Below, piece after piece: positions 1 to 32,000 of a stretch of DNA of 32,000 nt. The notes under the pieces were generated by a model. It ran no database searches. It had not been told where the DNA came from and saw only the letters and a list, made by a program, of their open reading frames with translations. The stretch lies in assembly GCF_000189295.2 (NCBI RefSeq), contig NC_016803.1:180001-212000 (forward strand), read 5' to 3'. Within the stretch, counting starts at the first letter, position 1. Each line of letters starts with the position of its first letter. The translations under genes were made by a program, and so were the position numbers. Source of the stretch: Pseudodesulfovibrio mercurii (GTDB lineage Bacteria > Desulfobacterota > Desulfovibrionia > Desulfovibrionales > Desulfovibrionaceae).

Positions 1-1
1 C

Positions 2-1234
2 ATCATCTCCGTCAGCCAGGGGCGGGGCGAGGATCGCTGGACCCTGCGGGCGACCATCGACTTCTTGTCCTTCAGCTACCTGGTTCAGAACATCCGCATC
101 GGCGAGACCGGCTTCGCCTACATCCTGAATGGCCGGGGCGTGTACCAGACCCGGCCCAAGGACGAGCACAACCAGGACCTGGAGCTGACCCCGCGCCGCC
201 GGATCGCCGACTTCAACTCCGTGCCCGGCGTGTCCATCGCCGAGTCCGTGGACAAGGGCGGCGACACCTACGTCACGGTGACCGCGCCCCTCAAGGGCGG
301 CGACTGGAAGCTGGTCTACCAGCAGAACACCTCGGACGCCTTTTCGGCCATGACCCGCACCGAGTACGTCACCCTGGGCATCTTTCTCATCGGCGGCCTG
401 GCCATCGTGGCCATGGCCCTGATCATTTCGCGCAAGCTCGTGCTTCGCTTCCAGGCCATCGACCAGGAATCCGAGCTCATGAGCAAGCAGATCGTCGAGA
501 CCGGCAAGCTGGCGGCCATCGGCGAACTGGCCGCGGGCATCGCCCACGAGATCAACAACCCTGTAGCCATCATGATCGAGGAGGCGGGCTGGGTCAGCGA
601 CCTCCTTGAGGACGAGGGCCAGGACCTGCCGTCCTACGGCGAGATCAAGCGGGCGCTGACCCAGGTGGGCAACCAGGGGCGGCGGTGCAAGGACATCACC
701 CACAAGCTCCTGTCGTTCGCCCGGCAGTCCGACACCAGGGCGACCGAGATGTCCGTGCCCGACTTCATCCGCGAGGTGGTGGAGATCTCCATGCAACAGG
801 CACGCTTCGCCCAGGTGGATTTCGACCTCGACCTGGACGAGTCCATGCCGCGCATCTCGGCCTCGGCCACGGAATTGCAGCAGGTCCTGCTCAACCTGGT
901 CAACAACGCCATTCAGGCCATGGAGCCGGACGGCGGCAAGCTGTTCATCCGCTGCGGCGTGGAGGAGGGCCAGGCGGCCATCACCGTGGAGGACACCGGG
1001 CCCGGCATCCCGGCCGCCAACCTGGCCCGCATCTTCGACCCGTTTTTCACCACCAAGCCCGTGGGCAAGGGCAGCGGGCTCGGATTGTCCATATGTTTCG
1101 GAATCATCCACCAGATGGGTGGAGAAATAGATGTGGAGAGCACTGTGGGCAAGGGCACGCGGTTCACCATCCGTCTGCCGCTGCCGATGCCCGCCAGGCA
1201 ACCTGAAACGCGACAGGAGATTCGACATGACTGA
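2..1234 (+). CDS. Sensor histidine kinase, 5' end outside window (extracytoplasmic Cache-like region, one TM, HisKA, HATPase_c)
   Basis: The reading frame is open from position 2, so the listed TTG at 65 is probably internal. TM segment YVTLGIFLIGGLAIVAMALIIS. H-box LAAGIAHEINNPV. N-box LLNLVNNAIQA. G-boxes EDTGPGI and GSGLGLSI. Stop TGA at 1232-1234. Confidence 0.85.
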   Translation: MISVSQGRGEDRWTLRATIDFLSFSYLVQNIRIGETGFAYILNGRGVYQTRPKDEHNQDLELTPRRRIADFNSVPGVSIAESVDKGGDTYVTVTAPLKGGDWKLVYQQNTSDAFSAMTRTEYVTLGIFLIGGLAIVAMALIISRKLVLRFQAIDQESELMSKQIVETGKLAAIGELAAGIAHEINNPVAIMIEEAGWVSDLLEDEGQDLPSYGEIKRALTQVGNQGRRCKDITHKLLSFARQSDTRATEMSVPDFIREVVEISMQQARFAQVDFDLDLDESMPRISASATELQQVLLNLVNNAIQAMEPDGGKLFIRCGVEEGQAAITVEDTGPGIPAANLARIFDPFFTTKPVGKGSGLGLSICFGIIHQMGGEIDVESTVGKGTRFTIRLPLPMPARQPETRQEIRHD

Positions 1235-1658
1235 TGCCACTGTTTTGATCGTGGACGACGAACGGGGGTTCGTCGAGACCATGGCCAAGCGGCTCGAAAA
1301 GCGCAACATGACCGTTTTCCAAGCCTTCGACGGTGACGAGGCCATGGTCCGGTTGGCGGAACATCCGAACATCCAGGTGGTCATCCTGGATATGAAGATG
1401 CCCGGCAAGGACGGCCTTGTCGTGTTGCAGGAGATCAAGGAAGCGCACCCCCTGGTCGAGGTCATCATGCTGACCGGTCACGCCACGGTCCCCTCGGCCG
1501 TGGAGGGCATCCAGCACGGAGCGTACGACTATCTGATGAAGCCGTGCAGCTTCGAGGACCTGAACCAGAAGATCGCCGAGGCCGTAGCGCTCAAGGGCGA
1601 GAACGAGGAAGCGGCCATCGAGGCCCGGCTCAGCAAGATCGCCGGGCGCATGGGGTAG
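1227..1658 (+). CDS. Stand-alone receiver (CheY-like) response regulator 1
   Basis: ATG at 1227 overlaps the kinase stop by 8 nt. Receiver signatures: IVDDE, phospho-acceptor context VVILDMKMPGKDG, MLTGH, YDYLMKP. No output domain (143 aa). Confidence 0.85.
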   Translation: MTDATVLIVDDERGFVETMAKRLEKRNMTVFQAFDGDEAMVRLAEHPNIQVVILDMKMPGKDGLVVLQEIKEAHPLVEVIMLTGHATVPSAVEGIQHGAYDYLMKPCSFEDLNQKIAEAVALKGENEEAAIEARLSKIAGRMG

Positions 1659-1662
1659 CGGC

Positions 1663-2073
1663 GTGGACAGGACCATGGACAACGTCGGCGGCGCCGGGCG
1701 CGTCGTGCGCCTGCTCATCGTGGACGATGAGACCGGGTTCGCCGAGGTCCTGTGCAAGCGCATGCGCCGACGGGGCGTGGAAGCGGCGTCGGCCGCCAGC
1801 GGCGATGAAGCGGTGCGGCTGCTTCGCCGCGAGGAGTTCGACGTGGCCATCGTGGATCTCAAGCTCCAGGGCATGAACGGGATCGAGATCCTCAAGGTGT
1901 TTCGGCTGATGGCCCCGGACATGCCGGTGCTCATGCTCACCGGCCACGGCAGCGAGGAGGCCCGCGACGAGTGCATCAAACTCGGTGCGGCGGGCTATCT
2001 CTCCAAGCCCGTGGAATTCGACAGGCTGCTCGACAAGGCGCTCGAACTGGGCGCGGGGAGCGTGCGGGCATGA
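1663..2073 (+). CDS. Stand-alone receiver response regulator 2
   Basis: GTG at 1663 lies 5 nt after a GGGGTAG purine-rich stretch; ATG at 1675 is an alternative start. Signatures: IVDDE, VAIVDLKLQGMNG, MLTGH, GYLSKP. No output domain. Confidence 0.8.
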   Translation: MDRTMDNVGGAGRVVRLLIVDDETGFAEVLCKRMRRRGVEAASAASGDEAVRLLRREEFDVAIVDLKLQGMNGIEILKVFRLMAPDMPVLMLTGHGSEEARDECIKLGAAGYLSKPVEFDRLLDKALELGAGSVRA

Positions 2074-2453
2074 ACGACATCAGGGTGCTGCTCATAGACG
2101 ACGAGGCCGGGTACACCGATGCCCTGGCCAAGCGTCTGGACCGCCGGGGGTTGTCGGCGACGACCGCGTCCGGCGGGGTTCAGGCCCTGGAGATCATGGA
2201 CGGCGCGCCCTTTGACGTGGTCCTGCTCGACATCAAGATGGCGGGCATGGACGGCATCAATACCCTGAGCGCCATCAAGCGACGTCATCCCGAGGTGGAG
2301 GTGGTCATGCTGACCGCCCACGCCAACACGGACATCGTCATTTCCAGCCTGGCCATGGGGGCATACGACTACCTTCTGAAGCCGGCGGATGTGGAGGAAC
2401 TGGTTCGCAAGATCGAAGATGCGGCCATGAGGAAGCGAAGCAATTCGAAGTGA
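2070..2453 (+). CDS. Stand-alone receiver response regulator 3
   Basis: ATG at 2070 forms an ATGA overlap with the upstream stop (2071-2073). Signatures: LIDDE, VVLLDIKMAGMDG, MLTAH, YDYLLKP. 127 aa, no output domain. Confidence 0.85.
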   Translation: MNDIRVLLIDDEAGYTDALAKRLDRRGLSATTASGGVQALEIMDGAPFDVVLLDIKMAGMDGINTLSAIKRRHPEVEVVMLTAHANTDIVISSLAMGAYDYLLKPADVEELVRKIEDAAMRKRSNSK

Positions 2454-2513
2454 TCGGCCCGAGGGTGGGTGCTTCGGACGGGTTGAACAAAACAAGAGGA
2501 AGCGAGGATAATC

Positions 2514-3791
2514 ATGCGATTTTTCAGTCAATGGGGTAGATTCATGATGGCGGGGGCCGGAGCCCTTGCCCAGTGGGAGATAGAAAACGCCAAATCCATC
2601 GTCAGCAGCCGCAAGAAATTGCTGCTCATCGGGCTGATGATCATTCCCATCATCCTGATCGGCGTTGCCTTCGCCGACGACATCGGGCCGGCCCTGCCCG
2701 CCCTGCTCGGCGGCAAGAAGGCCTACAGCCCGGCCTTCTACAGCCTGGGCATCTTCATGGTCTCCATCGCCATCGGCGTGGGCGCGGGGTTGATCACCGG
2801 CTGCATCGGCGCGGGCGGCGGCTTCATCATCGCCCCGGCGCTCATGTCCGCGGGCATCAAGGGCATCCTGGCGGTCGGCACCGACCTGTTCCACATCTTC
2901 GCCAAGGCGATCATGGGCAGCGTCATCCACCGCAAGCTCGGCAACGTGTCCGTGTCCCTGGCCGTGGTCTTCCTGATCGGCGCGATCCTTGGGGCCACGG
3001 CGGGCGGCGTGATCAACCGCGTGCTGTACGAGATCAACCCGATCCTGAGCGACGCCTTCATCACCACGGTCTACTCGCTGATGCTCGGCTTCCTGGGCTT
3101 CTACGCCCTGACCGACTTCCTGCGCTCGCGCAAGGCCGACAAGGGCGGCGACGCCCACGGCGGTGCCGAAGGGGCCGAGATCGGCGCCCTGTGCCGCAAC
3201 CTCCAGGACGTCAAGTGCCCGCCCATGATCAAGTTCGACCAGGACCTGGTGGCCGGCGGCCGTCAGATCTCCTGGATCTTCCTGGTCATGTCCGGCGCGC
3301 TGGTCGGCCTGGCCGCGGGCATCATGGGCGTGGGCGGCGGCTTCCTGACCTTCCCGATCTTCGTCTACGTGCTCGGCGTCTCCTCCATGACCACGGTGGG
3401 CACCGACATCTTCCAGATCGTGTTCACGGCGGGCTTCGCCTCCATCACCCAGTACGCCATCTACGGCTTCATCTTCTACACCCTGGCCATGGGCATGCTC
3501 ATCGGCTCCCTGCTGGGCATCCAGATCGGCGCACTGGTGACCAAGATCGTGCCCGGCATCACCATCCGCGGCTTCTACGCCATGGCCGTGCTGGCCGGTT
3601 TCATGAACCGGATCTTCGCCCTGCCGAGCAAGTTGGCCGAGATGGACATCATCTCGCTCTCGCCGGGCATGGGGTCCATACTCAACACCATCGGCATCTG
3701 GGCATTCTTCATCGTCATCGGCGGGTTCTCCGTCTGGGTGGTGGGGACCTTCCTGATGAACATCTCCAAGCTGAAGAGAAAGGAGGCGTAG
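2514..3791 (+). CDS. TSUP / TauE-SafE (DUF81) family anion permease, unusually long (425 aa) with a central soluble loop
   Basis: GAGGA-type RBS upstream of ATG 2514. Two internal repeats each carry the family glycine motif: CIGAGGGFIIAPALM and IMGVGGGFLTFPIFVYVLG. Multiple hydrophobic helices. The charged loop RSRKADKGGDAHGGAEGAE separates the two halves. Confidence 0.7.
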   Translation: MRFFSQWGRFMMAGAGALAQWEIENAKSIVSSRKKLLLIGLMIIPIILIGVAFADDIGPALPALLGGKKAYSPAFYSLGIFMVSIAIGVGAGLITGCIGAGGGFIIAPALMSAGIKGILAVGTDLFHIFAKAIMGSVIHRKLGNVSVSLAVVFLIGAILGATAGGVINRVLYEINPILSDAFITTVYSLMLGFLGFYALTDFLRSRKADKGGDAHGGAEGAEIGALCRNLQDVKCPPMIKFDQDLVAGGRQISWIFLVMSGALVGLAAGIMGVGGGFLTFPIFVYVLGVSSMTTVGTDIFQIVFTAGFASITQYAIYGFIFYTLAMGMLIGSLLGIQIGALVTKIVPGITIRGFYAMAVLAGFMNRIFALPSKLAEMDIISLSPGMGSILNTIGIWAFFIVIGGFSVWVVGTFLMNISKLKRKEA

Positions 3792-3795
3792 GGCC

Positions 3796-4482
3796 ATGAT
3801 CTACAACAAGAAGGAATTCTATACGGGCGCGAGCCTGCTGGTCGTCTTCTTCGTGGTTCTGTTCATGATGTTCCAGCCCATCTATCACGGGCACAACGGC
3901 ATGCAGTTCCTGGACAACCTCTACAACTCCATCTCCAAGGGGTCCATCAACTATTCCGGGCAGTTGAAAGCTGACATGGCCGAGTTCGACGGCAAGGCCA
4001 TCGACGTGACCATGAATTACGGCTCCGAGGCCCAGGCCGCCCAGTCGGCCGAGATATTCGTCAAGGCTGGGGCGCAGGCCACTGCCGAGGGCAAGGCCCT
4101 GCATCTGACCGGCTCCCTGGGGACGATCCTCAAGGGCAGCCTGGACGACGCCCAGGTCATGTACGACAACAACGGCGATGTCATACAGTCCAAGTACGGC
4201 ATCGAGCCGCGTCGCGTCCTGTTCAACTGGTGGACCTCGTTCAAGCTGATGAACAAGGCCTTGAGCAACCAGAAGGAGTTCGCGGCGGCCAAGGCGGTGG
4301 ACACGGTCCAGACCAAGGCGGTGGAGGCCTCCTACAACTACTTCGGGGTCGAGGCCCAGAGCATCACCGACGACATCGGCCTGGTGATCTTCTCCCTGGT
4401 CTTCTACGTGCTCTACACCCTGTGGTACGGCTTCGCCATCCTGTTCGTCTTCGAGGGATGGGGACTCAAGCTCAGTCACTAA
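3796..4482 (+). CDS. Uncharacterised membrane protein (N-terminal TM, about 150-aa soluble domain, C-terminal TM pair)
   Basis: AAGGAGG lies about 10 nt upstream of ATG 3796, and only 4 nt separate it from the permease stop. G/C-rich third positions. TM segments ASLLVVFFVVLFMMF and IGLVIFSLVFYVLYTLWYGFAILFVF. I recognise no family. Confidence 0.7.
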   Translation: MIYNKKEFYTGASLLVVFFVVLFMMFQPIYHGHNGMQFLDNLYNSISKGSINYSGQLKADMAEFDGKAIDVTMNYGSEAQAAQSAEIFVKAGAQATAEGKALHLTGSLGTILKGSLDDAQVMYDNNGDVIQSKYGIEPRRVLFNWWTSFKLMNKALSNQKEFAAAKAVDTVQTKAVEASYNYFGVEAQSITDDIGLVIFSLVFYVLYTLWYGFAILFVFEGWGLKLSH

Positions 4483-4518
4483 GTCACGGAATGCGCATCA
4501 TACCCTAGCCCCGCGCGG

Positions 4519-4542
4519 TCCGGCGGCCTTTTGGCCGCCGGA
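4519..4542 (+). terminator. GC-rich stem-loop after the 228-aa gene (possible terminator or processing site, no U-tract)
   Basis: tccggcggcc-tttt-ggccgccgga: a 10-bp perfect stem with a 4-nt loop, followed by tcgcgcc rather than a T-run. Confidence 0.3.
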
Positions 4543-4614
4543 TCGCGCCCCCCGATCCACAAGGGTTTACTCCTGGCCGAAATGATTATATTTTCTCCGA
4601 ATGAGGAAGCGTGC

Positions 4615-6098
4615 ATGAATCTCCAGAATTATTACGACACCGTCATGGAGCTGACCCACGGCATCGTGGTCTCGCTCGATCTGGACGGGGGGATCATCCA
4701 CGGGAACTCCGAGCTGGAACACCTCTCCGGCTATCATCTTCAGGAACTGGCGGGCCGCGACTGGTTCGAGGTCTTCATCCCCAGGGACGAGCGGGACATG
4801 GCCCGCCGGGCCCTGCTGGAGGGCGTCCACGGCCGGGGCGTGACCGCCTTTGCCGGGCGCATCCGGGCCAAGGACGGGGACACTGTCTACGTCAACTGGA
4901 ACCTCAAGCCGCTGACCGACTCCAACGGCGAGGTGGTCAGCCTGCTGTGCGTGGGCCAGGACGTGACCGACCTGGTCCTGCGCGAAAAGGGGCTGCTGCG
5001 CGAGCGCTTCACCCTGCTCGAGCGCAACAAGGAACTGAACTGCCTCTATTCCCTGAGCCAGCTCATGGGCGAGATCCATCGGTCCATGGACGACCTCCTG
5101 AACCAGGTGGTGGAGCTCCTTCCGGCGGCCTTCCAGAACCCGGAGATGACCTACGCCCGGCTCCGCCTCGGGCACAAGATTTTCCAGACCCCCGGCTTCG
5201 AGGACAGCGACCACATGCTCAAGTCCGACATCGTCATCAACAACGAGAAGCGGGGGTCCCTCAGCGTGGCCGTGCGCGACGACGCGGCCCGGCCCGGCTT
5301 CCTGGAGGACGAGCGCGACCTGTTTACCACCGTGGTCCAGCAGGTGGTCATTCTGGTCTCCAAGCGGGAGACCAGGCTGGCCAAGCAGGAGCTGGAACGC
5401 CAGCTCAGGCAGTCGGACCGGCTGGCCAAGATCGGCCAGTTCTCGGCCGGAGTGGCCCACGAGATCAACGAGCCCCTGGCCAACATCCTCGGGTTCGCCG
5501 AACTGGCCCTCCAGACCCCCGGCCTGCCCGAGCAGGTGACCACGGACCTGAACAACATCGTGGACTCCTCCCTGCACGCCCGGGAGATCATCCGCAAGCT
5601 CATGTTCTTCGGGCGCCAGCTGCCGCCCCAGCCCGCGTTCATCGACTTCAACGAGACCGTGGAGCAGGCCCTGCGCATCACCGAGTCCGGGGCCCGGCGC
5701 GGGGACATCGAGATCGTCCGCGACTTCGACCGCAGCCTGCCGAAGATTCTGGCCGATCCGCAGCACATGAAGCAGGTGGTCGTCAACCTGGTGGTCAACG
5801 CCATCCAGGCCATGACCGAGGGCGGCACCGTGACCATCCGGACCATCAACCACGAGAACGACGCCTACCTCGTGGTGGAGGACACCGGGCCCGGCATGAC
5901 CCCGGACGTTCTGAAGATGATCTTCACCCCGTTTTTCACCACCAAGGACGTGGACCAGGGGTCGGGTCTGGGACTGTCCGTGATCCACGGCATCGTCAAG
6001 GCCCACGGGGGATTCATTCAGGTGGAAAGCTCGCCGGATGCGGGGACCAGGGTGGAGGTCGCCTTGCCCTGCCATCTGCGCGCCCCGGAGGATGAGGC

Positions 6099-6102
<4 letters not shown>
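4615..6102 (+). CDS. PAS-domain sensor histidine kinase (cytoplasmic)
   Basis: ATG 4615 is preceded by GAGGAAG; the ORF-track start at 4531 lacks an RBS. PAS-like N-terminus (GIVVSLDLDGGIIHGNSELEHLSGY...). H-box FSAGVAHEINEPL. N-box VVNLVVNAIQA. G-boxes EDTGPGM and GSGLGLSV. Confidence 0.85.
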
Positions 6103-7445
<1,343 letters not shown>

Positions 7446-7575
7446 CCTCTCCCGGCCCTCGGGTGCGCAACTTCGGGGTTGACCCGGCCCGGTCCTTTAT
7501 GCGAAAGGGCCGGTCGGCGTTGACCTGCCCGTTCATACGGGTATGGTCGGCATACAGTTACCCCAAAGGCGCAGC

Positions 7576-8619
7576 ATGGCTTTCAACGCGGAAAAACTCA
7601 TCAGCAGTCACGTCCGGCACGGGCTCAAGGTCGGCCTGGCCAGCGTCCTGGCCTATCTGGCGGCGGGCTGGATCGGACTTCCCTACGGATACTGGGCGGT
7701 CATCACCACGGTCATCGTCATGCAGATGCACGTGGCCGACTCCATCCAGATGTGCCTGTACCGGTTCACCGGAACGGCCATCGGCGCGGGCATGGGCATC
7801 CTGATGATCCTCATCTTCCCGCCGACCCCTTTCTACACCCTCATCGCCGTGTTCGTGGGCACGGGCATCTGCGCCTACCTGACGCGCTACGACGCCCGCT
7901 ACCGCATGGCGGCCATCACCCTGGCCATCGTCTTCCTGTCCAGCCTGCACGAGGAGCACCGCATCGAATACTCCCTGTTCCGGGTGGCCGAGATCGGCAT
8001 CGGCGTGCTCTGCGCCTTTGCGGTCTCGTTGGCGGTCTGGCCCAACAGGACCACCTCGGTCCTCCTGGAACGGCTGCGCAAACAGTACGACCAGGTGGCG
8101 GACAACTTCCTGCTGATCATGGACAACTTCCTGCATCTCCAGCGCAGGACCGACCCGGATCTGTTTTTCGACCTGGCCCGCGAGGTCCAGGCCAACCGGG
8201 AGCTGTACAACAAGGTCTACGCCACCGAGCGGCGCGTCTTCCGCGACGACATGGACCTCCTCGCCCTCCAGGTCAACACGCTCAACTCCGTGGTCGAGCG
8301 GATCCAGTCCACGCCGAGCCTGCTCAACGAGGTGGAGGGCGACGGCTTCGACATCATCATGGCCCCGGAGCTGACCCAGTTGGCCCAGGGAATCGCCGAC
8401 GCCCTGCGGGCCATCGGCCGGGGCGTCCACTACGATCCCCATCCTCTGGCCAAGGCCGTGGACGGGGTGGAGAAGCGGTTCATCGAACTGCGCGAACAGG
8501 GCGTTATCGAGCGCTTCGAGGTGCGCCGCTACTTCCAGGTCATGAGCTTCATCAACACCGCCCAGCACCTGGGCGAATTCCTTCTGGTGGTCCTGAACAA
8601 GCCGCAGATGCCCAGCTGA
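7576..8619 (+). CDS. FUSC / aromatic-acid-exporter (ArAE)-like membrane protein
   Basis: ATG at 7576; the ORF track starts at 7543. N-terminal half has 5-6 hydrophobic helices with a pattern typical of the YccS/FUSC family (GYWAVITTVIVMQ...TGTAIGA). C-terminal half is a soluble helical domain. Confidence 0.6.
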   Translation: MAFNAEKLISSHVRHGLKVGLASVLAYLAAGWIGLPYGYWAVITTVIVMQMHVADSIQMCLYRFTGTAIGAGMGILMILIFPPTPFYTLIAVFVGTGICAYLTRYDARYRMAAITLAIVFLSSLHEEHRIEYSLFRVAEIGIGVLCAFAVSLAVWPNRTTSVLLERLRKQYDQVADNFLLIMDNFLHLQRRTDPDLFFDLAREVQANRELYNKVYATERRVFRDDMDLLALQVNTLNSVVERIQSTPSLLNEVEGDGFDIIMAPELTQLAQGIADALRAIGRGVHYDPHPLAKAVDGVEKRFIELREQGVIERFEVRRYFQVMSFINTAQHLGEFLLVVLNKPQMPS

Positions 8620-8640
8620 CGCAACTGCGGCCGGCCATGA

Positions 8641-8680
8641 AAAAGGGACGCGCGAACCTGTTTCGCGCGTCCCTTTTTTC
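8641..8680 (+). terminator. Rho-independent terminator
   Basis: gggacgcgcgaa / ttcgcgcgtccc: a 12-bp perfect stem with a 5-nt loop, followed by a T6 run and preceded by A4. It lies 22 nt after the stop at 8619. Confidence 0.85.
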
Positions 8681-8798
8681 ATGATTTTCGGCTGTGGCCG
8701 CTGTCCCGGTGCCCCGGTTTTCCGCCTTTCCGGCCATGTTCCGGTCCCGTTCGTCGGTCATTGTGCGCGGCAACCCGCATAGAAAAGATTGGATAAAT

Positions 8799-8831
8799 GG
8801 GCCGACCGGGGAATTTTTCCCCGGTCGGCCC
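8799..8831. repeat. Perfect 14-bp inverted repeat / hairpin in the intergenic region
   Basis: gggccgaccgggga-atttt-tccccggtcggccc. No T-run follows on the plus strand. On the minus strand it is followed by atttatcc. Confidence 0.6.
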
Positions 8832-9168
8832 GCGTCAGTGGGGCGGCCCCTGTTTTGCGCGATTCATCGTATTGCGAGATGGCGAGCGGCGATCCGGCAA
8901 ATACGACTTTCCACATCTGAAATTGTACATAACATAATAGTGATATTGGATATTATTATATACACACCGTAGTGGTGGAGGCCGGAGACATTGTCCGGGA
9001 GGGACGCTTTGCCTGCTTCTCAATCCACCTTCACTGGATGGGGAAGGGCGATCCGAAACAGGTTTGCGAGATTTTTTCTCTGGCCACAGCATTTCGATTG
9101 CAAAAAAAAGTTTCATTATAACGAGTAGATAGAATTATTTTTCCCGTCTGGGGCAATACTGTGGCGGA

Positions 9169-9184
9169 TGGCATGCTTTCTGCT
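9169..9184 (+). promoter_or_regulatory. Sigma-54 (-24/-12) promoter for the cytochrome-rnf operon
   Basis: TGGCATG-CTTT-CTGCT against the consensus TGGCACG-N4-TTGCW. GG and GC are separated by exactly 10 nt. Correct orientation, about 110 nt upstream of the likely cytochrome start. Confidence 0.65.
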
Positions 9185-9297
9185 CTTTGGCAAATTGATT
9201 GACTAATCAATCTAAACGTGGGAATGAAGCCGGGCGAAAAAAAGACGGGAGCAAATCCCGCGTGTGTAAAACCCTTTTTCGAGTGAGGATTGGCCAG

Positions 9298-9774
9298 TTG
9301 CAGAACAGATATTTCATCATATCAGCCATCGTTGCGCTCCTGTTCGCGGGGGCAGTGGTCGGCTACGCCATACCGATGGAAAAACAGGAAGTCCCGGCTC
9401 GGGTCATCCTGGACAACACCGGTGGCCGGATCGTGTTCGCCCACCAGGCGCACGCCGTGGAGTACGGGGGCGACTGTGTGGACTGCCACCATGACGGCGT
9501 TGAGGGCGAAAGCTACCTGCCGTGCGGGGCGTGCCATCCGGCGGAGTTCGACGAGCAGTTCCGCCTCAATCATCCCAAGGCGTTTTCGGATCAGAAGGCC
9601 TGCCTGCGCTGCCATGACGGCGTGCCCGCCGGCCCCCTGCCCGAAGACCAATGGCCGGACGTCGAGTCCATTCCCACACGGGGCGAGGCCTTCCACTCCC
9701 TGTGCATGGGATGTCACGAGGAAAACGGCGGTCCCTACGGCGACGACGCCTGCTACCAGTGTCACGCGAGGTAA
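9298..9774 (+). CDS. Membrane-anchored multihaem cytochrome c (five CXXCH motifs)
   Basis: Maximal ORF is 9199-9774. The sigma-54 promoter puts the transcription start near 9195. TTG 9298 sits 8 nt after GAGGA (9285-9289), so it is the preferred start; GTG 9283 is an alternative. TM anchor YFIISAIVALLFAGAVVGYAI. Haem motifs CVDCH, CGACH, CLRCH, CMGCH, CYQCH. Confidence 0.75.
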   Translation: MQNRYFIISAIVALLFAGAVVGYAIPMEKQEVPARVILDNTGGRIVFAHQAHAVEYGGDCVDCHHDGVEGESYLPCGACHPAEFDEQFRLNHPKAFSDQKACLRCHDGVPAGPLPEDQWPDVESIPTRGEAFHSLCMGCHEENGGPYGDDACYQCHAR

Positions 9775-9777
9775 TCC

Positions 9778-10923
9778 ATGCTCAAGATACGTTATTCACT
9801 TGATTTGGAGCTGACCAATTCCATCCGCGACATGGCGCTCCCGGAAGAGTTGCACTTTCAGGTGCGCAATCTCGTCGTCAAGACCAAGAAAGGCAGCGTC
9901 CTGACCAAGGGCGAGATCATCGCCGAACATCCCGCCCCGGGCGGCGGGGCCTACCACGCGGCGGTGGGCGGCAAGGTCACGGGCGTCAACTACCACAGCC
10001 TGATCGTGAACTGCACGGGCGGCGATGACGTCGTTCCCCCCGTGGACGTCAATTCCATGGGCAAGGGCGCGGAACTGCTGCGCGTCCTCCAGGGACTCGG
10101 CGTGGGCGTGAGCCAGCTCTCGGGCAAGGCCGAGGTCCTGGTCATCAACGGCCTGAACCCGGAACCGGGCGTGTCCGTGGCCCAGCAACTCCTGCGGGAC
10201 GGCCGCGAGGAACTGGCCGCGGGTCTGGCCCTGGCCCGCAGGCTGCTCTCGCCCAACCGCACGGTCCTGGCCGTGCCCAAGGGCGACGAGGTGACCATCC
10301 CCGGCGCCGAGAGCGTACAGGTCCGGGCCAAGTACCCGTACTCCCTGGACGCCCTGGTGGTCCGGGCCGTGACCGGCCGGGAATTTCCCGAGGACACCCG
10401 GGTCATGAACGTCATGGACCTCTACGACCTGGGCCGGGTGAGCCTGACCGGGCTGCCCATCACCGAGACATTGATGACCATCGCCGGGAACAATTACCGG
10501 GTGCCCATCGGCACGCCCGTGCGGCACATCCTGACTGTCCTCGGCCTGGAGACCCACCCCGGCGACTCCATCGTCCTGGGCGGGCCCTTCCGGGGCGAGG
10601 CCATCTACAGCCTGGACGAGGGGGTCAAGAAGACCGACTACGGCCTGTTCATCACCTCTTCGGACGCCATCCCGGCGGTCCAGGACGCGGCCTGCATCAA
10701 CTGCGGGGAGTGCGTCCTGCAATGCCCGGCCAGGGTCCAGCCGCACCTCATCAGCCGTTGCGCCGAGTACGAACGGTTCGAGGAGGCCGAGCGGTACGGC
10801 CTGAACAGCTGTTTCGAGTGCGGTTTGTGCGCCTTCAACTGCTTCGCCCGACGGCCGCTGCTCCAATACATCCGCTTCGCCAAGGCGCAGCTCAAGGCCA
10901 AGGGGCAGGGGGCCCAGGCCTGA
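9778..10923 (+). CDS. rnfC: Rnf complex subunit C-like protein (short form; two 4Fe-4S motifs retained, nucleotide/FMN motifs apparently degenerate)
   Basis: GAGG lies 7 nt upstream of ATG 9778. Its position as the first of rnfCDGEAB supports the call. C-terminal motifs CINCGECVLQCP and CFECGLCAFNC. INGLNPEPG stands in place of the canonical INGAECEPY. Confidence 0.7.
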   Translation: MLKIRYSLDLELTNSIRDMALPEELHFQVRNLVVKTKKGSVLTKGEIIAEHPAPGGGAYHAAVGGKVTGVNYHSLIVNCTGGDDVVPPVDVNSMGKGAELLRVLQGLGVGVSQLSGKAEVLVINGLNPEPGVSVAQQLLRDGREELAAGLALARRLLSPNRTVLAVPKGDEVTIPGAESVQVRAKYPYSLDALVVRAVTGREFPEDTRVMNVMDLYDLGRVSLTGLPITETLMTIAGNNYRVPIGTPVRHILTVLGLETHPGDSIVLGGPFRGEAIYSLDEGVKKTDYGLFITSSDAIPAVQDAACINCGECVLQCPARVQPHLISRCAEYERFEEAERYGLNSCFECGLCAFNCFARRPLLQYIRFAKAQLKAKGQGAQA

Positions 10924-10963
10924 GCCGGTACGGGGAACAATCACGAAGTTCGACAACACAAGG

Positions 10964-11947
10964 ATGATGAACAATATGAATCCTCCCATTCTCAAAGCAA
11001 TGTCCGACGTATCGCTCAGGCTGACGGTTTCGCCGCCGCCGCACTGGCGTAGCGGGCGGACCATCCAGGGCATGATGCAGGCGCACCTGCTGGCCCTGCT
11101 TCCGGCCGTGGTCACGGCGGTGATCATGTACGGCTACCGCGCCATCTCGGTGATCGGCCTGGCCGGGACCGCGGCGGTGCTCACCGAAGTGGTCTGTCTG
11201 CGCCTCCAGAAGCGGGACGTGGACGTGGACAATTATTCGGCCCTTTACGCGGGCGTGCTCTTCGCCTTCCTGCTCCCGGTCACCGCGCCGTGGTGGCTGG
11301 TGGCCATCGGTGGCATCCTGACCATCGCCCTGGGGCGCACCGTTTTCGGCGGCTTCGGCTGCAACCCGGTCTGCGCCCCGCTGGTGGCCTGGGCCGTGTG
11401 TCGTTTCTCCTGGCCCGCGGCCATGGACATTGACCTCAACCTGGCGAACTACGTGGCCAACAGCCCAGTGGATCAGCTCATGCATTTCGGAGTGGGCAGC
11501 CTCCTCCAGTTCGACTACATGGACCTGTTCACCGGGCGGCAGCTCGGCGGCCTGGGTTCGTCACAGGTCATGGCCCTGGCCGCGGGCGGCATTTTCCTGC
11601 TCGCCGCCCGCTGGATCCGCCTGTTCATCCCGGTGGGCTTCCTCATCGGCGTGGCGGGCACGGCGACCGTGTACTGGGCCATCGACCCCACGGTCTACGC
11701 CGATCCCATGTTCCACCTGCTGGCGGGCAGCACCGTGTTCGGGGCCTTCTTCCTGGCGCCTGACGCGGCCTCCAGCCCGGTCGGCAAGATTCCCCAGACC
11801 GTGTTCGGCCTCATCGCCGGAGCCATGGTCGTGATCATCCGCGTGTACGGGGTGTACCCCGACGGCGTGCCCTTCGCCATCATGGTGGCGAACCTGCTCA
11901 GCCCGCTGTTGGACCGCCTCCGTCCCAAGTTCTTCGGAGTCAGATAA
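10964..11947 (+). CDS. rnfD: Rnf complex subunit D (NqrB-like polytopic membrane protein)
   Basis: N-terminus LRLTVSPPPHWRSGRTIQGMM is typical of RnfD/NqrB. Multiple TM helices. Synteny. Start is ambiguous among ATG 10964, 10967 and 10976. Confidence 0.85.
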   Translation: MMNNMNPPILKAMSDVSLRLTVSPPPHWRSGRTIQGMMQAHLLALLPAVVTAVIMYGYRAISVIGLAGTAAVLTEVVCLRLQKRDVDVDNYSALYAGVLFAFLLPVTAPWWLVAIGGILTIALGRTVFGGFGCNPVCAPLVAWAVCRFSWPAAMDIDLNLANYVANSPVDQLMHFGVGSLLQFDYMDLFTGRQLGGLGSSQVMALAAGGIFLLAARWIRLFIPVGFLIGVAGTATVYWAIDPTVYADPMFHLLAGSTVFGAFFLAPDAASSPVGKIPQTVFGLIAGAMVVIIRVYGVYPDGVPFAIMVANLLSPLLDRLRPKFFGVR

Positions 11948-11949
11948 TC

Positions 11950-12519
11950 ATGCGTGAAATCATCAATATGATCGTGGTTCTGTCGCTCATCTGCGCCGCC
12001 TCCGGGACCCTGCTGGTCAACCTGAAGCGAGCCACCAAGGACAAGATCGAACAACAGGTGCTTGTCAACGTCCAGGGCCCGGCCCTGATGACCGTGCTCG
12101 CCGGGTGCGACAACGACCCCATCGCCGAGCGCAAGATCGTGGACGGGGTGACCGTGTTCCCGGCCCGCCGCGCGGGCAAGCTCGTGGGCGTGGCCTTCGA
12201 GACCTTCGCCCCCGGCTACTCCGGGGACGTCGGGGTCATGGTCGGCTTCGACGTGGACGCGGACCGGCTCATCGGCATCGGCGTCACCACCCAGACCGAG
12301 ACCCCGGGCGTGGGCACGCGCATCATGAAGCCCGCCTTCCTCAAGCAGTTCAAGGGCCACAAGCTCGACTCCATGGCCCTGAGCTCCAAGGACGGCGACA
12401 TCGACGCCGTGGCCGGGGCGACCTATTCGTCCACCGGCGCGGTGGACGCGGTGCGCAAGGCCCTCGACCTGTACAAGGGCATCAAGCCGCAAATCGCCGA
12501 CCTCTGGCCGGCGTCCTAA
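11950..12519 (+). CDS. rnfG: Rnf complex subunit G (FMN-binding domain)
   Basis: Starts 2 nt after the rnfD stop. N-terminal TM. FMN_bind-type motif DAVAGATYSSTGAV near the C-terminus. Confidence 0.85.
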   Translation: MREIINMIVVLSLICAASGTLLVNLKRATKDKIEQQVLVNVQGPALMTVLAGCDNDPIAERKIVDGVTVFPARRAGKLVGVAFETFAPGYSGDVGVMVGFDVDADRLIGIGVTTQTETPGVGTRIMKPAFLKQFKGHKLDSMALSSKDGDIDAVAGATYSSTGAVDAVRKALDLYKGIKPQIADLWPAS

Positions 12520-12532
12520 GGAGAGCGATACA

Positions 12533-13225
12533 ATGAGTGCTTCCCTCAAGAAGGAATTCCTCAAGGGGTTGTGGGACGAGCTGCCGCCGTTCCGCGTGGT
12601 CCTCGGGCTGTGCCCGACCCTGGCCGTGACCTCCACGGCGGAGAACGGGTTCGGCATGGGCATGGCCGTGCTCTTCGTCCTGACCCTGTCCAACGCCATC
12701 ATCTCGGGCCTGCGCAAGGTCATTCCGTCCAAGGTGCGCATCGCCTGCTTCATCGTCATCGCGGCCTCCCTGGTGGTGGCCGTGGAACTGCTCATGCAGG
12801 CCTACACCTACTCCCTGTATCAGCGGCTCGGCATCTTCGTGCCGCTCATCGTGGTCAACTGCATCATCCTGGGCCGGGCCGAGGCCTTCGCCTCCAAGAA
12901 TCCCGTCCTGCCGTCCATCGCCGACGGCCTGGGCATGGGGCTCGGCTTCACCATGTCCCTGACCTTCCTGGGCGCGCTGCGCGAAGGGTTCGGCAACGGC
13001 ACCGTCTTCGGCGTGCCGGTGGCCTGGGACTCCTTCCAGCCCGCCCACTTCATGGTCATGGCCCCCGGCGCCTTCGTCTGCCTGGGACTGATCCTGGCGA
13101 GCATGAACGCGCTCAACCGTTACCTGAGCCGCCGCAAGGGCGAGCCGGAAACCGAGCCGCAGAACACGGCCTGCGCGTCCTGCGCGGGCTGCAACCTGTG
13201 CATCACGGCCAAGAGGGAGAGGTAG
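12533..13225 (+). CDS. rnfE: Rnf complex subunit E (NqrD-like)
   Basis: AAGGAGAG RBS. Signature VVLGLCPTLAVTS and LIVVNCIILGRAEAFA. Six hydrophobic helices. Confidence 0.85.
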   Translation: MSASLKKEFLKGLWDELPPFRVVLGLCPTLAVTSTAENGFGMGMAVLFVLTLSNAIISGLRKVIPSKVRIACFIVIAASLVVAVELLMQAYTYSLYQRLGIFVPLIVVNCIILGRAEAFASKNPVLPSIADGLGMGLGFTMSLTFLGALREGFGNGTVFGVPVAWDSFQPAHFMVMAPGAFVCLGLILASMNALNRYLSRRKGEPETEPQNTACASCAGCNLCITAKRER

Positions 13226-13228
13226 ATC

Positions 13229-13804
13229 ATGGATTACTTCATGCTGTTCATCTCGGCCATCTTCATCAACAACATCGTCCTGGTCCAGTATCTGGGCACC
13301 TGCCCGTTCATGGGCACGTCCAAGTCCACGGACGTGGCCATCGGCATGGGCGCGGCGGTCATCTTCGTCCTGCTCATGGCCACGGCCTTCACCTGGCCCC
13401 TCCAGCATTACGTGCTGACCCCCTATGGCATCGGCTACCTCCAGACCATCGTGTTCATCCTGGTCATCGCCTCCCTGGTCCAGTTCGTGGAACTGTTCCT
13501 GAAGAAGGTCATCCCGCCCCTGCATGCCTCGCTCGGTCTGTTCCTGCCCCTGATCACCACCAACTGCGCGGTCATGGGCGTGGCCATCATGGTCCAGCGC
13601 AGCAACTATTCGTTCGTCAAGGCGATGGCCTTCTCCCTTGCCTCTGGAGTCGGCTTCCTCATCGCCCTGGTCATCATCTCCGCCATCCGGGAGCGGCTCG
13701 ACGTCTCCCCGGTGCCGGTGGTCTTCCGCGGTATTCCGGTGGCGCTCATCACGGCGGGCATCATGTCGCTGGTCTTCCTCGCCTTCCAGGGCATGGCCGC
13801 GTAA
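13229..13804 (+). CDS. rnfA: Rnf complex subunit A (NqrE-like)
   Basis: Starts 3 nt after the rnfE stop. Signature NNIVLVQYLGTCPFMGTS and PLITTNCAVMG. Six hydrophobic helices. Confidence 0.85.
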   Translation: MDYFMLFISAIFINNIVLVQYLGTCPFMGTSKSTDVAIGMGAAVIFVLLMATAFTWPLQHYVLTPYGIGYLQTIVFILVIASLVQFVELFLKKVIPPLHASLGLFLPLITTNCAVMGVAIMVQRSNYSFVKAMAFSLASGVGFLIALVIISAIRERLDVSPVPVVFRGIPVALITAGIMSLVFLAFQGMAA

Positions 13805-13828
13805 CCGTACAAGCACAAGGACGAGATT

Positions 13829-15943
13829 ATGGTAGCCTCATCCATATTGGTTCTGTTTCTTCTGGGGTTGACGGCGGCCGCCATTCTGGCCGTGGCCTCC
13901 CGGATTCTCTACGTCAAGGAGGACCCCCGCGTGGCCAGGGTCGAAGCCTGCCTGCCCGGCGCCAACTGCGGCGGCTGCGGCTATCCGGGCTGCTCGGCGG
14001 CGGCCGCGGCCGTGGTCAGCGGCGACGCTCCGCCCGAGGTCTGCGTGGTGGCCAACCTGGAGACCTCGGCGCGCATCGCCGGGATCATGGGGGCCGAGGT
14101 GCAGTTCAAGGAGCCCAAGGTGGCCACGAACATATGCAGCGGCGGCTCCCGGGCCAACCTGCTGTTCGACTACAAGGGCGTGGAGGACTGCCGCGCCGAG
14201 GCGCTGCTCTACGGCGGCGAGAAGTCCTGCGGCATCGGCTGCATCGGGCTCGGCACCTGCGTCAAGGTCTGTTCGTTCAACGCCATTCGGTTGAGCGACG
14301 CGGGACTGCCCGTGGTGGACTGGAACGCCTGCCGGTCCTGCGGCAAGTGCGCCGAGGCGTGCCCCACCGGGGCCATCCGCATCTCCAGCGTGACCAGCGT
14401 GCTCCTGCACCTCAACCAGACCGACGACTGCCTGGCCCCGTGCATGCAGAAGTGCCCGGCCCAGATCAACGTGCGCCGCTACGTCCAGCAGCTCAAGCAG
14501 GGCGACATGCGCGGCGCGCTTCTGACCATCAAGGAGCACAACCCGTTGCCGCTCATCGTGGGCCGCGTCTGTCCGGCCCCGTGCGAAAACATCTGCCGGC
14601 GCAAGATCGTGGACGAGGGCGTGGCCATCCACACCCTGCAACGGTACGTGGCGGACTGGGAGATGCATTCGGGGACCCGCGTGGTCCTGCACTGCAATCC
14701 GCCCAGCGGCCACAAGGTGGCCATCATCGGCGGCGGTCCCGCCGGGCTGTCCTGCGCCTACTTCCTGCGCCGCGTGGGGCATGAGCCGGTCATCTTCGAG
14801 AAGCGTCAGCACATCGGCGGCATGATGCGCGGCGTCATCCCGGAATACCGGCTGCCCAAGAAGGTCGTGGACTGGGAGGTCCAGACCATCCTTAACCTCG
14901 GCGTGGAGACCCGCACCGGCGTGGCCTTCGGCCGGGACGTGACCCTGGCCGACCTTGAGAAGGAGGGGTTCGAGGCGGTCTTCATCGCCACGGGCGCCTG
15001 GAAGGTGCCCCCGCTCGGCATCGAGAACGACAACGCCGAGGGCGTGCTGGACGCCATCTCCTTCCTCTACGGCGTGGGCCGGGAATATACCGACCTGCGC
15101 GGCAAGACCGTGGTCGTGGTGGGCGGCAGCAACACCGCCATGGACGTGGTCCGCAGCGCCATCCGCCTCGGCGCCACGGCCATCGCCCTGGTGCCGAGCA
15201 TCCAGCGCAAGATGTCCGCCAACAAGGAGGAGATCCAGCGCGCCGTGGAGATCGGAGCCGACCTTCGCTACATGACCGCGCCCATCGGCCTGGTGGCCGA
15301 GGACGGGGCCGTGTGCGGCGTGACCTATTGCGACCTGGCCTACGACGACCCGGAAAAGGCCAAGGGCGGCCCCAACCCCGTCGCCGGGACCAAGTCCTTC
15401 GTGGCTGCCGACATGGTTATCGCGGCCACCGACCGTCTGGTGGACGACAGCCTGCTGCGCGACGCCGACGGCAAGCCTCTCTTCAAGATTGATAAGAAGA
15501 CCGGTGGGATCAGTGCAAACCCGACCACGTTGCAAACCGACATCCCCAACGTGTTCGTGGGCGGAGAAGTCCACACCGGCCGCAACATCCTCATACAGGC
15601 GGTGTCCGACGGACGCCGTGCCGCACGCTCCATCCACTTCTACGTCACCCAGGGAACGGTGCCGGAACCGGACAATCAGCAGGTCCAGGTCATCCCGGAA
15701 TCGATTCTCAAGGACATGCACGTAACATACTCCATCCCCAGGGTCCAAGAACCTCTGGTCAGCGTGGAGGAGCGGAAGCACACCTTCAAGGAGGAAGTGG
15801 CCGGTTCCATCACCTACGAAACGGCTCGGAAGGAGGCGAGCCGCTGCCTGCGATGCGGACTGACCTGTTACGACGCCGACGCCGGGGCCGAATACACCCG
15901 GGACGCCGACGTCAAGGTCATTGCCGAAGCGGGCAGGGAGTAA
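13829..15943 (+). CDS. rnfB: RnfB fused to a GltD-like (glutamate synthase small-subunit family) NAD(P)H/FAD iron-sulfur oxidoreductase, 704 aa
   Basis: AAGGA RBS. Residues 1 to about 190 are RnfB: TM anchor, CGGCGYPGCSAAA cluster motif, and ferredoxin motifs CIGLGTCVKVC and CRSCGKCAEACP. Residues from about 200 onward are GltD-like: CMQKCP...GRVCPAPCENIC, dinucleotide fold VAIIGGGPAGLSCAYFL...FEKRQHIGGMM...IPEYRLP, and a second Rossmann fold VVVVGGSNTAMDVVRSAIRLGA. The frame is uninterrupted. Confidence 0.8.
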   Translation: MVASSILVLFLLGLTAAAILAVASRILYVKEDPRVARVEACLPGANCGGCGYPGCSAAAAAVVSGDAPPEVCVVANLETSARIAGIMGAEVQFKEPKVATNICSGGSRANLLFDYKGVEDCRAEALLYGGEKSCGIGCIGLGTCVKVCSFNAIRLSDAGLPVVDWNACRSCGKCAEACPTGAIRISSVTSVLLHLNQTDDCLAPCMQKCPAQINVRRYVQQLKQGDMRGALLTIKEHNPLPLIVGRVCPAPCENICRRKIVDEGVAIHTLQRYVADWEMHSGTRVVLHCNPPSGHKVAIIGGGPAGLSCAYFLRRVGHEPVIFEKRQHIGGMMRGVIPEYRLPKKVVDWEVQTILNLGVETRTGVAFGRDVTLADLEKEGFEAVFIATGAWKVPPLGIENDNAEGVLDAISFLYGVGREYTDLRGKTVVVVGGSNTAMDVVRSAIRLGATAIALVPSIQRKMSANKEEIQRAVEIGADLRYMTAPIGLVAEDGAVCGVTYCDLAYDDPEKAKGGPNPVAGTKSFVAADMVIAATDRLVDDSLLRDADGKPLFKIDKKTGGISANPTTLQTDIPNVFVGGEVHTGRNILIQAVSDGRRAARSIHFYVTQGTVPEPDNQQVQVIPESILKDMHVTYSIPRVQEPLVSVEERKHTFKEEVAGSITYETARKEASRCLRCGLTCYDADAGAEYTRDADVKVIAEAGRE

Positions 15944-16039
15944 GCAAGACCATCCGAATGATCTCCCGATCGGGCCCGCATGCGCCTCACCCTTCGAGGA
16001 TAGCGCCCCCTGTCGCCCGCTGGACAGGCGCATGAAGCC

Positions 16040-16082
16040 GCAGCCCCGGACATCATACCGTGTCCGGGGCTGCTATTTTTTG
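16040..16082 (+). terminator. Rho-independent terminator of the rnf operon (shared convergent site with speA)
   Basis: gcagccccggaca / tgtccggggctgc: a 13-bp perfect stem with an 8-nt loop, followed by tattttttg. Confidence 0.85.
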
Positions 16083-16102
16083 GGGTCGGGGAGGCGGCGC
16101 GC

Positions 16103-18016
16103 CTACCGTTCGAGGTAGGTGTAGCCGTGCAGGCCGTTGCGGTAGGCCTGAAGGATTTCCCGCCGCTGGGCCGGGGTGATCAGCCCCTTGCGCACGCTGG
16201 CCTCGGCGGTCTCGCGGAAGCGGGTCAGCAACGCCTTGGTGTCGTATTCCACGTAGGACAGGACGTCCTCAACGGTGTCGCCCTCGAGTTCGCCGACAAA
16301 GTCGTACTTGCCGTTTTCGAGAATCCGGACCGTGACCACGTTGGTGTCGCCGAACAGGTTGTGCAGGTCGCCCAGGGTCTCCTGGTACGCGCCCACCAGG
16401 AAGACGCCGAGGTAGTACTCCTCCAGCGGCTTGAGGGCGTGCAGGGCCATGGTCCGGTTGACCCCCGCGCCCTCGATGAAGCGGTCGATCTTGCCGTCGC
16501 AGTCGCAGGTGATGTCGGCCAGGGACCCCTCGCGGGCGGGCTCCTCGTCCAGCCGGTGCACGGGCATGACCGGGAAGAGCTGATGGATGGCCCAGGCATC
16601 GGGCAGGGACTGGAACACGCTGAAATTGCAGTAGTAGATGTCCGACAGGGTGCGGGCCAGGCCCTCCAGCTCCAGGGGCAGGCTGGGCAGGTTCCGGGTC
16701 AGGGCCGCAATGGTCCGCACGGTCAGCCAGAAGACGTTTTCGCCCAGGGCGCGCTCGCGGAAGGAGATGATCCCCTGGTTGAAGGCCTGGCGGACCTCGT
16801 CCCGGTAGTAGAGGGCGTCGTTGAAGCTCTCCTGGACGTTGTCGCGGGTCAGGGCAAGCATGGTCTCGTGCAGGTGCCGGATGTGGATGTTGGTGTCCTC
16901 GGGCAGGGCTTCGGGCAGGGGCTCGGGCTCGAACCGCGCGGCATCGACCACGTTCAGGAGGAGCACGGAGTAGTAGGCCACCAGGGCCCGGCCGGATTCG
17001 GTGATGATGGTCGGGTGGTCCACTCCCTGCTCGTCGAGCACGGTCATGACCCCCTCGATGACGTCGGCGCAGTACTCGTGGACCGAGTAGTTGCGGCTGC
17101 TGGACAGGCTGGTCCGGGTGCCGTCGTAGTCCACGGCCAGGCCGCCGCCCAGGTCCAGGTAGCGCATGCCCGCGCCCTCGGCCGTCAGCCCCGCGTAGAT
17201 GCGGCTGGCCTCGGCCACGCCCGCGCGGATCTCGCGGATGTTCGGAATCTGCGAGCCCAGGTGGTAGTGGAGCAGTTGCAGGCAGTCGAGCATGTTCGCC
17301 TCGCCCAGGCGGTCGATGACCTCGATGATCTGGGTGGCGTTGAGGCCGAAGATGGAGCGGTCGCCGCCGGACTCCGCCCACTGGCCCGTGGCCTGGGACG
17401 AGAGTTTGGCGCGCACGCCGAGTATGGGTTTGACGCCCAGGGCCTTGGAGCGCTCGATGATCAGCGGCAGTTCGTTCGGCATCTCCACGACCAGCACGCA
17501 CTGGAAGCCGAGCTGGACGGCGTGCAGGGCCAGGTCCACGAATTCCTCGTCCTTGTAGCCGTTGCACACGAGCACGGCCTCGGGGTCGTTGTGCATGCCC
17601 AGGGCGGCGATGAGTTCGGCCTTGCTCCCGGCCTCGAGCCCGTGGTGGTACCTGCGGCCGTGGCGGGTGACGGCCTCGACCACCTGTTGCTGCTGGTTGA
17701 CCTTGATGGGGTACGCGCCGAGATAGGACCCCCGGTAGGCGAGCTTTTTCATGGCCTGGAGGAAGCTCTCGTTGAGCAGGGTGATCTGGGTGTCCAGGAG
17801 GTTCTCGATGCGCAGCAGCACCGGCATGTCCAGGCCGCGCGCCTGGATGCCCGCGATGATCTCGGGGATGGACACCGCCTCGGAGAAGTCGTCGGGCCGG
17901 GCGGTCACCTGCAAATCCCCGTTTTCGGAGACGCCGAAAAAGCCCGCGCCCCATTCCCGGACGCGATAGAGTCTTTCGGACCGTTCAACGGTCCATTTTT
18001 CCTGTTCCTGGGTCAT
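16103..18016 (-). CDS. speA: Biosynthetic arginine decarboxylase
   Basis: 637 aa. N-terminus WTVERSERLYRVREWGAGFFGVSENGDLQV and the overall length match SpeA. PLP-dependent Orn/DAP/Arg decarboxylase fold-III features: YPIKVNQQ lysine site, DLGGGLAVDY. GAGGGAGG RBS upstream of the ATG at 18016. Confidence 0.85.
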   Translation of the reverse strand: MTQEQEKWTVERSERLYRVREWGAGFFGVSENGDLQVTARPDDFSEAVSIPEIIAGIQARGLDMPVLLRIENLLDTQITLLNESFLQAMKKLAYRGSYLGAYPIKVNQQQQVVEAVTRHGRRYHHGLEAGSKAELIAALGMHNDPEAVLVCNGYKDEEFVDLALHAVQLGFQCVLVVEMPNELPLIIERSKALGVKPILGVRAKLSSQATGQWAESGGDRSIFGLNATQIIEVIDRLGEANMLDCLQLLHYHLGSQIPNIREIRAGVAEASRIYAGLTAEGAGMRYLDLGGGLAVDYDGTRTSLSSSRNYSVHEYCADVIEGVMTVLDEQGVDHPTIITESGRALVAYYSVLLLNVVDAARFEPEPLPEALPEDTNIHIRHLHETMLALTRDNVQESFNDALYYRDEVRQAFNQGIISFRERALGENVFWLTVRTIAALTRNLPSLPLELEGLARTLSDIYYCNFSVFQSLPDAWAIHQLFPVMPVHRLDEEPAREGSLADITCDCDGKIDRFIEGAGVNRTMALHALKPLEEYYLGVFLVGAYQETLGDLHNLFGDTNVVTVRILENGKYDFVGELEGDTVEDVLSYVEYDTKALLTRFRETAEASVRKGLITPAQRREILQAYRNGLHGYTYLER

Positions 18017-18177
18017 GTCCCATCCTCCCTCGATGCGTGGACGTCGGCAACTTCGCCGTATGTGGGCGGCATGTAGGGGCGTGAGCCAGGAATGTCAACC
18101 CGAATGTCCGCACGGCGGTCCATTGTGACCAAAAAAAAGGACAGGCACGTCGGCCGGGGATCGGGCCGCGCTCCGGC

Positions 18178-19581
18178 TCAATCCGTCGGGGAGGACGCCC
18201 CGTTCCGCTTGATGATCTTTTGCAGGCTGACCCGTTCAAGCCCGGCCAGGCGCGCCGCCTCCGAGATGTTGCCGCCGGTTCTGGCCAGAATCTGCTCCAG
18301 GTAGTTCCGGGTGAATTCGTTGAGCACCCGCGCCTTGGCCTCCTTGTAGGCGTCGATGCCGCCCTCGTCCGTCTCCCCGCCGCCGGGCCATGTCCCGTTG
18401 GGACCGGACAGCCGGCCCTCGGCCAGCCGCAGATGGACCATCTCCACCTGGTTGCCGGGGCAGAAGACCGTCAGGCGGCGGACGGTGTTCTGCAACTCGC
18501 GCACGTTGCCGTGCCACGGCCGTTCGCACAGGCAGGCGAGTACTTCCGGGCTCAGGGTCTTGGGGGCCAGGTGCATCTCCAGGCAGGTCTGGTTCAGGAA
18601 GTGCGCGGCCATGCGCGGGATGTCCTCGCGGGATTCCCTCAGGGGCGGGGTGTTCACGGTGAGCACGTTCAGGCGGTAGAACAGGTCCTCGCGGAACTCG
18701 CCCTCGCTGATGAGTTCCGGCAGGTTGCGGTTGGTGGTGGCCAGGATGCGCACGTCCACCTTGACGGCCGCGTTGCCCCCCACGGGCCGGATCTCCCGCT
18801 CCTGGAGCACGCGCAGGAGCTTGGTCTGCATGGACATGGAGATGTCGCCGATCTCGTCGAGCAGGATGCTGCCGCCGCAGGCCGAGACGAACAGCCCCTG
18901 GCGGGCCTTGTCCGCCCCGGTGAAGGCGCCCTTGACGTGGCCGAAGAGTTCGCTCTCCAGCAGCTGTTCCGGGATGGCCGGACAGTTCACGGCCACGAAG
19001 GGGCCCTTGGCCCGGCCGCTCAGGCGGTGGATGTTCCCGGCCACGAGTTCCTTGCCCGTGCCGGATTCGCCGCAGATCAGCACGTTGTAGTCCGAGGCGG
19101 CCACCGCGGCGATGGACTCCTTGAGGCGGCACATGGCCTGGGCCCTGCCCACCAGGGTGGATTCGCAGCGTCCGGCCAGGGCGCGCAGGGCGCGGTTCTC
19201 CCCGAGCAGCCGCCCGCGTTCCAGGCCCTTCTGCACCGAGCGCAACAGCTCGTCCCGTTTGACGGGCTTGGTCAGGAAGTCGTAGGCCCCGGCCTTGAGC
19301 GCGGTCACGGCGGCCTCCACGCTGCCGAAGCCGGTGACCAGGATCACGGTCAGGCCGGGTTCGATCTCCAGGGCCCGGTGCAGAAGCTCCTGGCCGTTCA
19401 GCCGGGGCATGCGCAGGTCCGAGAGCATGAGGTCCACGCCGCTCGACTTCAGGATTTCCAGGGCCTCGGCCCCGTCGCCCGTCAGGGATATCTCCACCTC
19501 GGGAAAGCCCGAGGCGATGAGCCGGGCCAACCCCTGGGCGAAATCGGGTTCATCGTCAACAATCAATATGCGCTGGCTCAT
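18178..19581 (-). CDS. Sigma-54-dependent (NtrC-family) response regulator
   Basis: Receiver: IVDDEP, LMLSDLRMP. Walker A GESGTGKE. GAFTGA loop. Walker B LLDEIGD. C-terminal HTH GNISEAARLAGLERVSLQKIIKR. The start overlaps the upstream kinase stop by 4 nt. Confidence 0.9.
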   Translation of the reverse strand: MSQRILIVDDEPDFAQGLARLIASGFPEVEISLTGDGAEALEILKSSGVDLMLSDLRMPRLNGQELLHRALEIEPGLTVILVTGFGSVEAAVTALKAGAYDFLTKPVKRDELLRSVQKGLERGRLLGENRALRALAGRCESTLVGRAQAMCRLKESIAAVAASDYNVLICGESGTGKELVAGNIHRLSGRAKGPFVAVNCPAIPEQLLESELFGHVKGAFTGADKARQGLFVSACGGSILLDEIGDISMSMQTKLLRVLQEREIRPVGGNAAVKVDVRILATTNRNLPELISEGEFREDLFYRLNVLTVNTPPLRESREDIPRMAAHFLNQTCLEMHLAPKTLSPEVLACLCERPWHGNVRELQNTVRRLTVFCPGNQVEMVHLRLAEGRLSGPNGTWPGGGETDEGGIDAYKEAKARVLNEFTRNYLEQILARTGGNISEAARLAGLERVSLQKIIKRNGASSPTD

Positions 19582-21974
19582 TCGGTTTCCTCGTTCTCCT
19601 TGACGGCCAGGGGCAGGAACACGCGGAACAGCGCGCCGCCGCCGGGCCTGTTTTCCACCTCGATGTCGCCGCCCAGATCGCGGATCAGGCTGTAGATCAC
19701 GGACAGGCCCAGCCCCGTTCCCTTGCCCGCCTCCTTGGTGGAGAAGAAGGGGTCGAACACGCGGTTGAGGTGTTCGGGCAGGATGCCGGTTCCGTTGTCG
19801 GCCACGGTGATGTCGGCGAAGCGGTCGCCCGCGGCGATGATGACGCGCACCTCGCCCGTGCGTCCTTCCTTTTCCTCCAGGCCGTTGACCGCGTCCAGGG
19901 CGTTCATGATCAGGTTGGTCAGGATGTGCTCAAGGGCGTCGTCGCTGGCCCGCAGCGGCGGTATGTCCGTGGCGGCCTCCAGGTGGAGTTCCGCTCCGCA
20001 CGACTTGGCCCTGGGCTGGAGCAGGTCCACCGTGGCCGAGGCCATGGCGGTCAGGTCGCCGGGTTCGAGGGAGACGGGGCGCGGCCGGCTGAAGTCCAGG
20101 AGGTCGCGGACCACGCGCTGGGCCATTTCCGTGTGGCGGATGATCACCGCCAGGTCCGCCTGGGCCTGGCCATTCTTCTGCGAGGCGGCCAGGAGTTCTG
20201 CGTAGCACAGGATGACGCCCAGCGGGTTGTTGATCTCGTGCGCCAGCCCGGCCGCGAGCTGTCCCACGGCGACCATGCGTTCGTTGCGGACCATCTGGTC
20301 CTCTATGCGCCGCTCCATGGTCACTTCGCGGAGGGAGGCCACGATGCGGCGGCCGCCGGTCTCCTCGAGCGGGTAGAGATGGGCCAGGAAGATGCGCCCG
20401 TCCGGCAGCTCGAATTCGCCGCAGCCCGTGTCGCGGGTGGCGTCCTGGATTATGTCCAGCAGGCTCGCGAGTCCGGGCTCGTCCAGGGTCTCGGCCAGGC
20501 GCACGGCCGGGGAGTTGGCCAGGAGCACGGCATCGCCCGCGTCCAGGAGCATGAGCGGGTCGGCGGTGCCCTCGATCAGGGAGGAGAGCAGGGCGTTCTG
20601 GGTCAGGAGCCCGTCCAGGGCCTCCATGTTCTCCATGGCGATGCCCATCTGCTGGCCGATGGCCCGGGCCAGGTCCACCAGCCGGTCCGAGCGCTCGCGC
20701 GGCTTGTCCCAGTAAAGGCTCAGGAGCCCCCGGCTGGTGCCCGAGGTCTGCACCGGGATGTGCCAGGACAGGTCGCCCATCCTGGGCTCGATCCCGGTGA
20801 CCAGGTCGTGCCAGTCCTCCGGCAGTTCCGGCGGGACGCCGGGGTCCGGCCAGGAGGCGTAGTCCGTGGCGGCCAGGACGCAGACGTAGCTCGCCCTGGA
20901 CGCGCCGAAGCGCCGGGCGATGAGTTCGAGTCCGGCGAGGAGCAGCTCCTGCTTGGTCTGGCTCTGGTTCAGGCTGTTCAGGAGCGAGACGAACAGGGCC
21001 ACGTCGGCGCGGCGGTCGTCGGCCAGCCGGGTCAGGTCCACGGTGCGCTCGGCCACCTTGTCCTCCAGGGTGGCGGCGTATTCCTTGAGGTCCACGCGCG
21101 CCTGGCGCAGATGTTCGGCAAAGAGCTCGAAGCCGTGCAGCAGCCCCTCGATCTCGTCCTGTTGGGACAGGAACGGCTCGGTCTGGAGGGGCGCCTCGTC
21201 CGGGAACAGGCGGTGCATGACCCCGGTGACCCGGTTTAGGCTGTGGACCACCAGGCGGTGGAAGAACCCCTGGATGATCAGGAACTGAACCAGGATGCCC
21301 ATGGCGAACAGCAGGGCGAAGGACAGGGTGGCGTCGCGGATGCCCCCCAGGTCGCGTTCGACCTTCAGCCGAACCATGTCGATGCCCGCCAGGCCGCCCA
21401 CCTGATTGCCGAAGCCGCGCTCGCCTCCGTAGCGTTCGATGAGTTCGTGCGGGGCCTCGGACCGGTCGCCGTGGCAGTGCATGCAGGAGGCGTCGTAGCG
21501 CTGGGCGTAGACCGTGATGAAGTAGCGTTCGCCGTCCGTTTCCCGGAACTCCTCCAGGTGCTTCAGCTCGGGGTCGGCCCGGAAGCGGTCGATGAATTCG
21601 CGTTCCAGGGCGTTGGCCTCGGAGTCGGGGTTGCGCGCGCCCTCGGTGACGCGGCGGTAGACGAAGCTGTCGTGCTCCAGGTTGGGGTCGCTCATGACCG
21701 CCCTGGTCACGTAGGAGGCGCTCATGGCCTCGAGCACGAACTGGTCGCTGGGCAGGGTCTTGTACATGACCGGGCGCAGGGTGTTGCGCACGTAACGCTG
21801 CACCGCCTCGACCTGGGCCAGGATGAGCGAGGCCTTTTCCCTCGCCTCTCCCTCCATGAGACGGTTGAGATGGATGTTCAGGCCCACGGCGAAGAAGGCC
21901 ACCAGGCCCGTCATGAGCAGGAACAATCCGGTAAAGAACTTGCTTTGCAGGCTGTGCGGCATGAGCCGGCGCAT
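19578..21974 (-). CDS. Sensor histidine kinase with a periplasmic c-type-haem (DUF3365-like, CXXCH) sensor, HAMP, GAF-like, PAS, HisKA, HATPase_c
   Basis: Start ATG at 21974 lies 6 nt after GGAGAGGG; the ORF track extends to 22100 without an RBS. TM1 FFTGLFLLMTGLVAFFAVGL. Sensor motif CMHCHGDRSEAPHELIERYGGERGFGNQVGGLAGI. TM2 ATLSFALLFAMGILVQFLII. H-box LAAGLAHEINNPLG. N-box NLIMNALDA. G-boxes DNGTGI and GTGLGLSV. Confidence 0.8.
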   Translation of the reverse strand: MRRLMPHSLQSKFFTGLFLLMTGLVAFFAVGLNIHLNRLMEGEAREKASLILAQVEAVQRYVRNTLRPVMYKTLPSDQFVLEAMSASYVTRAVMSDPNLEHDSFVYRRVTEGARNPDSEANALEREFIDRFRADPELKHLEEFRETDGERYFITVYAQRYDASCMHCHGDRSEAPHELIERYGGERGFGNQVGGLAGIDMVRLKVERDLGGIRDATLSFALLFAMGILVQFLIIQGFFHRLVVHSLNRVTGVMHRLFPDEAPLQTEPFLSQQDEIEGLLHGFELFAEHLRQARVDLKEYAATLEDKVAERTVDLTRLADDRRADVALFVSLLNSLNQSQTKQELLLAGLELIARRFGASRASYVCVLAATDYASWPDPGVPPELPEDWHDLVTGIEPRMGDLSWHIPVQTSGTSRGLLSLYWDKPRERSDRLVDLARAIGQQMGIAMENMEALDGLLTQNALLSSLIEGTADPLMLLDAGDAVLLANSPAVRLAETLDEPGLASLLDIIQDATRDTGCGEFELPDGRIFLAHLYPLEETGGRRIVASLREVTMERRIEDQMVRNERMVAVGQLAAGLAHEINNPLGVILCYAELLAASQKNGQAQADLAVIIRHTEMAQRVVRDLLDFSRPRPVSLEPGDLTAMASATVDLLQPRAKSCGAELHLEAATDIPPLRASDDALEHILTNLIMNALDAVNGLEEKEGRTGEVRVIIAAGDRFADITVADNGTGILPEHLNRVFDPFFSTKEAGKGTGLGLSVIYSLIRDLGGDIEVENRPGGGALFRVFLPLAVKENEETE

Positions 21975-22145
21975 GGGTATCCCTCTCCGATTTGCGGGAA
22001 GCATATGCGGGCGGGGGATCGAATGCAACTTGGGCGGGCCTGGCTGCGTCCTTCCGGTGGCAGGGTGTAGCCGCAAGGCAGCACCCACGGTCGGATTCAT
22101 TCAAAAATATTGTAGTATTTTAATGCGTTGAAAAATCAGATTCAT

Positions 22146-22161
22146 TGGAACCCTTTTTGCT
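22146..22161 (+). promoter_or_regulatory. Sigma-54 (-24/-12) promoter for the YeiH-like transporter operon
   Basis: TGGAACC-CTTT-TTGCT against TGGCACG-N4-TTGCW, with exact GG-N10-GC spacing. It lies in the divergent intergenic region next to the sigma-54 activator operon, about 125 nt upstream of ATG 22285. Confidence 0.65.
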
Positions 22162-22284
22162 TTGCTGGCGCTTCAGAGCCGACGGAATCGGCTTTCGTTG
22201 ATCCTTCGCCCCGGCGACGGGGCAGGGGTCGGAGGTATGCTTTCACAACCATCGTCAACCGATTGTGACAATGAGGAGGTTCTT

Positions 22285-23727
22285 ATGGCGGAAAAACGGT
22301 GGCTTACCGAGGACAAGCTCGCATTGATAATGGGGCTTATTCTCTTTGGGCTCGGCATGTTCAGTTTTGCCGGGGTGGACCTGTTGGGTTGGGGCGTCAG
22401 CACGAACACCTGGATAACCCCCGGACAGATCTTTTCCGTGACGGCCAAGGCCGATTACGGCGGATTGAACGGGTACGCGTCCCTGTTCCTGACCTATGCG
22501 TTCATCACCCTGTTCCTGAGCTTCGGCGTGAAGTTCCTGGGCGGTGACGTGCCCAAGTTCGTCAAGTCCTTCACCGTGGTCTTCTTCCTGAGCATCATCT
22601 GCTGGGCGCTCGGCCACTACGCGGTCATCGCCGCCACCCCGGACAAGCTCGAGAAGTTCGGCCTGACCTGGGCCATGGGCCTGACCGGCGAGGCGGGCTT
22701 CATCGTCGCCCTGGTGGTGGGCATCGTCATCGGCAACTTCTTCCCCGGCTTCGCCGAGGAGATGAAGGAAGCCCTGCGGCCCGAAATGTACATCAAGATC
22801 GCCATCGTCATCCTGGGCGCCGAACTCGGCGTCAAGGCCGTTGACGCCATGGGGTTGGCCTCCGCGGTCATCTTCCGCGGCCTGTGCGCCATCGTCGAGG
22901 CCTACCTGATCTACTGGGCGCTGGTCTATTACGTCTCGCGCAAGTACTTCAAGTTCAGCAAGGAATGGTCCGCGCCGCTGGCGTCGGGCATCTCCATCTG
23001 CGGCGTGTCCGCGGCCATCGCCACCGGCGGCTCCATCCGCGCCCGGCCCATCGTGCCGATCATGGTCTCCTCGCTGGTGGTCGTCTTCACCTGCATCGAG
23101 ATGCTGGTCCTGCCCTTCGTGGCCCAGTGGTGGCTCAGCGGCGAGCCCATGGTCGCCGGCGCCTGGATGGGCCTGGCGGTCAAGTCCGACGGCGGCGCGG
23201 TCGCCTCGGGCGCCATCACCGACGCGCTGATCCGCGCCAAGGTCCTGGCCGACACCGGCGTGCAGTACCAGGCCGGCTGGATCACCATGGCCACCACGAC
23301 CATCAAGATCTTCATCGACGTGTTCATCGGCATCTGGGCCTTCGTTCTGGCCGCCGTGTGGTGCACGTTCATCGAATGCAAGCCCGGCCAGGGCGGCATG
23401 AAGATCGGCGAGGTCCTGGACCGGTTCCCCCGCTTCGTCGTGGGCTACGTGGTCACCTTCCTGGTCATGCTGCTGATCTGCGCCACGAACAAGGACCTCA
23501 TTCCGCTGGGCAAGGCGACTATCGCCGGGACCCACGTCTTCCGGGGCCTGTTCTTCGTGCTGACCTTCTTCACCATCGGCATGGTCTCGAACTTCAAGAA
23601 GCTGTGGGCCGAGGGCATCGGCAAGCTGGCGGCGGTCTACATCGTCTGCCTGGGCGGCTTCATCATCTGGATCGGTCTGTTCATCTCCTGGCTGTTCTTC
23701 CACGGCGTAAAGCCGCCGGTCGCCTAG
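22285..23727 (+). CDS. UPF0324 / YeiH-type (putative sulfate-exporter family) membrane transporter, 480 aa
   Basis: GAGGAGG lies 5 nt upstream of ATG 22285. Family-like motifs YIKIAIVILGAELG and LASGISICGVSAAIATGG (compare E. coli YeiH LGIILYGFRL and GAGSSICGAAAV). At least 10 hydrophobic helices. Confidence 0.6.
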   Translation: MAEKRWLTEDKLALIMGLILFGLGMFSFAGVDLLGWGVSTNTWITPGQIFSVTAKADYGGLNGYASLFLTYAFITLFLSFGVKFLGGDVPKFVKSFTVVFFLSIICWALGHYAVIAATPDKLEKFGLTWAMGLTGEAGFIVALVVGIVIGNFFPGFAEEMKEALRPEMYIKIAIVILGAELGVKAVDAMGLASAVIFRGLCAIVEAYLIYWALVYYVSRKYFKFSKEWSAPLASGISICGVSAAIATGGSIRARPIVPIMVSSLVVVFTCIEMLVLPFVAQWWLSGEPMVAGAWMGLAVKSDGGAVASGAITDALIRAKVLADTGVQYQAGWITMATTTIKIFIDVFIGIWAFVLAAVWCTFIECKPGQGGMKIGEVLDRFPRFVVGYVVTFLVMLLICATNKDLIPLGKATIAGTHVFRGLFFVLTFFTIGMVSNFKKLWAEGIGKLAAVYIVCLGGFIIWIGLFISWLFFHGVKPPVA

Positions 23728-23767
23728 GAATGGACTTCGTCCCCTTCAACGAACAAGGAGCGAAATA

Positions 23768-23938
23768 ATGTCGGTAGAAGAACACAACATTGCCGAGGAA
23801 ATGGGGAAAATGGAGTATGAGCCTTTGCAGCCCATCGAGATCAAGTTGATCCGCTGGAGCCTGATCATCGGGGTCGTGTCCCTGGTGGTGCTCTACTTCG
23901 TCAGCGCAGCCTTCTTCCCCGCCGCGCACGGCGCATAG
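23768..23938 (+). CDS. Small single-TM protein, 56 aa (below the ORF-track cutoff)
   Basis: AAGGAG (23755-23760) lies 7 nt upstream of ATG 23768. Translation: MSVEEHNIAEEMGKMEYEPLQPIEIKLIRWSLIIGVVSLVVLYFVSAAFFPAAHGA, stop TAG 23936-23938. G/C-biased third positions. It starts 40 nt after the transporter stop. Confidence 0.55.
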   Translation: MSVEEHNIAEEMGKMEYEPLQPIEIKLIRWSLIIGVVSLVVLYFVSAAFFPAAHGA

Positions 23939-23995
23939 TCCATCCGGCGGCGGCCCCGGTCCGTCCCTGGCCGCCGCCTTTCCCGGAGTAACGAC

Positions 23996-24271
23996 ATGCA
24001 ACAATGTGAAATGATCGTCAGCAAACTGGTGGACCAGGTCCGCGAGGACCAGCGTCCGGTCATGCGTCGACGCATTGAGGAGGCCGTGATCGAGCAGGCC
24101 GGGGCCGAGGGTCCCGACAGCCCGACCGCGCATCGCTTTCTCAAGGATCTGGACATCTTCGTGAACATGCGCGGGCCCGAGTTCATCTACTCGCGCGGCA
24201 TCGCCGAAAGCCTGCGCGTGGGCGAGGACATCTTCGAACTGGCCTACGTGATCAAGAAGGCCATGCAGTAA
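23996..24271 (+). CDS. Hypothetical soluble protein, 91 aa
   Basis: GGAG lies 7 nt upstream of ATG 23996. High GC3. Last ORF before a strong terminator. No recognisable family. Confidence 0.5.
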   Translation: MQQCEMIVSKLVDQVREDQRPVMRRRIEEAVIEQAGAEGPDSPTAHRFLKDLDIFVNMRGPEFIYSRGIAESLRVGEDIFELAYVIKKAMQ

Positions 24272-24343
24272 CCCCGGTCCTCAACCGGACCGGTCCCCTT
24301 CCGGACGCCCCTCCGACCCCAGGGGGCGCACCGGCGTTTACCA

Positions 24344-24384
24344 GGCGGGATGGATGCGGAACGCATCCATCCCGCCTCCTTTTT
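24344..24384 (+). terminator. Rho-independent terminator of the transporter operon
   Basis: ggcgggatggatgcg-gaa-cgcatccatcccgcc: a 15-bp perfect stem followed by tccttttt. Confidence 0.85.
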
Positions 24385-24612
24385 GCCGAGCTCCATCAGG
24401 CATCGCGTCTTTCCGCCCCCACGATTCGCGTCGGGCGGCAAACCACCTGCGGTCCTTTTCGCAATCTGTCTGGAGCCTTGCGGTGTTGGCCGTGAATACA
24501 GGTGCGTCAACGGCGGGAGCGTCTCCGTGTTGAATGTGCTGTTTATCATTGTCGCCACTTCTGCATGCCGGTAATTTGGTGTAGATGCCAAATAATCCGG
24601 AAGGTGGGTACC

Positions 24613-25140
24613 ATGATTTGTTTTTCCGACGGAGATGGCTGCTGGATACGAACGGGGCGTTTTCATGCGGGGTACGGACGCAACGCGCGAATGCGCATTC
24701 GGACGTTGTTGCCCGTGCTGGCCGCCTGGGTGCCGTTGATCTTCCCGTCCGAGGCGTTGGCGATCCAGACACATGGCGGGACTGAAGGCCTGTATGCGCA
24801 TCAGTTCGGTCACGTGTTGTTTTTCGTGGCGATGATCCTTTTGTATTTCCGCTTGCGGGGTCAAGCCGAATTCATGTCCCGGGGATGGCGCTATGTGACC
24901 ATATCCTGTCTGCTTTTCGCCGGCTGGAATGTGGTGGCGTTTACGGGTCACTGCCTGGAGGAGATGCTGTCCGTTCCCGTCTTTGCAGGCGGTTCGACCT
25001 GCTGGGAACGTGCCTTGTCCGATGCCACGGGGTGGAAGGGGCTTGTCCTCTATGTCTGCAAATTCGATCACCTGTTGGCGGTTCCCGCCATGCTCTACTT
25101 TTTGTTGGGGCTGAGGGCTTTTGCCAGGGAGCGCCAATGA
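24613..25140 (+). CDS. Small membrane protein (signal/anchor plus 3-4 TM), translationally coupled to the downstream kinase
   Basis: AAGGTGG lies 5 nt upstream of ATG 24613. ATG 24691 is an alternative start that would give MRIRTLLPVLAAWVPLIFPSEALA as a signal peptide. Hydrophobic helices HVLFFVAMILLYF, YVTISCLLFAGWNVVAF, LLAVPAMLYFLLGL. The stop overlaps the next ATG (ATGA at 25137). Confidence 0.55.
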   Translation: MICFSDGDGCWIRTGRFHAGYGRNARMRIRTLLPVLAAWVPLIFPSEALAIQTHGGTEGLYAHQFGHVLFFVAMILLYFRLRGQAEFMSRGWRYVTISCLLFAGWNVVAFTGHCLEEMLSVPVFAGGSTCWERALSDATGWKGLVLYVCKFDHLLAVPAMLYFLLGLRAFARERQ

Positions 25141-26252
25141 ATCAGTATTTACCCGAATTTCCTGTTGTCCTGGTCGATTTCCTGGGATCGTCCTCGATGA
25201 TCCTGCTGTCGTTTCTCGCCATCGGCTATGCATACAGGTTGTTGCGCGAAGAACCGAGGCAGTTGTTGTGGTCGTATCTCCTGATGTTCACGCTGGCGCT
25301 GGCGGCCTTTTCCGTCGGGCGGGGTGTCGGACATATCGTGCGCAATGTCCTGGTCAATACCGGACACCGGGAATTGTGGCTGTCCATCAGTCCATACAGC
25401 GGAGCGCTCAATACCATCACGTTCGTCATCATAGCAGCGATCACCTTTTACTATCATTTTGTGGAAAAGGCGTTCTTGCTGTTGAGACAGGCCAACTCCA
25501 AACTCGTTGGGGCGTTTGCCGAGATACGGCGAAACCGGGATCGGATCATTTTGCTGGAACGCTACGCCGTATGCGACAGGATGGCGGCGAAACTGGCTCA
25601 TGAAACGCGGAATCCGATTTTCACCATCGCCAATTTCGCCAAGTTGTTGCTTCGTAAACTCGAAAACGACGAGGCCTCGGCTGCGCATCTCAGGATCATC
25701 GTCGAGGAATCGCAAAAGCTCGAAGGCCTTATCGATGGCATCATGAAGGTGAGGCATGATCTGCCGCAACTCATGAAACGGGTTTCCGGCAGAGAGGTCC
25801 TTTCCGAATTGGAAGGAATCAGCATAAAAAAGGCGGAGGCCTCGGGGGTTGGGGTACGCGTGGCCCGACTGGAGGAGGAATTCTGGCTGTTCCTCGACAT
25901 CCGGAGCCTGTTGAGCGGCCTGACCGAACTCATCGTGAATGCGATCGAAGCCTCTTCCGAAGGGGATACGATCGACATTTCCGTCCTCCGCGAGGACAAT
26001 ATGGCCGTCTTTCGTGTTTCGGACAGGGGGAAAGGCATCCCTCAGAAGTCGCTGCCCAGGATATTCGAGCCTGGTTTCAGCACCAAACAGTTTTCCGCCG
26101 GCTTGGGGCTGGCCTATGCCAAGCAGATTCTGGAGGCGAATCATGGTGTGGTCAAGATCGAGTCCGTGCCGGGCGAGGGGACTCTGGCCATCGCCGCGTT
26201 TCCTTTGGACACGGACGAGGCGGAACATGCCTATGGCGCCCAGGAATCATGA
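25137..26252 (+). CDS. Membrane histidine kinase (about 4 TM, HisKA, HATPase_c) with no adjacent response regulator
   Basis: H-box AAKLAHETRNPIFTI. N-box ELIVNAIEA. G-boxes SDRGKGI and SAGLGLAYA. N-terminal hydrophobic helices. Visibly lower GC than the upstream genes. Confidence 0.8.
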   Translation: MNQYLPEFPVVLVDFLGSSSMILLSFLAIGYAYRLLREEPRQLLWSYLLMFTLALAAFSVGRGVGHIVRNVLVNTGHRELWLSISPYSGALNTITFVIIAAITFYYHFVEKAFLLLRQANSKLVGAFAEIRRNRDRIILLERYAVCDRMAAKLAHETRNPIFTIANFAKLLLRKLENDEASAAHLRIIVEESQKLEGLIDGIMKVRHDLPQLMKRVSGREVLSELEGISIKKAEASGVGVRVARLEEEFWLFLDIRSLLSGLTELIVNAIEASSEGDTIDISVLREDNMAVFRVSDRGKGIPQKSLPRIFEPGFSTKQFSAGLGLAYAKQILEANHGVVKIESVPGEGTLAIAAFPLDTDEAEHAYGAQES

Positions 26253-26323
26253 GAGGCGGGCGGCCGGGGAGAGTCGGCGTTACGGCCTCTCCGCATTCGG
26301 GGCCTGTTCCGGTGTGCCTGAAT

Positions 26324-26366
26324 GCAAAAAGGGTTTACGGAGCATCTCCGTAAACCCTTGTCTTTT
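26324..26366. terminator. Bidirectional rho-independent terminator between convergent genes
   Basis: aagggtttacgga / tccgtaaaccctt: a 13-bp perfect stem with a 5-nt loop. An A5 run lies upstream and gtctttt downstream. Confidence 0.8.
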
Positions 26367-26460
26367 CCTGTCGCGATGGGAGGATTTGTCCGCGTCCCGA
26401 ACACGGCGGCGTGCAGGTGAGCCGCAGACCGTGGAAGCTGGGGATCCAGCGGGGGATACC

Positions 26461-27663
26461 TCAGCCTTTCTTCCGGTTCGTGAGAATGATGTCTTTCGTT
26501 ATGTAGCGCATGATCGTCTTTTTCAGCGATTTTCCCGGCCAGCGTGTTGGCACGACGTAGAGCTTGATGCCGTGCAGCAGACCATGGAGCGCCAGCTGAA
26601 GCGAGAGCAGCCCTTTCTTCAGCGGCGGGGCGTGTCTGATCTTTCTCTTCAGGTGCTGCATCTTCAGATAGTTGTAGACCGGAAACGGCACCGCGCCGAG
26701 ACCGTCGCACCAGCAATCGTTGAGGCGTAAGATCAGGTCGTACAGGTCTTCGAACGTCAGTTGTTCCGGCGGGGAGAGCTGGGCCTCGGTCGGCGGGGAA
26801 AAGAGCGGACCGTCCTTGCCGAGATACTTGACGGCGACCGCGTTGTTCCCGGCCTCGCAGGAACGGAGAAATTCGATCCGTTGCCGCGGCGTCAGCAGCT
26901 TGTTCTCGGGGGGCGTGAAGTGGAGCTTTTCCACCACGTCGATGAGTTCCTTGAATTCACGCAACTGGCCGCCCTCTTCCGGCAGGGTGGCGTTGGCCCG
27001 CAACATGAACTCCATCAGTCGGGCGTCCATGCTCGTATTGACGCCGCGCGGCGGGCTTTTGAACGAGTCGTCCCACTGAATGCCCAAGGCGTCCGCGAAG
27101 TCGGTGAAAAGATTGCCGCCGACAAATGCTTTTTTATCGTAACACCTTACGATAATATTTTCTTTTCCGAACTGTTCCGCGAAAAAATCGACCATCGTTT
27201 CATAGTCGTAGTAGTTGGGATGGAAGAGTTCGTCGATGGCCGACGTCCCGAAGGGGATCACGCGCTTTCCGCCCCGGATCGCCTGCCGGTACATGGATTC
27301 GAGGTGGGTGTCCTGCCTGCGGAGATACAGGATCACCTTGATGCGCGGCGAGCCCACATACTGTCTGATCTGGTCGATTCTCGCCGGGTTGCCGTAGAGC
27401 CGTGTGCTCAGGCTTTCGTTGCTGACGAGGACCGTCTCCGATGTCGCGGAAGCGATCGCCTGCCGGGTGTTTTCCCAGCGTTCGGCCACCAGGCTGTCGG
27501 AGTCGTCGTCCGAAGGCCAGCATTCGGAAAGCAAATGGTTCTTGGTGCCGTAGACGATGCCATGCCGGGCGAGCTGATCCCGATTGAGTGAGAGAAATTC
27601 CTGTAAGGCGGTCGTTCCGGTTTTATGTAACCCGATGTGCATTATCAATAAGTTGGATTGCAT
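26461..27663 (-). CDS. Sulfotransferase-like P-loop protein, 400 aa
   Basis: N-terminal HIGLHKTGTTALQ resembles the 5'-phosphosulfate-binding loop (PKxGTT type) of sulfotransferases. A later YLRRQD...ES segment is consistent with the 3'-phosphate-binding region. The basic C-terminal tail may associate with the membrane. Confidence 0.55.
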   Translation of the reverse strand: MQSNLLIMHIGLHKTGTTALQEFLSLNRDQLARHGIVYGTKNHLLSECWPSDDDSDSLVAERWENTRQAIASATSETVLVSNESLSTRLYGNPARIDQIRQYVGSPRIKVILYLRRQDTHLESMYRQAIRGGKRVIPFGTSAIDELFHPNYYDYETMVDFFAEQFGKENIIVRCYDKKAFVGGNLFTDFADALGIQWDDSFKSPPRGVNTSMDARLMEFMLRANATLPEEGGQLREFKELIDVVEKLHFTPPENKLLTPRQRIEFLRSCEAGNNAVAVKYLGKDGPLFSPPTEAQLSPPEQLTFEDLYDLILRLNDCWCDGLGAVPFPVYNYLKMQHLKRKIRHAPPLKKGLLSLQLALHGLLHGIKLYVVPTRWPGKSLKKTIMRYITKDIILTNRKKG

Positions 27664-27746
27664 GGTGTCGCCTACAGGGGGGTAGCGTGTGCGGTTTGAA
27701 TTGTCTGCAAGGGCGCTCTTGTTGCCGATACGATGTCCACGCCGGA

Positions 27747-28001
27747 CTATTCCTTTTCAAGCACCTTGAAAAGATTCACCAGGGAAATGGTCATGTTCTC
27801 TTCGAGATTTCCGAAATTGAACGTATAGCCGTCCTGTTCCAGCTCCATCGCGAAGTGCAGCAAGGCAATGGAATCGATGATGTTGTCTTCAAAGATGGAG
27901 GACGTGTCGTCGTACACGGCGAGACTCGATATCCCCACGTTCTTGAATTGCTCTTCAAAGTTCTTCCAAAACAAGTTTTTGAATTCATCATACGTCAACA
28001 T
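27747..28001 (-). CDS. Acyl/peptidyl carrier protein (ACP-like), 84 aa
   Basis: Acidic small protein with the phosphopantetheine-attachment context NIIDSIALLHFAMELE (DS-I/L motif at the start of helix II). Confidence 0.7.
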   Translation of the reverse strand: MLTYDEFKNLFWKNFEEQFKNVGISSLAVYDDTSSIFEDNIIDSIALLHFAMELEQDGYTFNFGNLEENMTISLVNLFKVLEKE

Positions 28002-28727
28002 GTGTAACCCATCCTGATTTATTGCTATATGTCGTTTGTTTCAAGGCGCTTCCGCCAGCGCAATCATGGAAAATCGCTGTTGTTCATCGATGATATGGTC
28101 ATCTTTCCGGCGTGGTCGCTCGGATGTCGGGTCCACTCGCGGGCATCGAATTTGCCTCGAGGCCGCCGCCGTCGGGAGATGGGGTTCCAATCATAATGAT
28201 CATGGAGGCCATACGTAGATACGTTGCGTCCCGTCAAGTGGTGTCGTTCCGTCCCGGTCCAGGGGACGGTTGCCGAGAATGGTCTTGAAGGGCCGCCGTG
28301 GGCGGGACGACGGGACGCAGGGGGGAGAGTGGAGGCAGCGGAGGCGCCGCCTTTCGTTTCCGGAAGCGCCTCCGAAATGGCCCGTCCCCGCCGTCACGTG
28401 TCCCTCGCGGCGGGCCTTCATGGTGGGCGCGTCCACGACGGCAGGGGGGATACCCTCCGGCGGACGAGCCGCGCATGCAGTGCGGCGCCGAGGCGCGACT
28501 CGACAAACATCCCGTTGAACGGCGGTCCCGTTCGAGGTCGTGAGGTCCTTCCTCCAATGACGGCACGTCGGCGCAACGCCCGGATGTCCGGGCCGGTTCC
28601 GAAATCCGATTCGAACGGAGGGCAAGGGCTTTCAATGGCTCCCGATATTGCGGAAGGTCCCTGCCGGTATATTACCTCGAAAGCACCGATTCATCCTCGT
28701 CTCGTGGCGAGAGGATGCTCCGCCGCA
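28002..28727. other. GC-rich segment between the two ACP genes with no credible ORF; several stable stem-loops
   Basis: All ORFs here translate to Arg/Pro/Gly-rich low-complexity strings. A 10-bp perfect long-range pairing gcgtcccgtc (28226-28235) / gacgggacgc (28309-28318) encloses the hairpin ccgtccc-ggtccag-gggacgg (28249-28269). A further stem is ggaggcgc / gcgcctcc (28340-28373). Confidence 0.5.
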
Positions 28728-28985
28728 TTATGCATTCCTTATCTTTTCGATGGATGCGATGATGCTTTCTATGGAAGACCAATTCGTTGCGGCGTCGTCA
28801 TCCTCATCAATGGTGACGGAAATTTCATACACGTTTTCGATTTCAAAATAGAGATTCATCATGTCGAGTGAATCCATACCCTGGTCCTGAAGTCGTTTCT
28901 GGGAGTCCAGATTATCATAATCGACATCATAAGGATCAACGGTACGGATGATGTCGATGATTGCTTCCCGTGTTATGGAACTCAT
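28728..28985 (-). CDS. Acyl carrier protein, 85 aa
   Basis: Canonical motif DQGMDSLDMMNL. Acidic composition. The start codon overlaps the KAS III stop (TAATG). Confidence 0.8.
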   Translation of the reverse strand: MSSITREAIIDIIRTVDPYDVDYDNLDSQKRLQDQGMDSLDMMNLYFEIENVYEISVTIDEDDDAATNWSSIESIIASIEKIRNA

Positions 28986-29908
28986 TATTTTCTCCTTAAA
29001 GGGACGGAGGCGATGCTCAGGCCGGCCCCGAACCCCGTCAGCATGAGGTTGTTTTCGTTTGATTCAAAAAATCTGCACAACTCGATGGGAATCGTTGACG
29101 ACGAGGTGTTGCCATGGCGATTCGCCAGGAAAGGACACGCTTCCGGTCTGAGCTTCATCCGTTTTTGGAGGCAGTCCACGATATACTTGTTCGCCTGATG
29201 CAGGACGAAACAATCGACGTCTTCCTGTTCCAGGCCGTTTGCCTTGAGGCACTCCTCGATGTTGGGGGGCACATTGCGCAAGGCGAAGGTGTAGATGCCG
29301 AAGCCGTCCATCCTGAGATAGTCGTCGTGGGTGTGGATCAGGGCGTCTCCCATCTCTCCGAAAGTGTGGAAGGTGCCGCGGCCGATGTCGAAGACGCCGT
29401 CTTCGGCCAGATACGTCACGGTGGCCGCGTCGCTGGCGAAGATGTCTTCGTTCCGGGTGGTCTGATCGACCGCATCGGAGTAGGGGTCGCTGGTGAACAC
29501 GAGGCCATGCTTGAGACCCTGCGCCTCCATGAAGCTCTTCGCCATCACCAGAGAGTAGACGTAGCCCGAGCAGGCGAGGCCCACGTCATAGGTGGCGCAG
29601 TCCTTGCTCAGCTTCAGCGCCCCGTGCACGCGTGCCGACATGTGCGGGATGTACATGTCGGGGTGATGGGTGCAGACGCTGACGAAATCGATCTGCCCGA
29701 GATCAATCGGGGACTTGGCCAGGAGATCCTCCGCCGCCGCACAGCACATGGAAACAACGGTTTCCTCGCTTCCCCGGCGACGGAGTTGTTCAAAGCCGAC
29801 TTTTCGCTCAATGAATTCCCTGGTTACGCCCAGTTCCTCCGCCCGCGCCAGATTGTCGATGGTGTTTTCCGCGAGGTGGACCCCAATTGAGTGGACTGCA
29901 ATCGCCAT
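28985..29908 (-). CDS. 3-oxoacyl-ACP synthase III (FabH-like KAS III)
   Basis: Cys-His-Asn triad contexts: GLACSGYVY, FVLHQANKYI, HGNTSSSTIP. C-terminal LTGFGAGLS. 307 aa, typical length. Confidence 0.8.
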   Translation of the reverse strand: MAIAVHSIGVHLAENTIDNLARAEELGVTREFIERKVGFEQLRRRGSEETVVSMCCAAAEDLLAKSPIDLGQIDFVSVCTHHPDMYIPHMSARVHGALKLSKDCATYDVGLACSGYVYSLVMAKSFMEAQGLKHGLVFTSDPYSDAVDQTTRNEDIFASDAATVTYLAEDGVFDIGRGTFHTFGEMGDALIHTHDDYLRMDGFGIYTFALRNVPPNIEECLKANGLEQEDVDCFVLHQANKYIVDCLQKRMKLRPEACPFLANRHGNTSSSTIPIELCRFFESNENNLMLTGFGAGLSIASVPLRRK

Positions 29909-30501
29909 TATTTGGTCCTTGTGGAATAAATGCTTGCGACAACGCGGCCGTTGGCCTTCACTTCATTCAATATCATTTTGTTGGCGATCATGTTTTTGGT
30001 AGACCCACGGAGCTCGGGGGCACTCTCAAAGAAAGCGGGGGGGACATAGTACGTCACCTTGGCGAGCCACCAGAAGCCTCCGTCCGAGGAATCCGTGGAC
30101 TCCGCGATCATTGCGTCGGCGAGGCCCATGCAGATGGCGGGATACAAATGAGGCGGGTAATCGCTGAGGACGGCCTCGTCCGAATCAATGACCACGTTCT
30201 TGAGGTATTGCTTGGCATCGTCGGGACCGATCTCGGTCAGGGGTTCGTCAATCTCGACGACGCCGATCCTGTAGGATTTGTCACCTGATTTCAGCGTGAT
30301 GAGCACCGGTTGGTCGCGTTCGATCTCGGTTCTGAACTCGACTTGCGCCTTCAGAACGCCACGGAAGGTGATCTGTACCTCATCGTACATGGGCAAATCA
30401 AGCTGTTTCAGGACGGTCGGCAGGGCCTCAAGGAGCATCGTGCTGTTGACGTAGTCACGTTTCCCCTGCCGTTTGAAAGTGTATCTCGCTACGTTGGACA
30501 T
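29908..30501 (-). CDS. Hypothetical protein, 197 aa, no family recognised
   Basis: GGAGGGAA lies 5 nt upstream of the ATG at 30501. The stop overlaps the KAS III start (TAATG). Balanced amino-acid composition, consistent with a folded soluble protein. Confidence 0.6.
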   Translation of the reverse strand: MSNVARYTFKRQGKRDYVNSTMLLEALPTVLKQLDLPMYDEVQITFRGVLKAQVEFRTEIERDQPVLITLKSGDKSYRIGVVEIDEPLTEIGPDDAKQYLKNVVIDSDEAVLSDYPPHLYPAICMGLADAMIAESTDSSDGGFWWLAKVTYYVPPAFFESAPELRGSTKNMIANKMILNEVKANGRVVASIYSTRTK

Positions 30502-30525
30502 AAGTTCCCTCCGGGGTTGATCCGG

Positions 30526-31329
30526 TTACTTTTGATAGGGCCTCGAAGTCGGCAACACTCTCAGCCAGATGTATATATCCTTGGCCAGAATCTTGGTACA
30601 CTCGTCGTAGAAATTCCTTGCGCCCACCGAATAGACAAAACCCTTGCCTATGGGGGCCTTCAGTATGCTGGTTCCCCTTTTCTTCAGCTCTTCGACGATC
30701 TTCCTCACCCCATCGCGTTTGAGGCCGCAGTGCTCGTACCAGACGTGCCTGTAAAAGGGCTGGATGGAGACTTCGCCGTTGATCGAGATCGGGTGCATGT
30801 ACTCTTTCGTATACCTGTAGGGAACCCCCATGACATGTTCGACATGGTGGATCAGGGCCATGTTGCGGATGTCCTTCCCGAGACAGACGCAGAGCCCATC
30901 CAGCTCCACCACGCGGGCTTCCGGCGTCTCCGGCCCGAAGGCGTGGCGGGACACGTCCTTGCAGATGTAGTCGGCGTTTTTGCCGATGGCGGTGTAGGAG
31001 ACGAAGGGGTGGAAGCTGCGCACGGCCTCCGGTTTCCGGCGGATGTATTCCGTGAGCAGGCCGGTTTCGCTCGGCGTGTTGTCCGGGTCGTACGGGATAT
31101 CCGTGTTGCACAGGGACAAGGACGCCGTGGGGACGACCAGGGTTCCCTGCTTCAAGTCGATAAGCTCGCTCAGGGCATTGAAATGCGCTTCGAGGATGCT
31201 GTTGCGATCCCGTTTTTCGTAAGGGCCCAGCCGGAGCAGGTCGGTTCTTAGGATGACCGTTGCGCCCCGGCGGACTCCAACGGTGCTGTAGGCTTCAATC
31301 AGGTCGTCGTATGTATAGGGTTTATTCAT
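30526..31329 (-). CDS. AAC(3)-fold (aminoglycoside 3-N-acetyltransferase family) N-acyltransferase
   Basis: Start ATG at 31329, 4 nt after the upstream stop. Pattern matches AAC(3): GVRRGATVILRTDL, GTLVVPTAS, VRSFHPFVSYTAIGKNA, GPETPEARVVELDGLCVCLGKDIRNMALIHHVEH. Confidence 0.7.
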   Translation of the reverse strand: MNKPYTYDDLIEAYSTVGVRRGATVILRTDLLRLGPYEKRDRNSILEAHFNALSELIDLKQGTLVVPTASLSLCNTDIPYDPDNTPSETGLLTEYIRRKPEAVRSFHPFVSYTAIGKNADYICKDVSRHAFGPETPEARVVELDGLCVCLGKDIRNMALIHHVEHVMGVPYRYTKEYMHPISINGEVSIQPFYRHVWYEHCGLKRDGVRKIVEELKKRGTSILKAPIGKGFVYSVGARNFYDECTKILAKDIYIWLRVLPTSRPYQK

Positions 31330-31333
31330 GGTA

Positions 31334-32000
31334 TTATTCCCCGGCAGCGCCAGTTTCCTTGTGAACAATCTTTCTGTATACGGCCTTGATTTTCGCCTTG
31401 ACGCTGTCCATGGAGAACAGTTTGCCCGTCAGGTAGGCGAGCTCCCAGCTCTTCCAGAATCTGCCGCCTTCCAGCTCCATCAGGCGCTTGTCGGCGCGCA
31501 GGTGCTCGACGTAGTCGGTGTAAAGGACTTTGATCGCCTGTGAATGAAAAATGATATACGGATGCGACAGGATGTCGATCTCGTTCAGCAACCGCGTCCA
31601 CTGGTCCAGGAAAAATGCATTGTTTTCCATTGAGGGACAAAAGGATGTCCATCCCTTGGCCTCGTAGGTCCAGTCGTATATCGACCCGCTCAGGATGCCT
31701 TCCAGGGAACCGTCCAGTCCCACGATGGGCACAAACGGATACATCTTGCACAGCAGCGGTTTGGGAAAGGACTCGGAGCAGCTGCCGTTCAGGCCGCAAT
31801 GCGCCGTGACAATGCGCAGGTCCTCATCCTCCCCGAAATCCATCCGCATCTCTTTGGCGGGGAGGTCCATATCCTCGATCCTGGACTTGAAGTAGTCATA
31901 CTCATCCCCCATGAAGATCAACGTCGTCCCGGAGGTCGGCAGCATGTTGAACGCAATGTCGTCCACCAGATTCATATTGCAGCAGGACCCGCCGCGACAG
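31334..32000 (-). CDS. Cys-rich hypothetical protein, N-terminus outside window (possibly CxxCxxCC/YkgJ-like, unconfirmed)
   Basis: The frame stays open upstream of the listed ATG (31975) to the window edge, reading ...CRGGSCCNMNLVDD, and there is no RBS before that ATG. Later Cys contexts: HCGLNGSCSESFPKPLLCKMYPF. Confidence 0.5.
   Translation of the reverse strand, partial: CRGGSCCNMNLVDDIAFNMLPTSGTTLIFMGDEYDYFKSRIEDMDLPAKEMRMDFGEDEDLRIVTAHCGLNGSCSESFPKPLLCKMYPFVPIVGLDGSLEGILSGSIYDWTYEAKGWTSFCPSMENNAFFLDQWTRLLNEIDILSHPYIIFHSQAIKVLYTDYVEHLRADKRLMELEGGRFWKSWELAYLTGKLFSMDSVKAKIKAVYRKIVHKETGAAGE

Follow-up and report, generated by a model that had tools for sequence, protein, structure and literature searches.

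In sulfate reducers, the Rnf complex is a pump of central importance for energy conservation, and Desulfovibrio alaskensis requires it for growth on H2, formate, and ethanol (PMC4215793). The described form to which the operon considered here is assigned is the Rnf2, or Tol2-type, complex of Desulfobacteraceae. Like the present operon, this complex has an RnfB of ~700 amino acids with a pyridine-nucleotide oxidoreductase domain, an RnfC that lacks the Pfam signatures for NADH-ubiquinone oxidoreductase/FMN, SLBB, and often the barrel-sandwich, and a cytochrome c gene in its cluster, in the order cytc-rnfCDGEA(B). In their passages on Rnf, Doerries et al. 2016 (PMC5109826), citing the genome paper on Desulfobacula toluolica Tol2, and the supplement of a 2025 Sci Adv article (PMC11887813) give the same domain changes in RnfB and RnfC, and they draw the same inference as did the initial annotation of this DNA, which held that nucleotide oxidation had moved from RnfC to a GltD-like domain of RnfB. 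The pairing of an altered RnfC with an enlarged RnfB (D. toluolica Tol2-type, Rnf2) is already published, as a genome-based hypothesis. Furthermore, according to the parts of these reports that deal with Rnf, subunits of the Tol2-type/Rnf2 complex have been detected by proteomics (PMC5109826, PMC11887813), and Desulfobacteraceae produce Rnf2 constitutively and in abundance (PMC11887813); the corresponding part of the 2025 paper assigns "Rnf1" to Desulfovibrionaceae and mentions a large RnfB only for Dv. salexigens (PMC11887813). Model-strain relatives of the short-RnfB operons of Desulfovibrio, Bilophila, and Mailhella are regarded in the literature as ferredoxin:NAD+ oxidoreductases. For Methanosarcina acetivorans Rnf, a cytochrome-linked, NAD-independent model has been put forward, in which RnfG donates electrons to cytochrome c (PMC4023990); for its RnfC, the accounts consulted here name cluster motifs only.

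The window, by which we mean the whole 32,000-nucleotide stretch of Pseudodesulfovibrio mercurii DNA that was analyzed, contains an operon whose gene order, from a survey of open reading frames and Pfam matches, is cytc-rnfC-D-G-E-A-B (Table 1). The product of the first gene has five CxxCH motifs (at residues 93, 109, 135, 169, and 185), matches Pfam Cytochrom_CIII (E=4e-12), and has a single hydrophobic helix at its N-terminus; its translation probably begins further downstream than the TTG at 9199. A search for a sigma-54 promoter 5' of the operon gave one -24/-12-like site (9169-9184), a pattern that is no commoner than in shuffles. On its own, the window chiefly places the operon in an Rnf type described before, although the host, a member of the Desulfovibrionaceae, and the pentahaem, membrane-anchored cytochrome set it apart from the Rnf2/Tol2-type examples.

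Table 1. Features of the cytc-rnf operon, in window coordinates
Feature	Coordinates	Strand	Basis
Pentahaem cytochrome c, membrane-anchored, c3/c7 family; first gene of the operon	9199..9774	+	CxxCH motifs, Pfam
RnfC without FMN/NADH site, 381 aa, ATG start	9778..10923	+	Alignments, Pfam/NCBIfam, AF2 model
Degenerate region of RnfC, GLGVGVSQLSGKAEVLVINGLNPEPGVS, in place of GLGGAxFPTxVKL...NGAECEPYLT	10093..10176	+	Alignment to E. coli RsxC and the 9eri, 7zc6, and 8ahx RnfCs
Two intact [4Fe-4S] motifs of RnfC, CINCGECVLQCP and CFECGLCAFNC	10693..10842	+	Cys invariant
RnfD, covalent-FMN threonine replaced (Ser167, nt 11462-11464), pocket residues altered	10964..11947	+	TIGR01946, alignment
RnfG, FMN-attachment threonine T158 (AGAT) retained	11950..12519	+	Pfam FMN_bind
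RnfE, both [2Fe-2S]-ligand Cys retained	12533..13225	+	Pfam, alignment
RnfA, both [2Fe-2S]-ligand Cys retained	13229..13804	+	Pfam, alignment
RnfB fusion, 704 aa	13829..15943	+	Pfam FeS, Fer4, Fer4_20, Pyr_redox_2; PDB matches

The initial annotation had described an RnfC with neither a GGAGFP-like loop nor ECEPY, and the alignments and the missed cutoffs of Pfam Complex1_51K and NCBIfam TIGR01945 confirm this description. When the protein, whose residues ~104-139 read LQGLGVGVSQLSGKAEVLVINGLNPEPGVSVAQQLL, is aligned by MAFFT with E. coli RsxC and with the RnfCs of solved Rnf structures (A. woodii 9eri_C, C. tetanomorphum 7zc6_C, and A. vinelandii 8ahx_C), nothing in it corresponds to the GLGGAxFP(T)xVKL loop, leaving A. 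woodii residues 137-152 (VGLGGATFPTHVKLAI) unmatched; at the position of the canonical NGAECEPYLT it has NGLNPEPGVS, with NPEPG in the ECEPY column. The score against Complex1_51K is 25.0 bits, below the gathering score of 31.2, with only profile positions 27-86 of 150 matched, and no SLBB or RnfC_N Pfam match was found in the window RnfC; canonical RnfC controls score 156-171 bits over the full Complex1_51K profile and match RnfC_N and SLBB as well. With TIGR01945 the score is 164 bits against a cutoff of 246 (521 bits for a canonical control), and the alignment begins only at profile position 153. Canonical RnfCs invariably have E167, C168, Y171, D175, G239, K242, and the VPxG loop; in the non-canonical proteins these have been substituted or deleted, and the substitutes form no new conserved motif. 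N211 of the window RnfC, in the column of A. woodii N268, is retained. The initial annotation had allowed that a structure-guided or profile alignment might place intact FMN/NADH-binding residues elsewhere in the protein. This was ruled out, since phmmer against the RnfCs of the PDB, two MAFFT alignments, and the Pfam/NCBIfam profiles match only past the glycine loop; a GGxGFP-like string is absent from the entire RnfC sequence. A chance or miscalled reading frame was likewise ruled out by a GC3 of 0.90, a start 4 nt past the cytochrome stop, and orthologues that are 40-89% identical.

The two C-terminal 4Fe-4S motifs, in turn, are intact as first annotated, with all eight cysteines present (CINCGECVLQCP at residues 306-317 and CFECGLCAFNC at 345-355). 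The AF2 model of RnfC has a pLDDT of 92.6 and, in Foldseek, TM scores of 0.78-0.82 to the RnfCs of solved complexes (9eri_C, 8rbq_C, and 7zc6_C) and of 0.72-0.74 to NqrA; as predicted, this structure shows domains that are degenerate rather than absent. Judged from its sequence, RnfC has kept its fold and both [4Fe-4S] clusters and has lost the NuoF-like glycine loop and the acidic motif that hold FMN/NADH. The protein is not NqrA, given its score against the NqrA NCBIfam models (26 bits, cutoff 450), its rnf-type operon, and its two [4Fe-4S] motifs; it also falls outside rnfC_Methano (83 bits, cutoff 650), as does the window RnfB outside rnfB_Methano (166 bits, cutoff 445).

Residues 1-190 of RnfB are the ordinary part of the protein, with a membrane anchor, the FeS domain, and a ferredoxin domain with two [4Fe-4S] clusters, and residues 8-184 match A. 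woodii RnfB in the PDB with E=2.5e-46. Residues ~192-683 are an NfnB/GltD-like module for FAD, NAD(P)H, and two [4Fe-4S] clusters, which matches 9bov_A of an Nfn-ABC complex (E=5e-99), 9n5u_A, 8oh5_C of the StnABC complex, and the NfnB-type chains 4ylf_B and 5jca_L. Across 38 fused RnfBs, 22 cysteines, those of the clusters among them, are conserved along with the dinucleotide motifs GGGPAG (301-306) and GGSNTAMD (432-439), the latter in the form GG(S/G)NTAMD. The RCLxCG Cys motif presumably stands after the flavoprotein part, as in 9bov_A, rather than before it as in the GltD/NfnB layout. RnfB has acquired an entire FAD/NAD(P)H module of the NfnB/GltD type.

The changes extend to RnfD, which still exceeds the TIGR01946 cutoff (223 bits against 207). 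Within the clade, the column of C. tetanomorphum RnfD T153 is occupied by Y, D, A, S, E, or T, and pocket residues are changed (R130 to W, E185 to A/S, S284 to P, N90 to L); D248, the riboflavin/Na+ site of canonical Rnf, is retained as D/E. The alignment of clade RnfDs revealed no alternative conserved Ser/Thr able to take the flavin. In contrast, the FMN threonine column of RnfG is T in 56 and S in 4 of the 60 clade members compared. The covalent-FMN residue of RnfD and its pocket have thus been lost in the clade, while the RnfG threonine and the RnfA/E cysteines are kept; in the window operon, RnfB, too, retains every one of its cofactor ligands. This loss is absent from those parts of PMC5109826 and PMC11887813 in which the Rnf2/Tol2-type complex is described.

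To place these features within the clade, 80 loci were compared for cytochrome linkage and RnfB types, and 74 non-canonical RnfCs were taken from the fetched loci. The loop is deleted in 65 of the 74, and the eight cluster cysteines are present in all of them, as they are in all canonical RnfCs; loop loss with Cys retention is a conserved character of the clade, not chance. As to whether the degenerate region is conserved wherever RnfB is long, a point raised in the initial annotation, a fused (~700 aa, NfnB/GltD-like) or split GltD-RnfB has a non-canonical RnfC as its partner in every sampled case among loci that had been collected by means of RnfC patterns characteristic of the clade. Homologue searches with RnfB returned only close Desulfovibrionales relatives, and the best 120 matches to RnfC were only from gut Desulfovibrio, D. 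porci, and Bilophila. In three loci (L065, L054, and L072), RnfB is split and a separate GltD-like gene is present, which supports a functional link between RnfB and the GltD-like module. Desulfobacterales loci with the same architecture as the window (L052, L055, L062, and others) encode RnfCs that are 31-34% and RnfB fusions that are 41-44% identical to those of the window, and in a neighbor-joining tree without support values these RnfCs group with the window RnfC outside the canonical clade.

However, the view of the initial annotation that the RnfC loss and the RnfB fusion are linked changes does not survive the comparison with relatives that have an ordinary short RnfB, which the annotation itself had named as evidence against it. 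In 17 loci, from Desulfovibrio, Bilophila, Mailhella, and others, the same loop-deleted RnfC occurs with an RnfB of 277-336 aa that has no GltD domain, and a dependence of the RnfC loss on the fusion is ruled out. Because of these loci, the RnfC loss is seen to correlate not with the fusion but with the multihaem cytochrome c gene, a homologue of which lies upstream of rnfC in every loop-deleted locus whose upstream region is readable. The unsupported tree suggests that the short RnfB of Desulfovibrio reflects a secondary loss of the GltD domain. Consequently, what stands of the proposed move of nucleotide oxidation is the lost site in RnfC and the complete module in RnfB, but not the mutual dependence of the two changes.

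Given all of these findings, it is fairly probable that cytc-rnfCDGEAB encodes an Rnf2/Tol2-type Rnf of sulfate-reducing Desulfobacterota that connects NAD(P)H/ferredoxin through RnfB to cytochrome c and in which RnfC is not an NAD+ reductase; its most likely function would be that of a ferredoxin/NAD(P)H:cytochrome c ion pump. In this model, electrons would enter or leave the cytoplasm at RnfB, with NAD(P)H reacting at the fused FAD domain and possibly ferredoxin at the ferredoxin domain. They would then cross the membrane through the RnfA/E [2Fe-2S] center to the periplasmic FMN of RnfG, which would exchange them with the cytochrome c and, beyond it, with the network of periplasmic cytochrome c3, hydrogenase, and formate dehydrogenase. 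Flow in either direction would be coupled to ion translocation. RnfC would no longer reduce NAD+ and would serve as an Fe-S subunit or, in the manner of NqrA, have a mainly structural role for which its clusters remain necessary. However, it should be noted that the eight RnfC cysteines and RnfD D248 are strictly conserved, which speaks for continued electron flow through the RnfD-RnfC branch, a feature that the model leaves unexplained. In addition, the cytochrome of the operon may not be the obligatory partner, because in D. alaskensis G20 fitness was affected in rnf mutants but hardly at all in a mutant of the co-transcribed decahaem cytochrome (PMC4215793). A flavin may also be held in RnfC or RnfD by non-covalent or non-canonical binding.

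The conservation of this branch is the starting point of a different hypothesis, somewhat unlikely in our estimate, in which RnfC is an electron output to another cytoplasmic partner. Here, its clusters would take electrons from the RnfD riboflavin and deliver them singly to ferredoxin, flavodoxin, or a DsrC- or Hdr-type protein, or to the FAD domain of the fused RnfB, docked where NAD no longer binds; in the latter case, electrons might even bifurcate at the NfnB-like FAD. This would explain why the eight cysteines are invariant (74/74) despite the loss of the flavin site and why RnfD D248 is kept as D/E, and it agrees with the statement that for RnfC an acceptor or donor different from NAD(H) "has to be identified" (PMC5109826) and with the solved structures that come nearest to the fused domain, which are NfnB-type modules from bifurcating Nfn/Stn complexes. 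However, the covalent-FMN site of RnfD that feeds the riboflavin in canonical Rnf is gone, which leaves no obvious connection to RnfG; no conserved candidate partner gene adjoins the operon within the window; and the clusters of RnfB and RnfC are >30 A apart in the A. woodii structure (PMC11889175).

It is far less probable that RnfC binds flavin and NAD(H) through non-canonical residues and that the complex is an ordinary ferredoxin:NAD+ oxidoreductase, as papers on Desulfovibrio physiology assume. The RnfC fold is retained overall, a weak partial similarity to Complex1_51K persists, N211 is kept, and the genetics of G20 have been interpreted as ferredoxin:NADH activity (PMC4215793), but the entire 16-residue glycine loop is deleted, the other binding residues and the VPxG loop have been replaced or deleted without conserved substitutes, and the curated family cutoffs are missed. 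Least probable is a decaying or purely structural RnfC with no redox role, like the cofactor-less NqrA, for although Foldseek relates the model to NqrA and the RnfC of L052 has a weak Pfam NQRA_2nd match, the gene shows strong purifying selection (its GC3, orthologues conserved across orders, and invariant cluster ligands), the AF2 model is confident, and Rnf2 subunits are found in proteomes, as the sections on Rnf in PMC5109826 and PMC11887813 indicate.

Returning to the model of an NAD(P)H/ferredoxin-linked cytochrome c oxidoreductase, a broader reading is possible, though we hold it tentatively and lean toward doubt. All cytochrome-c-linked Rnf operons of Desulfobacterota, including those of Desulfovibrio, Bilophila, and Mailhella with a short RnfB, would have lost the flavin sites of the output half, namely, the site of covalent FMN in RnfD and the pocket for FMN/NADH in RnfC. 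None would reduce NAD+ at RnfC, and all would be ion-coupled cytochrome c oxidoreductases, linked to ferredoxin where RnfB is short and to NAD(P)H/ferredoxin where it is fused. If so, the conserved RnfC clusters would serve some further partner, and schemes of Desulfovibrio energy conservation in which electrons from Rnf end up in NADH would have to be revised. If the clade does couple NAD(P)H/ferredoxin to periplasmic cytochromes rather than reduce NAD+ at RnfC, models of electron flow and ATP yield for marine and gut sulfate reducers would change, and the clade would fall naturally between Rnf and Na+-NQR as an intermediate.

With canonical Rnf (A. woodii 9ERI, C. tetanomorphum 7ZC6, A. vinelandii 8AHX, and E. 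coli Rsx), the window complex shares six homologous subunits, the RnfA/E cysteines, the RnfG FMN threonine, the N-terminal FeS and ferredoxin domains of RnfB, and the RnfC fold with its two [4Fe-4S] clusters; it differs in lacking the FMN/NADH loop of RnfC and the covalent-FMN threonine of RnfD and in having the NfnB/GltD module on RnfB and the cytochrome c. The C-terminal 500 residues of RnfB have in common with NfnB/GltD and NfnB-like modules (9BOV_A, 9N5U_A (NfnA), and 8OH5_C) the FAD and NAD(P)H motifs and two [4Fe-4S] sites, but whereas those modules work in Nfn/Stn complexes, that of the window is fused to a membrane-anchored RnfB and has no NfnA/StnAB partner. In Methanosarcina acetivorans, the multihaem cytochrome c gene for MmcA is likewise co-transcribed with rnfCDGEAB, and the complex makes no use of NAD(P) (PMC4023990), although that system is archaeal and an RnfB GltD fusion is not described for it (PMC4023990); the likeness is one of function, through cytochrome linkage, and not of family membership. 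Finally, Na+-NQR differs from the window complex in that NqrA has no Fe-S clusters, NqrB retains its covalent FMN, the acceptor is a quinone rather than cytochrome c, and NqrF is unrelated to GltD/NfnB; like the window complex, it has its NADH-oxidizing flavoprotein, NqrF, on the side equivalent to RnfB and a homologue of RnfC, NqrA, that is without flavin.

The RnfC protein of the window has lost both the glycine-rich FMN/NADH loop (GLGGAxFP(T)xVKL) and the ECEPY motif of canonical RnfC and has kept its cluster cysteines. The initial annotation had made this observation from strings that are indeed found at their position, and it is confirmed by alignment and profile scores. In phmmer searches of PDB sequences, the protein matches the RnfC subunits of three Rnf complexes of known structure, 7zc6_C, 9eri_C, and 8ahx_C (E about 1e-27 to 1e-25), in alignments that start only at residue ~117, where 'lvinglnpepgvs' lies opposite 'ivvnaaecepylt'. 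When aligned with E. coli RsxC, these three chains, and the four canonical RnfCs of the fetched loci, it has no residues equivalent to A. woodii RnfC 137-152 (VGLGGATFPTHVKLAI), and further, shorter deletions fall at 214-223, 253-257 (the VPSG loop), and 295-300. Among the columns invariant in all eight canonical sequences, G138, G140, G141, A142, F144, P145, K149, and L150 are deleted; E167, C168, Y171, D175, E207, N209, K210, G239, K242, T271, and M335 are replaced; and the eight cluster Cys and several structural glycines are retained. The window RnfC scores 25.0 bits with Pfam Complex1_51K, against a gathering score of 31.2 and at profile positions 27-86 only, and neither SLBB nor RnfC_N matches it; the controls (three canonical RnfCs and E. 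coli RsxC) score 156-171 bits over positions 1-150 and match RnfC_N and SLBB too. Likewise, NCBIfam TIGR01945 gives 164 bits (cut-off 246) from profile position 153 onward, versus 521 bits for a canonical control. The failure of these curated models is probably why public records name these RnfCs '4Fe-4S dicluster domain-containing protein'. An AlphaFold2 model (62 homologues, mean pLDDT 92.6) superposes with a TM of 0.78-0.82 on RnfC of solved complexes, 0.72-0.74 on NqrA, and about 0.45 on NuoF-type subunits. Judged from this model, the protein is degenerate, not cut down to a ferredoxin, and, with the fold retained, the domains published as 'missing' would be degenerate rather than absent.

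The gene belongs to a single, tightly packed operon at 9199-15943 (+). The nearest genome locus is in Pseudodesulfovibrio karagichevae (RnfC 88% identity, identical gene order), a genome with three paralogous cytc-rnfCDGEAB operons (L001, L015, L042), in each of which RnfC is degenerate and RnfB is a fusion of ~700 aa; the cytochrome is pentahaem in one of them and decahaem in the other two. A -24/-12-like sigma-54-type sequence (TGGCATGCTTTCTGCT) lies at 9169-9184, immediately 5' of the cytochrome gene, and such patterns are no more frequent than in shuffled sequence. The D. alaskensis operon is rnfCDGEABF, whereas that of the window ends at rnfB; no apbE/rnfF flavin-transferase gene is found after rnfB (15943-16103) or anywhere in the window. 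The base composition shifts at ~24000-32000, where G+C drops to 0.57 (from about 0.65) and GC3 to 0.5-0.8 (from ~0.9); this stretch, whose products include a histidine kinase, a FabH-like ketoacyl-ACP synthase III, and an aminoglycoside 3-N-acetyltransferase-family protein, may have been horizontally acquired.

Genes of the rnf operon and its surroundings (window positions)
Gene	Position	Strand	Remarks
histidine kinase	4531-6102		upstream of operon
sigma-54 response regulator/activator	6099-7445		upstream of operon
cytochrome c, multihaem	9199-9774	+	five CxxCH, c3/c7 family, one N-terminal hydrophobic helix
rnfC	9778-10923	+	381 aa
rnfD	10964-11947	+	
rnfG	11950-12519	+	
rnfE	12533-13225	+	
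rnfA	13229-13804	+	
rnfB	13829-15943	+	704 aa
arginine decarboxylase	16103-18016		convergent, downstream of operon

The degenerate RnfC is not peculiar to this genome. Scanning one genome per species, calling ORFs, and assigning subunits by BLASTP yielded 80 rnf loci, a sample with an ascertainment bias, as the patterns used to retrieve loci were taken from the RnfC C-terminus and are characteristic of this clade. In the 74 non-canonical RnfCs, the loop is absent (65) or altered (9, e.g. GMNGVP), and the eight cluster Cys are conserved in all. GLGGA(G/T)FPT and ECEPY occur in only four loci (Clostridia, Christensenellaceae, and a deltaproteobacterial MAG), in all of which RnfB is short and the cytochrome gene is lacking. 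A multihaem cytochrome c gene (4-11 CxxCH) lies directly 5' of rnfC in every loop-deleted locus with a readable upstream region. Two seeming exceptions, L015 and L026, were artefacts of over-extended ORF starts, and decahaem genes are present in both. In the altered-loop intermediates (L051, L057, L067, and L068, and also L047-L050 and L053), the glycine loop is changed, not deleted, as in GMNGVPLHVNL with a ~14-residue insertion, or NGVDAEPNV. These RnfCs adjoin the canonical ones in a rough neighbor-joining (NJ) tree of RnfC without support values, and that of L057 passes the Complex1_51K cut-off (53.8 bits). RnfB is fused in L057, L067, and L068 and was not found at the L051 locus; none of these four loci yielded a cytochrome c gene.

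It was proposed in the initial annotation that the RnfC and RnfB changes are linked, nucleotide oxidation having moved to a module fused to RnfB. Part of this stands: the RnfC site is lost, and every full-length fused RnfB in this biased sample (38/38) is accompanied by a non-canonical RnfC. Mutual dependence does not. Among the loop-deleted loci, RnfB is a ~700-aa fusion in 32, a separate GltD-like gene is present in three (L054, L065, L072), and in 17 RnfB is an ordinary protein of 277-336 aa with FeS and ferredoxin domains only, the rest being cut by contig ends. The 17 (L009, L013, L014, L016, L017, L019, L020, L022, L023, L025, L030, L031, L034, L037, L038, L045, L046) come from Desulfovibrio sensu stricto, Bilophila, Mailhella, and relatives, and their cytochrome is decahaem or hexahaem. 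Their RnfC is as degenerate as that of the window (L013: Complex1_51K 27 bits, TIGR01945 149 bits); consequently, the change in RnfC does not depend on the fusion. With a loop-deleted RnfC and a short RnfB, none of the subunits encoded by these 17 operons shows an NAD(P)H site that can be recognised, although the literature regards Desulfovibrio Rnf as an Fd:NAD+ oxidoreductase. In the rough, unsupported NJ tree of RnfC, the short-RnfB group is nested within fusion-bearing clades; if this topology holds, the short RnfB would represent secondary loss of the fusion. Gene arrangement varies as well: in L065 (13188-15251), RnfB is 173 aa long and the next gene encodes a GltD-like flavoprotein of 432 aa, a separate GltD-like gene lies near the operon in L054 and L072, and in L056, L058, L063, and L074 the fused rnfB lies 5' of the cytochrome gene, not at the operon end.

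Residues 8-184 of the window RnfB match A. woodii RnfB (PDB search, E=2.5e-46), and residues 192-683 match NfnB-like modules (9bov_A of Nfn-ABC, E=5e-99; 9n5u_A; the StnABC chain 8oh5_C), followed by the NfnB-type chains 4ylf_B and 5jca_L, GltD, and dihydropyrimidine dehydrogenase. Conserved throughout the 38 fused RnfBs are 22 Cys, the FAD motif GGGPAG (301-306), a second dinucleotide motif GG(S/G)NTAMD (432-439), and a C-terminal RCLxCGxxC. The first GltD/NfnB cluster motif is apparently split, as in 9bov_A and 8oh5_C, into CLAPCMQKCP at the module start (201-210) and EASRCLRCGLTC after the flavoprotein part (672-680), and both halves are conserved in all 38. Given these motifs and cysteines, a functional FAD/NAD(P)H site in the fused RnfB is plausible.

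A further loss, not raised in the initial annotation, concerns RnfD. According to Vitt et al. 2022 (PMC9588780), the covalent FMN of C. tetanomorphum RnfD is carried by Thr153; Arg130, Glu185, Ser284, Gly237, and Asn90 surround this FMN or line the proposed Na+ route, and the riboflavin/Na+ site includes Asp248 and Asn124. Across 59 loop-deleted loci, the Thr153 column reads Y22/D20/A8/S2/E2/T1; the window has Ser167 (nt 11462-11464, 'ANSPVD') and its nearest relatives A, T, or Y. No other Ser or Thr in this alignment is specifically conserved in the clade. Pocket residues have also changed (Arg130 to W, Glu185 to A/S, Ser284 to P, Asn90 to L), and Asp248 is kept as D/E. The flavinylation Thr of RnfG (T158 in the window) is T in 56/60 and S in 4/60, and RnfA and RnfE each retain their two Cys in nearly every locus. 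Thus, to judge from these residues, the input half (RnfB, RnfA/E, RnfG) has its cofactor ligands intact, and the output half has lost its two flavin sites (RnfD-FMN, RnfC-FMN).

The RnfC/RnfB finding is a correct rediscovery of a hypothesis already published. In the 'Tol2-type' Rnf described by Doerries et al. 2016 (PMC5109826) with reference to the genome paper on D. toluolica Tol2, RnfB is ~700 aa long and contains NAD-binding sites, and the gene cluster includes a cytochrome gene. More recently, a 2025 Sci Adv study of Desulfobacteraceae (PMC11887813) named this constitutively abundant type Rnf2, reported its occurrence in Da. baarsii and Dv. salexigens too, considered that its cytochrome might serve as an additional point of entry or exit, and called the remaining Rnf subunits very similar. 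That study assigned Rnf1 to Desulfovibrionaceae, whereas the window holds an Rnf2-type operon; a Pseudodesulfovibrio member of the Rnf2/Tol2-type is what the window adds. A 2024 Desulfovibrionaceae survey read the fusion as loss of rnfB, with an FAD-dependent oxidoreductase in its place (PMC11434368), and the available text of a 2025 RNF/NQR review (PMC12174285) does not mention Desulfovibrio, cytochrome c, or the Rnf2 type. In the available text of these four papers, three points are not stated: the loop-less RnfC of short-RnfB Desulfovibrio/Bilophila/Mailhella operons, the loss of the RnfD covalent-FMN site throughout the clade, and the retention of the RnfC fold. The significance lies mainly in the biochemistry of a very widespread pump and in the RnfD observation.

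What the sequences establish is a cofactor inventory and an invariable cytochrome linkage. From these, a route can be proposed in which electrons would pass from RnfB through RnfA/E and RnfG-FMN to cytochrome c, or in the reverse direction, coupled to ion movement; in fusion operons, NAD(P)H would enter at RnfB. Alternatively, RnfC may wire electrons to a putative cytoplasmic partner, a reading kept alive by the strict conservation of the RnfC clusters and RnfD D248, for which the cytochrome route does not account. The dhcA mutants of D. alaskensis G20 have almost no phenotype but rnf mutants do (PMC4215793), a result that speaks against an obligatory cytochrome partner. The proposed route to cytochrome c follows a model put forward for M. 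acetivorans, whose cytochrome-linked Rnf is independent of NAD (PMC4023990). In addition, NAD(P)H entry at RnfB would echo Na+-NQR, in which NADH is oxidised by NqrF and the RnfC homologue NqrA has no cofactor (PMC12174285).

Follow-up and report, generated by a model that had tools for sequence, protein, structure and literature searches.

In sulfate reducers the Rnf complex plays a central part in energy conservation, and its usual depiction as a ferredoxin:NAD+ pump is modelled on the acetogens. A locus in Pseudodesulfovibrio mercurii raises the question of whether this picture fits, as the gene in the rnfB position encodes a protein in which RnfB appears to be joined to a flavoprotein. An earlier note on this DNA described the product as RnfB fused in frame to a GltD-like module, a built-in pyridine-nucleotide dehydrogenase, within a canonical rnfCDGEAB operon. 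Here the locus is analysed within the window, by which is meant the whole stretch of 32,000 nucleotides, and compared with rnf loci from other genomes. The features are collected in Table 1.

Table 1. Features of the rnf locus; positions are counted from the first nucleotide of the window.
Feature	Position	Strand	Details
Terminator-like hairpin ending the upstream gene, 5' limit of the rnf unit	8639-8679	+	18-bp stem and T-run
Membrane-anchored pentahaem cytochrome c (class III/c7-like)	9199-9774	+	Cytochrom_CIII 47 bits, 5 CxxCH
rnfC, stripped form	9778-10923	+	2x[4Fe-4S] cysteines 306-316 and 345-355 kept
rnfD without covalent-FMN attachment motif	10964-11947	+	Canonical D-x-x-[ST]-G-A-T-P-L reads VANSPVDQL
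rnfG (DVU2794 type), N-terminal anchor, flavinylation site DAVAGAT	11950-12519	+	RnfG_DVU2794 275 bits
rnfE, Cys27 and Cys110 forming half of the membrane [2Fe-2S] site	12533-13225	+	
rnfA, Cys25 and Cys113 forming the other half of the membrane [2Fe-2S] site	13229-13804	+	
Large rnfB fusion ORF	13829-15943	+	ATG start, 704 aa, uninterrupted
RnfB N-terminal transmembrane helix, aa 2-26	13832-13906	+	AF2 helix 2-26; hydropathy windows, residues 1-28
RnfB FeS domain CGGCGYPGC...C72, aa 42-73	13952-14047	+	PF04060 49-52 bits (cut-off 23)
RnfB 2x[4Fe-4S] ferredoxin-like domain, aa 134-184	14228-14380	+	Pfam 4Fe-4S dicluster match 138-184
Fer4_20-type helical domain, aa 196-285	14414-14683	+	Cys201/205/209/248/252/256
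FAD/NAD(P) two-Rossmann module, aa 294-610	14708-15658	+	GGGPAGL FAD loop, IPEYRLP, GGE for GGD
Putative nucleotide-binding subdomain, derived fingerprint	15089-15493	+	GGSNTAMD; LV-PSIQRKMSAN; KGGPNP
C-terminal tail ERKHTFKEEV...EASRCLRCGLTCY, aa 645-685	15761-15883	+	Cys673/676/680
Terminator-like hairpin (strong) ending the operon	16040-16073	+	

The Fusion and Its Operon

The large ORF lies directly downstream of rnfA, 25 nt after its stop codon, and has an AGGA-type ribosome-binding site about 9 nt upstream. Its product matches a Pseudodesulfovibrio mercurii protein with 100% identity, and full-length homologues of about 700 aa form more than 100 clusters (90% identity clustering) from many genera, including both isolates and metagenomes. 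The fusion is found as a single ORF of 683-734 aa, in the same position relative to rnfCDGEA, in 34 independent genome loci, and the junction, LLHLN..DCLAPC, is gap-free and conserved across these loci. This conservation rules out that a stop codon or frameshift was missed at this point, as the earlier note had wanted checked, and an assembly artefact is excluded. Since the C-terminal tail gives the module its required cysteines, the reading frame is functional to its end. Domain searches, structure model and conservation among the loci agree on one in-frame fusion of RnfB and a flavo-iron-sulfur protein, as originally described.

The operon, by contrast, is not the canonical rnfCDGEAB that had been assumed. 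A cytochrome c gene lies 5' of rnfC, and RnfC lacks the NADH/FMN domain; Complex1_51K scores 25 bits (cut-off 31.2), the GxGGxxFP loop is absent, and the protein aligns to 7zc6_C and 9eri_C only from their residue ~157. The eight cluster cysteines are retained. RnfD lacks the flavinylation site, including the threonine that carries the covalent FMN in A. woodii (T156). Its riboflavin-site Asp ('TD') is kept and the likely equivalent of Asn123 is a Cys, the A. woodii numbering being mapped approximately. RnfA C25/C113 and RnfE C27/C110 match the AE1 ligands of A. woodii. For the pentahaem cytochrome c, a hydrophobic segment is seen around residues 36-60, the position of the start codon being approximate. 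No apbE/rnfF was found 3' of the operon, where speA (16103-18016) is convergent. The flanking sigma-54 regulators also prompted the idea of a sigma-54 promoter. The sole site near the operon start, TGGCAT-N5-CTGCT (9169-9184), has two mismatches, and matches of this kind are no commoner than chance would give (8 found, 14.5 expected); it is noted only as a candidate.

The RnfB Part

By its sequence, the stretch from residue 1 to 190 is a minimal RnfB, consisting of a transmembrane helix, an FeS domain and one 2x[4Fe-4S] domain. The membrane anchor and the CGGCGYPGC motif reported earlier were both recovered, by hydropathy, the AF2 model and PF04060; the motif occupies residues 47-55, and the FeS domain motif is invariant in 35 sequences. 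Two CxxCxxCxxxCP ferredoxin motifs had also been reported. This pattern is strictly followed by C168-C178 only, while C134-C148 reads Cx3Cx5Cx3C. Against solved structures the part scores 162 bits (9eri_B) and 150 bits (7zc6_B). The NCBIfam RnfB models PRK07118 and rnfB_Methano match residues 1-187 with ~165 bits; they fall short of their cut-offs, as the window protein has nothing that corresponds to the second half of these models. TIGR01944 (cut-off 68.7) gives 75.3 bits for residues 1-190 alone and 66.8 bits for the whole protein.

The Flavoprotein Module

Residues ~196-690 make up a Fer4_20 domain and an FAD/NAD(P) module. As predicted from the motifs, both Fer4_20 (residues 202-281, 78-86 bits) and Pyr_redox_2 (296-588, 78-80 bits) match in Pfam, and the motifs themselves are all present, namely CMQKCP of the CxxxCP type, GRVCPAPCENIC, GGGPAGLSCA, IPEYRLP and the second Rossmann motif VVVVGGSNTAMD. 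The set of cysteines for two clusters, Cys201/205/209/248/252/256/673/676/680, is invariant in the aligned homologues. Among the NCBIfam models, residues 200-687 score 438 bits with PRK12771, 394 bits with PRK12814 and 284 bits with gltA.

The sequence places the module in the GltD/NfnB/DPD superfamily, genuinely fused in frame to the minimal RnfB, and to that extent the designation GltD-like is correct. The module is nevertheless not GltD proper. It scores 186, 247 and 284 bits with TIGR01317, TIGR01318 and TIGR01316 against cut-offs of 448, 483 and 472, it is permuted, and no gltB was found either within the operon or in those adjacent genes that were searched, a number of further ORFs in the window being without a family match. 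The RCLRC segment lies at residues 672-676, C-terminal and not N-terminal as in GltD, and the tail aligns to residues 12-43 of NfnB (4ylf_B), which form the N-terminus of classical NfnB/GltD. The module is therefore circularly permuted. The permuted tail (RK..F.E...EA.RCL.CG) combined with an upstream Fe-S domain aligns to 9bov_A 96-573 and 8oh5_C 92-585. The closest solved relatives, by sequence as well as by fold, are 9bov_A and 9n5u_A (NfnA) and 8oh5_C (StnC), with 336, 321 and 292 bits. The AF2 model (pLDDT 84, pTM 0.83) gives TM-scores of ~0.8, relative to the target, against NfnB and GltD. Sequence and predicted fold thus both characterise the module as a circularly permuted NfnB-like protein nearest to NfnA of NfnABC and to StnC. 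In these relatives FAD accepts a hydride from NADPH and the electrons pass through two [4Fe-4S] clusters and onward singly, in a non-bifurcating manner, which agrees with the role that had been attributed to GltD-like modules. The pair C496-x4-C501 was considered as a redox-active disulfide and alternative catalytic centre, and was rejected since it is not conserved even within the clade.

Comparison of rnf Loci

The census covered 80 rnf loci. The GxGGxxFP loop is present in 30 of 30 loci with an RnfB without the module and in 0 of 25 loci with a long RnfB and a complete RnfC. Canonical RnfCs score 167-191 bits with Complex1_51K, while the cytochrome-linked RnfCs tested from the loci score at most 25 bits. 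The FMN motif of RnfD is found in all 32 canonical and in none of 39 cytochrome-linked loci, and cytochrome-linked RnfD has lost 26 of 92 canonical-conserved positions; the RnfG site is retained in all. A multihaem cytochrome gene adjoins nearly all long-RnfB loci, and is found beside rnfC across orders.

Loss of the RnfC NADH site and gain of the RnfB module do not strictly co-vary. The relationship holds in one direction only, with the short-RnfB loci L009, L011 and L021 as counter-examples, and the RnfCs of Bilophila and D. porci, where RnfB is short, also lack the NADH/FMN domain. Precomputed PF01512 tags on some RnfCs of this type, which had pointed to an intact domain, were discarded, as a direct scan gave 21-28.5 bits (below 31.2) over profile positions 17-129 only. 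Because short-RnfB cytochrome-linked operons are likewise without the flavin sites of RnfC and RnfD, the fused module is not a necessary compensation.

Relationship to Known Systems

As described in PMC5109826 (citing Woehlbrand 2013) and the supplement of PMC11887813, the Tol2-type or 'Rnf2' complex of Desulfobacteraceae (Desulfobacula toluolica Tol2, Desulfococcus multivorans and others) has an RnfB of ~700 aa, composed of ~200 aa RnfB and a ~500-aa pyridine-nucleotide-disulfide-oxidoreductase-type domain, an RnfC devoid of its NADH/FMN domain, and the same gene order, preceded by the gene of a small multihaem cytochrome c. With its large RnfB, stripped RnfC and adjoining cytochrome c gene, the window operon belongs to this type. 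Its flavoprotein part, however, is only ~31-35% identical to Tol2-like sequences, and GGSNTAMD/PSIQRK stands where these have GGGxAxxE/RK-RS and a deleted loop. The window moreover represents the Desulfovibrionaceae, which are mostly 'Rnf1' in the 2025 paper, Dv. salexigens being the exception.

NfnA of the Bfu-type NfnABC (9bov, 9n5u) and StnC of StnABC (8oh5) share with the window protein the permutation, the Fe-S domain in front, the FAD and the two [4Fe-4S] clusters. In these enzymes the chain extends into domains resembling NuoG/FdhF and binds bifurcating subunits of the HydBC kind. The window protein stops with the module, whose wire runs into RnfB. NfnB/NfnL (4ylf_B, 5jca_L), GltD and the N-terminal domains of DPD have the same Fer4_20 and two-Rossmann fold, FAD loop and IPEYRLP arginine, but the N-terminal 45 residues of NfnB and GltD are at the C-terminus of the window protein, and the NfnA or GltB partner is missing.

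Na+-NQR displays a similar logic, with a membrane-anchored FAD/Fe-S dehydrogenase at the RnfB position and an NqrA without nucleotide/FMN function, and the analogy has also been raised in PMC11434368. Cytochrome-linked RnfCs give weak NqrA_2nd matches. NqrF, however, is of the FNR type, carries a [2Fe-2S] cluster and has no relationship to NfnB. In NQR the covalent FMN of NqrB is also retained and quinone is the acceptor, whereas RnfD in the window lacks the covalent-FMN site and cytochrome c is the likely partner. In Methanosarcina a multihaem cytochrome c, MmcA, is likewise the periplasm-side partner of Rnf, but in Methanosarcinales loci RnfC scores 191 bits with Complex1_51K, RnfD keeps GATPL and RnfB is short. 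From the canonical A. woodii-type Rnf, finally, the window operon differs by the missing RnfC FMN/NADH domain and RnfD FMN threonine, while the RnfA/E [2Fe-2S] cysteines and the RnfG FMN threonine are shared.

Proposed Function

The reading preferred here, to which a probability of about 0.55 is given, is that the window encodes a cytochrome-linked (Rnf2/Tol2-type) Rnf with a 'large RnfB', whose NfnB-like module would be the cytoplasmic entry or exit for electrons. Judged from the genes, it would most likely serve to connect a donor in the cytoplasm, be it nicotinamide nucleotide, ferredoxin or both, with the periplasmic pentahaem cytochrome in an ion-coupled manner. Electrons from the donor at RnfB would pass the FAD and then the chain of [4Fe-4S] clusters before they reach the cluster of RnfA/E, and from there would move via the FMN on RnfG to the cytochrome c, along a path that may be reversible. 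In A. woodii pumping is attributed to RnfA/E and not to RnfD, and by analogy ion translocation would still be coupled at RnfA/E. The fused module may provide a two-electron nicotinamide-type site on the ferredoxin side, replacing the one lost from RnfC. The route to the cytochrome c pool, already suggested in the earlier note, fits the loss of the RnfD and RnfC flavin sites with retention of the RnfA/E cysteines and the RnfG flavin site. No biochemistry of large RnfB was found in the literature.

The Nucleotide Site

That the module is a pyridine-nucleotide dehydrogenase is not assured. The residues corresponding to the NADP(H) contacts R253, R325 and R382 of PfNfnI-B are P, S and G in the window protein, and the second Gly of GxGxxA, lost in most clade members, is Ser. 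The NfnA/StnC motifs GGGNTAMD, YRR and SGRRRP have become GGSNTAMD, (gap)PS and KGGPNP, so that the equivalents of YRR and GRRRP are missing, as is that of Lys170 in StnC. Gln270 (TLQRYV) is found at the position of this ligand of the FAD-proximal cluster, which is Glu in NfnB; the Lys is replaced by Q/H/L/E in the window's clade only, all long RnfBs outside it having LKRF. Within the clade the glycine loop is variable (GGS, GET, GDT, GDG), and of the catalytic parts the nucleotide subdomain shows the lowest conservation, its identity being 0.59 among clade members and 0.25 with other clades. With the contacts replaced, the loop variable and the subdomain diverged, nucleotide binding is only putative. 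The window protein belongs to group I of the long RnfBs. The paralogous group II of the same family keeps the NADP(H) contacts, and such paralogues with a canonical NADPH site coexist with group I in the same genomes.

These replacements would all suit a group I module that no longer binds NAD(P)H and has become an FAD/Fe-S relay, a docking platform or a structural extension, leaving ferredoxin as the sole cytoplasmic substrate, and the coexistence with group II is consistent with such functional divergence. As an example of a relay, a two-electron/one-electron converter for another donor or acceptor can be envisaged. We consider this unlikely, though it is the alternative that survives best. 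The subdomain is still conserved within the clade and folds confidently (AF2 pLDDT mostly >88), and the replacement motif IQRKM[SA]AN, which retains basic residues, is invariant in nine locus-derived clade members and shows little variation when homologues are taken more widely. Both the FAD loop and the arginine of IPEYRLP have been preserved. Loss of the arginines binding the 2'-phosphate is, moreover, equally the classic signature of a switch from NADPH to NADH. As these arginines are gone in the window's clade, its site, if it uses a nucleotide, is more likely to accept NADH than NADPH, and it may be repurposed.

Alternative Electron Paths

In the preferred reading the electrons leave RnfG for the cytochrome. 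They might instead follow the classical U-shape from RnfB through RnfA/E, RnfG and RnfD to RnfC, with the NAD(P) site relocated to RnfB and the cytochrome as an accessory. If the RnfC clusters docked ferredoxin or another carrier, the complex would then be a ferredoxin:NAD(P)+ oxidoreductase with its ends swapped. The eight cysteines kept in RnfC and the riboflavin-site Asp kept in RnfD do allow for a residual RnfD/RnfC branch; in D. alaskensis G20 the operon's cytochrome is dispensable for fitness under most conditions, and G20 Rnf mutants show the behaviour expected of a ferredoxin-linked pump. This path is nevertheless rather improbable, as the covalent-FMN threonine is absent from every cytochrome-linked RnfD in the census, where further conserved positions are lost as well, and the cytochrome gene has been retained beside rnfC across orders. 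In A. woodii, mutating cofactor sites along the U-shaped path (the FMN-G ligands, the RnfD riboflavin ligands, the AE1 or the B8 cysteines) abolishes activity.

Bifurcation or confurcation on the RnfB FAD, with NADPH electrons split between ferredoxin (low) and the Rnf chain and cytochrome (higher), is very unlikely. The NfnB/NfnL fold is shared, the equivalent of NfnB R201 is conserved in IPEYRLP, and stand-alone NfnB is capable of Fd:NADP+ chemistry. However, StnC and NfnA, the nearest relatives, have the same Arg and are non-bifurcating, the operon encodes no NfnA/NfnS-like [2Fe-2S]/FAD partner, the site-differentiated ligand matches neither NfnB (Glu) nor StnC (Lys), and the NADPH contacts are missing, which speaks against the confurcating arrangement that had been considered. 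An rnfB and a separate gltD-like gene merged by an overlooked stop codon or frameshift can be dismissed on the cross-genome conservation, the gap-free junction and the tail cysteines; uneven NCBI naming ('FAD-dependent oxidoreductase' vs 'RnfB') and a 2024 paper that took the large rnfB gene for loss of rnfB are all that could be cited in its favour.

Implications

The large RnfB architecture was described in 2013, 2016 and 2025, and the hypothesis favoured here has likewise been published before. Proteomics has shown that large RnfB complexes are abundantly made in Desulfobacteraceae, and the hypothesis was proposed there as well. A search for literature pairing RnfB with GltD or glutamate synthase gave nothing relevant, the relevant papers being concerned with sulfate-reducing bacteria. 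What is added here is the identity of the module as NfnA/StnC-type, the altered NADP(H) contacts and Lys ligand, and the non-canonical operon.

Two further claims go past the literature found here. It is tentatively proposed, at somewhat less than even odds, that the cytochrome-linked Rnf complexes of Desulfobacterota are not ferredoxin:NAD+ oxidoreductases and that the large RnfBs of Desulfovibrionaceae fall into two diverged paralogue groups. The class-wide claim would extend to the short-RnfB forms (Bilophila, gut Desulfovibrio), which would be ion-coupled wires from the cytoplasm to periplasmic cytochromes, with both the FMN/NADH site of RnfC and the covalent FMN of RnfD lost. As to the paralogues, group II would have a canonical NADPH site, and group I a remodelled one for NADH or a non-nicotinamide partner. 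If true, two parallel pumps in one organism could join different cytoplasmic redox pools to the cytochrome pool.

With a large RnfB and a stripped RnfC and RnfD, the acetogen analogy would fail for a large and environmentally important bacterial group. To it belong all Desulfobacteraceae (PMC11887813), the mercury methylator P. mercurii and many Desulfovibrionaceae of marine origin. Should the module prove to bind nicotinamide nucleotides, these complexes would tie NAD(P)H, ferredoxin or both directly to the cytochrome c3 network of the periplasm while translocating ions, and this would be a missing link in models of transmembrane electron transfer during growth on H2/formate and in syntrophy. 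The published record needs a small correction, as the gene is a long rnfB and not a 'loss of rnfB'.

Large-RnfB Complex of the Window

The rnf operon of the window is of the already described large-RnfB (Rnf2) type, and its RnfB is a Desulfovibrionaceae member of group I. Doerries et al. (2016; PMC5109826), with reference to Woehlbrand et al. (2013), described a 'D. toluolica Tol2-type Rnf' with an RnfB of ~700 aa containing NAD-binding sites and an RnfC without the NADH-ubiquinone-oxidoreductase and SLBB domains. A 2025 Science Advances paper on Desulfobacteraceae named the complex Rnf2, found it to be abundantly produced and present in all Desulfobacteraceae as well as in 'Dv. salexigens', and proposed that electrons flow from ferredoxin (and perhaps NADH) via Rnf to cytochrome c3 and on to Qrc (PMC11887813). 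A 2024 survey of Desulfovibrionaceae read the large rnfB as a loss of rnfB and its replacement by an FAD-dependent oxidoreductase (PMC11434368). The window protein and its relatives carry inconsistent public names ('FAD-dependent oxidoreductase', 'NADPH-dependent glutamate synthase beta subunit-like', 'formate dehydrogenase (NADP+) beta subunit', and 'RnfB'), and these genomes were therefore scored as rnfB-less in that survey (PMC11434368). Our literature search found no biochemical study of the large RnfB, the function of which matters for the bioenergetics of sulfate reducers. Since both the architecture and the main hypothesis are in print, the observation and main idea of the earlier note are sound, but not new; its interpretation, a built-in pyridine-nucleotide dehydrogenase on RnfB, is partly supported.

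The large RnfB is encoded by a single reading frame, as the earlier note had observed (Table). It starts 25 nt past the rnfA stop codon and is preceded by an AGGA-type ribosome-binding site. Amino acids 1-187 matched RnfB models (~165 bits), and the region 200-687 matched PRK12771 (438 bits) and PRK12814 (394 bits), far exceeding the 186-284 bits of the classical GltD models, all of which were below their cut-offs and thus do not place the region in GltD (NCBIfam). All the motifs quoted in the earlier note were found, but only one of the ferredoxin motifs is a strict CxxCxxCxxxCP; the other is Cx3Cx5Cx3C.

Table. Positions of features in the window, in the large RnfB (aa), and in loci from other genomes (L numbers).
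Feature	Position	Strand	Remark
Response regulators, sigma-54-dependent, and histidine kinase	6099-7445 (+), 18178-19581 (-), 19578-22100 (-)		Regulators on both operon sides; one with adjoining histidine kinase
Terminator-like hairpin	8639-8679		Bounds operon
92-aa ORF	8694-8972	+	Between upstream terminator and cytochrome gene; no Pfam or NCBIfam match
Sigma-70-like promoter matches (two)	8910-8956		Overlap 92-aa ORF
-24/-12-like site, weak	9169-9184		TGGCAT-N5-CTGCT
rnfD	10964-11947
Large rnfB	13829-15943	+	704 codons, ATG start
Terminator-like hairpin, strong	16040-16073		3' of rnfB; bounds operon
RnfB-type FeS domain	aa 42-73		Pfam
4Fe-4S dicluster domain	aa 138-184		Pfam
Fer4_20	aa 202-281		Pfam
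Pyr_redox_2	aa 296-588		Pfam
RnfC, short-RnfB loci	L009 1992-3164, L011 666-1838, L021 3199-4419		Decahaem cytochrome; no GxGGxxFP loop
Long RnfB, Phycisphaerales	L033 7617-9758, L067 7645-9780		Canonical NADPH site
Second operon, P. tunisiensis CP094380.1	L081 3254-10097		Complete cytochrome-rnfCDGEA-long-rnfB, group II, canonical NADPH site

The Fused Flavoprotein Module

The closest solved relatives of the fused module (aa ~192-683) by sequence are the NfnA subunits of Bfu-type NfnABC (9bov_A, 336 bits; 9n5u_A, 321 bits), followed by StnC (8oh5_C, 292 bits) and then by NfnB/NfnL (4ylf_B, 5jca_L), Xfn, GltD, and DPD. Comparison by fold, with an AlphaFold2 model based on 42 homologues (mean pLDDT 84.4, pTM 0.83), ranked them in the same order. 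The C-terminal tail (aa ~645-680, ERKHTFKEEV...EASRCLRCGLTCY) aligns to the extreme N-terminus of classical NfnB (4ylf_B 12-43, 5jca_L 8-46), and also to the segment following the flavoprotein in NfnA and StnC. These alignments show that the NfnB/GltD fold is circularly permuted in the module, which permits its insertion after an Fe-S domain at the N-terminus. The alignment of Desulfovibrionaceae homologues has nine invariant cysteines (201, 205, 209, 248, 252, 256, 673, 676, and 680), sufficient for the two [4Fe-4S] clusters that the fold carries. The equivalent module of StnC and NfnA binds NADPH beside the FAD, and its two clusters pass single electrons on to a longer chain of Fe-S clusters. 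The FAD of StnC has been shown to be non-bifurcating.

The NADP(H) contacts in PfNfnI-B are Arg253, Arg325, and Arg382 (PMC12221290). The window protein aligns Pro, Ser, and Gly to these residues; 'YRR' has become '(gap)PS', 'SGRRRP' has become 'KGGPNP', and 'GGGNTAMD' reads 'GGSNTAMD'. Judged on 34 long RnfBs and 41 database homologues, the family is split. Group II (L010, L033, L067, L050, L054, and L072 among the loci; P0075 of P. tunisiensis, P0078, P0084, and relatives among the database proteins) has kept all canonical NADPH features as well as the StnC-type Lys ligand ('LKRF'). The Desulfocapsaceae-like and Tol2-like clades are missing some of these features, and group I has lost all of them. 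The glycine loop of group I is variable (GGS, GET, GDT, or GDG), the cluster-ligand position is Q, H, L, or E, and 'GGE' replaces 'GGD'. A fixed 'IQRKM[SA]AN' is invariant in the nine clade members from the loci and varies slightly among the homologues at large. Of the catalytic parts, the nucleotide subdomain shows the lowest conservation within group I (identity 0.59 vs. 0.71-0.81 for the other domains), and it has also diverged most between group I and the other clades (identity 0.25).

We read these substitutions as a changed nucleotide specificity in group I, NADH being likelier than NADPH, or as a site that may have been repurposed. That the site is dead or repurposed, as the lost features could suggest, is doubtful; the subdomain is far from decayed, and is predicted with high confidence by AlphaFold2. 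The two groups occur together in some genomes. D. africanus has both (P0027 and P0084), and the second operon of P. tunisiensis (Table) lies between pta-ackA-PFOR and a group of genes encoding malic enzyme, fumarase, and a dicarboxylate symporter.

Cofactor Sites in the Other Subunits

The comparisons with solved and canonical complexes establish the anatomy of the cofactor sites and the homologies. The window RnfC is 381 aa long, and its alignment to solved RnfCs begins only at their residue ~157. It retains eight Fe-S cysteines, has no GxGGxxFP loop, and scores 25 bits for the FMN/NADH domain Complex1_51K (cut-off 31.2). Canonical RnfCs from the clostridial and Methanosarcinales loci score 167-191 bits, and all cytochrome-linked RnfCs tested from the loci 25 bits or less. 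The loop is present in all 30 loci whose RnfB is without the module and in none of the 25 that combine a long RnfB with a complete RnfC. It is also missing from three short-RnfB loci that have a decahaem cytochrome (Table). The RnfCs of these three have no significant FMN/NADH domain, and neither do those of Bilophila wadsworthia (P0128) and Desulfovibrio porci (P0181), which score 21-28.5 bits. The decahaem short-RnfB operons thus have no recognizable NAD(P)H site at all. The Desulfovibrio Rnf is, in contrast to such stripped complexes, usually drawn as Fd:NAD+. One of the three loci, L009 (JAIWHJ010000018.1), is labelled Promethearchaeota, although the operon is Desulfovibrionaceae-like and its RnfA 61% identical to that of the window; it is probably a mis-binned bacterial contig.

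The covalent-FMN motif of RnfD (D-x-x-[ST]-G-A-T-P-L; T156 in A. woodii) is found in 32 of 32 canonical RnfDs and in none of the 39 cytochrome-linked ones, whether RnfB is long or short. The window RnfD reads VANSPVDQL there (about residues 160-170), and of 92 positions that canonical RnfDs conserve, the cytochrome-linked class has lost 26. No statement of this class-wide loss was found in the Rnf literature searched. The flavinylation site of RnfG is kept in all the loci compared, and C25 and C113 of RnfA together with C27 and C110 of RnfE match the ligands of the membrane [2Fe-2S] cluster (AE1) of A. woodii.

Proposed Electron Path

In A. woodii electrons pass from ferredoxin through RnfB, AE1, FMN-G, FMN-D, riboflavin, and RnfC to NAD+, and RnfA/E with AE1, rather than RnfD, is held responsible for Na+ pumping. 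Compared with this path the window complex has lost the flavin sites of the second half, but has an intact first half and an intact cytochrome facing the periplasm. The reading we favor, with a probability of about 0.55, is that the large-RnfB complex is a reversible, ion-coupled wire between a cytoplasmic donor or acceptor at RnfB and the periplasmic pentahaem cytochrome. A nicotinamide nucleotide would enter via the FAD of the large RnfB, ferredoxin might do so at the RnfB clusters, and the cytochrome would deliver to the cytochrome c3/Qrc network. We infer the direction of flow, the identity of the nucleotide, the coupling, and what the clusters left in RnfC do. Because short-RnfB operons also have a stripped RnfC and RnfD, the fused module seems to be an additional point of entry rather than an obligatory replacement.

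A path that has stayed U-shaped, in which another carrier docks at RnfC, is unlikely. Bifurcation at the FAD is very unlikely, since the closest relatives of the module are non-bifurcating and no NfnA-like partner is encoded, and the confurcating arrangement raised in the earlier note is disfavored on the same grounds. Two concrete leads open to testing are the split between groups I and II and the loss of the RnfD flavin site throughout the cytochrome-linked class.

Distribution of the Fusion

A protein of Pseudodesulfovibrio mercurii matches the window protein with 100% identity, and full-length homologues of ~700 aa (55-88% identity) are found in Pseudodesulfovibrio, Maridesulfovibrio, Salidesulfovibrio, Desulfocurvibacter, Paucidesulfovibrio, Desulfobaculum, and others. 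Among 80 rnf loci gathered from species-representative genomes with RnfA as bait, 34 encode both parts in one ORF of 683-734 aa; these belong to Desulfovibrionaceae, Desulfobacterales, Desulfocapsaceae, Geopsychrobacteraceae, and two Phycisphaerales MAGs. Across homologues the junction is conserved and gap-free. This recurrence rules out a missed stop or frameshift, bears out the in-frame fusion, and leaves the probability of an assembly or annotation artefact practically nil.

The two Phycisphaerales (Planctomycetota) loci have no small cytochrome upstream, and one (L067) has a 16-haem ORF downstream; their long RnfBs could be due to horizontal transfer or mis-binning. Eight Bacteroidales loci (L023, L047, L048, L049, L055, L059, L070, and L080) have RnfB ORFs of 438-634 aa with no NfnB-like part, which may be N-terminal over-extensions from longest-ORF calling or genuine polyferredoxin extensions.

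Operon and Flanking DNA

The genes are ordered cytochrome-rnfC-D-G-E-A-B, and the cytochrome contains five CxxCH motifs as well as a hydrophobic anchor at its N-terminus. In contrast to the rnfCDGEABF operon of G20, there is no apbE/rnfF flavin-transferase gene after rnfB (window 15944-18016), and a convergent gene for a biosynthetic arginine decarboxylase (speA) comes next. The -24/-12-like site lies just 5' of the cytochrome gene, but matches of this kind occur no more often than expected by chance. The region of the 92-aa ORF may be non-coding leader or promoter DNA.

What the first reader, a model, noticed from the sequence alone, without database searches (positions are those of the whole stretch)
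26461..32000. Orphan ACP-dependent acylation/sulfation cassette (Cys-rich protein, AAC(3)-fold transferase, unknown 197-aa protein, KAS III, two ACPs, sulfotransferase-like protein)
Seen in the sequence: the minus-strand genes are packed with 1-nt TAATG overlaps or 4-24 nt gaps. They encode a FabH-type condensing enzyme with an intact Cys-His-Asn triad, two dedicated carrier proteins with DSL/DSI serine motifs, an AAC(3)-fold N-acyltransferase, a P-loop sulfotransferase-like protein (HKTGTT), a Cys-rich protein and an unknown protein. The window shows no ketoreductase, dehydratase, enoyl reductase, glycosyltransferase or adenylating enzyme.
Established knowledge: KAS III plus a private ACP typically builds a short acetoacetyl/3-oxoacyl starter. 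AAC(3)-fold enzymes acylate amines of amino sugars or aminocyclitols.
Inference: the cassette makes a short ACP-bound acyl unit and installs it on an amine of a sugar or small molecule that is also sulfated. Targets could be a surface glycan, flagellin-glycan or lipid head-group modification, or a small natural product. I do not recognise this combination as a described pathway.
Basis: partly seen in the sequence, partly recalled or inferred. Interest (0 to 1): 0.75.

Follow-up and report, generated by a model that had tools for sequence, protein, structure and literature searches.

The report
Sugar-acid N-acylation module with carrier proteins
This gene block is not an orphan pathway: it is most likely the outer part of an imported surface-sugar (nonulosonic acid) gene cluster, and it appears to build an unusual acyl group on a small carrier protein and attach it to the sugar's amino group, a step that recurs widely in bacteria but has never been tested biochemically.

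Summary

Three details were wrong. A 726-nt non-coding gap and an 83-nt gap break the "tight packing". The Cys-rich ORF is cut by the window end. The "unknown" 197-aa protein is a compact double-hotdog protein of an unnamed family.

The window comes from Pseudodesulfovibrio mercurii ND132 (DND132_0191). The cassette has lower GC than the genes left of about 24 kb.

- **Closest relative.** It has the same genes in the same order. They follow a legionaminic-acid-type set plus a DltA-like adenylating enzyme and a TIGR04396 protein.
- **34 fully flanked loci of this AAC(3) subfamily.** 30 have a carrier protein within 5 kb. 30 have a KAS III or AMP-binding loader within 5 kb. 28 have nonulosonic-acid genes within 10 kb.

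Best reading: an N-acyl diversification module for a nonulosonic acid, with the acyl group probably donated from the carrier protein.

Campylobacter jejuni Cj1295–Cj1308 has a similar, still uncharacterised gene set.

The ND132 sequence upstream of the window could not be retrieved.

Verdict: new variant of a known kind, with moderate interest.

The parts
26329..26359 (.). Perfect 14-bp-stem hairpin followed by T-runs on both strands. It is a likely bidirectional terminator that closes the cassette against the convergent histidine kinase gene (24885-26252, + strand).
26461..27663 (-). 400-aa sulfotransferase-fold protein. It has an HKTGTT loop and an RRQDTHLES motif. The domain covers roughly residues 1-300. 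The last ~65 residues match the remnant copy in L003/L004.
   Evidence: Pfam Sulfotransfer_1 scores 19.5 bits, below the cut-off of 22. A family profile hits only sulfotransferases in the PDB: 3rnl at E 4.9e-7 and SULT2B1 at 2e-4. P0129 carries three tandem copies of the domain and passes the Pfam cut-off at 41 bits. Homologues lie inside nonulosonic-acid loci L021, L023 and L025, and an internally deleted copy lies in L003/L004.
27747..28001 (-). ACP2, an 84-aa carrier protein with an IIDSIA serine motif. In relatives it lies one gene (a decayed sulfotransferase-like remnant) upstream of the DltA-like adenylating enzyme.
   Evidence: PP-binding scores 17.4 bits, E 0.005, below the cut-off. 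It is 76% identical to the L004 orthologue, which lies upstream of the AMP-binding gene with only that decayed remnant between them. An iterated carrier-protein HMM picks it up. GC is 0.44.
28002..28727 (.). 726-nt non-coding spacer between the two carrier genes. Its core (28201-28640) is GC-rich. It is probably a rearrangement junction.
   Evidence: GC is 0.68 in 28201-28640 with no codon-position periodicity in any frame. There is no Rfam hit. No convincing similarity to any relative locus: only scattered short blastn/tblastx hits at E ≥ 0.008. Gene order is circularly permuted relative to L003/L004.
28728..28985 (-). ACP1, an 85-aa carrier protein with a GMDSLD serine motif. It is translationally coupled to KAS III by a TAATG overlap.
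   Evidence: PP-binding scores 22.7 bits, above the cut-off of 20.8. NCBIfam gives weak hits to AmcB, DltC and ACP models. A KAS III-carrier pair recurs in relatives.
28985..29908 (-). 307-aa KAS III (FabH-like condensing enzyme) with an intact Cys113-His237-Asn267 triad. It is divergent from housekeeping FabH.
   Evidence: Pfam ACP_syn_III_C hits at 5.7e-21 and ACP_syn_III at 1.2e-11. NCBIfam NF006829 scores 203 bits against a cut-off of 249. PDB 3gwa matches at 1.4e-39, with the CSG, HQAN and GNTS motifs aligned.
29908..30501 (-). 197-aa compact double-hotdog protein (DND132_0191). It belongs to an unnamed family of roughly 200-aa proteins with invariant G13, R15, Y17 and W144.
   Evidence: There are no Pfam, NCBIfam or PDB sequence hits. 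Only 7 hits appear among 1.84 billion representative proteins. The AF2 model has pLDDT 89.3 and pTM 0.85. Foldseek matches thioesterase II, FatA and polyketide-synthase dehydratase double hotdogs at E 2.5e-6 and weaker. It is homologous to the ~206-aa proteins next to the AAC(3)-fold gene in 18 other loci (hhalign probability 99.4%).
30526..31329 (-). 267-aa AAC(3)-fold (Antibiotic_NAT) N-acyltransferase. It belongs to a subfamily tied to nonulosonic-acid loci and is not a resistance enzyme.
   Evidence: PF02522 scores 115 bits. NCBIfam AAC_3 scores 84 bits against a cut-off of 270. PDB AAC(3) chains match at about 1e-13 with the HHxEH motif kept. At least 173 homologues exist at 42-55% identity.
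31334..32000 (-). Cys-rich protein with its 5' end cut by the window. The full length is about 242 aa in the orthologue. Its function is unresolved.
   Evidence: Alignment to L003 gives 60% identity with conserved CxGGxCCN and HCxLNGxC…PKPLLCKMYP motifs. There are no Pfam or NCBIfam hits. There is no PDB sequence hit. The single-sequence AF2 model has pLDDT 38. hhalign against E. coli YkgJ gives probability 0.3%. It is present in only 4 of 55 sources.

Best explanation
The block is the distal part of a horizontally acquired nonulosonic-acid glycan locus in Pseudodesulfovibrio mercurii ND132. The locus is of the legionaminic-acid type. The block acts as an N-acyl diversification module.

**Proposed steps**
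1. KAS III condenses a short acyl-CoA with malonyl-ACP1 to give a 3-oxoacyl-ACP1 such as acetoacetyl-ACP1.
2. In relatives, and probably just upstream in ND132, a DltA-like adenylating enzyme loads the second carrier, ACP2.
3. The small double-hotdog protein handles the carrier-bound thioester. It could dehydrate it, edit it as a thioesterase, or present it to the transferase.
4. The AAC(3)-fold enzyme transfers the acyl group to a free amino group (N5 or N7) of the nonulosonic acid or its nucleotide-sugar precursor. The group most likely comes directly from the carrier protein rather than from CoA. It would replace the usual acetyl group.
5. The sulfotransferase-fold protein adds a further decoration, either to a hydroxyl of the acyl chain or to the sugar.

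**Shown:** the fold and family of each protein, the intact catalytic motifs, the synteny, and the tight recurrent linkage of AAC(3)-fold gene, carrier, loader and nonulosonic-acid genes.

**Inferred:** the donor (acyl-carrier protein), the acceptor (a nonulosonic-acid amine), the chain made, the hotdog protein's role, sulfation, and the presence of sugar-pathway genes upstream in ND132 itself.
For: **Source and island.**
- The 197-aa ORF is DND132_0191 of P. mercurii.
- Cassette GC is 0.53-0.58, against about 0.60-0.70 across most of the rest of the window. GC3 is about 0.75 against about 0.9.
- Everything left of 24 kb is housekeeping: the Rnf complex, arginine decarboxylase and two-component systems.

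**Synteny in L004** (AAC(3)-fold protein 76% identical). The order is: CBS+NTP-transferase, Gfo/Idh/MocA oxidoreductase, CMP-sugar synthetase (CTP_transf_3), short-chain dehydrogenase, ACP2, AMP-binding, a 452-aa unknown, TIGR04396, Cys-rich, AAC(3)-fold, hotdog, KAS III, ACP1.
- The AMP-binding protein passes the amino-acid adenylation model TIGR01733 at 348 bits, above the cut-off of 317.
- The TIGR04396 hit scores 381 bits.

**Other contexts.**
- Fundidesulfovibrio: carrier, AMP-binding and AAC(3)-fold genes lie directly beside LegB/C/G/I/H-like genes and a PtmE-like gene.
- Magnetospira: PtmE-like gene, the 452-aa unknown, AAC(3)-fold gene, ketoreductase, hotdog, carrier and AMP-binding.

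**Statistics.**
- Of 54 loci, 43 have a carrier within 5 kb, 44 have a KAS III or AMP-binding gene within 5 kb, 41 have both, and 40 have nonulosonic-acid genes within 10 kb.
- Of 34 fully flanked loci the figures are 30, 30, 28 and 28.
- 26 of 33 carrier ORFs and 28 of 33 loaders lie less than 2.5 kb from the AAC(3)-fold gene.
- Minimal trios of carrier, AMP-binding and AAC(3)-fold genes (L006, L014, L029) argue that the carrier is the transferase's partner.
- Variants carry an HMG-CoA-synthase-like gene plus MaoC, a methyltransferase, or Cj1295-type DUF4910/DUF2172 proteins. This fits tailoring of different acyl chains on the carrier.

**Coupling of the AAC(3)-fold enzyme and the hotdog protein.** L003 and L004 are 96-100% identical in nucleotide sequence except for one swapped block. 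That block covers the last third of the AAC(3)-fold gene plus the hotdog gene.

**Precedent.** In C. jejuni, Cj1295 is needed for a 5-N-(2,3-di-O-methylglyceroyl) pseudaminic acid. It is proposed to remove the N-acetyl group so another acyl can be added. It lies next to the AAC(3)-like Cj1296/7 (PMC3068675).
Against: - No nonulosonic-acid gene lies inside the window. The ND132 sequence beyond 32000 could not be retrieved. Linkage in ND132 therefore rests on relatives.
- All known AAC(3)-fold enzymes use acyl-CoA. No fusion of this fold with a carrier protein was seen, and no interaction was tested.
- In C. jejuni NCTC 11168, Cj1296/7 was out of frame in both variants studied, including the one that makes the di-O-methylglyceroyl glycoform (PMC3068675, Table 1). 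That modification therefore does not need the full-length AAC(3)-like protein.
- In Acinetobacter, 7-N-(3-hydroxybutanoyl) legionaminic and pseudaminic acids are assigned to lgaH/I and psaG/H within the lga/psa modules; that paper never mentions an acyl carrier protein (PMC9676051).
- The His of the family's YLHGT motif is Asn in the ND132 hotdog protein. Its catalytic competence is therefore uncertain.
- The window contains no ketoreductase.
- The 726-nt junction and the permuted gene order could mean that the ND132 copy is rearranged.
Confidence: 0.6

Rival explanations
1. The AAC(3)-fold enzyme is an ordinary acetyl-CoA-dependent N-acetyltransferase of the sugar pathway, standing in for LegH or PseH. 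The KAS III, carrier and hotdog genes make a separate moiety, such as an O-acyl group, a lipid anchor or another substituent, which is attached by a different enzyme.
For: - Every characterised AAC(3)-fold enzyme, including FrbF, uses acetyl-CoA. This is established knowledge, and the PDB hits are all such enzymes.
- No PglD/LegH-like gene is seen in the 10 kb upstream in L004.
- No fusion of this fold with a carrier protein exists among the hits inspected.
Against: - L006, L012, L018, L020, L022 and L033 carry both a PglD/LegH-like acetyltransferase and the AAC(3)-fold gene, so the latter is not simply the replacement.
- 26 of 33 carrier ORFs lie within 2.5 kb of the AAC(3)-fold gene.
- Minimal trios of carrier, AMP-binding and AAC(3)-fold genes contain no other candidate transferase.
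Confidence: 0.15
2. The ND132 copy is a rearranged, decaying remnant of the glycan island and makes no product.
For: - A 726-nt non-coding junction lies between ACP1 and ACP2.
- Gene order is circularly permuted relative to L003/L004.
- Relatives show decay in the same region: a sulfotransferase pseudogene, a 166-aa AMP-binding fragment and an IS3 transposase.
Against: - All seven ORFs are intact. Catalytic motifs are kept.
- The overlaps suggesting translational coupling are preserved.
- A clean terminator follows the last gene.
- ND132 keeps the sulfotransferase-like gene intact, whereas relatives have lost it.
Confidence: 0.12
3. One reading: a stand-alone cassette that acylates and sulfates an amino sugar, aminocyclitol or small natural product unrelated to nonulosonic acids.
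For: - No sugar-pathway gene lies in the window.
- A few AAC(3)-subfamily loci with full flanks show no nonulosonic-acid gene within 10 kb: L008, L015, L032, L034, L036 and L051.
Against: - The closest relatives place the same genes in one same-strand gene array with CMP-sugar synthetase, PtmE-like and TIGR04396 genes.
- 28 of 34 fully flanked loci have nonulosonic-acid genes within 10 kb.
Confidence: 0.07
4. The AAC(3)-fold enzyme N-acetylates an aminoacyl group while it sits on the carrier protein. This would make, for example, N-acetyl-alanyl-ACP, which another enzyme then transfers to the sugar.
For: - The partner adenylating enzyme in L003/L004 passes the amino-acid adenylation model and resembles DltA.
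- AAC(3)-fold enzymes acetylate primary amines (established knowledge).
Against: - About half the loci use KAS III rather than an adenylating enzyme (21 KAS III against 26 AMP-binding). Their carrier-bound products would have no amine.
- The minimal trios contain no second transferase.
Confidence: 0.06

Closest known systems
[quoted passage not shown]
   Same: - It has a phase-variable AAC(3)-like gene, Cj1296/7, annotated as aminoglycoside N3'-acetyltransferase or N-acetyltransferase (PMC3025981, PMC3068675).
- That gene lies next to Cj1295, an aminopeptidase-like protein needed for a 5-N-(2,3-di-O-methylglyceroyl) pseudaminic acid (PMC3068675).
- acpP3 is Cj1304 (PMC4435418).
- From my memory of the genome annotation it also carries fabH2 (Cj1303), acpP2 (Cj1299), an amino-acid-activating enzyme (Cj1307) and another carrier (Cj1308).
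- Cj1295-type DUF4910/DUF2172 proteins occur in loci L016 and L010 of the subfamily studied here.
- All of this sits inside a pseudaminic/legionaminic acid locus.
   Different: - Sequence homology to the Campylobacter proteins could not be tested, because no Campylobacter sequence was available.
- No ~200-aa double-hotdog protein, Cys-rich protein or sulfotransferase is known to me there.
[quoted passage not shown]
- Cj1296/7 was out of frame in strains that make the known acyl variant.
Legionaminic-acid (CMP-Leg) biosynthesis loci, including the PtmE/PtmF/PtmB/PtmA set, with a TIGR04396 surface-carbohydrate protein
   Same: - In L004 the cassette follows these genes directly, on the same strand: CBS+NTP-transferase, Gfo/Idh/MocA oxidoreductase, CTP_transf_3 and a short-chain dehydrogenase.
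- In L006, L012, L018, L020, L022 and L033 it lies beside NeuB, Epimerase_2, DegT and PglD-like genes.
   Different: The canonical pathway installs only N-acetyl groups from acetyl-CoA. It needs no carrier protein, KAS III, adenylating enzyme, hotdog protein or AAC(3)-fold enzyme.
Aeromonas group II flagellin glycosylation islands
   Same: A carrier protein, a 3-oxoacyl-ACP reductase and an AMP-dependent synthetase, plus luxE and luxC, lie between the pseudaminic acid genes. They are of unknown function (PMC7874193).
   Different: No AAC(3)-fold enzyme is reported in that paper. The term 'aminoglycoside' does not occur in it. No KAS III is listed either.
Aminoglycoside 3-N-acetyltransferases and FrbF (Antibiotic_NAT, PF02522)
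   Same: The fold and the HHxEH catalytic motif are shared.
   Different: - The score is far below the resistance-enzyme cut-offs (84 vs 270 bits).
- The genomic context is glycan biosynthesis.
- The proposed donor is a carrier-protein thioester rather than acetyl-CoA. This is untested.
Acinetobacter baumannii lgaH/lgaI and psaG/psaH modules for 7-N-(3-hydroxybutanoyl) legionaminic and pseudaminic acids
   Same: The outcome is the same in kind: a nonulosonic acid that carries a non-acetyl N-acyl group (PMC9676051).
   Different: The route is different. There, alternative genes replace lgaD/lgaE or psaD/psaE within the lga/psa modules, and the paper never mentions an acyl carrier protein. I did not check those loci for KAS III or AAC(3)-fold genes.

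Membership tests
AAC(3) / Antibiotic_NAT fold (PF02522) | Pfam domain above the gathering score and over its full length | tested here: met
   115.1 bits against a cut-off of 25, covering profile positions 6-231 of 232. 21 PDB AAC(3), FrbF or YokD chains match at E ≤ 1.7e-5.
AAC(3) / Antibiotic_NAT fold (PF02522) | Conserved His/Glu catalytic motif (HHxEH) | tested here: met
   LIHHVEH aligns to LLHHAEH of 5ht0. H161 and H162 are nearly invariant and E164 is invariant across 34 subfamily members.
Aminoglycoside-resistance AAC(3) enzymes (NCBIfam equivalogs) | Score above the curated cut-off of an AAC(3) resistance model | tested here: not met
   The best model is NF033082 at 84.4 bits against a cut-off of 270. 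The protein should not be filed as a resistance gene.
KAS III / FabH | ACP_syn_III and ACP_syn_III_C domains plus the Cys-His-Asn triad | tested here: met
   Both domains are above their cut-offs. C113, H237 and N267 align with the CSG, HQAN and GNTS motifs of FabH structures.
KAS III / FabH | Housekeeping FabH model cut-off | tested here: not met
   NF006829 scores 203.5 against 249, and TIGR00747 scores 164 against 292. This is a divergent, pathway-dedicated KAS III.
Acyl/peptidyl carrier proteins (PP-binding) | Pfam PP-binding above the cut-off and a serine attachment motif | tested here: inconclusive
   ACP1 scores 22.7 bits against 20.8 and has a DSL motif, so it meets the test. ACP2 scores 17.4 bits, which is below the cut-off, but it has a DSI motif and is found by an iterated local carrier-protein HMM.
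PAPS-dependent sulfotransferases | Family-level sequence match | tested here: inconclusive
   The single protein scores 19.5 bits against a cut-off of 22 and has no PDB hit. A profile of 8 domain copies hits only sulfotransferases: 3rnl at 4.9e-7 and SULT2B1 at 2e-4. The three-domain relative P0129 passes Pfam at 41 bits.
PAPS-dependent sulfotransferases | PAPS-binding loops (5'-PSB and 3'-PB) and sulfotransfer activity | not testable with these tools
   HKTGTT aligns to AAKCGTSS. LRRQDTHLES aligns to the RNPxDRxxS region of 3rnl. Activity is untested.
Hotdog-fold thioesterases / dehydratases | Double-hotdog fold | tested here: met
   The AF2 model has pLDDT 89.3. 74 PDB matches have E ≤ 1e-3; all of the 50 listed are double-hotdog thioesterases, dehydratases/hydratases or related hotdog-fold proteins. 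TMq is about 0.5.
Hotdog-fold thioesterases / dehydratases | Membership of a named sequence family, or conserved catalytic residues of dehydratase or thioesterase types | tested here: not met
   There are no Pfam, NCBIfam or PDB sequence hits. Only G13, R15, Y17 and W144 are invariant or nearly so. The His of the YLHGT motif is Asn in the ND132 protein.
Nonulosonic-acid (legionaminic-type) glycan locus | NeuB-type synthase, CMP-sugar synthetase, hydrolysing 2-epimerase, aminotransferase and PtmE-like NTP-transferase adjacent to the cassette | tested here: inconclusive
   These genes are absent from the window. They are present next to the orthologous cassette in L004 and L026 and in 28 of 34 fully flanked subfamily loci. 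The ND132 sequence beyond 32000 could not be obtained.
C. jejuni Cj1295-Cj1308 type flagellin-glycan modification module | Sequence homology of the AAC(3)-like, FabH2 and carrier proteins; flagellin as target | not tested
   Only annotation-level comparison was possible (PMC3025981, PMC3068675, PMC4435418). Flagellin genes lie within 10 kb only in L019 and L028.
YkgJ / CxxCxxCC metal-chelating domain (PF03692), considered for the Cys-rich protein | Pfam hit or profile similarity to YkgJ | tested here: not met
   No Pfam hit was found (at E ≤ 0.05 for the full-length L003 orthologue, at E ≤ 0.01 for the window copy). hhalign against E. coli YkgJ gives probability 0.3%. The resemblance is at motif level only.

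The most novel reading that the evidence does not exclude
A branch of the AAC(3) antibiotic-acetyltransferase fold has been recruited as a carrier-protein-dependent N-acyltransferase. It installs custom fatty-acid-like, polyketide-like or aminoacyl chains on nonulosonic acids. It works with a previously undescribed mini double-hotdog partner whose gene is swapped together with the transferase's C-terminus. In ND132 the chain or the sugar is additionally sulfated. If so, this one module, found in this scan across at least nine bacterial lineages, would account for much of the unexplained N-acyl diversity of these surface sugars.
Probability: 0.4. Interest if true: 0.7.

Novelty: new variant of a known kind. 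Interest (0 to 1): 0.55.

Why it matters
Nonulosonic acids such as pseudaminic and legionaminic acid decorate flagella, capsules and lipopolysaccharide. Their N-acyl groups decide recognition by antibodies, phages and host lectins.

How the non-acetyl groups are installed is known for only a few cases.

This locus points to a compact and very widespread module: an AAC(3)-fold transferase, a dedicated carrier protein, a KAS III or adenylating loader, and often a mini double-hotdog protein. The module is a concrete candidate for that step, and it can be tested directly in vitro.

There is also a practical point for resistance-gene surveys. "AAC(3) family" hits of this subfamily are glycan enzymes, not aminoglycoside resistance genes.

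Tried and rejected
**Getting the ND132 sequence beyond 32000 failed.**
- An exact-protein look-up of KAS III and of the AAC(3)-fold protein found nothing.
- The look-up of DND132_0191 gave only ~1.3-kb Logan contigs.
- A genome-contig scan with the Cys-rich alignment found nothing.

**Other scans and searches that gave nothing.**
- Metagenome-contig scans with the Cys-rich alignment and with the sulfotransferase-like protein found nothing. The alignment A6 was too divergent to scan with.
- A literature search for DND132_019x returned nothing.

**A wasted search.** My last homologous-protein run used a chimeric query: sulfotransferase-like + Cys-rich + the 452-aa unknown, joined by GGS linkers. 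The candidate cap was swamped and only three long proteins came back. This gave useful sulfotransferase-domain relatives. It gave nothing on the Cys-rich family, the 452-aa family or the ND132 orthologues.

**Cys-rich protein.**
- The idea that it is a YkgJ/FliB-type CxxCxxCC protein was not supported.
- Single-sequence AF2 was unusable, with pLDDT 38.

**The 726-nt gap.** It has no Rfam hit. It has no convincing similarity to any relative locus or protein: only scattered short hits at E ≥ 0.008. It shows no coding periodicity. I therefore rejected a decayed AMP-binding gene as its origin.

**The 452-aa conserved neighbour.** It lies outside the window. It has no PDB, Pfam or NCBIfam match. 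A de-N-acetylase role is only a guess based on its conserved Asp, Glu and His residues.

**Rosetta-stone fusions.** I looked for fusions of the AAC(3)-fold enzyme with a carrier protein among the longer homologues and found none.

**Structure prediction.** A 7-sequence alignment worked.

Full report
**1. What is in the sequence**

Seven minus-strand ORFs occupy 26461-32000:
- a 400-aa protein at 26461-27663;
- an 84-aa protein at 27747-28001;
- an 85-aa protein at 28728-28985;
- a 307-aa protein at 28985-29908;
- a 197-aa protein at 29908-30501;
- a 267-aa protein at 30526-31329;
- an ORF that runs from 31334 off the window end.

Two are not. ACP1 and ACP2 are separated by 726 nt, and ACP2 and the last gene by 83 nt.

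The core of the long gap (28201-28640) has GC 0.68 and no codon-position periodicity in any frame. It has no Rfam match. It has no convincing similarity to any related locus: only scattered short hits at E ≥ 0.008.

A perfect 14-bp hairpin at 26329-26359 lies between the last gene and a convergent histidine kinase gene.

The ORFs are real genes. GC3 (0.72-0.77) exceeds GC2 in the five larger ORFs, and is 0.49 vs 0.32 in the short ACP1 frame. They are conserved at 60-76% amino-acid identity in other contigs.

**2. Protein identities**

- **KAS III.** Both Pfam domains hit. C113, H237 and N267 align with the catalytic triad of FabH structures. The protein falls below the housekeeping FabH cut-offs, so it is a dedicated, divergent KAS III.
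- **AAC(3)-fold protein.** It is a full-length PF02522 domain at 115 bits. The HHxEH motif is kept. It scores far below every resistance-enzyme model, at 84 against 270 bits.
- **Carrier proteins.** ACP1 passes PP-binding. ACP2 does not quite pass (17.4 vs 20.8 bits), but it has the serine motif and is found by an iterated carrier-protein HMM.
- **400-aa protein.** On its own it is below the Pfam sulfotransferase cut-off and has no PDB hit. A profile built from it and seven related domain copies hits only sulfotransferases in the PDB: 3rnl at E 4.9e-7 and SULT2B1 at 2e-4. A 1612-aa relative with three tandem copies passes Pfam Sulfotransfer_1. The sulfotransferase fold is therefore supported. 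Activity is untested.
- **197-aa "unknown".** It has no Pfam, NCBIfam or PDB sequence match. Only seven hits appear among 1.84 billion representative proteins. An AlphaFold2 model from seven sequences is confident, with pLDDT 89.3 and pTM 0.85. It is a compact double hotdog. All of the 50 listed Foldseek matches are double-hotdog thioesterases (TesB-like, FatA), polyketide-synthase dehydratase domains or related hotdog-fold proteins.
- **Cys-rich protein.** It is cut by the window end and remains unresolved.

**3. Where it comes from**

The 197-aa protein is DND132_0191 of Pseudodesulfovibrio mercurii ND132.

The cassette has GC 0.53-0.58, and the two carrier genes 0.42-0.44. Most of the rest of the window is at about 0.60-0.70. 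GC3 is about 0.75 against about 0.9.

Everything left of about 24 kb is ordinary chromosome: the Rnf complex, arginine decarboxylase, two-component systems and transporters. This fits a horizontally acquired island whose proximal part lies beyond the window.

I could not obtain the ND132 sequence beyond 32000.

**4. Relatives show the rest of the locus**

Two Pseudodesulfovibrio-like contigs, L003 and L004, carry the orthologous genes.

In L004 the same-strand gene order is:
1. CBS+NTP-transferase (PtmE-like)
2. Gfo/Idh/MocA oxidoreductase
3. CTP_transf_3 (CMP-sugar synthetase)
4. short-chain dehydrogenase
5. an AMP-binding fragment
6. ACP2
7. a 531-aa AMP-binding enzyme
8. a 452-aa unknown
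9. a 459-aa protein
10. Cys-rich protein
11. AAC(3)-fold protein
12. hotdog protein
13. KAS III
14. ACP1
15. an IS3 transposase on the opposite strand

The AMP-binding enzyme passes the amino-acid adenylation model (TIGR01733, 348 bits) and resembles DltA. The 459-aa protein is TIGR04396, "surface carbohydrate biosynthesis protein", at 381 bits.

The first four genes are the gene set typical of legionaminic-acid loci. That identification rests on my own knowledge of the Campylobacter ptm genes.

The stretch between ACP2 and the AMP-binding gene in L003/L004 is an internally deleted copy of the sulfotransferase-like gene. The sulfotransferase therefore belongs ancestrally to this cluster type, with the order ACP2, sulfotransferase, AMP-binding. 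ND132 keeps it intact, but in a circularly permuted arrangement: ACP1, gap, ACP2, sulfotransferase, terminator.

**5. The association is general**

The AAC(3)-fold protein has at least 173 homologues at 42-55% identity.

Two annotated contexts were inspected:
- **Fundidesulfovibrio**: carrier, AMP-binding and AAC(3)-fold genes lie directly beside LegB/C/G/I/H-like genes and a PtmE-like gene.
- **Magnetospira**: PtmE-like gene, the 452-aa unknown, AAC(3)-fold gene, ketoreductase, a 206-aa unknown, carrier, AMP-binding and MaoC.

A scan of species-representative genomes gave 49 more loci. They come from Desulfobacterota, Alpha- and Gammaproteobacteria, Verrucomicrobiota, Planctomycetales, Dehalococcoidales, Latescibacterota, Saccharibacteria and Armatimonadia.

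Local BLAST and HMM annotation gave these counts:

| Feature near the AAC(3)-fold gene | All 54 loci | 34 fully flanked loci |
|---|---|---|
| Carrier-protein ORF within 5 kb | 43 | 30 |
| KAS III or AMP-binding within 5 kb | 44 (21 KAS III, 26 AMP-binding) | 30 |
| Both of the above | 41 | 28 |
| Nonulosonic-acid pathway gene within 10 kb | 40 | 28 |

Many of the exceptions in the full set are contigs too short to carry full flanks; 11 of the 34 fully flanked loci also miss at least one of the three features. In the fully flanked loci, 26 of 33 carrier ORFs and 28 of 33 loaders lie within 2.5 kb of the AAC(3)-fold gene.

The ~206-aa unknowns next to the AAC(3)-fold gene in 18 loci are homologous to the ND132 197-aa protein (hhalign probability 99.4%, E 7e-22). 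G13, R15, Y17 and W144 are invariant or nearly so.

Other variants carry an HMG-CoA-synthase-like gene plus MaoC, a methyltransferase, a metallo-β-lactamase-fold protein, or Cj1295-type DUF4910/DUF2172 proteins.

L003 and L004 are 96-100% identical in nucleotide sequence except for one ~950-bp block. The block comprises the last third of the AAC(3)-fold gene plus the whole hotdog gene. This is a cassette swap that couples the two proteins.

Flagellin genes lie within 10 kb in only two loci, Rheinheimera and Psychrosphaera. The final glycoconjugate is therefore undetermined for ND132.

**6. How it most likely works**

Shown:
- the folds and the intact motifs;
- the tight recurrent linkage of AAC(3)-fold enzyme, carrier protein, loader and nonulosonic-acid genes.

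Inferred:
- A non-acetyl acyl group is assembled or loaded on a dedicated carrier. KAS III would make a 3-oxoacyl-ACP1. A DltA-like enzyme would charge ACP2.
- The group is tailored, possibly by the hotdog protein, and in other loci by a ketoreductase, an HMG-synthase-like enzyme or a methyltransferase.
- The AAC(3)-fold enzyme then transfers it to a free amine of the nonulosonic acid or its precursor.
- The sulfotransferase-fold protein adds a further decoration.

The minimal trios of carrier, AMP-binding and AAC(3)-fold genes are the strongest argument that the carrier thioester is the donor. Against this, every characterised AAC(3)-fold enzyme uses acyl-CoA, and nothing here tests the donor.

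**7. Comparison with what is known**

- **Campylobacter jejuni.** The nearest described thing is the Cj1295-Cj1308 part of the flagellin glycosylation locus. Cj1296/7 is annotated as an aminoglycoside N3'-acetyltransferase or N-acetyltransferase and is phase-variable (PMC3025981, PMC3068675). Cj1295, an aminopeptidase-like protein, is required for 5-N-(2,3-di-O-methylglyceroyl) pseudaminic acid and was proposed to remove the N-acetyl group so that another acyl can be added (PMC3068675). acpP3 is Cj1304 (PMC4435418). From memory of the annotation, the locus also carries fabH2, further carriers and an amino-acid-activating enzyme. [quoted passage not shown] Notably, Cj1296/7 was out of frame in both variants analysed by Hitchen et al. 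The known glyceroyl modification therefore does not need it.
- **Aeromonas.** Its flagellin islands carry a carrier protein, a ketoreductase and an AMP-dependent synthetase of unknown role (PMC7874193).
- **Acinetobacter.** 7-N-(3-hydroxybutanoyl) derivatives are assigned to alternative lga and psa genes, and that paper never mentions an acyl carrier protein (PMC9676051).
- **Literature searches.** Full-text searches that combined nonulosonic, legionaminic or pseudaminic acid with carrier-protein terms, and in one case also aminoglycoside acetyltransferase, found no paper describing this module.

**8. Verdict**

It is wrong on spacing and on completeness.

It is wrong to call the cassette orphan or unprecedented.

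The cassette is a new variant of a known kind of system, nonulosonic-acid modification loci. It has three features that appear undescribed:
- the breadth of the AAC(3)-fold plus carrier-protein module;
- the mini double-hotdog family;
- a sulfotransferase embedded in such loci.

Interest is moderate, at 0.55. The module is testable and it bears on an open question in bacterial glycobiology. The key mechanistic step is still inferred, and the ND132 context rests on relatives.

Noticed in passing
L003:7085-8040 vs L004:10450-11400: Two otherwise 96-100% identical clusters differ by one swapped ~950-bp block at 48-82% identity. The block covers the last third of the AAC(3)-fold gene plus the whole hotdog gene. 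This suggests recombinational exchange of a specificity unit.
   Followed up: partly
L003:459-1059 and L004:3829-4429: The "intergenic" DNA between ACP2 and the AMP-binding gene is an internally deleted copy of the sulfotransferase-like gene. Residues 1-129 and 336-399 are kept and the middle is lost. ND132 retains the intact gene but in a circularly permuted order.
   Followed up: yes
window 28002-28727: A 726-nt spacer lies between the two low-GC carrier genes. Its core (28201-28640) is GC-rich (0.68) and non-coding. It has no convincing similarity to anything fetched (only scattered short hits at E ≥ 0.008). It is possibly the junction of the rearrangement.
   Followed up: partly
L012:10834-14467; L016:12595-16096; L010:12528-13910; L018:12584-13567: Other versions of the module carry an HMG-CoA-synthase-like gene plus a MaoC dehydratase (β-branching type), a metallo-β-lactamase-fold protein, a SAM methyltransferase, and Cj1295-type DUF4910/DUF2172/M28-like proteins.
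   Followed up: partly
P0129 (1612 aa, ENA contig of 22 kb): This giant protein has three tandem copies of the same sulfotransferase-like domain, each 27-30% identical to the ND132 protein.
   Followed up: partly
L004:6486-7844, L007:8583-9941 and 12 other loci: A conserved ~450-aa protein often sits directly upstream of the AAC(3)-fold gene. It has many invariant Asp, Glu and His residues, including an N-terminal VDTEGP motif. It has no Pfam, NCBIfam or PDB match. It is a candidate de-N-acetylase, but this is only a guess.
   Followed up: partly
window 24885-26252 (+): The histidine kinase convergent with the cassette has the island's lower GC (0.56) and GC3 (0.64), not the host's. It may have arrived with the island.
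   Followed up: no
window 24343-24377: A perfect 16-bp inverted repeat with a 3-nt loop lies downstream of the small ORF 23996-24271, near where GC starts to fall.
   Followed up: no
window 9199-15943: A multihaem cytochrome c gene is followed by Rnf-type genes, ending in a 704-aa Fe-S/flavin oxidoreductase. This is ordinary energy-metabolism context, unrelated to the finding.
   Followed up: no
L019:782-5219 and L028:911-4658: Several tandem flagellin genes lie within 10 kb of the AAC(3)-fold gene in Rheinheimera and Psychrosphaera. In these two genomes the module therefore lies beside flagellin genes, which suggests a flagellin glycosylation island.
   Followed up: partly
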